From positions 1 to 64,000 of the forward strand of contig KZ538494.1 of NCBI GenBank assembly GCA_000934665.2: a stretch of DNA of 64,000 bases, given 5' to 3'. The notes beneath the pieces were generated by a model. The model was not told the DNA's origin. It saw only the letters and a list, made by a program, of their open reading frames with translations, and made no database searches. How positions within the stretch are numbered: the first letter of the stretch is position 1; the number at the start of each line of letters is the position of its first letter. Both the position numbers and the translations under genes were made by a program. Positions 1 through 64,000 of the stretch are shown piece after piece. This DNA is from Catajapyx aquilonaris. Its lineage: Eukaryota.

Positions 1-1287
1 GTGTATACCATGCATACACATTGTTTTTAGAGCGCTTAAAACTTCTCATAGATAAAATCCTGCTCTATTGAAAAAATACTTGTGGATCGCTGCGAGACCC
101 AATAATAAATTGATATGAAGAAATTAATATGAAGAAAAGATAACTAACTTTGCTCGAGTATATGTGCAGGAAGCGCTCGTACCTACAATCCTGTAGTGTT
201 GACGAGTACAAAATGAAGGATTAAAAATTGCCAAAAAAAAGTATCTAAAAATATGAACGTGGATCAGTTAAAAGAAAACATATTAATAACTTAATAATGC
301 CGACTGTTTGAAACATTTATTATGCACATTTAATGGGAGCTTCCTGGTTACAATTAAGCATTGCGAATGGTTCAACGAGATTGATAGTACAGTACCTGAT
401 GCAGTTGTGAACTGGGTTGTCTGAAAATCAGGTATGACGCACATTATCTAGATTCATTTTTTTTTTGCCATTATTAGCTCCATATTAGCCACTAGACCAA
501 TGCAACACATGACAAATATCTACTGCATATGCGGGTAATTAGCTAGTACTGTAATACAGGCCAATGTTTAACTCGAACGAATACTTGAGTAACGGATTTT
601 AATGTTTAGATGCAATGACATGCTATAAAATTAAAGCCTTTTTGATTCTAAATTTCCTTAATAATAGACTGTACTTGCCTCCCTGAAGACCTGGCACACC
701 GAAATTACTCGTAATTGACCTGGAATCTCAACGAGGAAGAATTTATTGAGGGATAATTAAGGTTCTTTATTAGCAAGCTTGTTTTTGTTTTTTCCGATCC
801 GCAGATATGGGCACAACACGCATTATATGAAAACAGTTAATCTGTTTAATCGCACATACGTATAGATGTAGATTCTGCTAGGTATGACTGTGATGACGGT
901 GATGATGGTGCTTGAATGTTCTTTCGAGCGTTATTCCTCTCTGCATTTCTTGCTCCTCCTCCAGGCGGTTTATGTGAACAGGAGCTCTGTCCTGCATCTG
1001 AGGAAGAGAAAGATAGATGTGAAGCTATTGGCCATCACTCACTTTATAGAGACAGGGACATTAAATAGGACGTTTAAAATCGTAGATTCGGTTATGCTGA
1101 GGTAAAAAAGGTGCATTTATTAGTATATAATATAGTGTCTATTGTACACAGCTTATACAAAGAATCTATATGCCCTTCTTTTGGAGATTTGGACAGGGTG
1201 TCCCCCTACATGAAATTATGTTCAATATTATGTGTTATGAACATGTTCATAGGTCTCCTCGTAATGAAGCGATAACTCCTACGAAGT

Positions 1288-1356
1288 GGGGGTGTATCTC
1301 AGTGGTAGAGCGTTCGCTTTGCATGTGAAAGGTCCCGGGTTCGATCCCCGGCACCA
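1288..1356 (+). pseudogene. tRNA-Ala(TGC) pseudogene or tRNA-derived SINE head
   Basis: GGGGGTGTATCTCAGTGGTAGAGC...TTTGCAT...GGTTCGATCCCCGGCACCA then a T-run. Anticodon and T arms pair, but the D stem has a mismatch and ~3 nt of the 3' acceptor strand are missing. Confidence 0.8.
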
Positions 1357-1438
1357 TTTTTTAGCCCCTTGGGATTGGAAGCACGACACGAGAGTTAAAA
1401 GCTCCCGAAGTTAGAGGCACATTTGTTTTTGATTGTCT

Positions 1439-1504
1439 GGGAGCACCAGGGAGTACCAAGGAGTACCACTGCAGGTGTACACCGGAGTACCGAAGGGAGT
1501 ACCC
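1439..1504. repeat. Short imperfect tandem repeat of GGAGTACC
   Basis: About five copies of ggag(t/c)acc. Confidence 0.7.
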
Positions 1505-1507
1505 CCT

Positions 1508-1985
1508 TGGCCAGGACAAACGAATATGCAGGGTCGGGAACAGTGGTCATGTTATTTTTTATCAGGAAGTCCCTTGACTACGCGTGAGGTGTGTGCAGGC
1601 GGCATTGTCATGGTGCAGCAACCAGTCTATATAATATGTTCTTCCACATCTCCGGCCATATCCCAGTAGGCCCTAATACTTGCCGTTGACAGTTTTACCA
1701 GGAGGAAGAAACTCCATGTGCATAATTCCTAAAATGTCAAAGAAAATGATCAGCATTGAGTTGATTTTGCTGCAAACTTGACGCGCCACCTTCGAAGCTG
1801 TTAAGAGTGTTAACCCACTCATATATGTTATTGCCAAGGTTATTGCTTATCTTACAACTTGCTCATCAAAAGCCTTGTTCAGCATTCGGTTGGTTGCATC
1901 CGAAGTTTTGTTGAGCTGGAAGCAAAACATGAAAATCCACGATTGGTACTTGGAAAGAGTCCCCTGTGAGTTCCAGATGTCATAA
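1508..1985 (-). mobile_element. Decayed, internally deleted mariner transposase
   Basis: Manual translation gives HTH-like FCFQLNKTSDATNRMLNKAFDEQ and IYEW, then MLIIFFDILGIMHMEFLPPGKTVNGKY*, WLLHHDNA and a PAYS-xx-LA relic of YSPDLAP; stops and frameshifts present. Confidence 0.85.
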
Positions 1986-3489
1986 CTTTTGACCTTGTAT
2001 GCAGGCATTCGCCGAAACCGTTTGAAACGCAATTCCAAGTTGTTCCTTGAGTCCATACACTCATGACAATAAAGGTTGGTGATGTATGGTAGGTGTTGTA
2101 ACTCTGTCTGTGTATGAATGAGACTCGGTCCTTTCCACATCTGCTCTCTGTGGTGGGGAGCTCTGGACTGTTGACTTGGCACTCAGGTTATTGTTATTGC
2201 TTTCATTACTTAAAATATTTCCTCAATGTGTCCTATTGATGTGCTTCGTTACTTTTGGGCTCCACTACTTCTTGCCTTGCCTGCTCTTCCTCATCCGGGA
2301 CATTTCTCCTCCTGCCCGTTTACACTATTCCTTGGAGATTCACTTGCTGGTGGAAATTTTCCTTCACACTTGGCCGCATGCGTCTTCGTTGCTAATTGTC
2401 ACTTCTAATTGCCTTAACTGTCACATTACATCACGGTCAAAATCAGTGCATATCAGTATCAACTCGAAGTAAGTTTCAAGTACCATCTGGGACAAAGGCA
2501 TTAAACGTGACAAAAGGGTGACAATAATGACTGAATTATTGCAACAAGTACTATTCGCTCTGGGTGAATTAAAAAAAAAAAGAAGCAGAATGTAATTTCA
2601 AATAACCTTTGGTGTCATGACTCAAGTTCCGTTTGCCATGACTTGTGAAGTCAAGTGTTATCAAAAGAAATGCTCACCAGATATCCATTGTTGGCGTCCA
2701 AAGGGCTTCAATGGACCATCGCGATGATGCAATGCGATGAAAGACCGTATTGTTGTCTTGGGTGTTGCAGCTGTACAACCATCTTCAATGGAGGCCTAGA
2801 AAGAGCTGCAAGTAAGGCTGGAGGTCCAGGGCCAGAAGGGACGCTGGTGGTTACCTCCTCCTCCGGATGAATATTCCCTGCTGCTTATCACATTGGTCAA
2901 ACTCCAAGAGACAAGAGACCATCTTCCCAGCAGACGCTAACACATTGACCAGACCTGAAAATTCTGCATTTCCCTACAAGTTCAGGATTGGTGGGCCACC
3001 CAATAAGAACACGCCGACTTATTGTCGCCACGAAGATGATCTCTTTGTATTCTCGTATGCTGTTTACACACAAAAAGGGGAGGTAAAGCGAGATTCTGTC
3101 AACAGTGAAGAGGATTGTCTCTTTCTACTTGCAGATGGAGGGTACAGGAGAATGAGCAGGGCAAGGAGAAGGTCCAAGATTGTAGGAGCGTTAGGAAAAG
3201 TAAAAAGGAGAGTATAAAAAACCTAGCTGATGGAAGGAGGAGGAAGAGGAGGAAGGGAAAGGTGCTAAGTAAAACGATGAGCAGGCCAAATCGCATCGAA
3301 GGATTTTAAAAAGCTGCAGTGAGAAGCAAATTGAATCATCCCAGTCTTCTTTCACCTCATTTTTTTTTACACGGTTTTGTTTCTTTGCTCGCTCCTCTGA
3401 ATGTACTATTGTCTTTGATATTCTGGGACTAAAACTTTAAAAAAAAGCACACTTCATTCACAGAAAATTGCTTTACACTCAAACACACT

Positions 3490-5191
3490 CGCAAACACTA
3501 CTTTTCTCTTTATATTTAAAACATAGCGGGTTTTCATACTCTCATCGTTTTTCTCTTGCGGGGGCAGGCTGGGAGAAGCGGAAAGTGATGACAGGCGACA
3601 AACTGCAAAAGTTCAATTAAAACCATTACAACTCAGAGAGTTCACTTGCCAAAATAAAAGCTACAAAAGCCATTCTGTTACCAAAAATATAGAGTAAATA
3701 AAACTCATTAGTTCATTTACTAGAGCCCCCTCAAACTGCCAATTTCAAACAACTCAATCCAAACTGAGCAGCTACGTGTTTGTACTTCACGAGTAATACA
3801 AACTTTGACAATTGCACTTTCTTGTCTTTTAACTACATAAAAGTACCATACGTAAAAGGTCCGAGGAGGGCAAATCACTAAGTTACGTATAAAAATTAGG
3901 AAAATATCAAAGTGGCACAAAACAAAGGCTACGACCGCCTTTTAAATTCACTACAGTAACGAATGAGCCGTCCTCCAAAATTAAAACCAAAAAAAGAAAG
4001 AAAGAGAATTGGAGTGAGGTTGGGGATGAAAAAGTGAGAATAATAGGAGGTAAGAAAGAGAGGTGTTCATCCAAGCAGCAATGGCCACTTCACGCCTTTC
4101 CGATTTTTCTTTTCTTTTTCTCCTTGAGCTCCTGGTGAGTGAACACATGGTGAACACCTGGGAAGTAAAATGTGTCTCACTCTACTCGATACCACACACA
4201 ACTTGCAGGTTCAAGTGCAGTTTCTTCTTTTCTCTTTTTTCATGTCTGTTTTGGGGGAGGGGCAACACCCGTGCTGGGGAGGGGCATGCAGGCTGTTATT
4301 GCCACTGATATGTGGAGTCTCTTATTGTCCTTGCGGTTCCAGCTCGCTGGTTCTCACACACACAAAAAAAAGAACGGAGCATTCAACACGACTGATGAGT
4401 ATTCCTTTGACGAGGCCCCCCCTCCTGGTTATGATGATGGCAGTGTGTGTCCACGGATGAGGAAAAAGTTCACATGTGGGTGATGTTCACAATGGGATGG
4501 GAAGGAGTAACGAAGCTCACGTCAACACACACACACAGTACACATATGTACATGGAAGGGTGAAGTATGGGAGGTATGGATGGGGGGAGGGGAGGCGTTT
4601 TTTTTTTCTTCTTTTGGTTAATTTTTTTTTTCCACACACAATCACACACATGCACACATATGTATGCCATACTAGTCTCTGTCCGCATGACCGGCCCACA
4701 AAATAAAAAGACTGTAAGGTGGATGTGAGGTGGGTTCGGCATGGGGAAGATTGTCTGAATGTGTGCCTTCTACTGTACACGTGCGTGGGGACTGACATTC
4801 ATGTGTCAAACTCTCAGGTCCGAAAGTCTCTCACACTCCCTAATGTAGGCACCAATAGGCAATATTTGCTGCAGGTAGGTTTTGGGTGGGAGGGGTTTCC
4901 ACACTTGTGTCACGTGATCCTCCAAAAGTGGCAGGTCCTTCCGCTCTATGTATGTGAATAAAATGCGTTATGTGTGTGTTTATGTGTGTGAGTTGAGTGG
5001 TGTGTTTGTGTGACACTTATTTCTGCCCTAACAGCACACACGCTCCACCAAAGTTATCAGGCGGCAGCTGAGGCAACCGCAACAACTTTCAAAAAAAAAT
5101 AATTAGGAAATTAAAAGTGGAATAATGAAGTTGCATGATTGTGCAGCTGCCCCTAGTCTGTTCACACTGGTAGCTGCCGCCTGATTGGTCC
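3490..5191 (-). other. Probable Lar 3' UTR (~1.7 kb)
   Basis: Low-complexity non-coding tract after the stop; AATATA variant signal at 3516-3511 followed by GT-rich sequence on the minus strand. The end is inferred. Confidence 0.4.
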
Positions 5192-5260
5192 TCAGGTTGC
5201 ATAGTGGTCGAATGAGCCCAGGTATTCCAATGCAGCCCGGTAACAGAACTGGTACTGGTC
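5192..5260 (-). CDS. Lar: Lar last coding exon ([22 protein letters not shown])
   Basis: ttgcag|; LAR-family C-terminus; TGA at 5194-5192. Confidence 0.96.
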
Positions 5261-8200
5261 CTGCAACACAAAATGCAAGTGATAAAGTGCTGCAATGTAG
5301 TTCATGTGAGCCATACGTACCTCCGTCTGGACCATGGCTGGACGCTGAGTGCGCAAAATGCGCACTGTCTGGAAGACGTCCACAACACCCTCGTACTGCA
5401 TGCGCTCCAGGACGATACTCAAGGTAATAAACACTCCGGTGCGACCTACTCCAGCACTAAGGAAGACATGAAAAAATGACGTCAGTAATCACGTAGTTGT
5501 AAATGAGGTAAAAAAAAATTAGTGACATATTGTAAGCCAACGTCATGTCTAAGGCTATGAAATGTTGGAAAACAAAATGTGTTAATGCAACATAATCTGA
5601 CCTGCAGTGCACTGTGATTGGCCCATCCTGCCCAAACTGCTCCTTGGTCTTGTGCACCTGTCCGATGAAGTCGATGAATCCTTCCCCAGACTTGGGAACC
5701 CCCTGCTCCGGCCAGTCGATAAACTGGAACTGCCTGACGGTGCGTGACTGTCCGTCCCTGGCATCGGTCACCTTGAACTCTCTCAGGATGTACTGGGGCA
5801 TGTTGTATTCAGCGATGGGCTCCACCACATAGCAGGCGTACCTGGCAGACCTCTCGCTGGGCCAGTACTGATGGCACTTCTCCCTCCCCAGCTCCTTCAG
5901 CTTGGTTAGCATCACCACAATAGTGGAATTGTGCTCCCACAGCATGCGCCAAAAGTCCTCTGTGGTTTCGGCCAGGGGACCTTGGGTGGCAATATATGCA
6001 TTGCGGTAACGGTAGCCATCGATGAAGCTGGCGTTGATGTAATCGCTGCCTTCCACTCCACGCAGCGGTGAGATGCACACTCGGGCAGACTCAAACGGAA
6101 GGATGTTTACTAGCCGGTTCTTAAACTTGTTGCATGGAAGGTTGGCACTCACAAAGCGGGTGGAGTCTGCCTTGATGTTGGCCAGCCTCTGCAGCGGTAT
6201 AGGTAATCATTGACAAGACTTCGTGATACTTTTTCGTATGTAAATGCCAATTGCATGCTGAATGTCACGGCAACATTTGGAAACTCATCACTAAATGTAG
6301 TGAACTGTTAGGAAAGTGCCTTTTGGTTTAAAAATTACTACTGTGCGCTAGTGTTGCCAAGACACTTTTCAATCATGCAGTGGAACATGAGCCTACTTGG
6401 AACAGTACAGGCCCAGAGTTGGCAATCTTGCAAATCCATCGATAGAATGTACAACAATGTACTTATGTAACAATGTTTAAAGAGGCTCTTGCAGGCATGA
6501 AAGTTGTGCAAGTACATTACACAAATGGTGCGCATTACATAAACTGCAGCTGTTGCAACCATTTGCTTAGCAGATAAAGTAATACCAAATGAACAGTGCA
6601 AGTATTTTTGCACCACTAATTTTCCACCAATGTGTAATGGACAAGAACATGTGCCACATGCAATAAAGGCATCCAATTGATATATGAATTTTAAAGCAAT
6701 GGCAGTCAGAAACTATTACGCAAAAGTGAGAGTGTGTTGCGCAAACATTGACGGCAATGCGAAAACGCAACATGTAATTTGTAATCAACTAGAGGCAAGG
6801 TCTTAATATGGACCGCTGGCCTCCCATTGCTTTAAAATGAGTAAGTGAATAAGGAAGAAAAACACAAACACAGAGACTAGGAGTGTGTAGTGTACCATAA
6901 ATACCTTGAACTCCAGCTCCATCCCCGTGATGTTCTCCCCCAGCTCGGTCTGCATCAGTTTCTGTATGTGGTTGTGCAGGTTACGAGCAGGGATTTCTGT
7001 GTGACCGCAAATTACAGCCTCAAGCAGCGCATCATGGATGAAGATGTACTGGTCCTCGGTCTGCACCATGTAGTTCCTCTGAGCTCGCAGGCAAGTAACA
7101 TGGCCGTATATGTCCACAGTTTTCTCGTGCTTGAGCCGCTCTAGCATCGAGTCGATAACAATGAAGCAGCCTGTGCGACCAACTCCTGCGCTGCAATGAA
7201 CCACCATGGGTCCAGCCTCCATTGGGTTCACATTCTTTACGCGGCGGAGGAACATCAGGAAAGGAGCCGGGTGGTCAGGGACACCATGGTCTGGCCAGGC
7301 CGTGAATTGGAACTGGCGGACTTCTCTCCTCTCTGGGTGACCAAGCTGAGAGGTAGCACAACATGAAGGTTAGTTGTCTTCATTATACCGCCTTATATCA
7401 TGAACAACAATTTACTTACCCTTTGCAGTTGGAATGTACGTATGCAGTACGTAGCCAGATCCTGAATGTCCGTAAGAGTGACGGACACAGGCCCATATGT
7501 CTCAGTCCCTCTGGATGGCCAGTACTGGTCACATTTGATCCTGGCCCTCTCCTCCAGGCGGGTCATCATGACCACGGTGGCACTTCTGAGCTCCCAACAC
7601 ATGCGCCAAAAGTCAGCAAAAGTGTCTGGAAGGGGCCCCTGGGTTGCCACGTACGCATTGTGCTTGCGGTAGCCATCGCAGAAGTTGGCATTGATGTAGT
7701 CGCTACCAGGAAGTCCCTCCACCGCCTGCAGCACCACACGAGAGTGGTCGTAAGCTATCACATTGGCGTATCTGTTCTTGCTCTTGTTCACGTCTAGGTT
7801 GGAGTTGTCCCATGTAAACTGCTGCCCTGGTTCAATACTCTGAAAAATTTATCACAGAACATCAGTTTAGTTTGATACTGGGGGCAGCTTTCCCATACTT
7901 GAAACAGACATCAAATGTTGAATCACATGCACATGGCTTACCTCATACTCTTGCGAGAAGAGCAAGTTATCACTTGACTTCAGTCGGTCGATGTGATTGG
8001 AGAGATCAGCCACTGGGATGGGTGGATGTGACATCATCCCTGGAGTCTGGAAGTTGAGCCTGCGCATCTCCACTGGATCCGACGCAGGGTGAAAAGCGGC
8101 TGCACTGGCAGTGCCTCCTCCTCCGAGAGTCCCTGTCCCTCCAACCCCTCCGCCACCCAGTCCTCCCAGTCCTCCCAACCCGCCTGCTCCAAGTCCTCCC

Positions 8201-11200
8201 AATCCGCCACCTCCTGCTCCACCCACACCTCCGTATTCCCCAGGAGCCATCAGGGGCTTGGTGACCGAAGCCTGCTCAGGAGTCTTGGGCATCTGGCGTC
8301 TTCTGCGTATTACCAGGATGAAGAAGACTAGGCAGCAAGTGACCATCACGGCAGCCACAACAGGACCTAGCACCCAGAGCATGCCAGGATCTTCCGCATT
8401 GCGATCTACCGCTACATCTGCACTCTCCACTGGCACATAAGGATTTGGGCGATGCGGAAGCTGGCCAGGTGGGATCTCACGCATGTCTAGAGACAACTGC
8501 TCAGAGAATGGGCTTGAAGTGTACAAATGCTGGAAAAATAAAGAAACACACAAAGAGGTCAAACTCTGAAGTCAGGTGGAGGTTGCATGACATCCCATCC
8601 TGGTGTGTGTGCATCAAAAATGCTTAATTCTCAAGGGAAGTACGTGGGAATCTGTCAGACGTAAGTGCCTTCAAATGGTTCACATATATTCCTACGATCC
8701 TGCATTGTATTCTATTTCATTACCTCATACAAATTGGCAATATGATCCTTTAGTGCTTTAATGTACGTTAATTTAATGTAACCAGGAACATTGATCACAG
8801 CAGACTTTACACTAATTTACTCCATCGACTAGGGATGCATAAACGGGTAGCAGAAGCCATGGATGGCACATCATACAACATCGACTTAGTTATTAATTGG
8901 TTCGAGTAGTGCACGGTGAGAATTGTTGACAAATAACACTGGATGCGCCCCACTTTCTTCATATTCTCTCCAACAAAAATTCGTATGGTAACAGGGGTAC
9001 TCTCTAGTATGCCAAGGGCAATGGTCCCACTGTGTTTACAACAGTTTACCATTAATATAATTAATCAAGATCAAGCTAGTCTTCATTGCTTCATTACTGC
9101 AACTAATTCAGTAATGCAAGTAAATGCTACATTTCTCTGGCTATTATTATAACAAAATGTACCCCATCCAACAACTGTCAGTCGCAAATCTTTAACAAAC
9201 ACTATTTCTTAACGACATGTCTCAATTCCATTTGCTTTTATGTCTAGGATGAGCTCCTCGACATCAGAACGCTGTCAAAATTATGCAGTACAAGACATGC
9301 CCGAAACCTACTGTACACGTATATCAGAAGAGGAAAATCAGTCTACAGCCAGGGACGCTTGTCATGCTTATGCCTGAGTGAGGGAATGCAAGTTTATGCA
9401 CTAGCGTAGGTGGGGCAGGGTCCATTACTACTTTCATATGGGGCGGAAACCAAAAATTGAAGCACATCCTGGCATTCACACTTAGCTTATTTACGGGACA
9501 CGATTCAATTAGTGCATGTCATGTAGGTGTAAGGTGTCTCAAGAATCAAGTCAGAGGGGAAAATTCTTCTCTCCATGCGCAGACAATGGATTAAGAAACA
9601 TTCTGTTCAAAAAACAGCGTATGTAAGTGGATAGTGATGCGTTAATGAGGTTGGAGTAGAGCAAGAGTAAGAGTAGACAGAGAGAGAGAGAGAGAGTATA
9701 GAAGAACGTGAAAGGTGCGTGGTGAGTGTACTTGCTTTGAAGGCTCCCACCTTCTGAGGCGTGTCAACCACAGCCCTCACAAAGATGCGGTATTTCTTCC
9801 CCTTCTCCAGACGACGGTTCTCAAAGCCCTCGAATGTCTTTGAGTCCCCCAAGGGGAACGTGTATGGGATGTTGCGCTGGAGGAATTTGGCCGCTATGTA
9901 CGGAGTGTTCTCATCCTCCTGCTTGTTGTTGCCATTCTTGTTGGCTATCAGCTGGTGGAGAAAAGACGGAGAATTTGATGTAGACCTGACATATTTTGCA
10001 CACTTATTAATGTAAATCGGCATGAGCATATGCGACATCATACCATTTTCAGTGCCCTATCACACTGTATGTAAAGGAAAGAGTAAATTAATTTATTTGG
10101 TAATGTAAAGTTAAGACTATGATGAAAAAAGTGGAAAATTACGCTTTCCATAAGATTAAATGGTGGCCATAAATGCAAAAGTGACACATACGTCATCAGT
10201 GAGGAACTGGTCCGGATTTTTGTGCAAGGTTCGCTTGTCTTCAGGAACCACGATGAGGTAGTAATGCGAGATTGGCCCATATTCCTCCGAAGCCTGTGGC
10301 AAGAAAACCACAATTTCTTCCGCATTCTGAACTCCAAAGAAGTCTGGCTTCACCATCGGTTGAGGAGCTTTTGCAAAAGAAGGTCATGTATTACAACAGG
10401 TGCAAACACTATTATGATGCAATTAGTTCTTACCGGCCATTTGAGTTGTGACTGATATCTTGGCAGGAGGTCGATAAGAGTGGTCCGTAGGAATGGCGCT
10501 TACGTTAACATTGTAGGTTGTGAAGGGAGAGAGTTCATTGATTGTGTGGGATTGGGAGTCAGGAGCGAGGAGGATGGTCCTTGGAGTAATCATCTGGGTT
10601 TGCGTAATTCCCTGAGAGTCCACAAACTCTTTGACAGCATCGAAAGAAATCTTATAGTTGACAGGATTCAGGCGGAGGGGAGGGCCCCAGGAAAGGGTCA
10701 TGCTGTGAGTGCTGACGTCATGAGCTCGCAGGTTAAGCGGCACATCTTCTGGCTTGACCTTGGCAGTCACACGTTCTGACAGGCGGCCCAGACCCTGAAG
10801 GTAAATATTTATGCAGAATTGAAAATCACTAATATTGTAACTATCATAAGGTCAAGTGCAAAGCACAGACCTATGATTATGTAATGAAAACACATGACAA
10901 TACACACCGACTTGGTCCTAGCAGCCACTGCGATGGCATACTGGGCGTTCTTCTCAAGATTAATGAGATCCGCTGATTCTGTGATGGGAACAGCCTTCTG
11001 CTGCCATTCGTCCATGTCCTCCACAGCCGTCATGGTGTAAAATATCTGGTAGCCAATGACCTTTCCACGGCTAGGCACTGTCTCCCACCAGACCTCCACA
11101 CTTGAATCAGACGTGGCCATGGCCCTCACATTCATTGGGGCACGGACAATTTCTCTCTCAGTGCGGAACTGGACATGCTCTCCATATGGGCCAGGGCCTT

Positions 11201-14200
11201 GGCGAGTATATGCTCGTACTTGAACAACATACTCAGTGTTCTCCTCCAAGTTGGAGAACACGGCCTTTAAAGTGGAAGGAGTTGGCTAGAGAATAGTTGC
11301 AAAATTTATACAATGAGGTAACAGCGTAAAAGTGTATGTGGGAACTCACCTTAGTGGAAGTGGTGTTATAATTTTGAGCAGCAGCATGATCAAGTCGCTT
11401 GTGGAACAGCACTTGGTAATTAGTCAGTTGGCCGTTTCGCATGTCAACCGGTGGAGGCTTCCACGTTATGGCCACAACATCAGCTGTTTGGAACTGGTAG
11501 GACACCTCGGAGGGTGGCCCAGATGGCACCCCTTCGGGGGTCTGGAAGAACTTGACTGCTTCCTGTCCAAAGCCAACGCTGTTCCCTCCAGCTACCCTGA
11601 ACTCGTACTCCAGGCCCCTTTCCAACTGGTCCAGCTTGTGGTGCTGCACTTTTCCTCCTTCCAGCACCAGCTCCTGCAGCTGGTCCCCACTAGGCGTGCG
11701 GGGACCCCAGCGCAGGCGATAGGCTGCCAGTTCACCAAAGGTCTGGGTCGGTCGGCTCCACTCCAGCTCCAGACTCACTTTAGAGTCAGTCTGAAGGACC
11801 CTGTTGGTGTGAAATGTTCGGTTATATTACGAAGCTCTTAACATACGGTCAAACATCGAGTAGGGTCACAATTAATATTCTCTTGCTCACAGTCACTGTT
11901 TTGTCACCAATGACAAAAATCCTTCTTTGACACGAACACTTTATGTCAAAAACGTACTTGTAATTGAGGCTTGGACGTGATGGGACACCACCAGGAGTCT
12001 TCACGTTGACAGGACTGCTGCGTGATCCATCTCCTTTTCGAGTCAGGGCAGCCACTTGCACTGCGTAACGGGTGTCTGGTTGTAGACCACTCACATTCAG
12101 CTCCTCCACATTGCCGTTAGGCACATTATAGTGAAGAGGATTGTTCAGAAGGTTGCCACCCTGCAAGAGATGAGTAATTCAACTTATTTCAAGTACTAAA
12201 GTTACTATCAAATATTCATTACACATCTGCATTGCACATTAGTCACTGGTACTTACAGTTGCCTATTTTCATACATTGTTGCAGCAATACACAGAACCCG
12301 AATGACAAATATGACTTTTAGTTCTTTGACCCAAAATAATAATGCATTGGCTCTGTTGAAACACAGATGTTCTGTTGTATTATGTAGGTTTTCCCTGGCC
12401 TTTGAAATATTGCATGTTGCAAAGCATTTCAAAATAATTAGTAGAATTTACCATAACAAGCTTGGCAGTTCAGGCGTGATATTAATTTTTCATTTGCCTA
12501 ATTTGAAATCAAGGCAATGAAAAGTAACTAACTAAACACCATCCTAAAGCCAATGAATCTTTAAGGTATAAAGTTTAACAACTTTATGATACATGGCCTT
12601 ACAGACTAATGCGGAAAATGGTAAATGCTGTACAAACCTCTTCACTAACTTCCTGAACATGAATCTGGTAGCCTCGTATTATCCCATTTCGGTCCTTCTC
12701 CACCGGCGGTTTCCACTGAACATGGATGGTAGTTGAGTTCATAGCCGTCACTTTCACTTCCTGAGGCTCTCCAGGGACTATAATGTATTGTAGTGGTGGG
12801 TGGAGTGGGTGGGCAGAAGGTGAGGGGAGAGGGTGGGGAGGACAAAGAGTAGTTTGTGAATGAGAGAAGAGAAAGAAGGCGGAGGGCAGGGAAGGGGGGA
12901 GGGCACAAATTTTTTGCTCAGATTTGCTGTTGTTACATGAAATATCAGTGGCAAGTCACCAGACACTGGTAAAACATGTACTCTCTGGCCGTCCCATGCA
13001 CAACCTCCTTGCGTTTCCCTCTGATTCCTCCTGCTCATGATGCTGAGACACATGGCATGCGCAGCTTTCACACATATCTCTTACATCCCATGCCAGAGTC
13101 AAAGTGTATTTTATTTTCAACGTTTTAGACCGGTTCTGAGTTGTGAATTTATGCCTCGAATAAGGCATGCTACACTCAAAATCATACAGAACAGAGCAAC
13201 TAAAATATGCCCAATACAAATTGAGTATCAAACTCCTGTCACCGATTACAATAGTTGAAACTTGAATGCTCTGCTTTCCATTCATCTCCATGAGCCCTGC
13301 TCATCAACTTCGCATTATGTAGTAGACATACATCTAGTACCTACAGTACAATATCCATCCCTTATTAAGTTTCCAGAGCCGTTATAATATCTTACATCAA
13401 ACTGTTGTACAACCGTGCCATTTGTGCGGAATAAAACTTTCTGTCAGATTACATTCTAATCATACCTGTCATGTTATTAATTGCTTCCTCACCATTATAG
13501 TGATTCACGAGGTGCAAATCTTACATGTGATCCAGACCAAGATGCAAATTAAAACATGTTATGGTATAATGTTCCTAAGTTTCTGATGGCACCGTGTTGC
13601 TTATTTAGCGCAATGCATTAGACCCTGCATAAATAATGTTATTCAAGATTGCACAGATATGACAATACTCACAATTGATAATGATTGTGGAGACGGAGTT
13701 AAAGCAAAATGCAATTCCCTTTCACCATCTACGAGTAAATCCTGCACCTACATTGACGTAACACTTTGACTTTGACAAAGGCTCATTCACACCCAATCAG
13801 GTGCCCTACATGATTTTTTAAAAAAGTGAAATGTACTGAGTTCCAGTACAAACTACCACTAACATTACTGCCTTACTGCAACCTAAACACAGTCTAAAGA
13901 GCAACACATATGAGCCAACTGAAGTGGTCTACACAAATGCTGGTTGCTTTTGCATGCCATTCTGGCTCCATTTTCCTGCAACTGTTGGGACACAAAGAGA
14001 AAATAATTAGCTACTACCCCTTAATATAAACCTGCAAAGAAAACTTTCTGTAAATGAAAACAAATATCGGAAGAAAAAACTACAGACACTCAGTATAACA
14101 TCTATCAGCCCATAATAATGTTACTTGGCAGCTCTAACCAATGCTGTATAATTATATATACTGCAGTGTATGTAAACCCACAATAAGATGCTGAAGGCAT

Positions 14201-15042
14201 GAAAGGGCACATAATTCACACCAATCACACAGCTAACGTACTCTAGTCAATTTACTCAAGAGGCAGAAGCCCGGCATCTCGACAAACCCACACACTGTAC
14301 GACGTTCATTACAGATGACTTTTTTCACTGGACTATGTATGTTGCACCGAGCACTGCAAGATGCTACAGAGGTGTGACCCAGAGGCAATAAGGAATGGGG
14401 GGAAGAGCCCCATGCAATACGCTGCCTTGGGAATCAGCAAACGCAATGGAGATTCTGCCTCTACAAACAGCAAAGACGGCCAGCCACAATGTAATCAATC
14501 CCTCGTCATCCATAGTATTCATTTTTTTTTTTTCATTAGCCACCAACTACGTATTACTCCTGAATTTGCTTTGCGCTGATTCTCTATATACACTATAAAA
14601 GTAACGGATAGATTACTTACTACAAGTAGTGACAGTTTCAATATCTAAACGTGATCTCATAATCACTCATTCCATTCGGTTATTCTATAGGAGAGCAACT
14701 CGAGAGAACTGAAAGAAGCTCTGGCAAACTCTAGGTAATACCAAATCTCTCCTCTGAAGACAGAATGAGAAATAGGTATAGAGAGTGAGAGAGACAGACA
14801 CAGGGCAATTAACGAATCAATCAATGATAGAGAATAAAAAACAAACATTTGAATACCAACACATGAGTGATTAGATTGTTACTTTAGCCGAGATTGTCTT
14901 GACAGGTTACAGCACACAGGCCCAAGTTGGCAAGGACTGCACTCGACTCCACTCGACAAAATTCAATCACAGTCAAGAGAGACAGAGCGAGATAGACAGA
15001 CAGGTAGTCAGAGAGAGATAGATAGAGATAGACAGAGTGAGA

Positions 15043-15074
<32 letters not shown>

Positions 15075-18000
15075 AAGAGAGAGCGAAAGATAATGAAATA
15101 AACAAGGTGAGGCAACGACATGGTAACCAATAAATCCACACTGAATCCTACAGAATGGTCGAGATGGGATCTATGCAGCTACTCTACAGATTGATACAGC
15201 AGTACAAGAGAATAAGATGCATTGGAAACAACGAACGGGACTGGTAAAACTGGCTCGGCTACAGCAACAGTTGGGAGATCGGGGAGTGTGATGAGAAAAG
15301 GAAATGCTACGGCAACAGTGAAAAATGCAACTCCACAGCATTCGCCAAGTATACTTACTGCGAACTGTTCAGAAGGACCCAAAGTTTTGTTAGTCGGGAA
15401 AAAAAGTGGAAAAAATGACAATGTGAGAGAACAGGGCTGCTCACGTCAGACAGGACTACACTACGAGTACACTAAGAGTGTTGGATATATTATATTTGAC
15501 ATATATCTGGCTGTTCCTGTGGTGTTGGTTGGTTGGTTGGTTGGTTTCTGGTTTATCGGGCGTGTGAGGCTGCATAGTGCTTTTTTTTATTTATTTTTAA
15601 TATCGAATATTTGAGTATTTTTAAAATTTTCTGTGCAATTTAATTATTATGAAAATCCCTTTCTGTATTGTGATGATGGGGCTTTATTTATTTTTTTCTT
15701 CTTCTGAATGTTCTGTCCTCTCCTCCCACTTTTCCCTCCCCCAACCCCACCCCCTTTCCCTGAAAGAAAGAAGACGAGTCTGTGTGCTGTAGCTTTTGGC
15801 CAACATGCATGCGCTCTCGTGGGCGCTCTCACATAACAGTATATCAAATCCGTATTTCTATGGAGGTGTACTGCAAGTGTCTTTGGCGCAAGTAGTAGTT
15901 GGCTGCCTTATTTGTTTAGTGCCCAGTGCAGGTGCTCAGGAGTAACGTGTGGTATTCAAATGTGCATGGTGCCTTGACACGTACGACTTCCTCCTCCTCC
16001 TCACGCAACCTTCTGTGGCTCGTTCTGACTGCTTGTTAACATTCCACCAACCATTAGGTTGCGCACTATACCTGAGCGAGGAGGAAGCGTCCTGGTGACA
16101 AAGCCATTGTGTGGTAGTAGCAATAGTAGTAGTAAGTAGTAATAAGTAGTAGTAATAGTCAAGTACTGTAGTGCTTGTAACAATCCCATAAATGGTGATA
16201 AAAACAAATTCATGACATCAAGACCCACAAGCGGTGCATAGTGCAGAATATTATAATATTCCAAAGCAATAAAGTGCAAGTGACACACTGTGGAATAGAA
16301 AAGCTGGTGGTAGTCTTTAGTGGTCATTATTTCACTCCCTGTGATGTAAAGTGAGAATGTAGGTGAATGCAAAAAAATCAACCTGGGTAGTTGATGTTGC
16401 TGCATCCACACTGTATCATCTGGAACACAACAAATTTTCTGTCGCCATCACAGTCAGTGGCATATGCTGGGTACTTCCTGGACACTCAAAAGCATCAAAG
16501 GTCGCGCTTCAATAGTCGACCAACAATATGCCAAAAAAAAAAAAAAAGTGACAGTGTCAGTGAGCAGGAAGTACCCAGAAAAATATCCTCTGGTGTGTAT
16601 GCACCCAAAGGGGCCATTTGCAGAGAGAAACCAAATGAGAGGGGGAGTTGTGCTTGTGTCATTGTGGTTATTCTGAGAGAATGCAACAAGCGGTGGTGGG
16701 AGAAGCATTTGGCTCCTATCTGGCGAGCAGATTTGAGTAAAGTGGCCTCATGATTTGGTGGTGGTGATGGTGGTGGTGGTGGTGGTGGTGGTGGCAGCGG
16801 TGGTAGTGGTAGTGGTAGTAGTACTGATTGTGGTCATGGCAGTGGTAGTTGTGGAGTGAGAATGCATTAGCGAGTGAGAAGAGACAGAGAGCAGAGAAGG
16901 AGAAGGATCGGGGGTAGTGTTAGTAGATAGTATTAGGGACAGATGTGTGGACACACGTTTCCCCAAGCCCAGAAAAACCAAGCATAGGAAATAGACTTAC
17001 AGCCCACAGTTTTTCCTCCCTTTTTTTAAAAAGTATACAAGCAAAACTTGGTCTTCAGCATCTCTGCATTTCATACTCATCGTCAGCCTTACACTCTTTG
17101 GGACCTGCTCAGGTACATGTGGGACTCACATACAATACTTTGAAACAACACTAGACAGTTCAAAATACATATTTTTGATCTAATAAAACTTTGCGTCTGG
17201 TAGCAACAACTCTTGTCTAACAAATGCAGCAATGGCATAACAGGTGGTTACACAGCAATATTAACAACAATTGTGAACACTCTTAGGAACACAGAACAAT
17301 ATTATATATATATATATCTGCCCATGACTTTGTCATCATGCCAAAATATAACGTGCATGTTGCATTGGCTTATAATCTAAGTACCACGAGGTAACCTCTT
17401 AACAATGTGAAGCTGCATTTAAAAATCAGTGGCTGTGATAAAAATACTCTCATCAGATGTTTCACAAAATACTACATTCAGTCCATCCGTGTGCAGAATT
17501 CATCCTTCTGCTCCAACTTGTGTAAAGTGGCAGTAGTTTTATAGTTTGTTACAGTTCCATCATCTAGTGATTACCTATCAATACTGCAATATTGGACCAT
17601 TCCAGAAATTGTCTCTCTTCATAAAATAAATGTGCCAAGTGCACGCTAACATAATACTGATTATTCCAGTCGACTAAGTGACATGAACTGGTAAAATTAT
17701 GTCATATGGCTGAACTTCCTTTGCTACGAATTTCATCTAAAATATAACTTGAAATATTTGGGGCAAGCTAAATACTGAACATTGCAAAAGCACATAAGAA
17801 TACTTGCTCCCTAGTTCAACCAGAACCTAAGGAAAAGAGATAACTTACAGAGCATTGCACTAACTTTTCATATATTGCGTAACTTCAGCTAATCGGTATC
17901 TTCACTAAAAAGACTTGTTTTTCTATGAACAAATATGATATTTCCAGACTTTAAGATAGAGGAAAGAAAATGATTTCCATGGGAATTGCTCTTTAAAATA

Positions 18001-21000
18001 AGGTTAATCTGACACTGGTCGTAACAGTATGAAATTACTTAGGTCCTGGTTCTCCTTGCAATGGCCTGATGCTAGCTACAAAACATTCTTACACGTCAAT
18101 TTGCCCTGACTAATAACAAGCACCTTCTGGATGACTAGGGGCAATGCTACAATCCTCATGATTTGGTCTGTTACAGATTCAGGTCAAGCGAGATCAACTA
18201 AGGTCAAACTAGGTAATAAATATAATCAGAAGTTACGCTAAAGAGTAGGTGCTCAGAAATTGTCAATCATGTGGCAGAATGCCAGACACAAATTATTACA
18301 CTTCACAAAACCGCGACAAATTATTCTCAAATTCAGTGGATGCATGATGACAAATTACACTCAAGCAATTATTGAATACAATGACTGACATCTTGCTAGA
18401 TCTTGCTTTTGGCATGATTTGGCAAGCATAAAAAAAGATTCACCAAGTGCAGATTGATAATTCCAATCCATGAAAGGTACAGTTCTGTTATTTGATATTC
18501 CTGTACAGAGATATGCACAATGTACATTAACATTTCTCCGATATTTTTGTACTACCCTTGTGAACACAGTATGATACAATTTATGGCTGGTTTGTGATTT
18601 AACATCTGAATGTGATTGGACAACAATGAGCTAGTGGCAGTAAATGAGACTTGGTGAATCCCAGAATAGGCAGAGTGTTACAATAACAAATTAAGCATTG
18701 GATACATGGCTCGAAGACAGTACAACAAAAACACAGCGAGATTTGTGGTCTTCTTTAGATGTGGGTATCTGATTTGCCCTTCCAGGAAGGTGGAGGACCT
18801 AGATATGGCGGAGGATGAGGAGGAGCAGTAGGCCCGTCATAGTAGTAGAAGGCAAAATCCTTCCGGCGAGGCTCTAGCAGTCGGGGCATGGGTGGGGCTC
18901 CTGAGTGGTGTGTAGTCGGGTCAGAGCGCCCTGGGAGGTCTTCAGTCATGAAGTAGCCAGAGCCACGCAGAGAATCAGCCAGGCCAAGGACATCATTCCT
19001 ATCCTTCAGGCGTAAGAAGGTAACAAGAACTGGACGCCTTTGCAGGGAGAATGCACGACGTGGACCAATCCTCACAGCTCTCTCTACCTCCAAGCGTGTC
19101 TGCAAGCCCAGGTGGTGATGAAGGAACACCTGGAAGGCGCTCTCCGTCAGGGCGGGATCCTCCTCCCCCTTGCTGCCTCCCCCGCTCTCCCCCTGCTCCT
19201 CCAGACCAAACAGGATCAAGTTGCGACGTCGTAACTGCAGGTCCATGTCAGCCAGGCGTGCCTCCGCTTCCTTCAGGCTGTCTCCAAGAGACACAGCCAG
19301 CTGGGAAGACTGTGTCTGCTGGTAGCGAGATATCTGAAGATCCTCCTTGAGCTGGTGCAGTTCCTCCGCCTGGATCTGTCCCCTCTCCTCCAGGCGCTCC
19401 ACCCGAGACATGGCCTCCTCCAGGAGCGCCCAAACTTCCCCTGCCTCTCCTCCTCCTCCTCCTCCTCCTCCAATCCCTACTGGTGCTGCTCCTCTTCCCA
19501 ATCCTTCCCCCCACATTGGACCAACTACTTCTCCCACTTCTCCTCTCCTTCCTCCTCCTCCAACTCCTCCATCCTTTACACGTTCCTCCTCTTCATCATC
19601 ATGACAACGCCCTGCCACCTTCCCCTGCGCCTCGTCTGGGCTGCTGCTGCAAGCACCCGCCTCTGCAAGGGAGCAGCAGCCCAAACTCAACGCTTGCTTC
19701 CCTCACTCTGCATTTGCCTCCACCTTCACGCCTTTCATCCCATACACATCATAACGTTTGCAATCCAATGACAAATAGCACTGACACTATTCACTGACTT
19801 TTAACAGGTCCAAATCAAGGCCCACTATAAGTCAAAACATTCCTTTGGAAAGAAAATTGATAGTAGCAAACTACACAATGAATTATCGTATCTAATCACT
19901 ATAATAATTAATTACAGTGTGGCTTTTTGCAAAGAGGCTACTAACTGGATGTCAGGTAACTACATAAGGCACTGCAGACCCATCATCTTATAAATCACTC
20001 CCTCATACCAATTCACACATTATCTTGCAATGATAGAACCCAGGCGGTGATTCAGGTGTTGTGTTGCCATGTCATGCATACAAAGTCTTCCACCTTGGAA
20101 TCACCCTACACATCACATATGCAACTTCACTTCAAAGACTGCTCTATTATCCCATGATATCTCCTGTGATTACTTGAGGGAGGGCGGTACGTTAGTGTGG
20201 GTCAGCAGTGCCTTATGTTGGCAACCAATTATTTCATTGCCACCTTGTTACAAAGTGATTTCAGATACTCTTTACTCAACTAGGATTATTGATGGCTCTC
20301 AGCAATTGGTTTAATTATTATAGTGCACACAAAAACTCTGCAAAAAATCCAAGTGCACTGGGTGCATCATCACTGTCACTCTCATAATCATGCCATTGCT
20401 TCATGCACAGTGACCTCATAAGCTTTCACTCTTATCAAGTAACTTCATATTTACAGTATGTGATACTGACGTGCATGATTCCTTACTGTGGTCTTCGCAA
20501 AAATGATGTAACTTCCAAAGTATGGCTTTTGACTGACCAAAAAACAATGTAACAATAAAGTCAAAGAAGACCTGAGATCACTACTGGGACATTGCAATCC
20601 CAATACTTTGACTTACCAATGGCCATGTTTACCTCTGACCATTACACAGCATTTGAACCTGAATGAGTCATTTTGTCAATGCTATTTGTACATAACTGAA
20701 TACAGGCTACTAGAATTAGGTGATTAAATATTTGCATTACTTCTTTGGTGGAAATGGCGATAACTCACATCTGAACATTAGCTGAAGTGGCTTGCACATC
20801 AAAGAAGAGTCACCCACACAGTCACCCGTCACATGTGCAGACTATATCTACTGTATCCACTATAAGCCAAGTCCTCAGCTCAAAATTCCTAACTGCTTGA
20901 GCCTGCATGCGGCATGACTATATCATTGCAGCTTACATACCCCACTGTAAGCAGACCAGTCAAATCTCGCTGTAAGGAGTCGGCAATGTCTTTTTCTAGT

Positions 21001-24000
21001 CAAATTCAACTGTTGATCACAAACCTATTTTTCACCACCTGCTTTGCCATCTCTGCAGTGATAATAAATCATGAGTGGAAGATCACTTACTCTCACAAAG
21101 CCATATTTAACAAATAAGAGCTGGACTCATTATCCATGTGTTCCCTATGATGTGCAGTGACAGATTATATAGGCTTTTCCACAGGTATTATTCCTAGCTA
21201 AAATTCTGACTGCACTTACATTACAACGGTTAATAATTGACTTATGCTTATCTGCAGTTACTTTCATCTTACAATGTCATATGACCCTGTGTTACATCTC
21301 ATAGCCTCAACTACAAAGCGCTATAAAAATGAGAAGATAACAAATACCAGAACAGCTCACTGCAAAATTGGTCATAGTGGAAAATCATTTCTCGCATTAA
21401 TTACTACACAATGTCAATCCACGATCATGGAAATAATGATATGGAACAACACCATGAAACAGAGGACAAATTGTCAAAATGACCTGTAACTAATCATAAA
21501 GTGTTATAATTTATTGTACAGAAACTTCAGCAAGGTGCCAATAAAGAAGATTGGGATTGAACACAGTGTACACTATCATAAAAATGAGTTCTGGTTTTCT
21601 CTTGCTAGTCTTAATTCTAATTGACGCAACGTGTCAGAGCAACATAAAGAAACACAATCCGTGACTCCCTTGGGGAGAATAGACTTGAAATTAGTCATAT
21701 TTGGAGTAAACAAAAAGAAAACAGATGTTAATTGAAGTTTCATAAAAAGCAACAGTTGGACCTGATAAAATTAATGTTAATGTAGTTGATTCACACTGAC
21801 CCAACTGTTTCCTCTTTGTTTCTACCTACACACAGCTAGAAACTTGCACCAAAAGGAAGTGGCAAATGGACGCTCATAACTACTGAGCACTGACTTATGG
21901 ATGGTGATTATGATGTAACTAGTAATTGCACAAAATATTTTTCTAATAGCAGACCAATTTGCACATTTATAAATTGATCAACTCTAGCTAACACTTGTAT
22001 TTGAATAATATGAAATACATCCATGTAGCATGTGCTACGATTTCAATACTTGCACCTGAGGAAAGGCTGACACTGTGCCATGAAGTTGTTATTAGAGAGA
22101 ATAGTTTTTCAAGAACTATGCAGATTGTTATGAAACTTTGAAGGACACCTGTTCCCCATGCACAGAGTATGTTCCAGTCAGAATTGTGGCCAGGGAAAGA
22201 AAAAGCACAGAAAGTGAAGTGTGATCTTCCACTGCAAGTGCAGCTGAGAAAATAAAGAGTCCCAGTGTATCAAAAGAAAGAGAGTCCCAATGGAGAGACA
22301 AGGTGGTAGAGTAACGCTCTCCTTCTGATTGTAGGACGGTGTGGATCAGCAAGGACGAGGGATACTTTAGGATCGTGGATTTGGAGAAAGAAAAGGTACT
22401 ATTGCAAAACCATTACCAATTTCCTGCACAACCCACATGCAGTGAGACATGTTTACTGATGATATAATTATGTGGTAGTCCTTTAAATCTGTATTTACAA
22501 AAAGTCAAAAAATTTAAATATGCTGCCTCAAAAAAACAGGATCAAAAACTCCATTTTATGACAATTATTACTCTACTGTCAAGAGCAGCCAGCAGATAAC
22601 TATACAGCATGGAGGTATATTTTCAAGTGCTAATAATATAATTTGTTATAAAATAATATTACTTGTGGACAATTTATAAAAGTTCTTAGATCTGCCTCAT
22701 TGTACACTAAAACATGAAATGCAATTACAAAATATGTACAAAAAATTCAAAGACTAATTTTAAATTCTGGAAGCATGTAGGCCTTGACAGCACTCATCAA
22801 GGTTAAGAGAAAATTTACAGAAGCATGTTAAAATTTATCTGAACTGAATGGTCACTTATAATAAATTTGTCATGAATCATACACAGTATTGGATTCTCAT
22901 GGAGCTTATTATGACTAGCTCCTATTGACTTGTCCTTCCTTAGATGAGGGTTACACCAAACATCTTGTACGCTCCACACTGACTTTCTGGCATCCAAACA
23001 TAGTTTTATTATTATTATTATTATTATATTTTTTAAAGCCAATTTCATCATAATGGAGAGGGTGGTATTTTCTGCAGCGAAGTATCTTTCAAGAGTCCAT
23101 GAGATTTCAACCTTATGTAACATATTTAGCACCCATACTTTCTCAAAAAAAGTAGCTTGCAGCTAATTAGTTTCAATACTGATGAAGTACATTTTTCTCA
23201 GTATAAAATTACTATGCTGGTATCTGACACAACATTCCAATTTCACTGGAGTTCAACAATACTAACATATACTTTCAGTAATATTTCAGTTTCAGTAAAA
23301 ACTGCATGTGAAATGCAGCAAAAATCTTTAAAACTTTCTGAAATTTCCAATCTCAATGTCACTGAAGAAATTCACAGAAATGTTACATTTCCCCACTCAG
23401 GTGCAGCATGAGCCTAATTACTGCAGTATATGTGATGTATACTCATGTGATTAAAAGTATTGCCATTGGCAGTAAAAAATCCATTTTGTTTCACCTGAAT
23501 AAGTTTAGGTTATGACAACCACTAACTGCTGACTGAACATCTTGACACACCAACGGCAATGGGTTACCACAGAATGGTCATGGTTCAGGGTGTGATGGTT
23601 GAATTTATGGGTAAGGTTTTGAGGTTGAGGTGAACAAGGTTAAGGCATTATAGGGTGTAGGGGGGGAAGGAAGGAGAGATAGATACATACCGTCCTCGTC
23701 GGTAGTGACGACGACTGGGTAGCTGGCAGGCCCATCCCCAACACTGGTGCCCGCCAGCACCCAGACTCGATACTGGGTCCAGCGCTTGAGTTGGTCCACC
23801 AGGAAATGGCGTGCATCAGGATTGGAGATAGTGATAGTGGCAGCCTCAGAATCTGAGCGCGAGCTCTCCACATAATGCAGCTTGTAGTAGCGAATGTCCC
23901 CGTTCTGTTGTTCAGCGGGCGGAGGGAGCCAGCGCACAAGGATGGACGTGGAGTCCTCAGCCTCTGCGCTCACGTTCTGGGGGGGGGCTCCTGGGACTGT

Positions 24001-27000
24001 GTGGCGAGCGGGACATGTGCGCATCTTTAATGTGCTGCCTCTTAATGTGGTGGTGGTGGTGGTGGTTAGCAGTGGTAAATGATGGTTGTGGGTGTGTGGT
24101 GGGGTAGTAATGGTAGCAGTGGTGACAGTGACAGTGGTAGTGGTAGTGGTGGTGGTGGTGGTGGTGGGAGTTTATGTTTTAGTGGCTGGCTGGCTGGCTT
24201 AGGTGTGGTAGGTGTCTGGGCTATATTACATTTTTAAAAATATATATATTTTTTCAGGGCTTGGTCTTGGGGGAAGGATTGAGTAGTGGAAGGTCACCTA
24301 TAACTGCAATGCTATAATATTTATAGTTTTTCTTAAGTAAAATCATTCAATGCAAAGTTGAAAAGTCCAAAATAACAAACACTTTCACCTCAGACTAGAT
24401 GATTGTGATAGAGCACAAAAATTCTGTCAATGCAGTTGGGTCTTGTTAATGTGCGTACAAATTATGTTGGGAATATTTCCTTTAGGGCTGGTTGCACCAC
24501 AGTAAGGTACAGCGTCAGGTGTAGGTCGGGCATTATTATTAATTGTTCGAAATAACGAAAATATAATTAATAACAAATGTAGACCCACACCTTAAGCCCT
24601 ACCTTGAGCTGAGGCAACATATAAATTCCTACGAGTGCCGACGTGTTCTAGGGTCACAGATATAATATTTCACAAAAGTAGAATCAAAATTGCAAACAAA
24701 TGCCTGGAATTGAAAATTATTAACACATTTTCTAATCTATATTTTCTGAATTTTGAATCTCTTTTAAAAAATATTATGCATTGCAGAAAGGTTTTTAACC
24801 AGGTTTATAAGTATCCACTCATGATGGTACATTTCCATACTCATTTTAGTAATACCAAGAGATCATGTTAGGTAATGTTAAATTTTAAAATACTATTCGT
24901 TAAAATATGACTCACTACAACAAGTATGTATGTAAAAAACATGACACATCCATAATTCATTTAAATGCAAATTAAGGAACTAATATCTTTATGCAAAGAG
25001 AGGTTACTGATTACTTTGAACCTGTGTTCAAACAAGTGGAGTATGGTTATCCAAACTTTGAAAAACATATGCAAATACTTTCTACGCTTTAGCTAATGGA
25101 ACAGGGGAGTAGGGAAGATGCACAAGGAAAAAAAGGGTAGGGAGCATGGGAAGCAGTACGATGCCCTGTGTTACTGAAATGAGTCTGTCTGCTTTAGTGT
25201 GGATCCAGCTAGCACACTAAGGGAACATTTTTGGGAACATTTTCCAGTGAAGGTTAAAACACTCATAAAATAATAATAATAACAACAATAATAATTATGC
25301 AGCAATCCTCAAAAAAATCATCAACAAAACAAATATGTGAGCATTCATTCTCATTTTCTTTTTTTAAAAAATTTAAAAAAAGACCAAAGAGTGAGCAAGC
25401 CAATAAAATAATTTTGACCAATCGCTTCCCAGTTTAGGCTCTGAAAAATGCATTGGTGCGTTACGTGCCAGCCTGAAACTGCTCAGAGGAGAGTGGCCAA
25501 AAAATGTGCATCAGAGCATATTGGAAACCCCAAACTGTTCCCACTCGGAATTTCAAGTGAAAAGCATGCACTTGGGGATGCTCCAATATGCCCACTGGTA
25601 AACCTATTAAATCTAAGTGAGGTGGGATAACTCTTCTTAACTTGGAAGTGGACAGAGTGAATCAAAGAAGAGTTAAAGTGGTGTACATCACAACTGCAGC
25701 TGTGCAAAACAGTGGTGAGACAGGACTGGCTGGTGCATCAATATCATCACCATCATTATGGGATAAATCAAAATTACATGCAGGTATATATTGTAAAAAA
25801 AAATAATGAACATCCAGTCAGTCAGGTGGGAGCTGGGGGTCAGAGTAGTGAGAGACAGTGATATCTATATATTCTTTCCGTCTCTTGCTATAATTTTTTT
25901 GATGCATTTTTTTGTTTCCTTTTACTCATTATATGTGATGTCCTGATGCTGTTCAGTTTTTTGTGCCAATTGATTTTATATCCATTTTTCTTAGTCACCG
26001 GGGACCAGGTTGGAGACATGATTTGTTTCGCTATGTAGTCTGCAATTGTGGTGTTAGTGTCCCTGTATTGTATTGACTCGATGGATCTGCTGCTATGGTA
26101 GTCAATAGGCGACCAGGGCAAGAGCCGTGTTGTGTTCACATCAATGGGGCCAGGGGAGTTGGTTGGTGGGCAAAGGTCAATAGTAGTCCAATTAGAACAG
26201 TGACCTTTCTTGGCATGTCAACAATTCTTATAACACCAAGTGTTAGGAATGACAAAAGAATTCTTTAACTACTTGAATATCAATCCTGCAGTGAAAATCT
26301 TTAGACTTGATCCTTCATAATATTTGGGAAAATATTGTTCCAAAATTATGGCTAGTTAGATTTTTAAAAACTTGCCATGCCATTCATATTAAGTGACATT
26401 TTAGATAGCTTCACATACACAGATGTCATAGGTTATGCATGACCAAAATTTATCAGTAGCTGGAGTACAGTCGAAGAAGGCTAGTTTTCACTAATGATTC
26501 CTCTATGTGACTATCAACAGTGTAGACTGCTCAAGGAAAAGGGTCACCCTGTACTATCCCGGATCCCTGGTAAGCTCCCCTGGCCCCTCCTAGAACCACC
26601 ACGAGGGGCACCTACCTTCATTTTCTCACCTGTTCCAGCTGATACGAGAGAGGACCTCTGTCCATCCATCCATCCATTCTCCCTCCCTCCCACCCGCACT
26701 TCCACATCCTCACCATTCCCCCCTTCCCATTACCTTCCCTCAAGTATTCCTACTCCAGAAGACTCAACCCTTATGTCCCTCTAGGAGGGAGCAGTGCACA
26801 AGGGGACTCCCCCAGAAGCCTTACCGTACTGCTCGGTTCTGACGGGGATGGGTGGAGTGGTGGCACCTTCTCCTCTCCGCGACTTTGCTGCCAGCCATAT
26901 GAAGTACAAGGTGTTTGGATACAAGCCGGGCAAACTGTAGCTCTCTCCCAGTGAAATACTTCGATGGTGCTTCTCCTAAAGAGGGAGCCATATTTAGTGT

Positions 27001-30000
27001 GTTATTTTTACGCCCCTTCTCTGCACTTAACCTGTCATTTGCATCCTTCGGTCCCATTCAAAAAAATCAACATACATTCAGAAGTGGAGGCTTCTAGAGT
27101 ATTTTGGAAGTGATTTCAGATTTTTCAAAACCAATGTTACATCCTGTAGAGTGTAGACCACCAGACACACTTATTTTTAAAAACCAACTGAAACATAACC
27201 TAATATTTGAAGCTACAAAAATTCTCACTTCTTGCATACAATGTCACCTGCAATGCTACAATACCAGAATAATTATGATTTTGATCTCACTTTGGTGAAG
27301 GTGTCATTCCAGTAGAGTTCGTAGCTCATCAGGTTGTCTCCAGAATGGATAGGTCGTGACCATTCAAGCACTACAGATGTGGCTCCAATCTGGGTGGCTC
27401 TTAAGTTCATTGGCTGACTGGGAACTAAAATAAGCGTGCACATGAGTAATATTTCCTCAAAATGCAATTGAGTTCATACGCACCTCCTTGTTGGGTTTTG
27501 ACCTGAACAGGTGCTGAGAGTGGACCAGGGCCCACGCTGGTATGAGCCTGCACTCGAATTGTGTAGATGGTATGAGGAGTAAGGTCACTAATTGTCGTCA
27601 GCTGATTGTTGTCTACCATCTGAGACTCCCATAACGCCATGGGGAGGTTGGGGTTTGTTGTGTAGTAGACTTTGTATCCCTGTAAAATAATTTTGTGCTT
27701 GATTTCATCTCACACTATTGTAAAAATTGGCCAGTTCCTTTGCTCCATTTTATCTTTTAAAGACACATTCATAACTGTCTGCAGTAACTTAAAATCAATA
27801 TACTGCATTAACGTAAGAGCCCGCAGAAGAATCACATTTCTGTCCAGATATTAATTTTTAACAGTTTTAAAAACTTGTGCTTGGTGACAAACTTGATTCA
27901 TGGCTACTAAAATTGCTTTCCCCATCTGTGACATCCCCAGTCATGCTTAGTTGGTTGATTAACATCAGCACATCCAGAATAGAAATGTAGCCAGTCTCTT
28001 AATCATATTGTAAGATTATTATTTTTTCTAGTCAGATAAAAGAAAAAGTACAGTTTCAGTTCATCATCACCTATTAAAATATTATGACTGATATTATGCA
28101 GAATGACAAATTTCTGTTCATTATCCGTGGAACATGCCTACGGGTCCTATTGCTTTCCTGACTGAGCAATCAATCTTGCAAATGCTGGCTAGGATGGTCA
28201 GTATTACATGTGCCCAAGCTGACATGAGCAGTCATGCATTTAATTGATAAAAACTTTAAAATTTCAAACAGATTAGGACCAATGTATATGTCCACACTTA
28301 CCACAACTTGTCCGTTGGGTGTCTCAGGTTCATCCCACTGGATGACCATAGTGGAGGAGCTGAGGGGTCGCACCTGCACGTTGCGGGGAGCACTGCCAGG
28401 TTCTACAACCACACCGGCTCTCATTATTCTTTTACATAACTCACAGAATGCATGGTGCAAGCAAAATCATATGCCAATTATGCAAGAGAATCAATTAACA
28501 GGTAACCAAGAGGGTAGTAACTGTTATTAACATTCCGTTGTCACAGACTCTTGACAGCCATAATCCACATGGTACTGTACATTGAATTAGTTCAAGCAAT
28601 GTGTTGGAGAAATGCTTCAGACCTTTTATGCAAATCCATAGTGGAATGTACTCCTCTGAAAGTGACCAGATGTCTGTACATATGTAAATAATGGACAAAG
28701 ATCCTAATGTACAGGTGTGATGAATTAGAATAACAGGCATATATCATTACTATATTTCCTATTGTTTTCAATAACATTATGTGAGTAGGCCTGCAATACT
28801 GCATATCAGTAAGAAATATCCCCTTCCCCCCATCCTAATGTTTTCTTATTAAGAGCACCAAAATATTTTCCTACAAAAATTTGTGTCTTTATATTGCACC
28901 AAAATATAAGGCACAAAGTGTAACTCAGGGGTATGACAACCTCAGTGCAAAACATTGCTTCTGATATTAACTCAACGTGTGAAGAGACTACTTCATTTCT
29001 CAAAACTTGCACCTAATCCTTGACACTTGCTCTTAAAAATTATTACAATGAGACACACAGGTCACTTAAATAATGTTTCCTTATCAACCTATTGTCTGGT
29101 TTCAACATGCCATCTCATTCAGAATAACACTTCCACATCAAAAAGAGTAATTGATTTTAATTTTGGCAATTCAATATATGCAGCCCATTTCTCCAAGCAT
29201 TTCTCCAACCTCATGTGCATAAAACATTATTCTTATTAATACACAATGATATAAAATTTTTTGCAGTCGAAGTACAATAACAACGTCCTGAATATTATCC
29301 GGTGTGCAACTTTTAGGGCCATGAAGCTCGTGCCAGCCTTTTCTTTCTTTCTTTTGCATCTGATTAAAAACCACTAAACAGCTACAGTGTATACGCACAA
29401 TACGAAACAACCATAGTTCAAAGGTGCATGCACTCACAAAAGAAGTACAAGCCTGAAGCAAGCGCTGCTACCATGACGACATCAAGACCAACATCTCCGT
29501 TCCATATAAAATTTCTTACACTTGTCGCCATGGCAGCAACGTGACATGAGGCTACAAAGACCACATGCTCCCAGAACAGATAGCCGGCATGAATGTACCT
29601 CACCCATTCATGCCATGATACACAAACAGTGATGGATGTAGCCGTGCATCAAACTGCGCATTGCCGTAAGTAACTGACTGCACCAACTTCTCCTCCCTGT
29701 TTGTGTGGGCTGCTCAAAGCCCTAATTTGTGTAGGAACGTGCAATTTCTGTGACTGAAAAACTCCCCAGCTAAAAAAATCCACCACCGTACATATGTACA
29801 TATGATGAAGAAATACCCCAGTGGAGGTGTCTTCCGCCCTGCTGTAGTGCGATCCGCTTTACAACAAAATTGGCCAAAACCCCAGTGTTCCTCGAGCCCC
29901 CTTCTCACGGGGCCATCCGAAACAGCCCCAAAACAATAAAACGAAAATGGGGGGGTACTGGGAAAAAAGCATCAGGACAGTCACGCAGCAAGGTGCGAAA

Positions 30001-32416
30001 AACCGGACCAGGGGCACGAGGAACAACCCAGTGCTTATCTTGCATCCAGTGTGTCAGACACACACAAAACTCTGGCAATCAAACGAGTAGTAGTAGTATG
30101 GGGTGCACCACGTTCCTTGCACAAACCAATCCTAACAAGTACAAAATAACTTACTCGCACCTCCAAATGCAGGATCGGCTAGAAAAGACAAGGAGAAAAC
30201 AACGGATATTGGTTATACTTGGTTAAAGCTAGTCAGGATTTGGCTTACTGTACATGGTTGAAGGAATCTATATTATTTTACTTGTATGTACCCACCAGTA
30301 CTTTTGCACTGTAGTAGCTTACAGTACTTGACAACTTCATTGGTGGTTACAACCACACTTCCCACACTACGTTAGACATGCTTTCGCGAGAAATGCATAG
30401 TAATCTTGTATAGTAAGCTTGATATTAGTAGTAAACACGTCAGCCAGTAATTCACTTTTTCACGAGTGTCGCACCTGAAGGGCTTGCAGTTGATTAATGC
30501 AAACGCATATTTTTAGCCAGTAACCATATTGAAATATTAATAGGAGGAAAGAGCAGTTTTGAACCGCCTGGAGACTAGCTTCATTTCATAACATTTGTTC
30601 AGGTATTCCTGCAAACGCGGTCATTACGTGCAAATGGTATTAACAAGGTTCCTTAGAGGCAGATATGTGTTTTTCCTGCCTCGCTACACTGCTGCAGCTT
30701 CTCTTTGTTCTGCATAAAAAAGGGCCTGCATTGCCTGGATTACAAAATTTATTTATTAGCCACGGGCTAGGTGAAAAGCAACGCAAAAAAAAAAGTTTAT
30801 AGTATTGAGCAGGGCACTTGCGCTGTGTGCGAAAGATTAATCGGCATGTTTCGAAGCTCATTAACTAATTATTTTAATTTAGTGCCTCCCAAAGCACAAC
30901 GCATACTCTACTTAATTACTGGGCTGGAGAGTTAATCCCGTTCGCGTATAAAACTCGCCTTTACGCAGATGCCCTTGCAGCTACGGTAATTTTATCCCAT
31001 ACGGACCAGAAGGCATAGCCCGGATTTTTCCCCTCCCCCTCAACGTAACGCTCATATTTCCCTCCCTTTCTCCTGGCTGATGTGGACTACTCCGTTATAC
31101 GCTGGGTAACATTCCAAAAACTGCGACGCATATCGAGTCTCATGTTTTCCCATAAAAAAAACAATACAAAAATTCCCGAGATTCCACGTCCCTAGAGCTA
31201 GTCTTTTGTGATGTTCGGTGCGAAAATTTATCATCACATTAAAAAAAAAACAGCAGCTCTGTTTGGCGTAGTCATATTACAGTATATTGTGACCATTGTA
31301 ACGAAATGGTCACAAAATAGCTCTAACTTTGTGGTGGCAATGTGTGCCACAACTGTGTAAGTCTATGCTTGTATCCTGCATCAGCTTTCTACTACGATAT
31401 TCAATTAACTAATTGCATTTAGAGCGGCAGTCTCGTACCTTTCGAAATGTTCGTTGAAGCATTAGCGGTACCGCCTTGGCGTGCCTTTATGATAATGGAT
31501 GAGAATCAGATTTCGCAAGATGCGTATAGGTGCAAACCAAGTAGTTAGTTCATGTGTATATGGCATACGTTGCCATTCCAACATTCGCCAGTGCGGCATC
31601 GCAAGAAAGTGATTACTTTTGGCGTAGTTAGTAAAGCACTAATTTTAATGTATGCTGGTCCAGCATGCATATTAGGCAAGCCATATTGCCAGAGTCGTTT
31701 CTCAGATCTGGCATTATTCGTCAAGCGCACCACATTCCGTATGTACTGTACAGAGAAACTCGAAAAATTCCAACTTCCATCTTGAATAGGATACTTGAGC
31801 AGTACCCTGCATTGCACTCTTCGATTTAGATTACCATACGAGCATATGAACAGCCTCCCCATTTTTTTTTGCATGGCTTGCACGCTTAGTTCCCAGGACA
31901 TAATGAACAATTATGACACAAAACCCAATTACTTAGTTCTGAGTTTTTTTTCTCTCTCCCCTACGCTTAACGAGGCCTGTAAAAATCGAGCTCCTAAAAC
32001 GTATTGCATAAGCCGAGATTACTCACTGGTTTCTCCGGTGGTGATGTAGGCTGGCGTGCTGGGAGGTCCACGTCCGATCTTGTTGACGGCAATCACGTAG
32101 TACTCATACTCTGTGTACGGGTTCAGGCCTCGGACGGTGTAGTACATGGTGATGATGCCACTGATCTCGGAGTATTCCTGTGTAACGCAGGTTGTAATGG
32201 CGTTTAAATTGTCAGTTTCTCGGAAGGAATCCGGTAAATTGTAGGTACGTACCTGGTTCGCATACTTGGGTTTGTACTGAATAACATAGTAGGAAATGTC
32301 GTCTGCACCGATGTCGTAAGACCAAGCCAGACGAACGGATGTAGCCGTGACATCGGAAATGCGCACGTTGGTCGGTGGCCGTGGCAGTGCTGTTCAAATA
32401 TTATATAAATGTTGGC

Positions 32417-32485
<69 letters not shown>

Positions 32486-35400
32486 GCTTTACCCCATTAG
32501 AGGGAACAGAGCCCTTTTAGGGGGGTGGATTACCACCATTTTTCTTACGAAATTTACTTCGCATTTTTCTCTCCGATAAATGTTGGCATTAATTAATATA
32601 ACTATTCCATTCAACATGTTTCCCACAAAACACGTCCTTCAAAAACCAACTAGCCCATTAACGCCCTAGAAGTCGATGAAAAATGTAGCAAATGACTTTT
32701 AAAAAGGTCCCTGTAAGCGAATTAAAATCTGGAATCGAATTGGCAGTCACCGAGGACATTTTATTTCTCCTACATATCGCGCCCGAATTTGCATAAATGA
32801 ATGGCTATGACTTTTTCCCGGTGATAAAGCCGGCCCTTATTTCCATTACAACAGAACCCAAATTGAAGCACGCCTCTGGAGGTTTTGGCCTCCCAAATTT
32901 CCGCCTAGATTCTCTTCCCCCTCCCCCAACGCACAACTTGGCCTGTAAATACCGGTTACAGTTCGGTTCTCCCGACACCGGCTCGTAATGAAGAAGAAGA
33001 TGAGAAGTCGTTCCAAGGGATCCATCCATTCATAGCCCTGGGACACCCAGGGATCCCCAAATATGACAATTGGGGAGATTAAGGTCCGGGTCCGAAACGC
33101 ACATTTTGAACCTGACCTGAGCAGAGGCCAACCCATAATGTACCCGGAGAGACACAGCCCCCATTTTCTTTTATTAGCATCATATAAAAACCAACGGATA
33201 CGTCTTGCATTGGCCAAAAACGGGGGGGCCTAACCACTTGCCAAATGCAGGCAGCTAGCTCCCAATTAATTAATCATCGGGGAGACAGTAATGGTGGGTC
33301 TTAAGCCTTGCTGCTCTCTCGGGATTCACTCGCTCGCCGAGGAAGAGATTATTTTCCGCTCATATTCCGCTCTCGGTGGCAGCCGGTATGCGTCCATCCA
33401 TCCATCCATCTCTTCTGCACTGTCAGCCCCCTCACACACATACACAGACCAAAAAAAAAAAAAAAGGAACGCCAAGGGAAGGAACTCAGGGGGTAAACGC
33501 TCGTTTAACTCCATTGCTGCAGCCAACAAAAAAGGCTGACTGCGATCTCGCCGCTTATTTATTCACAACCACTGCTGCAACACTTTGTACCGCTGGGGGA
33601 TTTCCCGCAACTTTGCAAAATGACGAGGGTGAGCCCACCAGTGACAGGGGCTTCTAAGGGAGCCAGAACTGGTGCTGGATGGGGGAAAAATATGTAACGC
33701 GATACTGTGTAGTTCTGAACTATGCAAAAAAAGCAAAGCCTATCTCCCCCACGATCCACAGTTGAAACGGCATAAATAATGCGTGCTAATTCCATATGCG
33801 GAAACTGAATGATTAACACTGGCCATGCATGAGGTCCAATAATCACCCACAGGATATTATAGTGATGTGAATTCCAGAGAAAAGCACTATCATAATACGA
33901 CTACACACGACCTTACACTAACCACGTTAACAATTATTTCTAGAGCATTGTGTCTGCTTGCTGGACTACATGATCCAATATAATTTTTATTTAGTAATCA
34001 TTACGTACCCTATAAGCGCTGGTTACGCTTATACACAGTAAACCACCGAATAATGCGCAAAAATAACAATAAAATTAAAACGGTAGAGTTGCAGACACTA
34101 ACGACGTGCAAACTTGCAGGCAATTATTACACTAATTGCATTTTATTGTTTCATTCGCCAGTTATGATAATTGCATGCCGCAACAACACAAAATATTTTG
34201 TGAAAATCTACCAGAGTCCGAAACACCGACACGAACACAACGCTCCGTTTGGAGTCACTTGCCAAGTTGCAATGAATTCTGAAAAACGGTTGTAGGTCGA
34301 TGCCACTCGTACAATCCTCACGCAAAAGTGTTGTCTGGTTCTAAATTAAAATTATAGGCCCCCCCTTCAACTCCAGCGCAGCTCATTACGTGCCACTCAA
34401 TGCTGAATCTTGAGTGAAGCTACACACGATTCATGAGCTGGCGCTTCGTCCCTGCATATTTCAACGCGACCTGCCCAACATATGACTCGCGCTGAAGCAA
34501 GCACGACACTTTCAAACACCCACTACAATAACTCAACCCCCCCCCCCCAACAAACGACAGACAGAAATAGGCCAGTATATCCGGAGACAAATTGAGAGAG
34601 CTGATACAAAAATTCAACAGAGTGAGTATTTGCTCCATCTATCTCTGCCAGCATTCCTTCGATTATGCCACACTACATGACCATCGAAGTCTGAATGCAA
34701 CAGAGGCCGCTCCCAGCAATCAATCTGCCCAGAGGTCCGAATCCGAACAAAAGAAAAAAAAAAAGGGAGTGAAGGTGTGTCAACTCACATTGAACTTTGA
34801 CAAAGGTGTGTGCCTCAATCATCCCTAGCTTGCTGGACGCCACGCAGGTGTAGTTGGCCGATTCCTGCACGTTCTCCAGGGTCAGCACGTTCTTTCCGAT
34901 GGGAATGGCATCGTCCGGGGTCAGGTCGGTGGCCAAGCCCTTCCTCCACTTGACCAGGGGCATGGGTGACCCTACGGCCACACAGGTGATCTTCAGGTCA
35001 GACCCCAGCATCACTTCGTACATCTTCTCCGGAGGGATAGAGAACTGGGGAGGCACTCGGCGCTCTGGAATTCAAACAATGCATTGTATTAGCAGCAGGG
35101 GTGATGAAGTGTCGTTGAACTTGGCGTAAAATTAACCTGATTTTTTCACATAACAGCAACGTAAATTAAAGGGAAGCCATCAATACGCGCTTTAATTATA
35201 TACCATACTTCCCCACAAGCTCAAGATGTGTTCCTCAAAGGAATCTAAAAAAAAGGGCTTCCCTTCGCGTTCCAACCCTGTGGCCTATACCAGTTTTCCA
35301 GATGAACAAACATTCAGGCAGCTTTAGGCTCCATTACGAGGCCGGATAAAAAAAGCCAAAAAAAAAGAGGTTATTATCCATCAACGTTGGCATGACCGAC

Positions 35401-36606
35401 TCGAATTTTTACTCCGCCTTTAATAATTTTACGCCGGTCTGATTTACTGCCATGCAATAGTTTGGGCCCCGTGGTAAAAACCGGGCCAATCACGCGTGCC
35501 TTCCGAAAACGACGTTGGGAGGAAGTGGGACGGGAAAAGAAAAGACATGGGGGCAGGGAATGGAGGTTGCTGCAGGTAGAATGGGTTGAGTGTACCCCCC
35601 CTTCTTCAACCATTCCCTCCTTCATCCCCTACCCTGCAGCAGGGCCAAGAAGGAATAAAAGTGGGCTCCAAGTCACGTCGGCCCCCAATTATTCCCTTCC
35701 GCAGACTCTGCGCCAATCGCGCCTTTGTCCTCCTAGTAAACTTTGCCAGGCTTAACTTTTTTTATTCTTCTCCTTGCCTATCTCGCGCCCCCACCCCCTG
35801 AAAAAAAAACCCTTCTTTTTAAACCGCACTTGCCGGACTACGGTCAGCACTTCTTCAGAGAAGGATAGTGCAATGCTGGCTCGGAATGACCCAACACAGA
35901 ATAACTATTTCAGGGAGAAAGCTCAGGACTTGTTCAGCACAGGACGTGCGCAGGAGACATGTATAGGGAAGGTTTAATTTCGACAAATTACCGGTACTAT
36001 ACAATACAGAGAATGATTCAGAATGTTTATATCCGGCTGTGGGATATGCGGTTGGGTATGGGGGTGGGTATGTCCAAATCCTTAGAGGGTTAGTCCACAT
36101 ATGGGCCTCAGCCCATTCCGGTCGTCAGTTAGACACACAAATTGGAGAATGACAGGATGATCCTTACAGTTACGGTAATCAAACATGTCCGCTAATGTTA
36201 TGCTCTTCCCAACGGGCAAATTATTTACAGGCTATTAGGGAACCGAAGCAATACCGCGAGAGATTTTTGTTAAAAAAATTCCGTAAAGCACCAGGGTTCA
36301 TATTGTGGCATGAACAAATGGCAAATGTGTGAATACAATGTCGGCAGTACGAATACACCTCCCTTAAATATGAACGTTACTCTGACACCACGAGTAAATG
36401 TGTTGGCTTGGAAGATATCAAAGGCTGATAATAATGAGTGTGGTAGCGGCAATTTGGGTTCAGGCAGGTTCAGCTGGGCAAACAAAGGCGCCCCTAGTGC
36501 CCCTCCCTCTACCACCCCCTCCCCTCTCCTGTGAAGCCAGCAGGCGAGGAAACTCAAGCCTGCAATTTGCGCCCATCGATCCTGCTGCCACCTGCCCACA
36601 CCCAAC

Positions 36607-36640
<34 letters not shown>

Positions 36641-39600
36641 TCACTTCTCCACCCAACCCGCAACCCCACAACACAACACCCACTTTTTCCCACACACGCA
36701 TCAAATGAAAAAAGATTATAAAGGATGCGTGAAACCCAAATCATCACGTGAACACCTCAATACTCTACAGCCCATGGTTAGATTTTTAAAAACAAAAAAA
36801 CTAATCCAAGCAACCCAAAACCTGCTTTACTTCAATTACTCTGTATAGGTGGCAGGATATATTGCACCTCCCTGGCTCCAGCGTGGCCTAATAGATGTTC
36901 GAGTGATAAATTTCTAATGAATATTAAGGAGCATTGATAAAATAATATTTCATAATTAGAGGGCGCCCCCGAGCAATTAGAGCAACGTTAAATAAATAGC
37001 CGGTTGGGCTCATTAAGGACAGCATAAATCAGAGGCACATGCGGCTGGGGCTCCCTTTAATCCAAGCCCAAGGATTCAAGGGGGGTGTGCAGGAGGGAGT
37101 GATTGATACTCCGTACATGCTAATGAGACCCTTAACCTTCCTTTAGACTCACACTTCAATCCACGTCTCCAGCATACGTCATTCACAGATCATATCCGGG
37201 GCTACCGCCTGACCTTCAACTCTCGTTAACTGCACTTTTAACAGGGTGTTATTAGGTTCGGAAATCTGTCAGTGTCACGACGCACCATTTGGCGAAGTAG
37301 GTTGGAGCCAATGGATACCCTCGGCCTTTCTTAAGTAACGTGCATGGTGCACGCCCCACCCTAAACCATTTCAATCTAATTATACAGAAACAAACAAACA
37401 AATAATTGTAGAAAAGGTAGATGATTATGATTATCCATATGTGAAAGTGTGGAGGGTCAGACACCTAGTCATCGGATTGTGGCGCCAGTGACTGAGTCAC
37501 ACTCCATGTCCAGTTGTTCAAATATTAATGTGCTGCTGCTGCTGCACGAAAATTGCATGCACATCCTTCATATATGAATGAACCTGCAAGTCAGTACTGA
37601 CATTTACACTACCGGTTTTCAATTGTTACTAAAGGTACAGTTGTCACGGCATGGCATCTTGATTTCATTACACTGACTAATAGGGAGACCAAAAGTCGTT
37701 CACTTATAAATACACAATGTGAAAATACTGCGTCGCGTCATTTATTTCTGTAACTGGATAAATTGTCCGTTTTGACATCACGCCGATTCAGCACTTACTG
37801 CAAATGTAAATTACAACTCATATTTTTAAAACACTACAAACCTCAATTTCCCTGATTATTTAATAATACTAACTTGTATACTGCTATGTGCACCACCATA
37901 ACAATTTATACTAAAGAGTAAAGTTCATTTACCACCATTTCTGGTCCGTTTTCACGCAATGCAATGCTGTATGGTCCTGTTTTACTGGACAATGGTATTG
38001 CATCGTACATTGTTCGGCTTAAATGGTATGATCGGGAAAACCGCGATGACAATACTGCCACTCACAATAATATTGTAAAAAAACTACAACATGAGAGCAC
38101 ACACGTCATCCAAGCAATTAGGCCGATATTAATCGCACAAAATCCCACATCATACTGCAATTACGTAGCTGCACTGATGTTTTGAGCAACAGCATTGTAC
38201 GCAACTACAATAGTACAAGTGCTTTGCTTTATACGAGATAAAAATCCCCGCTCAGTGATTAAAGCACATCATTCATCCCTGATGCCGAAGTTCCAACCAC
38301 AAAAAAGCGAATAGGAAAAATCGCGGTTTGTTTTGATTTCAACCAGTGATATGTTCAGAAGACAATGAGGGCAGGTCACACTGCTTGTCTTTAACAATAA
38401 CGTCTGCCTGAATCATGTCCTTTTATTTATTTACACTTCCTTACAGAACGGCATTACAAAACTATACCTAAAAATCCTTTATACTTTTATAGTGTAAGTA
38501 GTTTCACTGATATTCACCAGCATGTCCCTTATGAGCGCATTTCTGGCTGGAAAAAAATGAGCAGAATGTAATGGACCACCCTATATATAACTCCGACAGC
38601 TCATTTTACAGGCGCTTTCTTCCAAAGCCATTTCCTGACGTTTTGATGACTTTCTGTGAAAATCCTGCTGGAAAGATCTCGCGTGCCATGAGATGAAACA
38701 AATTGGCTATTGTCCAACACAATGCCCCGTCGCTATACGTCTGCTGTTCAATATTGGTCCCATTAAAGCACAATTTTGCCAATATAATGTGGGCGTTTGT
38801 TTCCCTGATAATTCACTTCCACACAATTTTGATATCATTAACTCTGCTAGATCCCATACTCGCAATGAAAATGTGTGTGGCACATCTGCGCGTGTATATA
38901 AAATAGCGGCAGAGGCGACAAACACTGTTTATACGAAACCTGTTGTGGCACTGTATATATACACACACGGAGTACCTGCACAGTTTCATATTACATTGCA
39001 AACAAAACAAAGCCATTTAAACCCACGCAACATGAAGCCTATGTGATGCATTTTTGAACTGTCCCACACTCAACATCCGCCCTGTAGCTCAACTTAGGGT
39101 ATGGACCGTATATTCAAATGAGCGATAACTCCAAGTTATGATGGGCAGAGGAATGATTATTGTGACATGAGGCTGATGGCAGGCACAAACTTCATTTTGG
39201 GGACGACCGCAGTGTACAGCCACAGATTCAAATCCCCTGCTAATGACGTTTAACGGGCCACAACATGGACACGCGATGTGCATTCAAAAGCAAAGTAGGG
39301 CGAGAAATTTCGATGGCCCTTCGGAAGAATCCGCCACATTTATTGACATTCACTTACTGCGATGCATTAAAAGGCTGTCAGGTATATAATTGCTCCAAAG
39401 TTACACGGGACTCTCTGTATAAACCCACATGCATAATAATTTTCATAATTTTTATTATATAGGATGTGCCTCAAAATGTTTGCAAATATTTTTCTATTTG
39501 CACTGCCTTCAATTTATCGCAGCTGTCAAGGCTTGACACCTTGTAGATGCCAACTGTTTTGATAAAACTGAGTCACAGTCAAATTCCTGCAGCAGTTTGT

Positions 39601-42600
39601 GACAGTTTTCCTAAACCTGATCCTATCTGATGATGAGGCAGAAAAGTCGCTCAAAAAGGGGGACACTTTACTCCAGCCTCTGTAATCCCCATCCTCTCCT
39701 TTAGTCAGCATCGCCCCGAGGCGACACACGCGTTCACTCGAAATTATTTCACCGCGCAAAGAGAGCAAGGGGGGGACACTCCACAAAAAACAAAAGGCTC
39801 TCCCCAATCCCTAATGGTTGACAAATGGACGTGACAAGTTGTGGGCCAAAGAAGGTCCGACTGTTTACCTACAAGGCCGGGAAGAGCAAATATTGACTCT
39901 AGCTTTCCCCCCCCCCTCCCCCCCTGACCTACCCACCCTCCCACAGCAGTCAATCAAAATACGAACAAATCCCCCTTAATTCCTGACATCCAATCATAAC
40001 ATGACATTATTTATTCCTGCACACAATTTACATCCTAAACGCCAAGATACTAACTATTGAAAATAATCGACGCCTATCTATTTCAAATATGGCGAACTAT
40101 TCAGCACTATTCAGTGAAATATGGCATATTATTTAAATGTAATTGAATTACACTTTTGGCGACTACGCAGCCGTCAATTTGGCGAAAAAAGCATTACCTC
40201 CGCCACACAAAGTAGCGGATTTGACGAACGCGCTTTGAAAAGAGCCGGCTACATCTGGCAAATCGCAGACCACATCAAGTGCAGCGAAAACCTCGGGGGC
40301 CGCAAAGTCGCTGAAATAGGGCGCCATAAAAATTTTTTATTACACATGCAGCGTGAGTCAAAACAATAAGCAGATCTGGCGTCGGTCTACTTAACAGCCC
40401 TGCACCGAGACATATGCTGGCTCCACGAAGAAGTCAGCCTTTAAGGTTAACTCAAGGAGAAAATATTGTCGTCAGCAGTGTTGTTTTCTCCGTAATATTT
40501 TTCCCGATTCGTACGAGGTGGTTCATCTCGCCATCAGTTTCCGGTAACGCGTGTCGCTGCATACTATTTGCCGCAGGAAACATGCCCCGGAAGATTTACG
40601 ACCCCGCCTTATTCGGGTTGCATCAAAAGTGAACCTGGTGTGGTATGAAGGAAGCTCCCTCACCTGCAATAAATATGACGTGACACAAGTCAAATAACAG
40701 CCAGGCAGGCAGTCAGTTCCAATAAAATAGCACATAGTTGCACCTGTACTATGAAATCGATCCCCGCATAATGTGTCGCCATTAGAGCCAACCAAATTGT
40801 CCTAATGGTTTTAAGCATTAGTGACGTCACGGGTGTCCCCCCCATCTATCAGTGGAAGGGGGGTGTAAGGCGTGGCCGGAGCTAAATCCCAGGCAGGGGC
40901 CAAGAGGCGCGACAAACGCAGCAATGCGAGGCTTATTGCGAGTAATTAGCAAAATGGAGGGGGCGGGAGAGAGGAATGAGTCCGAAGGGGCAAAGAGGAA
41001 GGGGGGGAGAGATATGAGAGATGGTGCTCCTGGGGCCAAGGAGCCATCGGGCCACCACCACACTCCTTCATTAATTAGCAACACACCCTTTAATGGACGT
41101 CTGCCCCCTGGGGGAGGGAGGGAGGGATGGAAGGAAGGAAGGAGGGGATGGCCCACCTCCAATGTCTGCACCTGCCCTTTGTATTACCTCCAACATTACT
41201 GTGCCTAATTACTTTTTATGCGCGTATTACGAGGATCAGATGCTGCTGCAAGAATTTGACTTTCTTCATTCACTTCAGCGCAATTTTGCACACTCTCGAC
41301 GTGTGTCACGAAAAACTGTCCAGACCATGGTCCAGACTAACACACTAAAGCAGACTGTAACAGAGCTGGAGCATGATATCCTCTTGTTAGTGGCGAAACT
41401 CGAACAGCCCTGCTGCTGTAATGTCAACATGGATGCTAAGTCACATCACGGCCCAATAAGTTCTGAGGCAGAAACACAAACAAAATCGGAGTTTGCTTCC
41501 AAGAGTTACCTGAGATTGAGGTACGCCGAAATGAGGTTATTATAGAAAAGTTAATTATCAACATATGCATTGACGAAATATTGCCACCATAAAAGAGCAT
41601 CGACCTCGGCCTGCAAGTGTCCCCATATCCGAGTTCGTTGTTAACACTTTACCTTATAGCGAAATAGCTACAATAAAAAATGTGCATATAGCTGAATGCG
41701 GAAATAATAATGATGCCGTAATAAAAAATTTATCCCAACAGGCACAGGACTATTTTTAAAAATCACAAGAAAAAATGTTACATCAGTTCCTATTCTCCAC
41801 TAATTTCTCAAGAAATAATGAGACGAGCGACTGTGCAGTGCACATACAAAAGGTGAATGATCCTGAATAGGAGGTACAGTACAGGGATCCACTCGGTTCC
41901 ACATGACGAAGCCACAAATTTTTCATGGTAATCTTTAAGGCTAAACTGCACTCAAAAACATGTAATTGAATAATTCATATCAGCTGGAGCTCAACAGCTA
42001 ACATTAGGAGCCAATATAGTAGGCAATATATTGTGTCTATAAATATTGGATTTTCAGGCCTGTCCTGAAAGTCGGGCGCAATACAGTATATTGGTTCATC
42101 AATAGCGAATTTTAAAGAGGACCTCAATCTTCTGTTACACCCACGTTGCTCATAACATGCAAAAAGCCTGTGGTGACTAGAATTTAAAAAATGAGAACTA
42201 CAATATAAAGAATCACTTCGAAGCCAATAATCAAGCTGCAGTTTTACCAGGAAAAACAGGGAAACTAGGTCAGAAAAACAAGCGTTGAAGCCCCTGCATT
42301 TCAAATGATATTATTTACCGAAACGGCTGGTACACTAAATATTTCCCCCTATTCAAGTGCGCAGAAAACGTAATTAACCGACTGCTGTAGTGTTTCTGGG
42401 TATTGCGTATTGTTTTAACAAAATCGCACGTTTAGTTTATTGAACGCGTGCCAATAATCAGACCAGAGATCAGTACATAATCCCGTACCTCCATACTCAT
42501 GGGCCGTTCTAGCGTGCTAATATGGGTTTACAAAAACAGTTCAGTCACGTTGTGCTCGGTTTAATAATCTCCACATAGGGCAAAATTACATTACAACTGC

Positions 42601-44112
42601 CACCGGCAACAGTTATACTCGGCACAACTTATAAATGCTGACAAATGCCTCGCAAGAGGATTAACTGCAGCGTAACGTTAATATTCATAAGGAAAACATT
42701 GTCCCTGCAAAGTTAGTCGGCGCTACTATACGTACTACACATTAGACATCATAATCAGGGAGACATCTGTTTCGCGCACGTGAAACCCATTTCCGTCTCA
42801 ATAACCTTAGGGCGAATAATTAAAGAAGATGGTGTTCTTACTATACCAATATTACCAAGAGTCGTGCCAGACCAGAGTGGAATAAGATAACATTCAAATG
42901 GGACGTGACGTGATATATGTAACTAATGCGATCCCTAATATAGATAATGCGCAAAATACAACACGGCGCAAGGATTATGTTGCATTAGACGTTATTAAAG
43001 GCAGCCTGCAGAAGGATGACTGTAAAGGAGACAACAAGAGAATTTCCATGCGTGTCTACCAGTTGGATTACATACGCTAATGCCAGCCAGGCGGTGCTGA
43101 GTTTAAAAAATATATAATATACAGCACAAAAAGATAAGCAAGGTCTTGTTGTCAGTGTTGGAATATTCCATGTAAGAAAATTGCACCGCAGCAACAACAA
43201 TCGAGTACGTAGAAGTATACTGTAGGGTACTGACCTTTCACATAGAGCATGGCAGTGTAGGGTGAAAACTCGGTGCCAGCGTCGTTTTCGGCGATGCACT
43301 CGTACTTTCCTTCATCTTCCTCTGCGCTATTCACTATCTGCAGGGATCCTGCAATGTAATCAAGAGGGTAAGTTTCATCAGTACAGGATTTTTTGGGGGC
43401 CTCATCATGAGACGTGAATGAGGTGGGGTTTGCACAACAGTTGAGCTTGCGCACCAGACGCATCAAAAAAAAAAAAAAAAAAGCAGGATACTTTTCCTCC
43501 ATCTTGGAAATTAATTTAACCCTATAGCATATCTCATTCGACCACAGCCCTTCCTCCTCCAACCCTATTATTATGTTATCAGCTCCCCTGCATTATCACC
43601 TTGCCTATTTGCATCTTTTTCCCTGCCCATTTCTCATCTCCATTTTAGCCCGGCCCAAAAGAAGGACGGGGATTTCTCCTCATATTTTATTACAGCATCG
43701 GAGCTATTTTATCAAATATTCTGAGAGGCACAAAATTTATAAGCACACCCCGGCTAACTATATTCCAACTACTCATTTTCTCGTTAAAAATTTAACGATT
43801 CAGAGCAAGAAGGACGTATCTACCAGTTAAAGTGCCATGTTCTCTCTCAATTTTTTGGGGCCAGAATGCTTCAATTATTCCTGCTGGGAACTATTTCTGT
43901 GGAAATAGTGCGAAATAAATGTGACTGACCTTGGTCCAGGATGGAATATCTGGGGTTAGAGAGGTCCACGGGAAGCATGTCTTTCAGCCACGAGATGGTG
44001 GGGTTAGGGCTTCCAGAAGCTGCACAAAGAAGAACTGCATTTCGTCCTTTTTCCACCACCTTGGTCTGCGGCGTTTGCGTGATGCGTGGAAATCCTCCAG
44101 GAAGTTTGCCCT
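5192..44112 (-). CDS. Lar: Receptor-type tyrosine-protein phosphatase Lar (type IIa RPTP), spliced, 5'-partial: 23 coding exons from Ig2 to stop
   Basis: Exons join with canonical GT-AG sites and consistent phases into ~1959 aa: Ig2-Ig3-9xFN3-TM-PTP D1 ([13 protein letters not shown])-PTP D2 ([13 protein letters not shown]). Closely resembles Drosophila Lar throughout (e.g. [31 protein letters not shown]). Confidence 0.97.
5321..5456 (-). CDS. Lar: Lar exon, PTP D2 C-part
   Basis: ccttag|, GAG|gtacgt; [20 protein letters not shown]...MVQTE. Confidence 0.95.
5602..6188 (-). CDS. Lar: Lar exon, PTP D2 N-part
   Basis: ctgcag|, AG|gtcaga; [21 protein letters not shown]. Confidence 0.96.
6905..7345 (-). 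CDS. Lar: Lar exon, PTP D1 catalytic part
   Basis: tctcag|, AAG|gtattt; [27 protein letters not shown]. Confidence 0.96.
7420..7839 (-). CDS. Lar: Lar exon, PTP D1 N-part
   Basis: tttcag|, AGG|gtaagt; KNRYANV, DYINAN, ATQGP, KCDQYWP. Confidence 0.96.
7942..8529 (-). CDS. Lar: Lar exon, transmembrane helix, juxtamembrane region and wedge
   Basis: ttccag|, GAG|gtaagc; [27 protein letters not shown] followed by [19 protein letters not shown]. Confidence 0.94.
9751..9951 (-). CDS. Lar: Lar exon, membrane-proximal ectodomain 2
   Basis: caccag|, AAG|gtggga; PYIAAKF...[14 protein letters not shown]. Confidence 0.92.
10192..10367 (-). CDS. Lar: Lar exon, membrane-proximal ectodomain 1
   Basis: caaaag|, GAC|gtatgt; [12 protein letters not shown]...PDQFLTDD. 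Confidence 0.92.
10434..10794 (-). CDS. Lar: Lar exon, FN3-9
   Basis: cttcag|, G|gtaaga; GLGRLSE...[19 protein letters not shown]...VTTQMA. Confidence 0.94.
10908..11264 (-). CDS. Lar: Lar exon, FN3-7 C-part and FN3-8
   Basis: ttaaag|, TCG|gtgtgt; [12 protein letters not shown]...[17 protein letters not shown]. Confidence 0.93.
11350..11800 (-). CDS. Lar: Lar exon, FN3-6 and FN3-7 N-part
   Basis: caacag|, AAG|gtgagt; LELEWSRP...[13 protein letters not shown]...FQTPEG. Confidence 0.94.
11958..12160 (-). CDS. Lar: Lar exon, FN3-5 C-part
   Basis: ttgcag|, AA|gtacgt; [21 protein letters not shown]. Confidence 0.93.
12638..12777 (-). CDS. Lar: Lar exon, FN3-5 N-part (frame not in ORF track)
   Basis: ttatag|, GAG|gtttgt; [47 protein letters not shown]. 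Confidence 0.93.
12960..12965 (-). CDS. Lar: Candidate Lar microexon (6 nt, [M/V]S)
   Basis: tgttttaccag|TGTCTG|gtgact; phase 1-1; TGCATG ~35 nt upstream. Confidence 0.3.
14621..14644 (-). CDS. Lar: Candidate Lar microexon (24 nt, [D/N]IETVTTC)
   Basis: cgtttag|ATATTGAAACTGTCACTACTTGTA|gtaagt; consensus donor, weak pyrimidine tract. Confidence 0.4.
14742..14753 (-). CDS. Lar: Candidate Lar microexon (12 nt, [K/E]ERF)
   Basis: ~45-nt pyrimidine tract ending ttctgtcttcag|AGGAGAGATTTG|gtatta; phase 1-1. Confidence 0.45.
14975..15085. repeat. (GA)n / GACA compound microsatellite
   Basis: Directly visible. Confidence 0.9.
15359..15364 (-). CDS. Lar: Candidate Lar microexon (6 nt, VR)
   Basis: T-rich tract, ctaac branch motif at 15393-15389, ttctgaacag|TTCGCA|gtaagt. 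Confidence 0.6.
16756..16822. repeat. (TGG)n/(TAG)n tract (CCA-rich on Lar sense strand)
   Basis: Directly visible. Confidence 0.9.
18755..19690 (-). CDS. Intronic LINE ORF1p-like protein (Gly/Glu-rich region, coiled coil, RRM-type domain, Pro-rich tail); nested gene or alternative terminal exon of Lar
   Basis: 311-codon open frame with motifs [40 protein letters not shown] typical of non-LTR retrotransposon ORF1. First in-frame ATG at 19516; phase-1 acceptor ccttgcag| gives exon start 19662. No ORF2 seen downstream. Confidence 0.75.
   Translation of the reverse strand: MSLGCCSLAEAGACSSSPDEAQGKVAGRCHDDEEEERVKDGGVGGGGRRGEVGEVVGPMWGEGLGRGAAPVGIGGGGGGGGEAGEVWALLEEAMSRVERLEERGQIQAEELHQLKEDLQISRYQQTQSSQLAVSLGDSLKEAEARLADMDLQLRRRNLILFGLEEQGESGGGSKGEEDPALTESAFQVFLHHHLGLQTRLEVERAVRIGPRRAFSLQRRPVLVTFLRLKDRNDVLGLADSLRGSGYFMTEDLPGRSDPTTHHSGAPPMPRLLEPRRKDFAFYYYDGPTAPPHPPPYLGPPPSWKGKSDTHI
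23691..23996 (-). CDS. Lar: Lar exon, complete FN3-4 (symmetric 306-nt exon)
   Basis: acacag|, G|gtatgt; [11 protein letters not shown]...[21 protein letters not shown]...TTDED. Confidence 0.94.
24046..24168. repeat. (TGG)n-rich tract (CCAC-rich on Lar sense strand) upstream of the FN3-4 exon
   Basis: Directly visible. Confidence 0.85.
24484..24618. mobile_element. Small degenerate hairpin, possible MITE relic
   Basis: Left arm gttgc..aaggta..aggtgtaggtc..ttattaatt mirrors the reverse complement of the right arm. Confidence 0.4.
26825..26975 (-). CDS. Lar: Lar exon, FN3-3 C-part (frame not in ORF track)
   Basis: ctttag|, G|gtaagg; manual translation [50 protein letters not shown]. Confidence 0.93.
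27291..27424 (-). CDS. Lar: Lar exon, FN3-3 N-part
   Basis: ttttag|, AAA|gtgaga; [10 protein letters not shown]...[11 protein letters not shown]. Confidence 0.92.
27484..27679 (-). CDS. Lar: Lar exon, FN3-2 C-part
   Basis: ttacag|, G|gtgcgt; GYKVYYTT...[13 protein letters not shown]...VKTQQG. Confidence 0.93.
28302..28402 (-). CDS. Lar: Lar exon, FN3-2 N-part
   Basis: ttgtag|, GTG|gtaagt; [34 protein letters not shown]. Confidence 0.93.
30155..30178 (-). CDS. Lar: Candidate Lar microexon (24 nt, TDPAFGGA) between FN3-1 and FN3-2
   Basis: ttttctccttgtcttttctag|CCGATCCTGCATTTGGAGGTGCGA|gtaagt; phase 1-1, no stop. Confidence 0.75.
32027..32177 (-). CDS. Lar: Lar exon, FN3-1 C-part
   Basis: acacag|, A|gtgagt; [26 protein letters not shown]...TTGET. 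Confidence 0.93.
32253..32389 (-). CDS. Lar: Lar exon, FN3-1 N-part
   Basis: gaacag|, CAG|gtacgt; [23 protein letters not shown]...KPKYANQ. Confidence 0.93.
32420..32575 (-). mobile_element. 5'-truncated non-LTR retroposon fragment with (TAA)n tail and 15-bp TSD
   Basis: Perfect direct repeat ATAAATGTTGGCATT at 32405-32419 and 32576-32590 flanks 156 bp that ends in ~21 TAA units on the minus strand. Confidence 0.85.
34789..35064 (-). CDS. Lar: Lar exon, Ig3 ([12 protein letters not shown]...HTFVKVQ)
   Basis: ttccag|, T|gtgagt; 276 nt; [16 protein letters not shown]. Confidence 0.95.
36607..36640. repeat. (TATC)n microsatellite
   Basis: Directly visible. Confidence 0.9.
43235..43348 (-). 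CDS. Lar: Lar exon, Ig2 C-part ([22 protein letters not shown]...MLYVK)
   Basis: ttgcag|, G|gtcagt; 114 nt; DxGxYxC motif. Confidence 0.93.
43930..44112 (-). CDS. Lar: Lar exon, Ig2 N-part ([21 protein letters not shown]...RYSILDQ)
   Basis: ttgcag| acceptor, G|gtcagt donor; 183 nt, phase 1-1; Ig C and W motifs. Confidence 0.93.
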
Positions 44113-44514
44113 CTGCAAAGAATTCACACATTATTCATTACTAACCCTGCATATAAACCATATCAGCAATGTACGCTATTACCTAAAAATTAATTAATTC
44201 TCGGAAGGATTTAAAGCCATTTTCAAATGCATTTTTTTGCTTTTTTGTTTCAAAGCTTAGATTACATTCAGGTTTATACCTCCATTCTTCCACCCTGAGC
44301 GATATTAGTTACTGCATCAGGTGAGCCACGAAGTAATAACTGAAAATTGTGGTCACAGTCCCCTGTGGCACAGTTACGTGATCGGCATGTTGAGAGGTCT
44401 CCGGGTGTACTAACTTGCTGCTTCATCTAAAATACGACCCACCATTTTATACCCCTCCCGGATCTATATAGCCTCATTTTGAAATGTTTACGACACAACT
44501 CTGGAAAGTACCGC

Positions 44515-44589
<75 letters not shown>
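44515..44589. repeat. (AAT)n microsatellite, ~25 units
   Basis: Directly visible. Confidence 0.95.
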
Positions 44590-44590
<1 letters not shown>

Positions 44591-44887
44591 TTCAGCTAAA
44601 ATTCAGGCTATTAATTTACAAGCTGAACTTTCTCCTTTCATATAGTTTGGAGTTGCCGCGTACAGAAGTGAGCTTTCCTACATGCAAAGTACAACGTTTC
44701 ACATGACTTCGCAATTTATGGCTACATGAATGGAAAGCAAAAAACCAGGGCCCGGAGGGGGTGAAATGATTCCGCGAGCAAAAAGCCCTAGTTTGAAAGC
44801 CCGAATAAGGTTTCGCTCATCAATAGAAATGAAAACTTAAAGAATATTAGCCTGCTCTTCCTTTATGGGCCTCCCCGATCAAGAGCC

Positions 44888-44926
<39 letters not shown>

Positions 44927-44988
44927 NNNNNNNNNNNNNNNNNNNNNNNNNNNNNNNNNNNNNNNNNNNNNNNNNNNNNNNNNNNNNN
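44927..44988. other. Assembly gap (62 N) inside a poly-C tract
   Basis: N run flanked by C homopolymers. Confidence 0.99.
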
Positions 44989-47900
44989 CCCCCCCCCCCC
45001 CCACCACCACCACCCCATATAGGCTACTAGAAAATATGTGTGCGACGGCCGCAAAAAAACAACTCCCGGTGCAAGAGAATTTACATAATCATCAAAGACT
45101 GGCATACCGGTCAGTAATTGTTGCCTGCGGCCGCACTTTTGATCTGGAAATACACGTCGCATGTTTGGCAAAGGACCGCAAAAATTCGTATCAAAAATAA
45201 GCCAACCCATTAATGTACCTATTTCTAAGACTGGCTATCATTTTGTAATTTTTACCGACTTGATTACACAAGTACTGCCCTACAACAATGGCATGTGTTT
45301 AAAATCCTACCTATTCATATTACGACGCAGCCAAGTATATGGGTGCACTGACACATTTAAAAAAAAAAACTTGGCTAAAACTCTTTCTTAAAGTTTTCTC
45401 AAATTCTACATGACCTTGCCGTCAAGCCAAATTCCGGAACAAGCTCAGTCCCGCGGTTACTACATAGTTTTGCAAGTGAAGTTTCGCGGTTCCAGGTTTC
45501 TGCGAGACGGGAGAGATCTGAACCTTACGTGTAATGTAGAGAAATGAAAAGGTTGTCGCACTTTCCTAGCAGCCCGAAATAGCTCCAGAAAGCAAGCTTA
45601 AAAATAGCCAGCCCCAGGACTTTGGAAATGGGAATAGGATAATACTAAAATTACGCAAAAAAGAGAGGAGAGAGCTGAGCAACTGTTTGCAAAGCCGTTA
45701 ATTGCAGATTTAGTTAGTGGTTATTAAATAGTTAAGCTTTGCAGTGAAGTGTCTCCTTTTACTGTCAGAATTTAATATGAGAAATACAGTATTCGTGAGC
45801 ATCGTTCTAGTGGACCTTCCTAGCAGTTGTGTCAGAAACGAAAAGATTGTTCTGGGAACCTGGTATGGCCCCTATAGTGAGCAGATTTATATTCGGTGCC
45901 ATCCAAACACTATCTGGACCGCATTGATTTTTCTCAGCCCCCTTTTCCCCCCTTCCCTTCTAGCCGTACCTGGCTGACACGCTCATTTCAACTAATAAAG
46001 CAATTGATTTGCACAAGTGCGACGGTGTTGGGCTCGGCAGCGCCATTTTTATGGCGTCAATTACGGCGCAGGAACACCGGCCGTATTCCCCCAATTCTCA
46101 TAACGATCCTGGCACCAGCTTTTCTATGCCTCCCCCCCCCCCCATCTTCCCCCCGATCTCTATATTACTCCCAAACTTCCACTCTAATCCTCCACACCAC
46201 ATGTTTTCCCCTTAGCCCGCCCACAACCGCTGCACCTTTTATGATACCTCCCGAAACCAGCATTAAATTCCTTCGATTGGATGCGCTTCGGGGGTGAGTC
46301 ATAACCAGAGAGGGAAATAAATGTGGAGCCTGCATTTGAGGTGTGGAATGAGGATCCGTTTCGTGATAAAGCCACCGAGGGGGGGCAACATACGAGTGTT
46401 TTCAAGTGCAAGCTTGGCATACAGCCAGCCTACTAAAACTGGAACGGAGGATTGGTTTTTCGGCCTGCAAAACGGTCCAGTTAAGCCGTCAATGAAAGTT
46501 GGAGAAACACTCCTTATACGAGTACAGTACGTTCTATACCTTTCCCTATATTACCCAGTACGAATGGCTACAAGTCTGAAAGCACCAATGTACATAACTA
46601 TTTAATAAGGAAAATAATTACAGACATCTTCCAAGTTTCAATATATGGACTGGGTGTGGTCCACATCTGAGATAAAGATTTCGGTCGGTTTCTTCTGGAT
46701 AAAGTATAGTGTACGTTAGCAGTGTGGGAGTGTCTTAAGGCTCTCTCTCTCTCTCGTCCGTCTCTCATGGAAGCAGCGCATTGTTCGCAAAGCTGGTCAG
46801 CGGTAGCAGTTTCCTTTTGTGGCGGAGGAAGAAAATGGTGGTGCCTAAAAGCCCAGATGCGGGTAAAAAGGAAGAGCTGCGCGGCATTAAGAAGAGGAGG
46901 CCAAAGTCCTGCAGACGCTGGGCTCCGAGCCTTATTTACGCGACAGCCTCTCAACGCCCATCGCCTTCCATCACAGCCAGCCTTCCCAACATTCCCAAGG
47001 GACCGCCTGCCTGATGCTGCACAACTCTCTTCCGCCCTTCTGCCATCATCTCTCACCGACTTCAGACTTCCTTCCGGAACTTGCTTAAGGAGTCCGGCGC
47101 CTCCATATCGCACCTGAGCCACCTTGCAATATCGCTCCATCACATATCAGCCTGCTATACACGTACTGTACAGTACACCCTGCTCTTTAATAAATAATAT
47201 TACACTGGTAAAGATGCGGATTAATCACTATGGACGATCGAATGGTGACAACAGGCTGGTGAAAGCCGGAGGTTTACCAAGAGAAATTATCATGACTGTT
47301 GCATTGGTACATTGAGTGTACAACCGGACTGATGAAGTGACTAACCTATCGTGTGTGTTCGTGCGTGCGTGCGGGGGCCGTGCGTTTATATAGGATAATC
47401 TGTTGGGTAATGGAATATTTGTGCAATGAATAAAACTCCATGACCCCACCCTTCACCTCCCGTAACCCTGCTTCGGTCATCAAGTTTCATGACTCGTATG
47501 GCCTGCATGCATCTCTATAGCATGTAGATTTTTTGTTAAAAAATAGTCTGGGTTACATAATGTATGATGTGGCAGAGCTCACCGAAGCGATGGTAATGCT
47601 CACTTGTGTGCAACACCTTCTGCGGATACATCCATTACTGGTATGAATGATTGAGTTTCATAACTTTTCAAATCATAAAGCCACATCTGGGGTGCGTCCA
47701 AACCAATTCGACATGCTATAGGGAGCAGAAAATAAAAGCAACCGGATAACAACCACGTATATTCGAGGATAATTTTGTCCGACAATAATTATTCCAGGAA
47801 GATTGTTAATTCAGAAACCCCTTTTTGACACAGAATTCAGTCAACTCATTTCAGTGTTAACGCAATGGTTTATTAGGCTCATTCCTGGAATTAAATGGGC

Positions 47901-50900
47901 TTGGAAATAGGTGCAGACTGGTCGATGCTATACACCGTAGACAGTACCGAAGGAAAAACCAACATATTACGTGTACTCAGTGCCACTATCATGAAACAGC
48001 TAAAAGTACAACCAAAGAAATGCCCTCACCTGCCACTATACAAAAAGTCATCATATATGCAAAATAACAACAAAAAAAAAACATGTAGCCTTCTTTGTAA
48101 GTTACATCAGAATGTTCGATATACAGTAAGAGTATATAGGGTCTGGATATTTCCCCTAATCCGGCTCCTGAAGAACTGCACATTTGATTACCAGCCTTGT
48201 CTCACGACATTTAATTAGACGGGACAACACTCCAAGTGAATAGATTGTACTTATCAAAGCAACCACCCGAAGGAAATCTTCTGTCACTCTAACTTCCCGG
48301 CGTACAATCTGTCGCGTCACGCAACCCTCTTACTTCTAATAAAAGAGTCGGGAAAGAGCGGTTCCATGAAACGCCAAGTGGAAACATGAATGGCATATAG
48401 TCTCTCCCATATCAAAGTGGTTAGAGTAATAGGGTCGAAACCGTGACTCACTCTACAAGATTAATCACACAAAAAAACATCTTGGTATATTGATGTTCAG
48501 CAGCATATTTCATGCGACACTCATATTCCCCCCCCCCCCCCTTCCTGATGCTAACAAAACTGGCCACTCTCAATAATTTCACATCCCACACATTTGAATT
48601 GTCAGCGTATGCAAATGGAAAGAAGTGCTACTAAATTATCGATCCACACGATATTGTATGCACCGGATGAGTTGGAAATAAAAACTATCCAGCAATGGAA
48701 ACGCACTCCATAGTTTTCTGATCGCCTGTACTAGTCAGTGGGAACACGAGCAGGGTCAAACCCTGCTTCAAAACTTTCCCGTTAGTCAGCTGCTGCATGC
48801 TGATGGTACGTCCGCCAGACTTTCCCTGAACTGATCATTCCCTAAAATCCAATTTTATCATCGCACAAATGTCCAACGAGCACCGAAAACCGCAATTTCG
48901 TCCGAGTAGCTAAAATGTGTCGCCCGGAACCACGTTGGTCTTCAGAAACTCTGACTACAATTCGCCAAAAAATGTTCTGCACACTTGTACTATACAACCG
49001 ACTTATATTTAAAACAACGGTCACCAGTAGCGAACGTCAACCGATGCAAAGTTAGAAAGAAAATTAGGGTAAGCCCCACCTTTCCCCCCCGCCCCAGTGG
49101 TCCCAAGAGGGCGCTTCTTGTTCTTAGGCGCATGCTAGCTGTTACATGGTCTCGCGTATGCTTCAAAATATACTGCGGAAGAACGCTTCTGCAGCCATTT
49201 ATGGAGATTCACGCCCGCCCACAAAACAAGCAACAAGCGCTCGAGTTTTTCATGATCTCTTGTAGGTCCCTCCAGAGAGTGGGAACTCCCCAGGTGCCCT
49301 GATTTATGGTATCAATTGGAAACGGAAACAAACAAAAAAAAAGAAAAGAGAAGGAGAGCATATCGACATTTTCTGCCCATTGCCGAAAGTAACAAAATAT
49401 CGAATTACTGTGCAGGTAACTTATAGCACCCTTGCTAAATACTGGCTTAATACACGATCCTTCTCTCGTTCTAATCCCAGTATATAAACCCTGCCTGAGG
49501 TGCATACAATATCTTAGAAGCACATAATCAGCCCCAGTGTGCCATCCAGTTTTTCTCAAGACTGACCCAACATGTCGTGTTCTTAAATTTAACACGGATT
49601 CCCCATGATATACGAACAAATTACACAAACCTGTCACGCACACACTAAATAATCACAGCTAGAGCCACCTTGTCTGCATGCGGATGTGCAACGAGTTTTA
49701 AACCCATCCAAATTCGTTTTTGAAAGACGTCCCTCATGTAAAAGAAGGCGGACGCAAAAAAAAAAAACCCACACATAACCGTATATCAATCCGGCACCAT
49801 TGGCACACACCCAAAAGAAATAAATAACGAACATTACTTCCCGGACGGCGTCCCTCCAAAACAACTGCAACATACTGCAGCACTAGAGCACTGCGGTCGG
49901 CTCAGCATTAAAACGAATGGTGCAGGTAATGATAATTAGCGACACGCCACAGACACAGATTCCCCGTTCGGAGCATGTCCACCCTAGAACTCTGTTTTTT
50001 TCCACCCTACATCCAGCCAGGAAAACAGAAAAAAAAGGAGCGCAATTTTGGTCAGTGAATGTGGTGGGCCCTGGCTGAGTGCGTTAGTAAATTCCCCTTT
50101 TCCCCCCGTGATGGCCGCCATGCGGGGAAGGGGGATGCTGAAAAGACATTATGAATCAGGTTGGAGGTAGGGGAAGGCTGTCAAAAAAGTTCCGGAATAA
50201 TCTAACAGATAGACAAGTCCACTGACCATGTGGCAGTATACAGCGGGGGACAAACCGGGGAAGGCCAACTCTCCAGAGGATGTGCTGTGAGATGGAGTGA
50301 ATATCTCTAGGGATGTGTCAGCTAATGGACGAGAGGCTGAGTCTAATGGGGACCAAGAGGATACCAGGAAGAGAGAGGGAGGCTTCTCAGGTGGCCACAA
50401 GAAACGTCTGCAAATGACTCCGCCTGCTGCTGCTTCAATCATGCGATCCGCGCAAATATTACTCGGCTCTTGCTTTGATCTTGAGCTCCTGGTTTCAAGA
50501 AGCCACGCGTCTCCTGGGACTTGGGTGTAAATAGAGGGATAATGGACGTGTCTGGCGGAGGTGTCCGTGGGCTTGGATTACAAGAACCGCGGGGTTATAC
50601 AACGCATGTTTACTGCATGTAACGGGCGGGATGCAGTTCTATGCAAGCTATACGATCTGGATTAATTCCTCCGTGAAACCAATTCGGGGTCACTGAACTA
50701 GACGGTTATAGGTTGCAATCAGAGTCCAATAAGCGCATTCAGACAAAAAATAGTTATTCGTGCAGTGTCAGAAAGTGCTTGGTCAAGCAATGCTCCTCTT
50801 GATTAAACATTTGCATACATAGACTGGCTGTTGGAGTGCGAATAGTCAACAAGAGTCCCGGCAGATATCAGTTATAATTGGCTAATGAAACCATTAAGCA

Positions 50901-53900
50901 AAATCATTTGCTGTTACAGCAATTTGAACAGTCTAGCCCAATCCGGCCCCAGTATAGTGAACAGTTCGAATACAACACGGAGCCCAACCGTCAGTGAATA
51001 TGATGCCAACTTAATGTCCAATTAGACATCAGCTGCGAACAGAGAAGGCGCCGAGTGCGGATAATAGTAGGCGAAATTGACCATGTGTCTATACCTCTAG
51101 TCGAGTTGAAGCTATGGGGTGCAGGCCATCGACCCTGGAGATTTCCGCAGCAACGACCCTTGAGAGTTTCTACACAATGCAACCTGGGCTGCTGCTTGCT
51201 TCAACGCGCCCTTCAATCAATGCTCTAATTGCCTCTGCCCACTGTTTTCATTCCGAAAAGCTCTTAGCACCTTTATTAACGGATTTGGGCCAAATTCACA
51301 GGGTGTGTCATAAGGTACTCTTCAGGCACCGTTTAAGAAAAAGACGTCTCGTGTCACGGATCCGTCAGGAGGGTCATCAATTATGCAGCGTCGCATGCCG
51401 GCCTTACAACAGGTGGCCAATCACTACCAATCACTTCAGGAGGATCACACTGGCCACAGGTCTCAATTGACGCAAAGTGGCCCCAGAGAGGGAGAGAGAG
51501 AGAGAGAGGTCGAAAAAAAGGCAAGAAGGTGGATGTTAGGTTTGAGGGTGGTTGGCAATATCATCCGGGTGGGGGGTCCTCCGCATCTTATTCGCTCCAA
51601 CTGGCGGAATTAATTTCGGCAGTCAAAGCCTCTTGCTCCTTCCCAAATCAATTTCATTCAGAGCAAAGGGAACCATCAAAGAGGCCCAGGGAGGAACATT
51701 TTCGCTTTGTCATCACAATCCGGCGCCATCAACTTTTCCTTTCCGCCTCCTATCCATTAACAAGGGATAGGTTGGATTTGGGGAGAAGGGAGGCTGCGGG
51801 AGGTGGGGGGGGGGGAGTGGGTGGAGAACAATATGACGGCAATAAATTAATCCGTAATGTTGGCAGCCCTAGGCTAGGGCTGGAGTTGGTAGAGGGTTTT
51901 CAGGGGGAAAAAATGCCGGCTCTTCTTTCCGGCTCAAACACATTCCTGTCGATCAATACCGGTTAAATAAAATTGATACGAGGGCGTCATACCGATACCG
52001 CAGGGGGTACCCTAAAAAAAAGGAAATACTTTTCACTAATTTCTCCCAATTCCAGATTGGTCAAAATATTAGTACAACAGTTCAAGAATTGTCTGCCAAA
52101 TGCTACTAGCTACTGTACGTACAGTACATAATGTAAATTTAAGCCGATGCAACTGAGCCGTACTAACATTCAACATGAAGTACCAACCTGACCGCCATAA
52201 AGGCCAACCGATTGAGGCCCATTCGACAAGCTGGGCGGCCGTTATCCCCAAAATAAACGCCCGTTTGAACACACCCCCTCCTGTAGTGTAGTGCAAGTTC
52301 ATCGCCGACTCGTATTTATTTCACCCCCCGTGATCGGACTACTTTGCGACGACTTTATCGCAAAAAAGGTGCTTGTAAAACCCCGGCTGCTAGTGCATGA
52401 GCAAATAAGCTCCCTCGTAAGAAGAACTACCCGGGCTGCAGAATTCCGCCGGAAGAGTAACGGCGACTTGAAAGCACCGCCGGGATACAAATTGGCCGTT
52501 AAATTCAACTGAGGTTAATTTTCTTTATAACCCGTAAGGAGTTGGGGGCACCTGATGCTCCGTCGTACCCATAACCGCCTGGCTCCAAGATCAAAAATTA
52601 AATTGTAATAGCCCTCCGCCTTAAAGTGCCAATGGTTTAGCAAAAAAGCGCTTAGAGAATATTACCAGACAAAGTATATAGAGGGGCCCATACAGCTCAT
52701 TTCTGCCTAGATATTGGAAACGAATTCCGCCAGAGTGAATCATAAAGTGTGAAACATTTCCAGACTGCACGTGTCAAAAAATTCCGTTTTCCGCCCGGTT
52801 TGTCTGACCCGGTCGAAATGAACCAGACGAAAATATTGGCGTTAAGGGGGCAGGGTGACGTACGACAGGGGGAGTTTGCGTGTAAACTTTTGCTTCGCCG
52901 CCTGATCGCCCCCTGTCAAAGATGAGCCCAATTGTTTTAGCAGGGGGATGTGAGAGTGCATGACACTGCGATCATCAGCAGAAATGAAAGGATACGTGGT
53001 CTCTCCCCTTCACTGATCGATTTGTCTACGTGGCATGCACATGGAATCCAATACAGGGTGTGCACCTGCCATCGAAAAGTTCGTTTCAAAAATTACGGAG
53101 TGAATCACCGCCAATTTATTATTGGGAACAAAAATTCGGAACAGAGTCGTTTTTAAAAAAACAACAACAAGGCGAAAAGACCATGGGCGACTACAGTTAC
53201 TTGTCTGTAAATGGTGGATTCACAAAACAAGTGCAGATGTTTGCGACACTTCTTTTGGATTAGTTTGGCACAGTACTATAGGCCAAAAATGATTCATAAT
53301 CTTCTCCATTTTTAAACTAATTCAGTCCTAGGTGCGCAAACAGTAATGAAATTCTAGATGTCTATGCATTCAACAGCCGCAGGTGTTTGAAAAACAGAGG
53401 TCAGTACCTGCTTATCATAGCAATTATTGACTTGTTACAATGTACACCGGTAACAAAATTGGTATGAAAACTCCCGTAACATGTCAGCAATGGCAGAATT
53501 TTAAAATTTCCTGCCCAATATCATATGTAATGCAATTTTAAATCATCCCACGGGCCGAGCCATGCGCCATTGAACCCAATCAGCACATACAGTTGCTACT
53601 AACCCAGTTACTTTTGAGTGTACTAACAGAGCGTACAGTACAAATGTGCTACCAAGCTTAAATAAGTGATTTCAATACTTTTCGGCTGTTGTTTTTTTTT
53701 CCTTAAGTGACACTGTATATATGTATAATTATTATATTTGGCAAGTTCTCTCCGGGAAAAGGGATGATATCCCAGGCCGTCAATAATATTATTAATTAAT
53801 ACTTTTCGGCATATATTCTACAGTATACTGATCCAGCGAAGCCACTACCTTCCAAGGCTCCCATCTGTCATGGCACTCGTCTCAGGGCTAATCCCATCAA

Positions 53901-54864
53901 GTGAGATTTCAAGGCTGGGTCGCTAGAAACTGCCAAATGTGCGCATGTGGAGACCCATAAGAGCGTATACAGGCTGGCAAAGTGTCTAACTCCCCGTGTA
54001 TCTCCAGGGAAACGCCGGTGGTCGTAGGAGGGGGTAATCGAGAAGACTGAGGAAAGGTAGATCCTTGGGAGATGAGAGACGGTCGTGAATGCAGCGGCGT
54101 CGGAGGCGTCCATCATTGGCAAAGTGGGGGGCAGGTGGGAGACGATGCGGAGGAGTTTGTCTGTGCCAACCCAGAAGAAGCCTTTTGGAGGTCCTCTCTC
54201 GTCAATTGAGCCGGCTCACGTATCTCAGGTGTGCACGGCGATTAAAAAGACAGAAGAGCCATTTGCGCCACCTACAGCGCGGGGGGGACAAAATTATGCG
54301 GAAGGGACGACATGCAATATTCAAATGCTCCCGGGCCCCTTATTGCACACGTTCGCCTTTCCGCAATCTTTGCTCCGGCCCCGCGCATTATACACTAGCA
54401 CTAGCACTACTATCATTATACGCCTGCCTGCTGCAGCCCCGGCTCGTCTTAAACAACCAAGACTTTACGCTTTTATTCTGTCTGCTTTCCTCCGCTCTAA
54501 GTGCTAATTACGCTCAGACAACGACGACGACAAAATACTCGGCCGCCATCTCCAAAGCGAGGGACACGCCATGTATACGTGAATATTTGATGCCGCATTG
54601 CTAACAGCTACCGCTATTTATTACGGTATTATCGCAAATAACTTTGGCCGCGCTAATTGAAACGGCGCGTAAAAGTTGCATTGCCAATTGGCATGCCCAT
54701 CGTAAAATTCTCCGCAGTTCATCCATATCCACTTTACACGTGATGGTTAATGGGGTTTACACATATTTTCCGCCCACAGACTGGAGTCATATTTCATCCT
54801 GTAAGTCAGGCTTCATTGTGAACAGGCATGCGATGCGGGTTGCTCTGAACAGTCAGGATAATTA

Positions 54865-56192
54865 CACTGGAGAACAAAAATGATTTTTTCCCCTCTCTGT
54901 TGCATGAGATTTTTCAACTGATTCTTAGTTGTCTTTCAACGCTGATTTCAAATCTGAAATCGGTTTTCCTCTACATGCTCTAGTTTTCATGCAATCTGAA
55001 ACTTGTGATTTTTGGGGAAAAAAGGACACCCATTGCTATTTACAAAATTAGGCTTAGAGCAACCATATCAAGCTAGGCTTCATAAAGCAGTTCGTGAATG
55101 CATTAAGTACTGATGGTGAATGTTTTCAAGCATCACAATATGCATTACAGTTTGAAAAAAGTAAAAAATATCGAAAAAGAATGTCCCAATTTTAAAACCT
55201 TATAAGTCGAGAACTTGTTATATATAAATGATTTATGTTTTGAAATGTTAATAAAAGTTTGGGTCTCACCTTAGTTTGTTTCGATATGAGCTTCATTTGT
55301 CGCTCGAGAAATTTAAAAAGACTGTATTCGGTCTCGAGCCAAATCCGCTCAATCTTATCTGGAGTCACCGTTGCGATTCTAACCCGTAGGTGTTGGAAGA
55401 TGACTGGTCTTTACACCACACATTGTTCTTGATGATGCACATGAAAAGTAGCATCATCCAAACAAACCTGCCGTAGAAAAGTTTCACTTGTTCAGTCTCT
55501 CAGTGTGCGAAGTCTTGAATGAGAAGTTTCCCCATTCCTACCCCCCTCCCCCCCACCCCCCAGAAGCCCAGATCTTACCCCGATTTGATTTTTGTGTGGG
55601 GATACGTGTATGGTGAAAAGATCTGGCATCACTAGCACTTACGGGAAAAGATTGCAACGGTAACGCCAGACATGATATGTCTGAGCTGGTTATAGGCACG
55701 TCACCGATTACCATATTTAGGCCTACATATCCTGAGCGACAAATGAAACTAATATCGAAACAAACTAAGGTGAGCCCAAAACGTTAGACATTTTTTGGCA
55801 TTCCAAAACTTAAATCATTAAGATACGCCTACAAGTTTTCGAGTGATAGGATTTAAAAATTGGCACATTCTTTTTCGATATTTTGTGACTTTTTTTTTCA
55901 AACTTTAATGCATATTGTGATGCGCCTACAACTTAGTTGTGAATGAAAAATAATATATCTCTACCAAGACGGTTGTTTAAGTCTAATTCCAAGACTGCAT
56001 GACCATAAATTCCTCAGAGAGATCATGTCATCATGCGACAGGCGTCAAAATATTGCAAAAACCTTTAAAAATTGAATTGTAGAAAATATGCAGCTTACAG
56101 AGAAAAACTAAAATCATATTTGAATTCAGCACACTCAAATTAGGTAAGAACAAGTGCTGGTATCAATGCAACCAAAAATTTGTTCCCTAGTG
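54865..56192. mobile_element. Non-autonomous palindromic DNA element with CACT...AGTG termini and mirrored Tc1/mariner transposase 3' fragments
   Basis: Termini CACTGGAGAACAAA and rc CACTAGGGAACAAA; shared subterminal GCTGA(T/A)TTCAAAT; strong inner inverted repeat 55130-55306 vs 55733-55923; PPRSPDLTP..WGYV relic at ~55556-55610. Confidence 0.8.
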
Positions 56193-59100
56193 TAATAAAT
56201 CCGCATTGAAGTCTAAACAATGCGGCTCTAACCGATCTAAAAACTTTCAATTTGCACAGAAAATATAATAAACACGCAAATGCATCAGGTTTGTTTCATG
56301 CAGGCTACACTTCGTTATTAGAGCAATAAATTATGAATGGGACAAAATGCATCGCGACGAGACCATGGCATTAGGGTTTTGTTTGAAAACGTTGATCAGG
56401 CACGGGAAGTATTCGGGGATCCGCCAATTCTGTGCATAGAGACCTACCTAGGCACATTCACACTACGCAGGATCGAGTCATAAAGCTGATTCCAAATATT
56501 TCATGAACATTCCTTTCGACCCTTTATACCCCCACGTAATTTATGGCCAGCACCGTGCATATACCCAGACATTTCGCCTCATTTCCGGATACCATATCAT
56601 GTGCTAATTTGTAATTAATGTGGATTCTAAAGCAAATAGAGAGCCATGGAAAACTACAGAACCGAGGTTCATTCCCAAGCTCCGTTTCCGGCAGTCCAAA
56701 CCCCCCGCCAATAGCGACTACCAGCAAATTAGGGTAGGACTCTGCATATACGAGGCTATCAGTTGCAGTATCCTTCTGCCATTGCTAGCAATTTCCATAA
56801 AGGTTTAGTGAGGACTGTAAGGCGAAGGATGAGACCTTCTTGCAGAAAGAGCGTAGGCGGGAGAGGGCCAGGAGAGAGAGGGGGAGAGAGGGAGAGAGAA
56901 GGCCCAGTATCCAGAAAATCAATATGACATCCAAGCCGGTAAAGCCAAGAAAACCAGACCCTTTTATTTTATTTCTCATCCGCAATTGGAAATCCGAACC
57001 GCGTCCTGGAGAAGCCTCTTTTCCCACCTGCCCTCCCAGCAACCAATAATTATTATTCTCTGGAGCCTCTCCACCCACCAGCCTGCATGATTCGTCTCCA
57101 GTCTGGCATCTGCCACCATCAGCACACAACACACGATGACTAGATCAGTCCTCAGCTTGCAAAATATATTTGACCCCAAAACTGCATTCCCACTGTATAA
57201 TAATTACAATGTTGTTAGAGTATGCGCGACCTGCAAATAAATACTGAACGGGTTTGTAGTAGACGTGTGGCGCATGAATAAGAGCATGTTTTGTTTTTTT
57301 TTTGCAACTAGTAAATAACACTTGGCGCCAGTGTGTTTGACAAACGCTGGGGGGATATGGAAATTTTTCTCCAACTGGCAGTGAGTTGCGGAAGGCAATT
57401 CCATGAAAAATGTGACAGGGAGTGACCTGGATTGTAATTTGAGAAGTAAGCTGGTCCGGGCCCGGATAAAAAGTCCAGCAGGGGACTCTTCCTTGGCATT
57501 ACTGCCCCATGAATAATTAGTGGCTAGCGGAGATTTTCTTCTGGCTGCCCCCGCCACTACTCAATGATTCATGTCCCAGAGCTTTCCTGCTGATCCGACC
57601 CTGGTCCTGTTTTCTCCAATGATTCGGAGGTGCGTCCGCCTCCTGTGTATACCGTGGAAGAAGAAGAATTTAAAAAAAGAAGGAAAAAATCAACCGACAA
57701 CAGGTGAGCCACGCTAACCAAACCTTAGATACCGTTCAATCAATAATTTAACATTGGTTCGGTGAGACCGGATATCTCCATCAATATTTAAATGAATGGT
57801 AATGAAAAACATACCTTATTTATAGCAAGTTGCCGTAACATTAAGCTGCATTCAAGCTGATTCTACTCCTACCGTTTAGATATGATTTTGATGGATTGTA
57901 TTTTATTACGTCTTTCAGTCCTTTTTTTTGTACTTTTCCACAATGAATAGATTGAACTGCACTAACCCAACTTTCTGCGAACTCTGCATACACTGAACTG
58001 CTTATCAGAAACTTATTTCGGTATAACGCGAACCCCAAATAGATTTACATAAGCCCAGGTGGATAACCCCCTTCGGATAATCAAATACAATTTCATATAT
58101 GGTAGAACTTCCTCAGTCACGATAACAGCCTGAAAATGATGCCGCACTGCTACAAACATAATTTTTTAACGATTATAATGCATTCTACAATCCTGCTGCA
58201 TTTACTGAAACTGTAACGATCATCGATCCATATTCTTGTAGCAGCAGTTACAATGTGCAAATGTGCTTCCGCAAAGTGATGAACAGCCTTTTGATCGGCA
58301 TCCTTTACGGCAAACTATACAAAACGGGAAGTTACACAATCTTTGCCTTTTTACGCAGTCAAAAAGGCACGAACAATATGCCCCGTCCATTACAACCAAT
58401 CATGCAAATCCCACATTCATTTCTAATTGCAGGTGCCATGACATTTAATCGATGCTGCATTTAGTTCAAGTTCTACGCTTAAATCCCATCAGTCATTTTG
58501 TACCTTTTCATGCCAAGACACAGCCCTAAGTACACGAGTTGAACATGCACTGTGGTGTTTAGAGGTCGGCCAGGTACTACTAAATTTTATACATCTAGGT
58601 GACAATACACTAGGTGTTCCTATTATTAGCACATATGTAGAATGCCACAATCTCACATGGCATTACTTCACACTTGTACTCTGAAGAAGTAGGACATCAG
58701 TCGTACTGACACCCTGAGCCAGGACATAGTCAGAGTGTCAGGACGAGGCCATGAAAAGTGCTTTTTGTGTCGATCCTTCCTTCCTCCTTCGCCAGGGACC
58801 CTCGGGACCCACAGTCCCCGTAACCTCAACTCCCGGGCTGGACCATCATCCATCCATCCCTTGGGTAGTGCTTGGTATGGCAAGCAAGGAGAATGAGGAT
58901 GGGGCCCAAGAACCAGTGGGAGGATGGGGAAGGGGGGGACGAAGAAACCAGGAGAGGCATATTTCAGGCAGCGTCGGTGCATAATGTGGGCGAAATGGCG
59001 CGGGGCCAGCCCCATTCGGGAAAAGGTAACGTAAAGCCCGCTGGATCACGGTGTTCCGGAATAAAAACGGGTCTGCTGCACACCACACCAGTAAGAGAAA

Positions 59101-62100
59101 GGAAGAATAAAAAGAGGTATGAGGAAAAGACACAAAAAAGTGTCGTTGGCCACCACCAGCCCGCCCGCTGCTTTAGATTAAGACTATGTACTAAGCCACA
59201 TCTACTTTTGCTCTGCTCCATTGTGGGAAACACTTTAGCACGTTGCGGAGTTAAGAGCCTTATTGGTCTCCGGATCGTTTGCAAGGTAGGAGGGCCCTCT
59301 TGAAGCAGAGAGAGAATAGGAGGCGTGCAAAAGTTGGCGTCTGTCGTTTGCTTCAACTGAAACAAGCTCGACGTAAATCTGACCTCTTTTTTTTCATACG
59401 GGGTCTGCATTTTATGCTTTTATCTGTCTCCTGAAGAAAGAAACGCTCTATACTGCAAGTTTTACGGAAGCTCTTCTATACCTGAGATGCTTTATTTCAA
59501 GGGGTTATTGGATTCTTAACCGACTTTTCGGCATAACTTTGCCTCGCTGTTCTTGGAGAATGCAGAATACACTCGAATGGCTTGGATGCATATTATGTTC
59601 GGCACAGATTAGTTTTAGTCACATGCACATCATTACAAACTAAATCGTAGGTGAATTCACATGTAGACAGTAAAAAGATTCACCGTGATAAAACGGAAAA
59701 ATTCTGCAGAAGAAGCGTCCAACTACATGATTGTTCATTTTCAGCATTGTGGTCTTATTAAATTTCAAGTGAAATCAGTACAGTCCTCTGTAATTCCCAG
59801 CTAATAACACATTGCTTGTTAAAACGACTGCCGTTACGTGTGACACCAGCGTGAAAAAAACCTCGCAAATAAAACTCCCCAACAACCATAGCCAAGTATT
59901 ACGAGCGGTAAAAAAAAGCGAACCGAAATAGTGCCTAGTGCCCATGAAGTAATGTAGTACTCTTTTTACGCCTGGCAATCAGTGCTCAAGTTTGATGAGT
60001 TTGTTCACTCAATATACCCTCCTGACATCCCCTAAACATGCTGGCCATACGTTACCCCCTTTTGTCCAGAACTCGTGACTCAGACGCGTGTAAAAAGCAA
60101 CACTTTCCAACCCCAACAACAAAGGAAGGAAAAATAACCCGCGGAAAAGAGACGGGGTTAAAAAAAAAAATCACCCTTGGCCAAATAACGCAACGAGCAC
60201 ACATGCGATGCCGTGAGCCTCAACAACCCCTCTAATAACAATCGGTAAAAAGATTCTGATTGGATAGTTACTAACCTGCTACACATGCGCCGTCTGATAC
60301 TTAATACCCACTTAGCTAATTCCAATTAATGACAGGTTTGCTTCCAGGTGGGATTCAGAGGTCGTCTTATCAGATCTGAGCGAGTTACTGTCCCCTCCAA
60401 ACCCAGCCAATGATTTTGTCGACACTATGATATTAACCGGATTGATTCTGCAAGATGTCGGCCATTTAATTCTGGGTTGTGGGGCGCCTAATAGATGCAT
60501 GCTCACTTCCCATATCGTGTGGCGTGGGCCTAGCATTACGGATTGATTTGCAGATATCACGATAGTCAATTACAGGTTGTCGCAATATGTGCCACTGTGG
60601 CCAGCCGCGTGAGTCGATTATTTCTTAGAGCGTTAAAAATCATTCACGTAACACGTTACACAAGCCTAAAGCCTGAGGAACTAGATATCGACAGTGGGAT
60701 TTGGATTAGGCGTGTTGTTCCGGAATAAAAGCGAAGAAAGAAGGGATAAAAGTCGGAAGTAGAGGTCAGCCAGATAACAAAGAAGATAGTACTTCTTCGC
60801 CACAACAGCCTGAGGGAGTTGGAAACCATTCAAGAGCAGAATAGAATTCGGAACGCAGTTGAGGTTACCAAGTTAGCTCCGAGCACAAAGTTCAGCATGT
60901 AAAATTACCACTTGTGTCACTACAATCGAGTAAGTGATTTTGTTCGCATTTACTGTATACGCGGTGTATAAATTACGTCGCTGAGGTGTTCTGCCCAGTA
61001 ATCAAAGAAAATTAAATTAACCTGTCGCCTGTATATGTCCGGAGTATTGCATAGTAATTTTTACCAACTGCGGTACCAAAAAGTTAGTCATCACTTGAAA
61101 TTACCTTGGCTTATAGTTGCAAATTTACGCGGAGCAGTTGCAGTCACTACCTGTTTATAGCATGCAAAATGAGAGGTCCTAATAATTAATGCAGAGATGA
61201 GCTGTTGTTGAACTCACTCAGCTCCATAAACCCCCATAATACGTAAATATTTAACTTGTTTTCCGTCCGCACTTCGCCTGAAAGAGAGATCACGATTGAG
61301 CATTCGACTCTCTGACTAAAGAATTAAAACTAAAGTGCAGCCTCATGATATTTCTTAGGAAGCATTTGAAAGCATATCAATATAAAACAAATCTTTTAAA
61401 AAATGGCAACGACCTACCATATGTGCATTGCAACCGACATATTTAGAACGATCTATTCCTCTCAAAAACGTAAACATTGACAATACCTATCAACGTTTTA
61501 CAGGATTGACTTGATGAACCACCCTGTACGACTCAGTGGAGTGTTTGCACATTGGATGCGAACTATGGAAACAAATATGGAATCCAACTTTCGCATTACT
61601 CAAAGGAAGGAAACGTGGCAGCAAGAGTCGGCATGAAAGATTCTATCGACCTGTCAAAAATGAGGCTTTTCCTTTCACATTTCGTGCTCATAATGGGTTG
61701 ACGGTGGCTGGGGGGATAAAACTTTCTTTGCGTTTCTGGATGGCAATGGTGATGGGTGTGGGAGGGGGAGGGACTGGAATGAGTGAGGGACGAGGGTACA
61801 GTAGGCTGCACACAAAACTTTTTAATAGGGGAAAAGCGTTTCCGAATGTGTCAGGTTCGGAGGTACGGCAAGCAATCTCTCCCGGCGGCTCTGTCCGGCA
61901 AAACAAATCATTGGGACTGTACAAACTGAGTGCAAATGAGACGAGTTCCGCCAACAGGACAATGGATTTGAGAGCGAGAGAGGGACCTGTCCAAACCCAC
62001 CCACTTTGCACTGTGACAACGTCAGTGTCGCAGGCAATCTCTCATCACCCAGGCCTCCAGATAAGAGTGCCGGACCTGGCTGGGAAAAGGCGTCCGGATC

Positions 62101-64000
62101 TCTTTGCCTATAGCATATCCAATACGTGTCGCGGAAGTTCGATTGGGCCATACCGCCAGTGTATCTGTGTCTGCTGCATACCAACAGTCACACATGCGTA
62201 TTGACCCAGCCTGAATGCAGGTCGGAGTACCTGCAGAACCAGCATCCTTTCATTTTGGGGCAGCGCACCAAATGACCTGTGCCACGGTTTAATTCCCAAC
62301 ACAACAGACGGGAAGAAAAATGAGGCAAGGATAGCAGGCGGACGAGGCGCACAAAAAAGATGGAATAAAATAAAAAGAGGGGCGGTGAGAGGCTTTTATG
62401 AGTAAATTGCCACGGCACAATCGGCGCACCGAATTGGGTTCTAAAGTGGCAACGAGGCCGTTTAGCCGCAGCCTTCATCAACAATCCTCGCCCTAATTAC
62501 TCGCAGCTCCTATTAGAAAGCCTTTAAGCCCGCATTCCTCCTTAACTACTTGCCCAACATGTGTCCAGCAGCCCGGCACTTTGGCCGAGCCATCCCAGCG
62601 CCCTAAATCTGCTGCGGCGCCATTGTCCTCGGCACTGCTGGCCAGCGCCAAAAACTGCCTCGTCGCCACAAAAGAAGCTCGGGCCCTGAAATCACCTCTC
62701 GTCCTCCGACACTGCACCAAGCAACCGATCATTACCCCATTCTCACCTGCAATAGTGCAAAGGCCCCCCCAGCATGAGTCAGGCAGCAGACCTGAAGCTC
62801 AAATTAGCCTCCCCTCTCTTGGAGGCTAATTTCAGGTATGCTACAAGATGGCACCAAATCCGAGATCATTCTGCACATACAAAAAATTTCGCCCCCTGAA
62901 CCGCATCAAAATTCGAACAAGGACAATGACAAACATTGGGCCAGCTGTGCTAAGCTTACACTCGGCAACTGCACAAAAATATAATTGTGCAAAATATGGA
63001 GTTTGTTGGGGCTTGGAGTTAGCAAATTTTTTTTGTGGGGGCGGGAGGAGAAGGGGAAAAAAGGTGGGGGAGATGCAAGTCCAGCTGGTGGCCCCAAGTG
63101 AGCCAATTAGTCCATCGGAGCGTAGGAGTTTCCGCGCCATTGGACCACGTGAGCAGCGTGCCAATCGAGCCTAATTTAATGCCTTCCCAGCCGATTGCTC
63201 CTCTAGCTCGAATGGGTGCTTACAAAGTCGCTTCGCAGGCACAATTATTCTGTCTGCAACATCTGTCCCGCCACTCATGTCCCGGGCTCTTCTTTTTCTG
63301 GGGATAGTCCGGACACCCGTTCTCTATATAGTCCGCCAGACTTCACACGATTTACTGCAATTCATTGTTTGTCACGGTCAGAAGAGGTAACCCATGAAAT
63401 CTTTACTCTAGCAGAAAAACGCGCCCAATATAGGGTGGTGTCACAAGTGAGACCTGATGGTTACATCATGTGGCATAATAATTAGCAAGATAATGCGAAG
63501 TAATTATTCCGATGCAACAAATGGGCATCGCTCAAATTGACAATGAGCACTTTAGTGAATGCACGTGACCGGTAATTAAATCAAATGAGGAATGGGCCGT
63601 GACAAATTAATAGAAAACATGAAACAGAGCCTAACATTATGCGTGTATATGCAGGGGCAATTATTGCTGCACATGACATGTTGACGCCATTTACGCACAA
63701 CAAGCGCCACTGTTGTGTCGTTCATTCTACATAAACACGCTGCAACCCGCAGTTGTTTATCAACTGCATTACTGGAAAGCTCTGTGAAATACAAGGGGAA
63801 GTAATCAAGTTGAGTATTACAGTACAAGTATTTTTTCCTCCTCAACTTGCACGAGTAACACGAGCCCCACGGATTCGTTCCCTGAAAGACTACTGTCAAA
63901 CAGTTGCAGCATTAGCTGGGGTAATATTATAAACGGAAACCCTATATTCAGACTGGAAGAGGAAGCCAAACTTGTGCAGAAAATGAAGACCTGCGCGGAT

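Follow-up and report, generated by a model that had tools for sequence, protein, structure and literature searches.

The receptor phosphatases of the LAR family in vertebrates carry mini-exons at fixed places in their domain order: meA lies in Ig2, meB between Ig2 and Ig3, where it lengthens the interdomain linker, meC inside FN5 and meD near D1 (PMC8711739). A small exon in FN5 of LAR-RPTP was reported to abolish laminin-nidogen binding (PMC2133008). In flies, neuronal microexons are described as poorly conserved, even among holometabolous insects, and the Lar exon of the fly eMIC set is a 24-nt exon between FN1 and FN2 (PMC8797185). A further Drosophila Lar exon, DmeEX0004911 (VastDB; chr2L:19724935-19724943), appears in Table S2 of the same paper as 9 nt long and LowPSI, with a PSI below 10 in all tissues (PMC8797185); its coordinates place it between the FN4 cassette exon DmeEX0004914 and the next exon. 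The element considered here probably belongs at that same hinge between FN4 and FN5.

The Lar gene and four short segments in its FN4-FN5 intron

The window, that is, the whole 64-kb stretch of DNA analysed, holds an intact Lar gene on the minus strand, and all the candidate segments discussed below lie inside its FN4-FN5 intron (Table 1). Joining 23 exons, including donor 23691 and acceptor 12777, gives a single open frame of 1958 aa with one terminal stop, which supports the flanks that the earlier note had named for the direct junction. The order from Ig2 to D2 is collinear with insect Lar, and the gene has the Ig domains, FN3 array, transmembrane segment and tandem PTP domains of Lar and the type IIa RPTPs in one open frame; Ig1 was not found within the 64-kb window. 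The domain upstream of the intron is FN4, its best PDB match being the first domain of 6X3A (RPTPdelta FN4-FN6), a structure in which FN4 and FN5 are contiguous with 0 extra residues in between. Isoforms of insects, crustaceans and chelicerates that skip FN4 indicate that the FN4 exon is probably itself a cassette exon. In a tree of FN4 sequences the window falls outside insects and chelicerates, with a sister group that lacks support, and no closer relative was found among 29 representatives (best identity 59%). A DNA search of the organism's own genome returned only the window itself and matches to CT repeats. The only sequencing run found for the organism consists of genomic DNA and holds short pieces of the intron and no joints.

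Table 1. Features of the FN4-FN5 region of Lar in the window
Feature	Position	Strand	Basis
FN4 exon of Lar, upstream flank, 306 nt, phase 1-1	23691..23996	-	tblastn; open spliced frame; PDB match
FN4-FN5 intron, 10,913 nt, phase 1, GT..AG	12778..23690	-	sequence
3' splice region of candidate 1: 70-nt AG-free zone, T-rich tract, CTAAC at -29	15365..15436	-	sequence
Candidate 1, 6-nt microexon, probably real; hinge V becomes V-R-I, net +2 residues	15359..15364	-	rank 1/549; copepod-like match; inserts at same junction
Strong acceptor region ahead of candidate 2: 126-nt AG-free zone, CTAAT at -121, CT-rich tract	14754..14881	-	acceptor score
Candidate 2 as 12-nt microexon, doubtful; donor very weak	14742..14753	-	donor score; no homologue
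Candidate 3 as 24-nt microexon, unlikely; good donor, purine-rich acceptor	14621..14644	-	rank 53/549; no homologue
Possible 133-nt exon, candidate 2 acceptor to candidate 3 donor, stop after 7 codons	14621..14753	-	inferred from donor scores and translation
Candidate 4, 6 nt, most likely chance match	12960..12965	-	rank 42/549
First FN5 exon of Lar, downstream flank	12638..12777	-	tblastn; open spliced frame

The earlier note had read four AG..GT segments of this intron as a combinatorial cluster of microexons. As a description of the DNA its account is accurate: the four segments are present on the minus strand, their lengths are multiples of three that fit the phase-1 intron, 16 of 16 combinations are free of stops, and the full-inclusion peptide is as it gave. 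The splice signals are likewise those claimed, namely CTAAC at -29 and a GTAAGT donor for candidate 1, a long pyrimidine tract for candidate 2 and a GTAAGT donor for candidate 3. The intron, however, contains 549 stop-free AG..GT segments of at most 51 nt whose length is a multiple of three (24 with a strong donor), and because 372 of them are 27 nt or shorter, these properties by themselves carry little weight. With scoring matrices built from the same gene (22 donors, 23 acceptors), candidates 1, 2, 3 and 4 rank 1, 30, 53 and 42 among the 549. The top score of 6.0, that of candidate 1, was matched 0-4 times per 10.9-kb chunk of antisense control, and each full 10.9-kb chunk contained 41-49 antisense segments scoring no lower than candidate 3. 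The splice score was dropped as proof of candidate 1, since antisense controls equal it. The set of four is not beyond chance, and conservation lifts candidate 1 only.

Conservation of candidate 1 and hinge inserts across Pancrustacea

A 17-nt core from the copepod-like locus L013, comprising the microexon and its splice sites, has one match in the 64 kb, at candidate 1 and thus in the right intron and on the right strand, with 15 of 17 positions identical (2 mismatches) and 0.02 matches expected by chance. The L013 exon is 9 nt long (or 6 nt, with a tandem acceptor) and encodes AVYI, which is also the insert annotated in RefSeq isoforms of Lepeophtheirus; locus L022 also encodes AVYI, with synonymous changes, and L012 has a 6-nt exon ending in CA before GTAAGT. 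The longest AG-free zone of the available intron sequence precedes the microexon in 3/3 loci (167, 145 and 182 nt), and in all three the best local alignment of candidate 1 falls on the microexon. Its alignment score was reached in 9/200 null runs for L013, and in 183/200 for L012 and 132/200 for L022, neither of which is significant alone. Candidate 1 has the features of this class, whose members are in-frame exons of 6-9 nt within the FN4-FN5 intron, with a final A followed by GTAAGT, and the expected number of 6-nt exons in the intron that encode V followed by K, R or Y, with YAG and a strong donor, is 0.007 for a pattern picked after the homologues had been seen.

Exons of 6 nt or less are often missed by automated annotation. 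The comparison of arthropod Lar isoforms that the earlier note had proposed uncovered inserts between FN4 and FN5 in 21 of the 27 protein clusters from Pancrustacea, mostly of 2-3 residues, a count that includes GMYM of Bactrocera, VRWPTV of Amphibalanus and DSVIV of Daphnia; 5 clusters have no insert, 1 is unparsable, and inserts occur in 0/3 chelicerate clusters. From their first and last residues, GMYM and VRWPTV are read as shifts of donor or acceptor, not exons, and DSVIV is ambiguous. The inserts VKM, AVKM and AVYI share the same junction. Each species has one insert type (30 clusters with at most 15 members listed each, decapods absent), and among 82 inserts 0 contain Cys and 0 resemble candidates 2-4. 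No decapod proteins were among the homologues listed (57; the best 120 of 618; the best 120 of 1090), and with decapods and close relatives absent from these, lineage-specific extra exons may occur beside candidate 1.

Both the L013 match and the pancrustacean inserts mark candidate 1 as conserved, and it is probably real. The reading favoured here, with a probability of roughly two in three, is that the intron contains a single functional cassette microexon (15359-15364), the counterpart of the 6-9-nt exon at this position in insects and crustaceans. It draws on sequence, splice signals, conservation and the annotated isoforms of other species. The idea of an arthropod microexon code at the hinge survives in one part, as a Pancrustacea-wide hinge microexon with candidate 1 as its counterpart, and fails in the other, the combination of four exons: at most one insert type per species appears among the cluster members listed, and the predicted addition of an unpaired Cys has no parallel in the 82 hinge inserts. 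To judge from the sequence, this is one conserved microexon of a known splicing type, and a four-exon combinatorial code is unsupported. Four independently spliced microexons with up to 16 hinge variants, one bearing the Cys, are scarcely credible; every combination is in frame and stop-free and the hinge is a true microexon site, but 372 segments are equally eligible, antisense DNA supplies rivals to candidate 3 by the dozen, and 0/82 inserts carry Cys. The opposite extreme, in which all four are chance matches and the species uses only the direct junction, its exon lost or vestigial, is very improbable. It would suit the 5 insert-free pancrustacean clusters and a fly exon with a PSI below 10 everywhere, but it is at odds with a copepod-like match that is unique and sits in the right intron and strand, and with the expectation of 0.007 such exons, even though that pattern was chosen with the homologues in view.

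Candidates 2-4 and a possible second element

As splicing units in the form drawn, candidate 1 is very likely, candidate 2 doubtful, candidate 3 unlikely and candidate 4 very unlikely. The acceptor of candidate 3 has 38% pyrimidines and an AG-free zone of 9 nt, and that of candidate 4 has 43% and 13 nt, without CTAAY; the earlier note's own reservations about these two were justified, as both lack a pyrimidine tract, a branch motif and an AG-free zone, which counts equally against the four-microexon model. Aligned with three distant crustacean-like introns, candidates 2-4 gave no significant match: between 18 and 199 of the 200 null runs reached their scores. A stretch of ant intron that matches candidate 2 over 42 nt (L017, E 0.32) was rejected, having no donor and no significance; so was a look-alike of the candidate 3 acceptor in L012 near 11064, which is out of order with respect to the microexon and is not the best alignment. 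Under the favoured reading, none of candidates 2-4 serves as a separate in-frame microexon.

What a single microexon leaves unexplained, and what speaks against the favoured reading, is the unusually strong acceptor at 14753. Of the 697 AGs that the intron contains it scores best, candidate 2 shows 84% pyrimidines at -40 to -4, and AGs with a zone of at least 100 nt and a score of at least 4 number 0 in 78.6 kb of control sequence. The donor of candidate 2, in contrast, ranks 329/703 among GTs and agrees with the consensus at 4/9 positions, versus 5-8 for 22 constitutive donors.

Candidates 2 and 3 would be reconciled as the two ends of one 133-nt exon (acceptor 14753, GTAAGT donor 14620), which is compatible with the explanation of candidate 1 and, through its early stop, would act as a poison exon that directs transcripts to decay, or yield a secreted Ig1-FN4 ectodomain. 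Besides the acceptor, which ranks 1/697 with 0 equals in the 78.6 kb of control, this fits the donor 14620, the sole positive-scoring one of 22 GTs within 320 nt, and the 97 nt that separate candidates 2 and 3, where the donor is weak and a pyrimidine tract is lacking; a retained intron with stops in rat LAR, with a predicted secreted isoform, offers a precedent (PMC2120354). Yet no homologue was found in L012, L013 or L022, the nearest AATAAA lies 1.6 kb downstream, at 13115, and the CT-rich tract may reflect microsatellite decay, given a CT repeat at 14976-15083 of a kind common in the genome, so that a microexon 1 accompanied by this exon is possible but not favoured. Two real microexons of 6 and 12 nt, which would give the lineage four hinge variants, are unlikely. 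Candidate 2 would then be a neuron-specific eMIC/Srrm234 exon with a weak donor. Its CTAAT, its TCTC-rich tract and the length of its AG-free zone do fit the fly eMIC code as described, weak 5' splice sites included; the fast turnover reported for insect eMIC exons makes absent homologues weak evidence against it (PMC8797185). Its donor score of -5.0, however, lies below the constitutive minimum of 3.0 (22 donors), the nearest TGC is at -54, distant from the AG, 0/82 inserts are similar, and 0 species have two insert types. It is tentatively suggested that one or the other form, a 12-nt neuron-specific microexon or a 133-nt stop-bearing exon, was added in this lineage as a second regulated element beside the old hinge microexon. 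The 12-nt form would place a small combinatorial hinge code on top of FN4 skipping; the 133-nt form would redirect Lar either towards a secreted Ig1-FN4 ectodomain or towards decay.

Possible function of the hinge exon and comparison with known systems

Under the favoured reading of a single cassette microexon, what would define candidate 1 is the length of its AG-free zone, together with the branch motif and the GTAAGT donor. The exon would usually be skipped: most transcripts or cells would lack it and a minority would include it. Inclusion would add two residues where FN4 abuts FN5 directly, most likely loosening or rotating an interface at which, in RPTPdelta, the KGD loop of FN5 is buried (PMC9140312), and the altered interface could tune ectodomain shape or ligand access. 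Candidate 1 would be combined with FN4-exon skipping and with a separate FN1-FN2 microexon, not with its three neighbours. The hinge exon falls within the FN4-FN6 region, which is reported to be sufficient for rescue of a Dlar follicle phenotype (PMC9140312). Although bulk fly tissue rarely includes it, an exon of 6-9 nt has persisted at a single hinge of Lar in lineages as far apart as copepods and flies, which suggests that it still has a task in a small population of cells. A literature search found no paper on a hinge microexon at FN4-FN5 of Lar; the gain is modest, because the exon is already present in VastDB and RefSeq models.

DmeEX0004911 shares with candidate 1 the gene, the intron and the reading frame; it can be reached from the FN3 or the FN4 donor and agrees with EKKM, the insert found in isoforms of Drosophila. 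It differs in length (9 versus 6 nt) and residues, and inclusion has been measured in the fly alone. It is absent from the Lar rows of the fly neuronal eMIC set (PMC8797185), and the supplements of PMC8042270 list the 24-nt Lar exon only, not the 9-nt one. The fly counterpart is classed as LowPSI, not as neural or eMIC-dependent, which gives no support to a synaptic code of splicing between FN4 and FN5. The annotated isoforms of Culex (VKM), Apis (AVKM) and Lepeophtheirus (AVYI) use the same junction, where the final A turns the FN5 Val into Ile or Met, and the Culex insert resembles candidate 1 in being 6 nt long and encoding Val plus a basic residue; these are, in contrast, gene models from automated annotation for which no function is described, and their inserts range from 6 to 33 nt with one type per species.

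With fly eMIC/Srrm234 exons, candidate 1 has in common its very short length, AG-free zone and CUAAY branch motif, a combination found for candidate 1 (70 nt, CTAAC at -29) and candidate 2 (126 nt, CTAAT at -121) and lacking in candidates 3 and 4. Unlike them, it has a strong donor and no UGC within 150 nt upstream, although UGC near the 3' splice site is enriched in the fly set without being obligatory there (PMC8797185). Finally, candidate 1 resembles the vertebrate mini-exons meA-meD of PTPRF, PTPRS and PTPRD as a short in-frame insert in the ectodomain of a type IIa RPTP. The earlier note had placed it at a different hinge from these, and rightly so: the insert lies between FN4 and FN5, and as none of meA-meD is found at that junction, candidate 1 at most works like them and is not one of them.

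Four candidate segments in the FN4-FN5 intron of Lar

A Lar-type receptor tyrosine phosphatase lies on the minus strand of the window; its 23 exons, joined at GT/AG, give a single open frame of 1958 residues with one terminal stop. The FN4-FN5 numbering adopted in the earlier note holds, because exon 23996-23691 best matches the first domain of PDB 6X3A (RPTPdelta FN4-FN6). In an FN4 tree the organism falls among non-insect pancrustaceans, with its sister group unsupported. Upstream of Ig2 (44120-64000) the window shows no Ig1 exon, which puts Ig1 either beyond an intron of more than 19.8 kb or on a different contig. Neither of the two aligned insect Lar proteins has the long Gly-rich insertion (~44 residues) seen in the cytoplasmic juxtamembrane region (~8070-8230, minus strand).

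Features of Lar and its candidate exons
Feature	Position	Strand	Length	Remarks
Lar	Ig2 ~44,100 to D2 end ~5,200	-		collinear with insect Lar
Candidate 1	15359-15364	-	6 nt	
Candidate 2	14742-14753	-	12 nt	
Candidate 3	14621-14644	-	24 nt	
Candidate 4	12960-12965	-	6 nt	
FN4 exon	23691-23996	-		phase 1-1
FN1-FN2 exon	30155-30178	-	24 nt	GTAAGT donor; encodes DPAFGGA
Intron inside Ig2	43349-43929	-	581 nt	meA-like position
In-frame segment, Ig2-Ig3 intron	41087-41107	-	21 nt	score 10.8
In-frame segment, FN3-FN4 intron	26630-26638	-	9 nt	score 7.7

Candidates 1-4 are the microexons that the earlier note had proposed as a combinatorial code at this hinge; the segments, their splice signals and their stop-free property are all exactly as described there. 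The intron (10,913 nt) holds 549 stop-free AG..GT segments of a multiple of three and at most 51 nt, 372 of them at most 27 nt; among the 549, candidates 1-4 rank 1, 30, 53 and 42 by splice scores from small matrices built on Lar's own 22 donors and 23 acceptors. Six antisense control chunks, five of them 10.9 kb long and one shorter, reach candidate 1's top score 0-4 times each; with such small matrices and this antisense background, the splice score is no proof even of candidate 1. Three strong-donor chance segments of the intron fall within 18755-19690.

The acceptor at 14753 outscores all other AGs of the intron (697 in total) and comes with a 126-nt AG-free zone and CTAAT; nothing in 78.6 kb of control sequence shows this combination. 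Candidate 2's donor, 12 nt downstream, ranks 329 of 703, below every constitutive donor. Candidate 3 has a purine-rich acceptor, and its GTAAGT is the sole positive-scoring donor within 320 nt of 14753. Since the strong acceptor's only good nearby donor is candidate 3's, candidates 2 and 3 may together bound a single poison or truncating exon, 133 nt long with a stop after seven codons; the acceptor may also reflect microsatellite decay. Candidate 4 lies without pyrimidine tract, branch motif or AG-free zone. Two of the four are probable chance matches, and one further is an unexplained strong acceptor.

Hinge inserts in relatives and counterparts of candidate 1

At the FN4-FN5 junction, 82 of 355 stored parsable proteins have an insert and the other 273 have none, counts to which isoforms and related species contribute non-independently and in which at most 15 members are listed per cluster. 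Among the members listed, inserts occur in 21 of 27 pancrustacean clusters (none in five, one unparsable) and in 0 of 3 chelicerate clusters; the homologues listed by protein searches with Lar include no decapod proteins. Most inserts are 6-9 nt with endings that turn the FN5 Val into Met or Ile (VKM in Culex, AVKM in Apis, AIKM in butterflies, EKKM in Drosophila, AVYI in Lepeophtheirus); whitefly, psyllid and cockroaches/termites have longer ones. GMYM and VRWPTV look like splice-site shifts, DSVIV being ambiguous. Four of 69 FN4-skipping isoforms also carry the insert, which implies that the FN3 donor, too, can splice to the exon.

None of the 82 inserts resembles candidates 2, 3 or 4, and none contains Cys, so the added Cys envisaged earlier finds no counterpart. 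Two insert types within one species were not seen among the cluster members listed; the aculeate cluster has five, each in different species.

A metagenome scan gave 21 loci, with the whole intron in crustacean-like L012 and copepod-like L013 and its first 1.07 kb in L022; the other 18 cover too little of the intron or showed no matching exon. L013, which groups with Lepeophtheirus in the FN4 tree, has a 9-nt exon encoding AVYI and a tandem acceptor yielding a 6-nt form. The only match to the 17-nt core of this exon in 64 kb (both strands) lies precisely on candidate 1 and has two mismatches (chance expectation from shuffles, 0.02). L022 likewise codes for AVYI, differing by synonymous changes; in L012 a 6-nt exon ends in CA before GTAAGT. 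Each of the three loci has the element directly after the longest AG-free zone of the intron, or of the part available (zones of 167, 145 and 182 nt); candidate 1 has a 70-nt zone and CTAAC at -29. Its best local alignment lands on the element in all three introns, at scores reached in 183/200 (L012), 9/200 (L013) and 132/200 (L022) null runs, only L013 being near significance alone, and candidates 2-4 align significantly in none of the three.

Candidate 1, 6 nt long and in frame, is conserved and has good splice signals at the point where FN4 abuts FN5; from these comparisons it is probably a real microexon of the catalogued kind. Its inclusion would be minor, possibly cell-type-restricted; the two added residues might loosen or rotate the FN4/FN5 interface, which by analogy with meB could tune ectodomain shape or ligand access. 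RPTPdelta has an extended FN4-FN6, and its FN5 KGD loop sits at this interface (PMC9140312); KGD is present also in the window's Lar FN5.

Upstream of the L012 exon lie a second GTAAGT-flanked segment (9877-9879, 3 nt) and a separate acceptor (11064; CTAAC, 73-nt AG-free zone), a possible sign of further elements in certain lineages.

Other variable sites and known Lar exons

DPAFGGA matches the xDxxxGG[AST]K inserts of insects, Daphnia and ticks. Use of an internal AG would shorten the exon to 6 nt (compare short GAK inserts), use of an internal donor to 18 nt. We assign this exon as the counterpart of DmeEX0004913, a 24-nt, pan-neuronal, eMIC-dependent fly exon (PMC8797185) itself assigned to the FN1-FN2 hinge from fly isoforms, and it is the better neuronal-microexon candidate in Lar.

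Skipping of FN4 is annotated in isoforms from insects, barnacle, Daphnia, spiders, ticks and Limulus. Insect isoforms differ by few residues at the meA-like Ig2 position, where the intron holds no good microexon candidate (best score -2.1). No homologue has inserts matching the Ig2-Ig3 or FN3-FN4 segments, and antisense controls reach splice scores of up to 9.7.

The isoform diversity backed by relatives arises from candidate 1, FN4 skipping and the FN1-FN2 exon (30178-30155); with one insert type per species listed, the four-exon cluster is not borne out.

Rows for Lar in Table S2 of PMC8797185 include three Drosophila exons. Beside DmeEX0004913 stand DmeEX0004914, a 291/297-nt cassette assigned as FN4 from length and position, and DmeEX0004911, a 9-nt microexon between that cassette and the next exon, of class LowPSI (maximum PSI <10 across all tissue groups). 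The supplements of PMC8042270 have just the 24-nt exon. A small exon within FN5 abolishes laminin-nidogen binding (PMC2133008), and rat LAR can lose FN4 or keep an intron that bears stops (PMC2120354). No paper on an FN4-FN5 exon was found in the literature covered, which leaves out most subscription journals and bioRxiv supplements.

The vertebrate mini-exons meA-meD, as placed in PMC8711739, lie elsewhere than the FN4-FN5 junction, and a new mouse microexon lies near FN8 and the membrane (PMC10883964). FN4 skipping is shared with the fly cassette and with rat LAR, which likewise deletes FN4.

Follow-up and report, generated by a model that had tools for sequence, protein, structure and literature searches.

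An open reading frame within a Lar intron

The window (the whole stretch of DNA analysed, 64 kb in length) carries a Lar-type receptor phosphatase gene on its minus strand. The PTP exon of this gene matches human PTPRS (E 4e-174), and with tblastn its PTP domains share 83-86% identity with insect Lar; the best named matches of an FN3 exon are likewise insect Lar proteins, at 42-55% identity. A vertebrate host, to which the PTPRS match had pointed, was rejected in view of the insect matches of this FN3 exon. Two FN3 exons enclose an intron of 10,913 nt (12778-23690), and a long open frame lies within it on the sense strand of the gene. The flanking FN3 exons, on the same strand as the frame, uphold its placement in a Lar intron by an earlier note on this DNA. 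The features of the locus are as follows:

23691..23996, minus strand: upstream Lar FN3 exon (tblastn with insect Lar proteins; Pfam fn3, E 1.5e-15; donor of phase 1, …GAC G/GTATGT)
18755..19702, minus strand: stop-to-stop open frame encoding the protein P0001 (315 codons plus the stop codon at 18755-18757)
12638..12777, minus strand: downstream Lar FN3 exon (tblastn and Pfam fn3; acceptor of phase 1, …TATAG/TC CCT)

The earlier note had described 311 codons ending at 19690; the frame is indeed open, and its extent is 315 codons, to 19702. The first in-frame ATG, at 19516-19518 (aa 63), has C at -3 and would give a protein of 253 aa, the length that had been proposed; the second, at 19411 (aa 98), would give 218 aa. 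Upstream of the first ATG the frame stays open for 62 codons, and directly before the frame there are a short upstream ORF and an in-frame stop. All of the protein motifs quoted in the note are present in the P0001 translation.

The frame differs from its surroundings in composition, with a GC content of 0.59 across the ORF compared with 0.36-0.40 in the flanking intron; the description of a GC-rich frame in an AT-rich intron is therefore correct. At a resolution of 50 nt, the GC-rich island extends over about 18750-19750, and both of its edges are within about 50 nt of the ORF ends. Values of GC1/GC2/GC3 in the core are 0.71/0.41/0.67, which is coding-like and near the values of the host exons. 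CpG is 0.42 in the ORF, 0.41 and 0.22 in the flanking intron and 0.43-0.66 in the exons; CpG depletion was considered as an age clock for the ORF and set aside as uninformative, the starting value being unknown. The other five frames of the ORF stretch contain 5-13 stops. When the 945 nt were resampled with a first-order Markov model, none of 5000 resamplings remained open, and for the core (aa 88-264) the fraction open across 5000 Markov resamplings was 0.0016.

Kinship and predicted architecture of P0001

Searched singly, P0001 has no match to PF02994 (Transposase_22) in Pfam, even at E up to 10, and a single-sequence search of the PDB returns only coiled-coil and Gly-run noise. In addition, several overlapping frames are also long. 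From these results the frame could be open by chance, in DNA rich in GC and in repeats, and unrelated to ORF1p; the family-level comparisons speak against this. In the protein library, 91 proteins match P0001 across aa 90-290 (E 1.8e-10 to 1e-3), the closest of them with 38% identity. A family HMM made from 52 of the 91 relatives, with the query P0001 left out, scores P0001 at 128.3 bits as opposed to a maximum of 3.8 for 200 shuffles, and P0001 is its sole match among the 1695 six-frame ORFs of the window. The family profile in turn matches human L1 ORF1p (2ykp, E 8.3e-21; also 2ldy, 5e-16, and 2w7a, 2.8e-11). When the AlphaFold model, with its confident RRM fold, is submitted to Foldseek, the 11 best matches are all human L1 ORF1p (best E 3.2e-6). 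The profile score, the profile match to L1 ORF1p, the Foldseek result and the resampling together refute a chance origin, to which we give practically no weight.

The failure of Pfam extends to the family, since PF02994 is matched by six of the 91 relatives, all under the 22.4-bit cut-off. Thus the comparison with L1 ORF1p and Transposase_22 that had been suggested is borne out by the family profile and by Foldseek, with no match to the Pfam Transposase_22 entry. The ESM Atlas has matches to eukaryote clusters at 0.91 and, at 0.89-0.90, to some clusters that carry Baculo_FP_2nd; at the thresholds used, Baculo_FP_2nd has no match among the 91 relatives. The terminal branch of P0001 is long, 1.47 compared with a median of 0.64.

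Genomic context was taken from 29 related metagenome loci found by a scan with an 11-row alignment. In 13 of them, endonuclease and/or RT ORFs follow ORF1 directly on the same strand, and for the ORF2 of two of these 13 loci the best match among solved chains is human L1 ORF2p. Profile, fold and genomic context thus agree with the proposal that the protein has the coiled coil and RRM of a LINE ORF1p, and from sequence and model the identification of P0001 as a LINE type II ORF1 (ORF1p-type coiled coil plus RRM) is strongly supported. We use ‘LINE type II ORF1’ as the safer of the names because the same architecture is found beyond the L1 clade; the available text of PMC4120745 describes it in the CR1, L2 and R1 clades as well.

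The protein can be divided into four parts:

19442..19702, minus strand: Gly/Glu-rich low-complexity N-terminal stretch, aa 1-87 (translation; triplet repeats)
19229..19450, minus strand: coiled coil, aa 85-158 (predicted single helix; predicted parallel homotrimer)
18935..19228, minus strand: RRM domain of L1 ORF1p type, aa 159-256 (model, Foldseek and family profile)
18758..18934, minus strand: degenerate C-terminal domain (CTD) remnant, aa 257-289, followed by a Pro/Tyr-rich tail, aa 290-315 (pairwise BLASTP, leave-one-out score and pLDDT)

Within the N-terminal stretch, GGA/GAG-type triplet repeats are located at 19447-19471 and 19540-19575, in keeping with the GGA-repeat composition noted before. 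AlphaFold pLDDT is about 42-53 over most of this stretch, and GC3 is only 0.39, unlike the core.

From about aa 91 onward the coiled-coil helix is modelled at a block pLDDT of 94-98, and its leave-one-out family score is 14.2 bits (median 20.3). A three-copy model of P0001 scores 0.80, with 0.20 for the best control; of the solved same-chain pairs 21 of 30 attained that mark, as against none of 23 single chains, counts that apply only roughly here because the calibration used two copies and the job three (the alignment was unused). The runs share at least 97% of contacts, with a partner pLDDT of 86. A similar trimer has already been solved, so the high score may reflect a structure that the model had already seen. 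The coiled coil of P0001 is accordingly described as a predicted homotrimer.

The following region has the RRM order of strands and helices, with pLDDT mostly above 90. Its leave-one-out score is 81.9 bits (median 103.4; 8 of 52 members score lower), and the family-conserved residues R158, R159, N161, G166, R211, R223, L245 and D255 are retained. The CTD scores 0.0 bits in the same comparison (median 40.8; 5 of 49 members lower), and from aa 260 onward the AlphaFold model is disordered, with pLDDT of about 46-58. A weak remnant still aligns with relatives in pairwise BLASTP. A CTD hidden by a compensated pair of frameshifts was considered as well; the two other frames, read by eye, bear no likeness to the family consensus, and a six-frame scan with the family HMM gives no extra match in the region. 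By sequence comparison and by model, the CTD of P0001 is lost or degenerate.

The closest known counterparts are the human and mouse L1 ORF1p (2ykp, 2yko, 2ykq, 2w7a and 2ldy; the type II ORF1 of Khazina and Weichenrieder), in which a non-canonical RRM likewise comes after a long parallel coiled coil. They also form a homotrimer, which for P0001 is a prediction. Identity in the structural alignment is about 18%. Further differences are that L1 ORF1p needs its CTD, which in P0001 is degenerate and predicted to be disordered; that P0001 has no PF02994 match and is not followed by an ORF2; and that the Lar gene of the host animal resembles insect Lar.

Element parts and further copies

Between 12.2 and 26.3 kb there are 122 ORFs with a length of 45 aa or more; Pfam finds only the two fn3 exons in them, and no endonuclease or RT. 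With 14 ORF2 pieces from related elements, tblastn against the whole 64-kb window gives a best E of 0.26 and thus no trace of ORF2. There is no A-rich tail by the stop codon, the nearest run of at least seven A being 1.7 kb off, and neither AATAAA nor ATTAAA occurs on the minus strand within 2 kb downstream of the ORF. No target-site duplication was found: the longest word common to the two 190-nt flanks is 7 nt, a length reached in 398 of 500 shuffles. A pair of 24-nt direct repeats (18347-18370 and 19768-19791, 75% identity) was rejected as a duplication, with no adjoining tail and a null flank test. The lack of an endonuclease or RT ORF, a poly-A tail and a target-site duplication had been stated in the earlier note, and the Pfam, tblastn and flank searches are all null. 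The same note had mentioned other decayed transposon relics in the window; this part could not be reproduced, since no other transposon protein domain was found there.

Further copies and close relatives were sought at several scales. Within the 64-kb window, the family HMM finds no second copy of ORF1 among the six-frame ORFs. Four DNA runs of the probable source sample contain the stretch, and a fifth run under the same species label has almost none of its words. In contigs from three of the four and from the fifth, a search with the ORF core at 80% likeness returns only low-complexity snippets of 24-40 nt; the contigs of the locus itself (about 16.8-22.5 kb) are also absent from the result, which therefore says nothing about copy number, and neither do the parts without cover. 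Among 1.84 billion cluster representatives there is no orthologue or close paralogue of P0001, the best having the 38% identity given above. Word-indexed protein searches with the whole of P0001 and with aa 90-300 give no match, and no close relatives were found in viral and prokaryote contigs.

An ORF1 without an ORF2 could be a non-autonomous retroelement that was moved in trans by an ORF2-encoding LINE, as in HAL1 (half-L1). HAL1 is a multi-copy retroposed family, and Bao and Jurka (2010) reportedly described it as consisting of ORF1-only LINE derivatives. The ORF1 studied here is complete on its 5' side, has a clean end and lacks an ORF2, and one of the related metagenome loci (L008) also has an ORF1-like ORF with no EN or RT match in the 4.3 kb downstream. 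On the other side, there is no 3' tail, poly-A or duplication here, the window contains no second copy, and no other source-run contig matched the core (an unreliable result, as the locus itself was missing from it). A degenerate CTD is also unexpected for a mobile copy. We regard such an origin as improbable.

A possible unused remnant or a possible host-kept protein

The reading that we prefer, at roughly even odds (a probability of about 0.5), is that the P0001 ORF is a mobile-element remnant with a frame that is still open and, we infer, unused by the host. On this reading it is the first ORF (type II ORF1) of a LINE retrotransposon encoding endonuclease and RT. ORF1 is left alone, in sense orientation in the 10.9-kb phase-1 Lar intron; the remainder of the element (ORF2, 3' tail and target-site duplication) is gone, the CTD has degenerated, and triplet repeats have come to occupy the N-terminus. 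Translation of the frame would give a protein with a disordered head rich in Gly and Glu, followed by a coiled coil of three parallel strands with an RRM on each chain. Such a protein would be a trimeric RNA binder, but it would lack the CTD, which L1 ORF1p uses alongside its RRM.

We favor an unused remnant because the CTD is lost, the head is microsatellite-like with low GC3, canonical poly-A signals are absent from the 2 kb downstream, a short upstream ORF and an in-frame stop directly precede the frame, and the terminal branch is long. No orthologue cluster is seen, as the best library match is so distant, and this was counted in the same direction. Unused LINE fragments are also far commoner than co-options of ORF1p. 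Very few such co-options have been described in the available text of PMC4161310 and PMC12129022.

Other observations count against a remnant. The coiled coil and RRM are near family levels and the CTD is lost, the pattern of decay expected from selection on part of a protein. The edges of the GC island lie within about 50 nt of the ends of the ORF, which random deletion would rarely leave. LINE insertions are usually 5'-truncated, and thus an ORF1 without ORF2 requires a further event. The missing duplication and tail hint that the insertion is old, and in a neutral copy of that kind stops or frameshifts would be expected. The coding-like composition of the core, close to that of the host exons, was counted on this side as well, and so was the lack of any longer match in other source-run contigs, which is unreliable for the reason given above.

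We also consider, tentatively and with clearly less confidence, that two domains of a LINE ORF1p, the coiled coil and the RRM, have been retained by the host while the CTD was not, either as a stand-alone gene or as a terminal exon of Lar. The earlier note had proposed an exapted gene, a proposal that has the intactness of the frame as its basis. A domesticated gene nested in the Lar intron, making a trimeric RNA-binding protein of 253 or 218 aa that is selected for its coiled coil and RRM, seems to us rather unlikely. Its role, equally doubtful, could be that of an RNA chaperone, a condensate protein or a LINE inhibitor mixing into ORF1p trimers. In its favor are the intact 315-codon frame with its 128-bit family score, the retention of coiled coil and RRM with the CTD gone, the predicted trimer (three-copy score well above the best control), the coincidence of GC island and ORF, the host-like GC3 of the core, and the absence of any ORF2 trace, duplication or tail. 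Precedents are L1TD1 (PMC4161310) and the ORF1-derived exons in the available text of PMC12129022. Such a gene is made less likely by the lack of an orthologue or close paralogue in the cluster representatives and word-indexed searches, by the absence of a canonical poly-A signal within 2 kb, by a first ATG that has C at -3 and a short upstream ORF before it, by a head made of a triplet-repeat tract, and by its low prior.

L1TD1 stands as a precedent for ORF1p domestication, being an ORF1p-derived coding sequence without ORF2 in the available text of PMC4161310. L1TD1 itself is conserved among eutherians as a gene, its expression is known and there is evidence that it has been under selection, whereas P0001 is known from sequence alone.

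The second form of host use would involve one additional feature:

19663..19664, minus strand: acceptor-like AG (the sole one in 19440-19760; 70% pyrimidines in the preceding 20 nt)

In this alternative, P0001 would be encoded by an alternative last coding exon of Lar, with the FN3 donor at 23691 spliced to the AG at 19663-19664 and the ORF1 frame kept. Such an exon would start with base 19662. Its phase with respect to the ORF1 frame would be 1, and the host intron is of phase 1 at both ends. The 62 open codons upstream of the first ATG and the sense orientation of the ORF fit this arrangement, and the ORF1p-like exons in the available text of PMC12129022 are first or last coding exons. Agreement in phase has a one-in-three chance, however, and we take it to be a coincidence of sequence only; the pyrimidine tract is weaker than those of the true Lar acceptors, and a canonical poly-A signal is absent. 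The product would carry the Gly/Glu-rich linker, the coiled coil and the RRM on a truncated ectodomain. It would be comparable to NUP42-L1 and USP4-L1, isoforms with an ORF1-like exon as their last coding exon, but it would have no membrane anchor and an extracellular RNA-binding domain, which makes little functional sense. The chances of such an exon, and of such a fusion product, appear slim.

The comparison with known fusion isoforms can be extended from the available text of PMC12129022. As in P0001, the ORF1-like sequence in Lyosin (MYL4), L1-RFX5, NUP42-L1 and USP4-L1 lies in sense within a host gene. [quoted passage not shown] For Lyosin and L1-RFX5 there is no RepeatMasker or RepeatModeler overlap, and the authors suggest that fragmentation has put the ancestral LINE copies beyond detection. 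In two of the three further exons dN/dS is 0.32-0.41. The phase-compatible acceptor-like site of P0001 is a further point of likeness. The isoforms differ from P0001 in being annotated transcripts conserved across 5-13 species, where P0001 is the genomic sequence of one species. A Lar fusion would also differ from them in being extracellular and truncated.

The host genes and exons derived from LINE ORF1p in the available text of PMC4161310 and PMC12129022 are L1TD1 and four fusion isoforms, all of them from vertebrates. The RefSeq screen of the latter (four genes) covers vertebrates only and has no bearing on this animal. The literature searched, within its available text, gave no ORF1p co-option outside vertebrates.

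If P0001 is a remnant only, it is an ordinary retrotransposon piece. It is then of use as a caution for annotation, since it escapes Pfam and can be recognized only through profile and fold. If it is selected, an ORF1p in an invertebrate Lar intron would lengthen the short list of host genes and exons derived from ORF1p, and the coiled coil and RRM without the CTD would appear once again as a reusable module.

An ORF1p-like protein within a Lar intron

The frame encoding the query protein, P0001, lies in the sense orientation within an intron of a gene for a Lar-type receptor tyrosine phosphatase with Ig, FN3 and two PTP domains, on the minus strand of the window.

Features of the ORF and its intron
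18755..19702, minus strand: stop-to-stop frame of 315 codons, from translation of the window
19516, minus strand: first in-frame ATG (aa 63), giving a 253-aa product, from frame reading
19411, minus strand: second in-frame ATG (aa 98), from frame reading
12778-23690, minus strand: ORF-bearing Lar intron of 10,913 nt, between two FN3 exons
23691-23996, minus strand: FN3 exon upstream of the intron, junction phase 1
12638-12777, minus strand: FN3 exon downstream of the intron, junction phase 1
19662, minus strand: would-be first exon base after the sole acceptor-like AG preceding the first ATG, phase 1, matching the host intron

An earlier note had described a GC-rich uninterrupted frame in an AT-rich intron, and this holds: GC content is 59% across the ORF stretch versus 36–40% in the flanks. 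The motifs that it quoted are all found in the translation, and the predicted 253-aa product is borne out by frame reading. The remaining five frames contain 5–13 stops each. When the 945 nt are resampled with a first-order Markov model, none of 5000 sequences stays open, and the fraction open is 0.0016 for the core only; thus, the openness is not due to composition, and a chance frame is so improbable that it can be set aside. In the core (aa 88-264), GC1/GC2/GC3 are 0.71/0.41/0.67, resembling host exons, and codons 1-87 consist of Gly/Glu-rich triplet repeats with a GC3 of 0.39.

Searches with P0001 alone are uninformative: Pfam gives no Transposase_22 match even at E 10, the PDB search with the single sequence returns only noise, and word-indexed protein searches, with the whole protein or with aa 90-300, give no match. 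Against 1.84 billion cluster representatives, an exhaustive search finds 91 proteins (E 1.8e-10 to 1e-3, 25–41% identity), all aligned within aa 84-309. The alignment used here, A1, combines P0001 with 52 of these 91 relatives; the other 39, among them the greater part of the long or fused matches, were omitted by choice. An HMM of the 52 relatives, with the query excluded, gives P0001 a score of 128.3 bits across aa 95-264, and 200 shuffles of the core reach at most 3.8 bits. The same HMM matches nothing else among the window's 1695 six-frame ORFs. The A1 profile matches human LINE-1 ORF1p (2ykp, E 8.3e-21; 2ldy, 5e-16; 2w7a, 2.8e-11).

Structure prediction, proposed earlier as a check, agrees. 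With A1, AlphaFold2 gives a mean pLDDT of 73.5, with a single coiled-coil helix (aa 85-158), an RRM (aa 161-254, pLDDT mostly above 90), and disorder in aa 1-84 and 260-315. In a Foldseek search of the PDB, human L1 ORF1p takes the top 11 places (best E 3.2e-6, TM 0.54 on target), followed by ordinary RRMs. The LINE ORF1p-like identity of P0001 is confirmed. Three copies of aa 85-260, modeled without an alignment, are predicted to form an in-register parallel trimer with a score of 0.80 (best control 0.20). In a calibration that used two-copy jobs, that mark was attained in 21 of 30 solved same-chain pairs and in none of 23 single chains. The trimer runs show at least 97% contact agreement and a pLDDT of 86; the score may owe something to a similar trimer that has already been solved.

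Conservation differs by domain in leave-one-out scoring. P0001 scores 14.2 bits for the coiled coil (family median 20.3; 19 of 50 members lower), 81.9 for the RRM (median 103.4; 8 of 52 lower) and 0.0 for the C-terminal domain, or CTD (median 40.8; 5 of 49 lower). The near-invariant RRM residues of the family are retained in P0001. Despite the 0.0-bit score, a remnant ([17 protein letters not shown]) can still be aligned to relatives by pairwise BLASTP, so the CTD was formerly present, was kept in frame and has diverged past recognition.

Related LINEs and the parts missing here

Scanning metagenome contigs with an alignment of 11 rows gives 29 related loci. These contain 100 ORFs of 120 aa or longer, of which 40 were scanned for domains: plus-strand ORFs lying downstream of the match, one lying upstream, and five of the ORF1-like ORFs. 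At 13 of the 29 loci (L002, L003, L004, L005, L007, L009, L014, L015, L017, L021, L022, L026 and L029), Exo_endo_phos and/or RVT_1 ORFs come after the ORF1-like ORF on its strand; 14 of the other 16 have under 1.1 kb of downstream sequence, and L018 (2.6 kb) and L008 (4.3 kb) show no endonuclease or RT ORF. The family is LINE ORF1. At L008, the ORF1-like ORF (L008:2768-3601) adjoins an MFS transporter-like ORF (L008:234-1889) and may be another solitary ORF1.

The best solved-chain match of two related ORF2s is human L1 ORF2p (E 1.9e-18 and 5.6e-34), which does not fix the clade because few LINE clades are in the PDB; this 'type II' ORF1 (coiled coil, RRM and CTD) is reported from the L1, CR1, L2 and R1 clades (PMC4120745). 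In a quick tree, ORF2-linked ORF1s fall on both sides of the midpoint, and P0001 has a terminal branch of 1.47 (median 0.64) and no supported close sister.

Some relatives are fused to other domains. A NADAR domain (E 1e-27 to 1e-40) follows the coiled coil and RRM in 6 of the 91 (P0003, P0027, P0029, P0037, P0078 and P0085) and at one metagenome locus, L013:278-1615, a recurrent architecture whose members form supported groups in the quick tree. P0082 (278 aa), a fusion or else a gene-model chimera, combines an ORF1-like RRM part with immunoglobulin domains (Ig_3, E 7e-20). In the quick tree, its RRM part adjoins P0064 (listed with P0093), a hypothetical protein of 124 aa from two notothenioid fishes, on very short branches.

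In the window, endonuclease and RT domains are absent, as the earlier note had reported, from 122 ORFs of 45 aa or longer at 12.2-26.3 kb (the first 150 of 186 listed for 12.2-32 kb, minus 13 overlapping the ORF and 15 beyond 26.3 kb). They are likewise absent from 117 of the 162 ORFs of 75 aa or longer in the rest of the window, a set scanned apart from 33 ORFs in the region of the Lar 3' exons and 12 past 61.85 kb. Fourteen ORF2 pieces from related loci give nothing better than E 0.26 against the whole window by tblastn. The reported lack of a poly-A tail and target-site duplication likewise stands: there is no A-run close to the stop and no duplication was found around the ORF. An element that moves with ORF1 only is an improbable explanation of such a frame.

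Several further features of the window can also be listed. A 21-nt inverted repeat (19962-19982 / 20198-20218), with 95% complementarity and 215 nt between its arms, closely precedes the ORF on the Lar sense strand and may mark the termini of a small inverted-repeat element. At 18242-18385 (plus strand, opposite to the ORF and 400 nt past its stop), a match of 11 residues ([11 protein letters not shown]) with the family's conserved RPIIVKF strand is most likely chance, given its E of 5.6. A CT-rich low-complexity tract reading poly-Pro spans 16498-16833, where the contigs of the source runs break. The window's 62 N apparently fall in a similar tract near 44.9-45.1 kb (about 44.84-45.2 kb), as an X-run in translated 44841-45197 suggests.

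Host gene and possible host use

One PTP exon matches human PTPRS (E 4e-174). A vertebrate-type Lar, suggested by this match, was dropped: the best named matches of one FN3 exon are insect Lar proteins (42–55% identity), and the PTP domains are 83–86% identical to insect Lar by tblastn. The juxtamembrane exon (7420-8532, minus strand) aligns over 372 columns with 293 residues of insect Lar and thus is longer by roughly 80 residues. Read on the opposite strand, 8093-8437 is Pro-rich, which points to a GGN-rich insert, consistent with the GGA-like composition noted earlier for this exon.

LINE fragments without a use are common. Very few co-options of ORF1p have been described (PMC4161310, PMC12129022). 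In literature searches on ORF1p co-option, not aimed at Lar together with ORF1, the cases came from vertebrates only and none was named within Lar. An unused remnant is further favored by the lost CTD, the microsatellite-like head, the stop and short upstream ORF immediately preceding the frame, the absence of both AATAAA and ATTAAA from the 2 kb that follow the frame on the minus strand, and the lack of an orthologue in very large protein collections, including the 1.84 billion cluster representatives.

For exaptation, on the other hand, the frame is intact though the insertion hallmarks are gone, and the GC-rich island (about 18750 to 19750, in 50-nt steps) ends within about 50 nt of the ORF at both sides. 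Retention of only the coiled coil and RRM looks like selection and follows the pattern reported for ORF1-derived exons (PMC12129022). Domestication gains no firm support from this evidence and is not refuted by it. A stand-alone domesticated gene is unlikely, though the foremost of the alternatives. An alternative terminal exon of Lar, to which the sense orientation and the phase-1 acceptor-like AG would be suited (the phase agrees one time in three at random), is slightly less probable even than the ORF1-only element. Other readings share the remaining odds. We put the probability that the ORF is an unused LINE ORF1 remnant at about 0.5.

Follow-up and report, generated by a model that had tools for sequence, protein, structure and literature searches.

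An intact L1-like ORF1p frame in a Lar intron of Catajapyx aquilonaris: a possible nested coding unit rather than a Lar exon

Introduction

An open reading frame resembling the ORF1 protein (ORF1p) of LINE-1 lies within the gene for a Lar-type receptor phosphatase in Catajapyx aquilonaris, raising the question of whether it serves as an exon of that gene, stands as a coding unit of its own, or is left over from a transposon. Type II ORF1p proteins are described for non-LTR retrotransposons of the L1, CR1, L2, and R1 clades (PMC4120745), and co-option of LINE ORF1p by a host is rarely reported. Described cases are L1TD1, which eutherians carry as a domesticated gene derived from L1 ORF1p and standing on its own (PMC4161310, PMC11014241), and four vertebrate fusion isoforms, Lyosin (MYL4), L1-RFX5, NUP42-L1, and USP4-L1. 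For these isoforms, Kitao et al. (Genome Res 2025, PMC12129022) describe support from annotation, RNA-seq, or RT-PCR, along with conservation that reaches back tens to hundreds of millions of years. Our literature search turned up no description of an ORF1p exon in any Lar/RPTP gene, nor in any invertebrate. A sequence-only reading of the locus had proposed that the frame can splice to an upstream Lar exon and might yield a secreted Lar ectodomain–ORF1p chimera. Here, we examine this proposal and its alternatives within a 64,000-nucleotide stretch of contig KZ538494.1, referred to below as the window.

Results and discussion

The frame lies in sense orientation within a canonical Lar intron. 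When an insect Lar protein (P0100) was compared to the window with tblastn, residue 542 mapped to 23692 and residue 543 to 12778, and the frame therefore falls inside the canonical intron of ~10.9 kb between FN3-4 and FN5, on the same strand as the receptor gene (Table 1). The FN3-4 exon ends in gacgaggacg/gtatgt, with 23691 as its last base, and the canonical partner of this donor is the acceptor at 12779-12778; the exon for the second half of FN3-3 ends in cagtacg/gtaagg, with 26825 as its last base. Both donors are in phase 1, in agreement with the sequence-only reading, and the minus-strand frame at 18755..19702 and the in-frame stop at 19705-19703 can likewise be read directly from the sequence. 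The count of 58 codons lacking an ATG needs correcting to 62, the first in-frame ATG being codon 63 (19516-19514).

Table 1. Features of the ORF1p-like frame and of the neighboring Lar exons (window coordinates)
Feature	Position	Strand	Details
Stop-to-stop open frame, ORF1p-like coding unit	18755..19702	-	315 codons (19702-18758) + stop taa 18757-18755
Upstream in-frame stop tga	19703..19705	-	
First in-frame ATG, codon 63	19514..19516	-	context ccaATGt, weak, C at -3
Second in-frame ATG, codon 98	19409..19411	-	context gccATGt, G at -3
Perfect trinucleotide microsatellite	19447..19471	-	(CTC)8.3 on +, (GGA/GAG)n on -
Predicted coiled-coil domain, single long helix, codons 86-158	19229..19447	-	heptad register
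Predicted RRM	18941..19222	-	homology and model
Proline-rich C-terminal tail, codons 255-315	18758..18940	-	low model confidence
Acceptor-like site	19663..19684	-	14/20 pyrimidines + cAG at 19665-19663
Lar FN3-4 exon	23691..23996	-	acceptor AG 23998-23997; phase-1 donor after 23691 (gt 23690-23689)
Lar exon, second half of FN3-3	26825..26975	-	phase-1 donor after 26825
Lar exon, first half of FN5	12638..12777	-	acceptor AG 12779-12778, phase 1

Sequence comparison and structure prediction together give good support to the view that the frame encodes a Type II (L1-like) ORF1p-type protein. A phmmer search of 1.84 billion representative sequences returned 96 matches at E<=1e-3 that span the coil and the RRM, the best with an E value of 1.4e-10 and 38% identity; save for a 25-residue low-complexity stretch, no relative above 38% identity was found among these representatives. 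The closest relatives, all at or below that identity, are unnamed invertebrate or metagenome proteins and one sea-anemone "uncharacterized protein." Most relatives stand alone, span 136-330 residues, and share the layout of the frame, and several carry 40-90 residues N-terminal to the coil. A family profile built from the frame and 40 of the phmmer relatives matched human LINE-1 ORF1p structures with E values of 2.4e-21 (2ykp/2yko), 1.5e-16 (2ldy), and 9.2e-12 (2w7a), the next matches being generic coiled coils at E>=2e-6; the earlier label of an ORF1p-like protein with a coiled coil and an RRM thus holds up, and the predicted fold agrees. All family-conserved residues are kept (R61, R62, N64, G69, E72, R114, G116, R126, L148, and D158, numbered from the ATG at codon 98, which gives a 218-residue form), and the RRM opens with the R-R-x-N-L-x-x-x-G-x-x-E motif common to the relatives.

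Pfam Transposase_22 (PF02994) did not match the 315-, 218-, or 116-residue form even at E<=10, Pfam as a whole produced only chance-level coiled-coil matches on the frame, and 4 of 39 relatives scored 17.3-21.5 bits against Transposase_22, under its cut-off of 22.4. Word-indexed protein searches with the 315-residue frame among proteins of near length and with the 218-residue form among longer ones yielded no match at E<=1e-3, in a collection that lacks the Lar protein of this species and in which the FN3-4 exon reaches a best identity of 65%. No relative was found in a single-protein scan of metagenome loci (489 patterns matched), and neither tblastn nor blastn revealed a second copy of the frame in the 64-kb window. 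In the ESM Atlas, the nearest clusters (0.91-0.93) consist of unnamed eukaryote proteins, some carrying Baculo_FP_2nd/Baculo_FP.

The AlphaFold2 model of the 218-residue form has a mean pLDDT of 83.4 and places a helix at residues 3-61 and the RRM at 64-157. The single modelled helix, 59-73 residues long depending on the form, and the RRM both exceed a pLDDT of 90. Its heptad register runs without breaks and is hydrophobic at 16 of 21 a/d positions, a pattern that is compatible with trimerization and would leave the oligomer state unfixed. In a Foldseek search of the PDB, the top 11 matches were all LINE-1 ORF1p chains (best E 1.9e-6, TM 0.51/0.55), with ~18-19% identity to the human protein in the structural alignment. 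Like LINE-1 ORF1p (2YKO/2YKP/2YKQ, 2W7A, 2LDY), the predicted protein presents a disordered N-terminus, a heptad coiled coil, and a non-canonical RRM in that order; unlike it, the frame appears to lack a folded C-terminal domain (CTD), falls below the Transposase_22 threshold, has no ORF2 behind it, and shares little identity with the human protein. Residues 160-218 of the 218-residue form were modelled at a pLDDT of 47-69 with no regular structure, and in this low-confidence, proline-rich tail only ~17 residues can be aligned, to the beginning of the CTD found in relatives, whereas a folded domain is what LINE-1 ORF1p has there.

We next consider where translation of such a protein would begin. 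No alignment of relatives extends upstream of residue 84 of the 315-codon frame, and the 72-residue linker that would follow the acceptor-like site is predicted to be disordered and has no homology. In the model started from the acceptor codon, residues 1-72 have a pLDDT of 45-54 and the helix starts at residue 73, so that 23 residues separate it from codon 63 and its first 12 residues precede codon 98. Initiation at codon 63 would therefore give a 253-residue protein with 23 disordered residues ahead of the helix, and initiation at codon 98 a 218-residue protein that begins 12 residues inside it. A codon model trained on 2005 Lar codons scored the core at 0.42 in frame, compared with -0.11 and -0.02 out of frame (GC3 0.62), and Lar exons at 0.15-0.63; as judged from this one gene, codon usage of the core resembles that of host exons. 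From the acceptor-like site to codon 98, the score was 0.17 in frame versus 0.29 in frame +1, with a GC3 of 0.39; this stretch is G/A-rich and includes the perfect microsatellite, which is read as poly-Gly in frame. Translation from an ATG of the frame itself, at codon 63 (19516) or codon 98 (19411), is the most likely start. Two features speak against an own start, namely the weak context of the first ATG and the loss of part of the helix from the second.

The 97 codons before codon 98 were free of stops in 194 of 20000 mononucleotide shuffles, and the other two frames of the same region contain 4 and 3 stops; composition alone would thus predict a less open upstream frame, and the excess fits either a coding region of greater length or a 5' end formed by splicing. 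One way to obtain such a 5' end is a nested gene with at least two exons, in which the acceptor at 19664-19663 is real and is fed, not by a Lar exon, but by a small first exon that lies upstream inside the intron and has its own ATG. The normal strength of the acceptor, the unexpected openness ahead of the first ATG, and the N-terminal extensions of several relatives would all suit such a gene, but we identified no candidate for that first exon, the residues following the acceptor carry no coding signal, homology, or structure, and the G/A-rich unit that begins ~100 bases upstream of the acceptor counts against it too. We consider this arrangement very improbable.

The other way is the chimera itself, in which the acceptor at 19664-19663 is joined to the Lar donor at 23691 (or 26825) and the frame forms an alternative terminal coding exon; the predicted product would comprise Ig1-3, FN3(1-4), ~72 disordered residues, the coiled coil, and the RRM, and would be secreted and possibly trimeric. 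Several of its premises are borne out by the sequence. The acceptor-like cttgcag/AG is present (gctgctgctcccttgcag, with the AG at 19664-19663), the putative exon would have 19662 as its first base, which is position two of a GAG codon and hence phase 1, and joining either 23691 or 26825 to this base would preserve the reading frame, with G + AG restoring Glu as claimed. With 14 of 20 pyrimidines and a C at -3, the site is within the range of the genuine Lar acceptors of this gene (10-18 of 20). Being on the Lar strand, the frame must also be transcribed within the pre-mRNA; its upstream part is open in only 1-2% of shuffles, and a GC-rich island begins near the point where the open frame does. 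There is precedent as well, since the ORF1p-like part forms the final coding exon in NUP42-L1 and USP4-L1, the layout proposed for Lar, and the first in Lyosin and L1-RFX5, as described in PMC12129022.

A phase-matched acceptor at this position is nevertheless only mildly unusual relative to chance expectation. Of 716 AGs on this strand between 12600 and 23690, 32 have an equal or better pyrimidine tract together with a pyrimidine at -3, or 24 when no AG is allowed in the 15 bases upstream, so that 24-32 sites of equal quality occur in the intron, about one per 350-460 bases, compared with an ATG-less stretch of 190-290 bases. Because upstream Lar donors are in phase 1 in 5 of 7 cases and in phase 0 in the other 2, an acceptor in either of two phases out of three would have seemed to fit. 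Moreover, the interval from the previous AG (ttgag, ~20 bases upstream) to the acceptor lacks an adenosine, and the 60 bases ahead of the acceptor show no YTNAY branch-point motif.

The surroundings and content of the putative exon also argue against a Lar junction. The G/A-rich, GC-rich unit begins near 19760, past the in-frame stop, and so extends ~100 bases upstream of the putative exon start; the linker has neither a frame-specific codon signal nor homology, with its low GC3, microsatellite, and poor model confidence; and the in-frame ATGs of the frame already yield a family-typical protein. A canonical poly(A) signal is absent downstream, and a secreted product would carry no glycosylation sequon and a PPPY motif that is meaningful only in the cytosol. 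The base rate is very low, with four such genes described from a vertebrate RefSeq screen (PMC12129022). Like those four isoforms, the Lar case combines an ORF1p-like coiled coil and RRM frame in a host gene with the same strand and a phase-compatible splice site, and Lyosin likewise lacks the C-terminal domain (PMC12129022). Those four, backed by transcripts and conservation, are vertebrate and intracellular, whereas a putative Lar fusion would put an RNA-binding module outside the cell. Five short insect Lar models that end right after FN3-4 (P0123, P0124, P0131, P0132, P0122) were considered as ORF1p fusions and rejected, as their ends are intron read-through (e.g. ...HEDGMYH) in truncated gene models. 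Taken together, the indirect evidence leans against the Lar–ORF1p chimera, and we regard both the splice and the multidomain product it would create as unlikely.

The flanks of the frame bear on whether it is simply transposon debris. The stop codon marks a drop of GC content to the intron level, so any element sequence that flanked the frame has decayed or was never there. No ORF2 was recognized: none of the 66 intron frames of at least 50 residues (12800-23690) matched any Pfam family at E<=0.01, none of 15 long frames elsewhere in the 64-kb window matched Pfam at E<=0.001, and no endonuclease or reverse-transcriptase remnant was found within ~5 kb on either side or in the window. Neither AATAAA nor ATTAAA occurs in the 2.2 kb that follow the stop, where the variants are limited to CATAAA at +172, AATATA at +881, and TATAAA at +1214. 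Upstream, Inr-like sequences (TCAGTG, TCAGTG, and TCATTG) at ~19797-19766 were rejected as a core promoter, none having a DPE-like motif at +28 to +32.

Such a locus could be a young, non-functional fragment of a non-LTR retrotransposon that retains only ORF1, for example after an internal deletion or aberrant insertion, an origin that we hold to be possible but somewhat unlikely. We view in the same tentative light the corollary that the frame is open merely for lack of time, being neither expressed as protein nor selected. The family assignment to LINE Type II ORF1p, the perfect (GGA)8 microsatellite within the frame, the missing canonical poly(A) signal, and the tail without a folded C-terminal domain all sit well with a relic, and since no relative exceeds 38% identity in 1.84 billion representatives, nothing shows conservation. 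On the other hand, LINE insertions are usually 5'-truncated and hence retain ORF2 rather than ORF1, as described in PMC4120745, and here no trace of endonuclease or reverse transcriptase accompanies the frame. If the flanks have decayed, as the drop in GC at the stop may indicate, an intact frame of 253-315 codons would need selection, and the full set of family-conserved residues and an RRM with a pLDDT above 90 count against a relic.

We therefore favor, at a probability of roughly one half, an independent retrotransposon-derived ORF1p-type coding unit that is nested in the Lar intron, uses its own ATG, and is not a Lar exon. Given its intact state, its host-like codon usage, and the lack of a recognizable ORF2 in the vicinity, the unit would be a derivative of ORF1 only, be it a domesticated gene or an ORF1-only element. 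If expressed, its protein would consist of a short disordered N-terminus, a heptad helix of ~73 residues, a non-canonical RRM, and, where the folded CTD would otherwise be, a degenerate tail rich in proline. By analogy with LINE ORF1p, the product may be cytosolic, oligomerize through its coiled coil, and bind RNA. PPxY motifs bind cytosolic WW domains, and sequence features lean toward a cytosolic rather than a secreted protein: the 315 codons contain no N-x-S/T sequon, Cys is absent beyond codon 33, and the tail contains PPPY (18803-18814). Besides the start-codon contexts noted above, the lack of AATAAA or ATTAAA downstream and the failure of Pfam Transposase_22 to recognize the frame are points against an independent unit.

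The favored nested unit resembles L1TD1 in being a stand-alone, intact, ORF1p-derived unit with no ORF2, whose product would, by analogy, be a cytoplasmic RNA-binding protein. L1TD1 differs in having orthologues, expression, and selection documented in PMC4161310 and PMC11014241, whereas the nearest relatives of the Lar-intron frame are at most 38% identical.

Conclusions

Were the chimera real despite the evidence leaning against it, the Ig1-3/FN1-4 ectodomain of an arthropod-type Lar would be multimerized by a retrotransposon ORF1p coiled coil in a short secreted isoform. Such an isoform would provide the first report of an ORF1p coding exon from outside vertebrates, as well as the first case on a cell-surface receptor, and would offer a new route to a clustered soluble receptor ectodomain. 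If the frame instead has its own promoter or is not expressed, it would be an ordinary nested gene or ordinary transposon debris, respectively. The locus is a reasonable candidate for host co-option in an invertebrate: its ORF1p-like frame is intact, lacks an ORF2, uses host-like codons, and lies in sense orientation within the gene of a neuronal receptor. Any such co-option may have taken the form of a nested gene or, less likely, of a terminal exon of Lar.

An ORF1p-like coding unit within an intron of Lar

We put at roughly 0.5 the probability that the 315-codon frame is an ORF1p-like coding unit that is independent, has a start of its own and has been maintained. Two insect Lar proteins map by tblastn to the minus strand of the window, where they outline a gene for a Lar-type receptor phosphatase, with Ig domains near 44-34.8 kb at one end and the second phosphatase domain near 5.2 kb at the other. 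Residues 542 and 543 of one insect Lar protein (P0100) map to 23692 and 12778; together with the position of the FN5 acceptor, this places the frame, in the same orientation as Lar, within the canonical FN3-4/FN5 intron (~10.9 kb).

Features of the frame and of the flanking Lar splice sites
Feature	Position	Strand	Basis
Stop-to-stop frame, 315 codons	19702-18758	-	sequence read
Stop codon (taa) of frame	18757-18755	-	sequence read
In-frame tga 5' of frame	19705-19703	-	sequence read
Acceptor-like gctgctgctcccttgcag, final AG	19664-19663	-	sequence read
First in-frame ATG, codon 63, C at -3 (weaker context)	19516-19514	-	
Second in-frame ATG, codon 98, G at -3	19411-19409	-	
FN3-4 donor ...gacgaggacg/gtatgt, phase 1	last base 23691	-	sequence read
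FN3-3 donor ...cagtacg/gtaagg, phase 1	last base 26825	-	sequence read
FN5 exon, acceptor AG 12779-12778, phase 1	start 12777	-	tblastn + sequence read

The FN3-4 intron position and its gtatg donor, source of a G-M-Y read-through, appear conserved. Gene models of Lar tend to break at this intron, and five insect Lar models (P0122, P0123, P0124, P0131, P0132) end just past FN3-4 by reading into it (...HEDGMYH, ...HEDVN, ...HEDGMYCTIC). Elsewhere in the gene, a Gly/Leu-rich low-complexity juxtamembrane insert (8100-8230, minus strand; exon frame 7867-8571) is uncovered by the mapped insect proteins (HSP gap 8245 to 8082), and a tRNA-Ala (anticodon TGC; 1288-1359, plus strand; Rfam 49.1 bits; ARAGORN) lies downstream of the Lar 3' end. 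Many long simple repeats (ATT/ATA, AAT, ACC/GTG, AG) in the Lar introns mark the genome as microsatellite-rich; an assembly gap of 62 N sits inside a poly-purine/pyrimidine tract, and such gap or repeat places fall at about 44900-45000, 32400-32480, 44500-44580, 24050-24170 and 14976-15090.

Homology and predicted fold

Pfam does not recognize the frame; phmmer against 1.84 billion representatives returned 96 matches at E<=1e-3, all distant (best 38% identity, E 1.4e-10) and spanning the coil and the domain after it. A profile built from the frame and 40 of these relatives matched human LINE-1 ORF1p (2ykp/2yko, E 2.4e-21; 2ldy, E 1.5e-16; 2w7a, E 9.2e-12), with only generic coiled coils ranking lower. 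In a Foldseek search of the PDB with the frame's model, all 11 top matches were chains of LINE-1 ORF1p, the best at E 1.9e-6 and TM 0.51/0.55, with ordinary RRMs following from E 9e-3; the helix keeps an unbroken heptad register, hydrophobic at 16 of 21 a/d positions. These profile, Foldseek and heptad results make the ORF1p-like coiled coil plus RRM assignment of the sequence-only reading well supported. The predicted product thus corresponds to the Type II ORF1p architecture, which PMC4120745 places in L1, CR1, L2 and R1 clade elements, except that the third, C-terminal domain has no folded counterpart in the frame.

Among the 60 of 96 relatives scanned with Pfam, four (P0003, P0024, P0029, P0089) carry a C-terminal NADAR domain fused to the coiled coil and RRM (E 1e-28 to 2e-40) and one (P0046) a SAND domain N-terminal to that module; none has an FN3, Ig, endonuclease or reverse transcriptase domain, and sub-threshold Transposase_22 appeared in 4 of the 39 scanned first. 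Judging from these predicted proteins, the module is evidently joined to other domains elsewhere. P0024 is located on contigs up to 1.5 Mb. Feature-based ESM Atlas neighbours of the frame include clusters with Baculo_FP_2nd (PF25298) in 55-80% of members, a hint that ORF1p-like proteins of invertebrates may be distantly linked to FP25K-type proteins of baculoviruses.

Start codon, coding signal and LINE remnants

As had been claimed, the frame opens without an ATG behind a confirmed upstream stop, but over 62 codons, not 58. In the model the helix starts at codon 86, which lies 23 residues downstream of codon 63 and 12 upstream of codon 98; the later start would cut the helix short, and the earlier would give the more natural protein, 253 residues comprising a short disordered N-terminus, coil, RRM and tail. 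The relatives, mostly 136-330 residues, have a layout matched by either start.

Scored by a codon model built from 2005 Lar codons, the core (codon 98 to stop) reaches 0.42 in frame versus -0.11 and -0.02 out of frame (GC3 0.62), the in-frame value lying within the range of Lar exons (0.15-0.63). GC content is 0.52-0.67 over 19700-18750 and 0.33-0.46 on either side, the 3' drop coinciding with the frame's stop codon. No Pfam family matched any of the 66 frames of >=50 residues in the intron (12800-23690) or the 15 long frames taken from the rest of the window, and the 64 kb hold no second copy of the frame. A typical 5'-truncated LINE insertion would not leave an ORF1p frame that is intact and host-like yet lacks any trace of ORF2; this suggests a maintained ORF1-only unit, a young dead LINE fragment being a less likely alternative.

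Splicing to Lar

The sequence-only reading had proposed that FN3-4 or FN3-3 can splice to the frame as a terminal exon, possibly yielding a secreted chimera. The sequence features that it cited all proved to be present, and its phases are correct for both donors and for the acceptor-like site; an exon from 19662 would open with the middle base of a GAG codon and give the junction ...TTDED-E-AGAC.... The site has 14 of 20 pyrimidines and C at -3 (Lar's own acceptors, 10-18), the frame shares Lar's strand, and in 20000 shuffles the 97 codons before codon 98 came out free of stops just 194 times, the other two frames there having 4 and 3 stops. However, by the same crude measure 32 of 716 intron AGs are equally good or better (24 when the 15 upstream bases must be AG-free), or one site per ~350-460 bases; since Lar donors upstream supply phase 1 (5/7) and phase 0 (2/7), the chance that the ATG-less stretch of 190-290 bases contains a compatible site is of order 0.1-0.3 or more. 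As read from the sequence, the bases separating the preceding AG from the acceptor-like AG include no adenosine, and a YTNAY motif is missing from the 60 upstream bases. That the site instead serves the first exon of a nested multi-exon gene seems to us very improbable.

The linker, from the acceptor to codon 98, lacks a frame-specific signal (0.17 in frame versus 0.29 in frame +1; GC3 0.39) and carries a perfect (GGA)8.3 microsatellite, within a G/A-rich unit that begins near 19760, ~100 bases upstream of the putative exon start and past the in-frame stop. Its first 72 residues model at pLDDT 45-54, and no relative aligns upstream of residue 84. No AATAAA/ATTAAA occurs within 2.2 kb downstream, which tells as much against an independent gene as against the chimera. 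No N-glycosylation sequon occurs in the 315 codons, and the proline-rich tail carries a PPPY (PPxY-type) motif (18803-18814, minus strand), features that would suit a cytosolic protein. PPxY motifs are WW-domain ligands and viral late-budding motifs.

No longer protein containing the frame occurs in the 5.8-billion-cluster collection, where the FN3-4 exon reaches at most 65% identity to any protein (named matches, insect Lar, 54-64%), and metagenome contigs yielded no relatives of the frame. These identities make the organism probably an arthropod with its proteome missing from that collection. There is precedent in ORF1p-like final coding exons of NUP42 and USP4 in some mammals, but a screen of all vertebrate RefSeq proteins recovered ORF1p fusion isoforms from four genes only (PMC12129022). 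The indirect evidence thus leans against a Lar-ORF1p chimera, which we regard as improbable. The locus is a transposon ORF1p-derived frame within a host intron, of a kind already known, and its interest would rise sharply if reads joining Lar to the frame existed.
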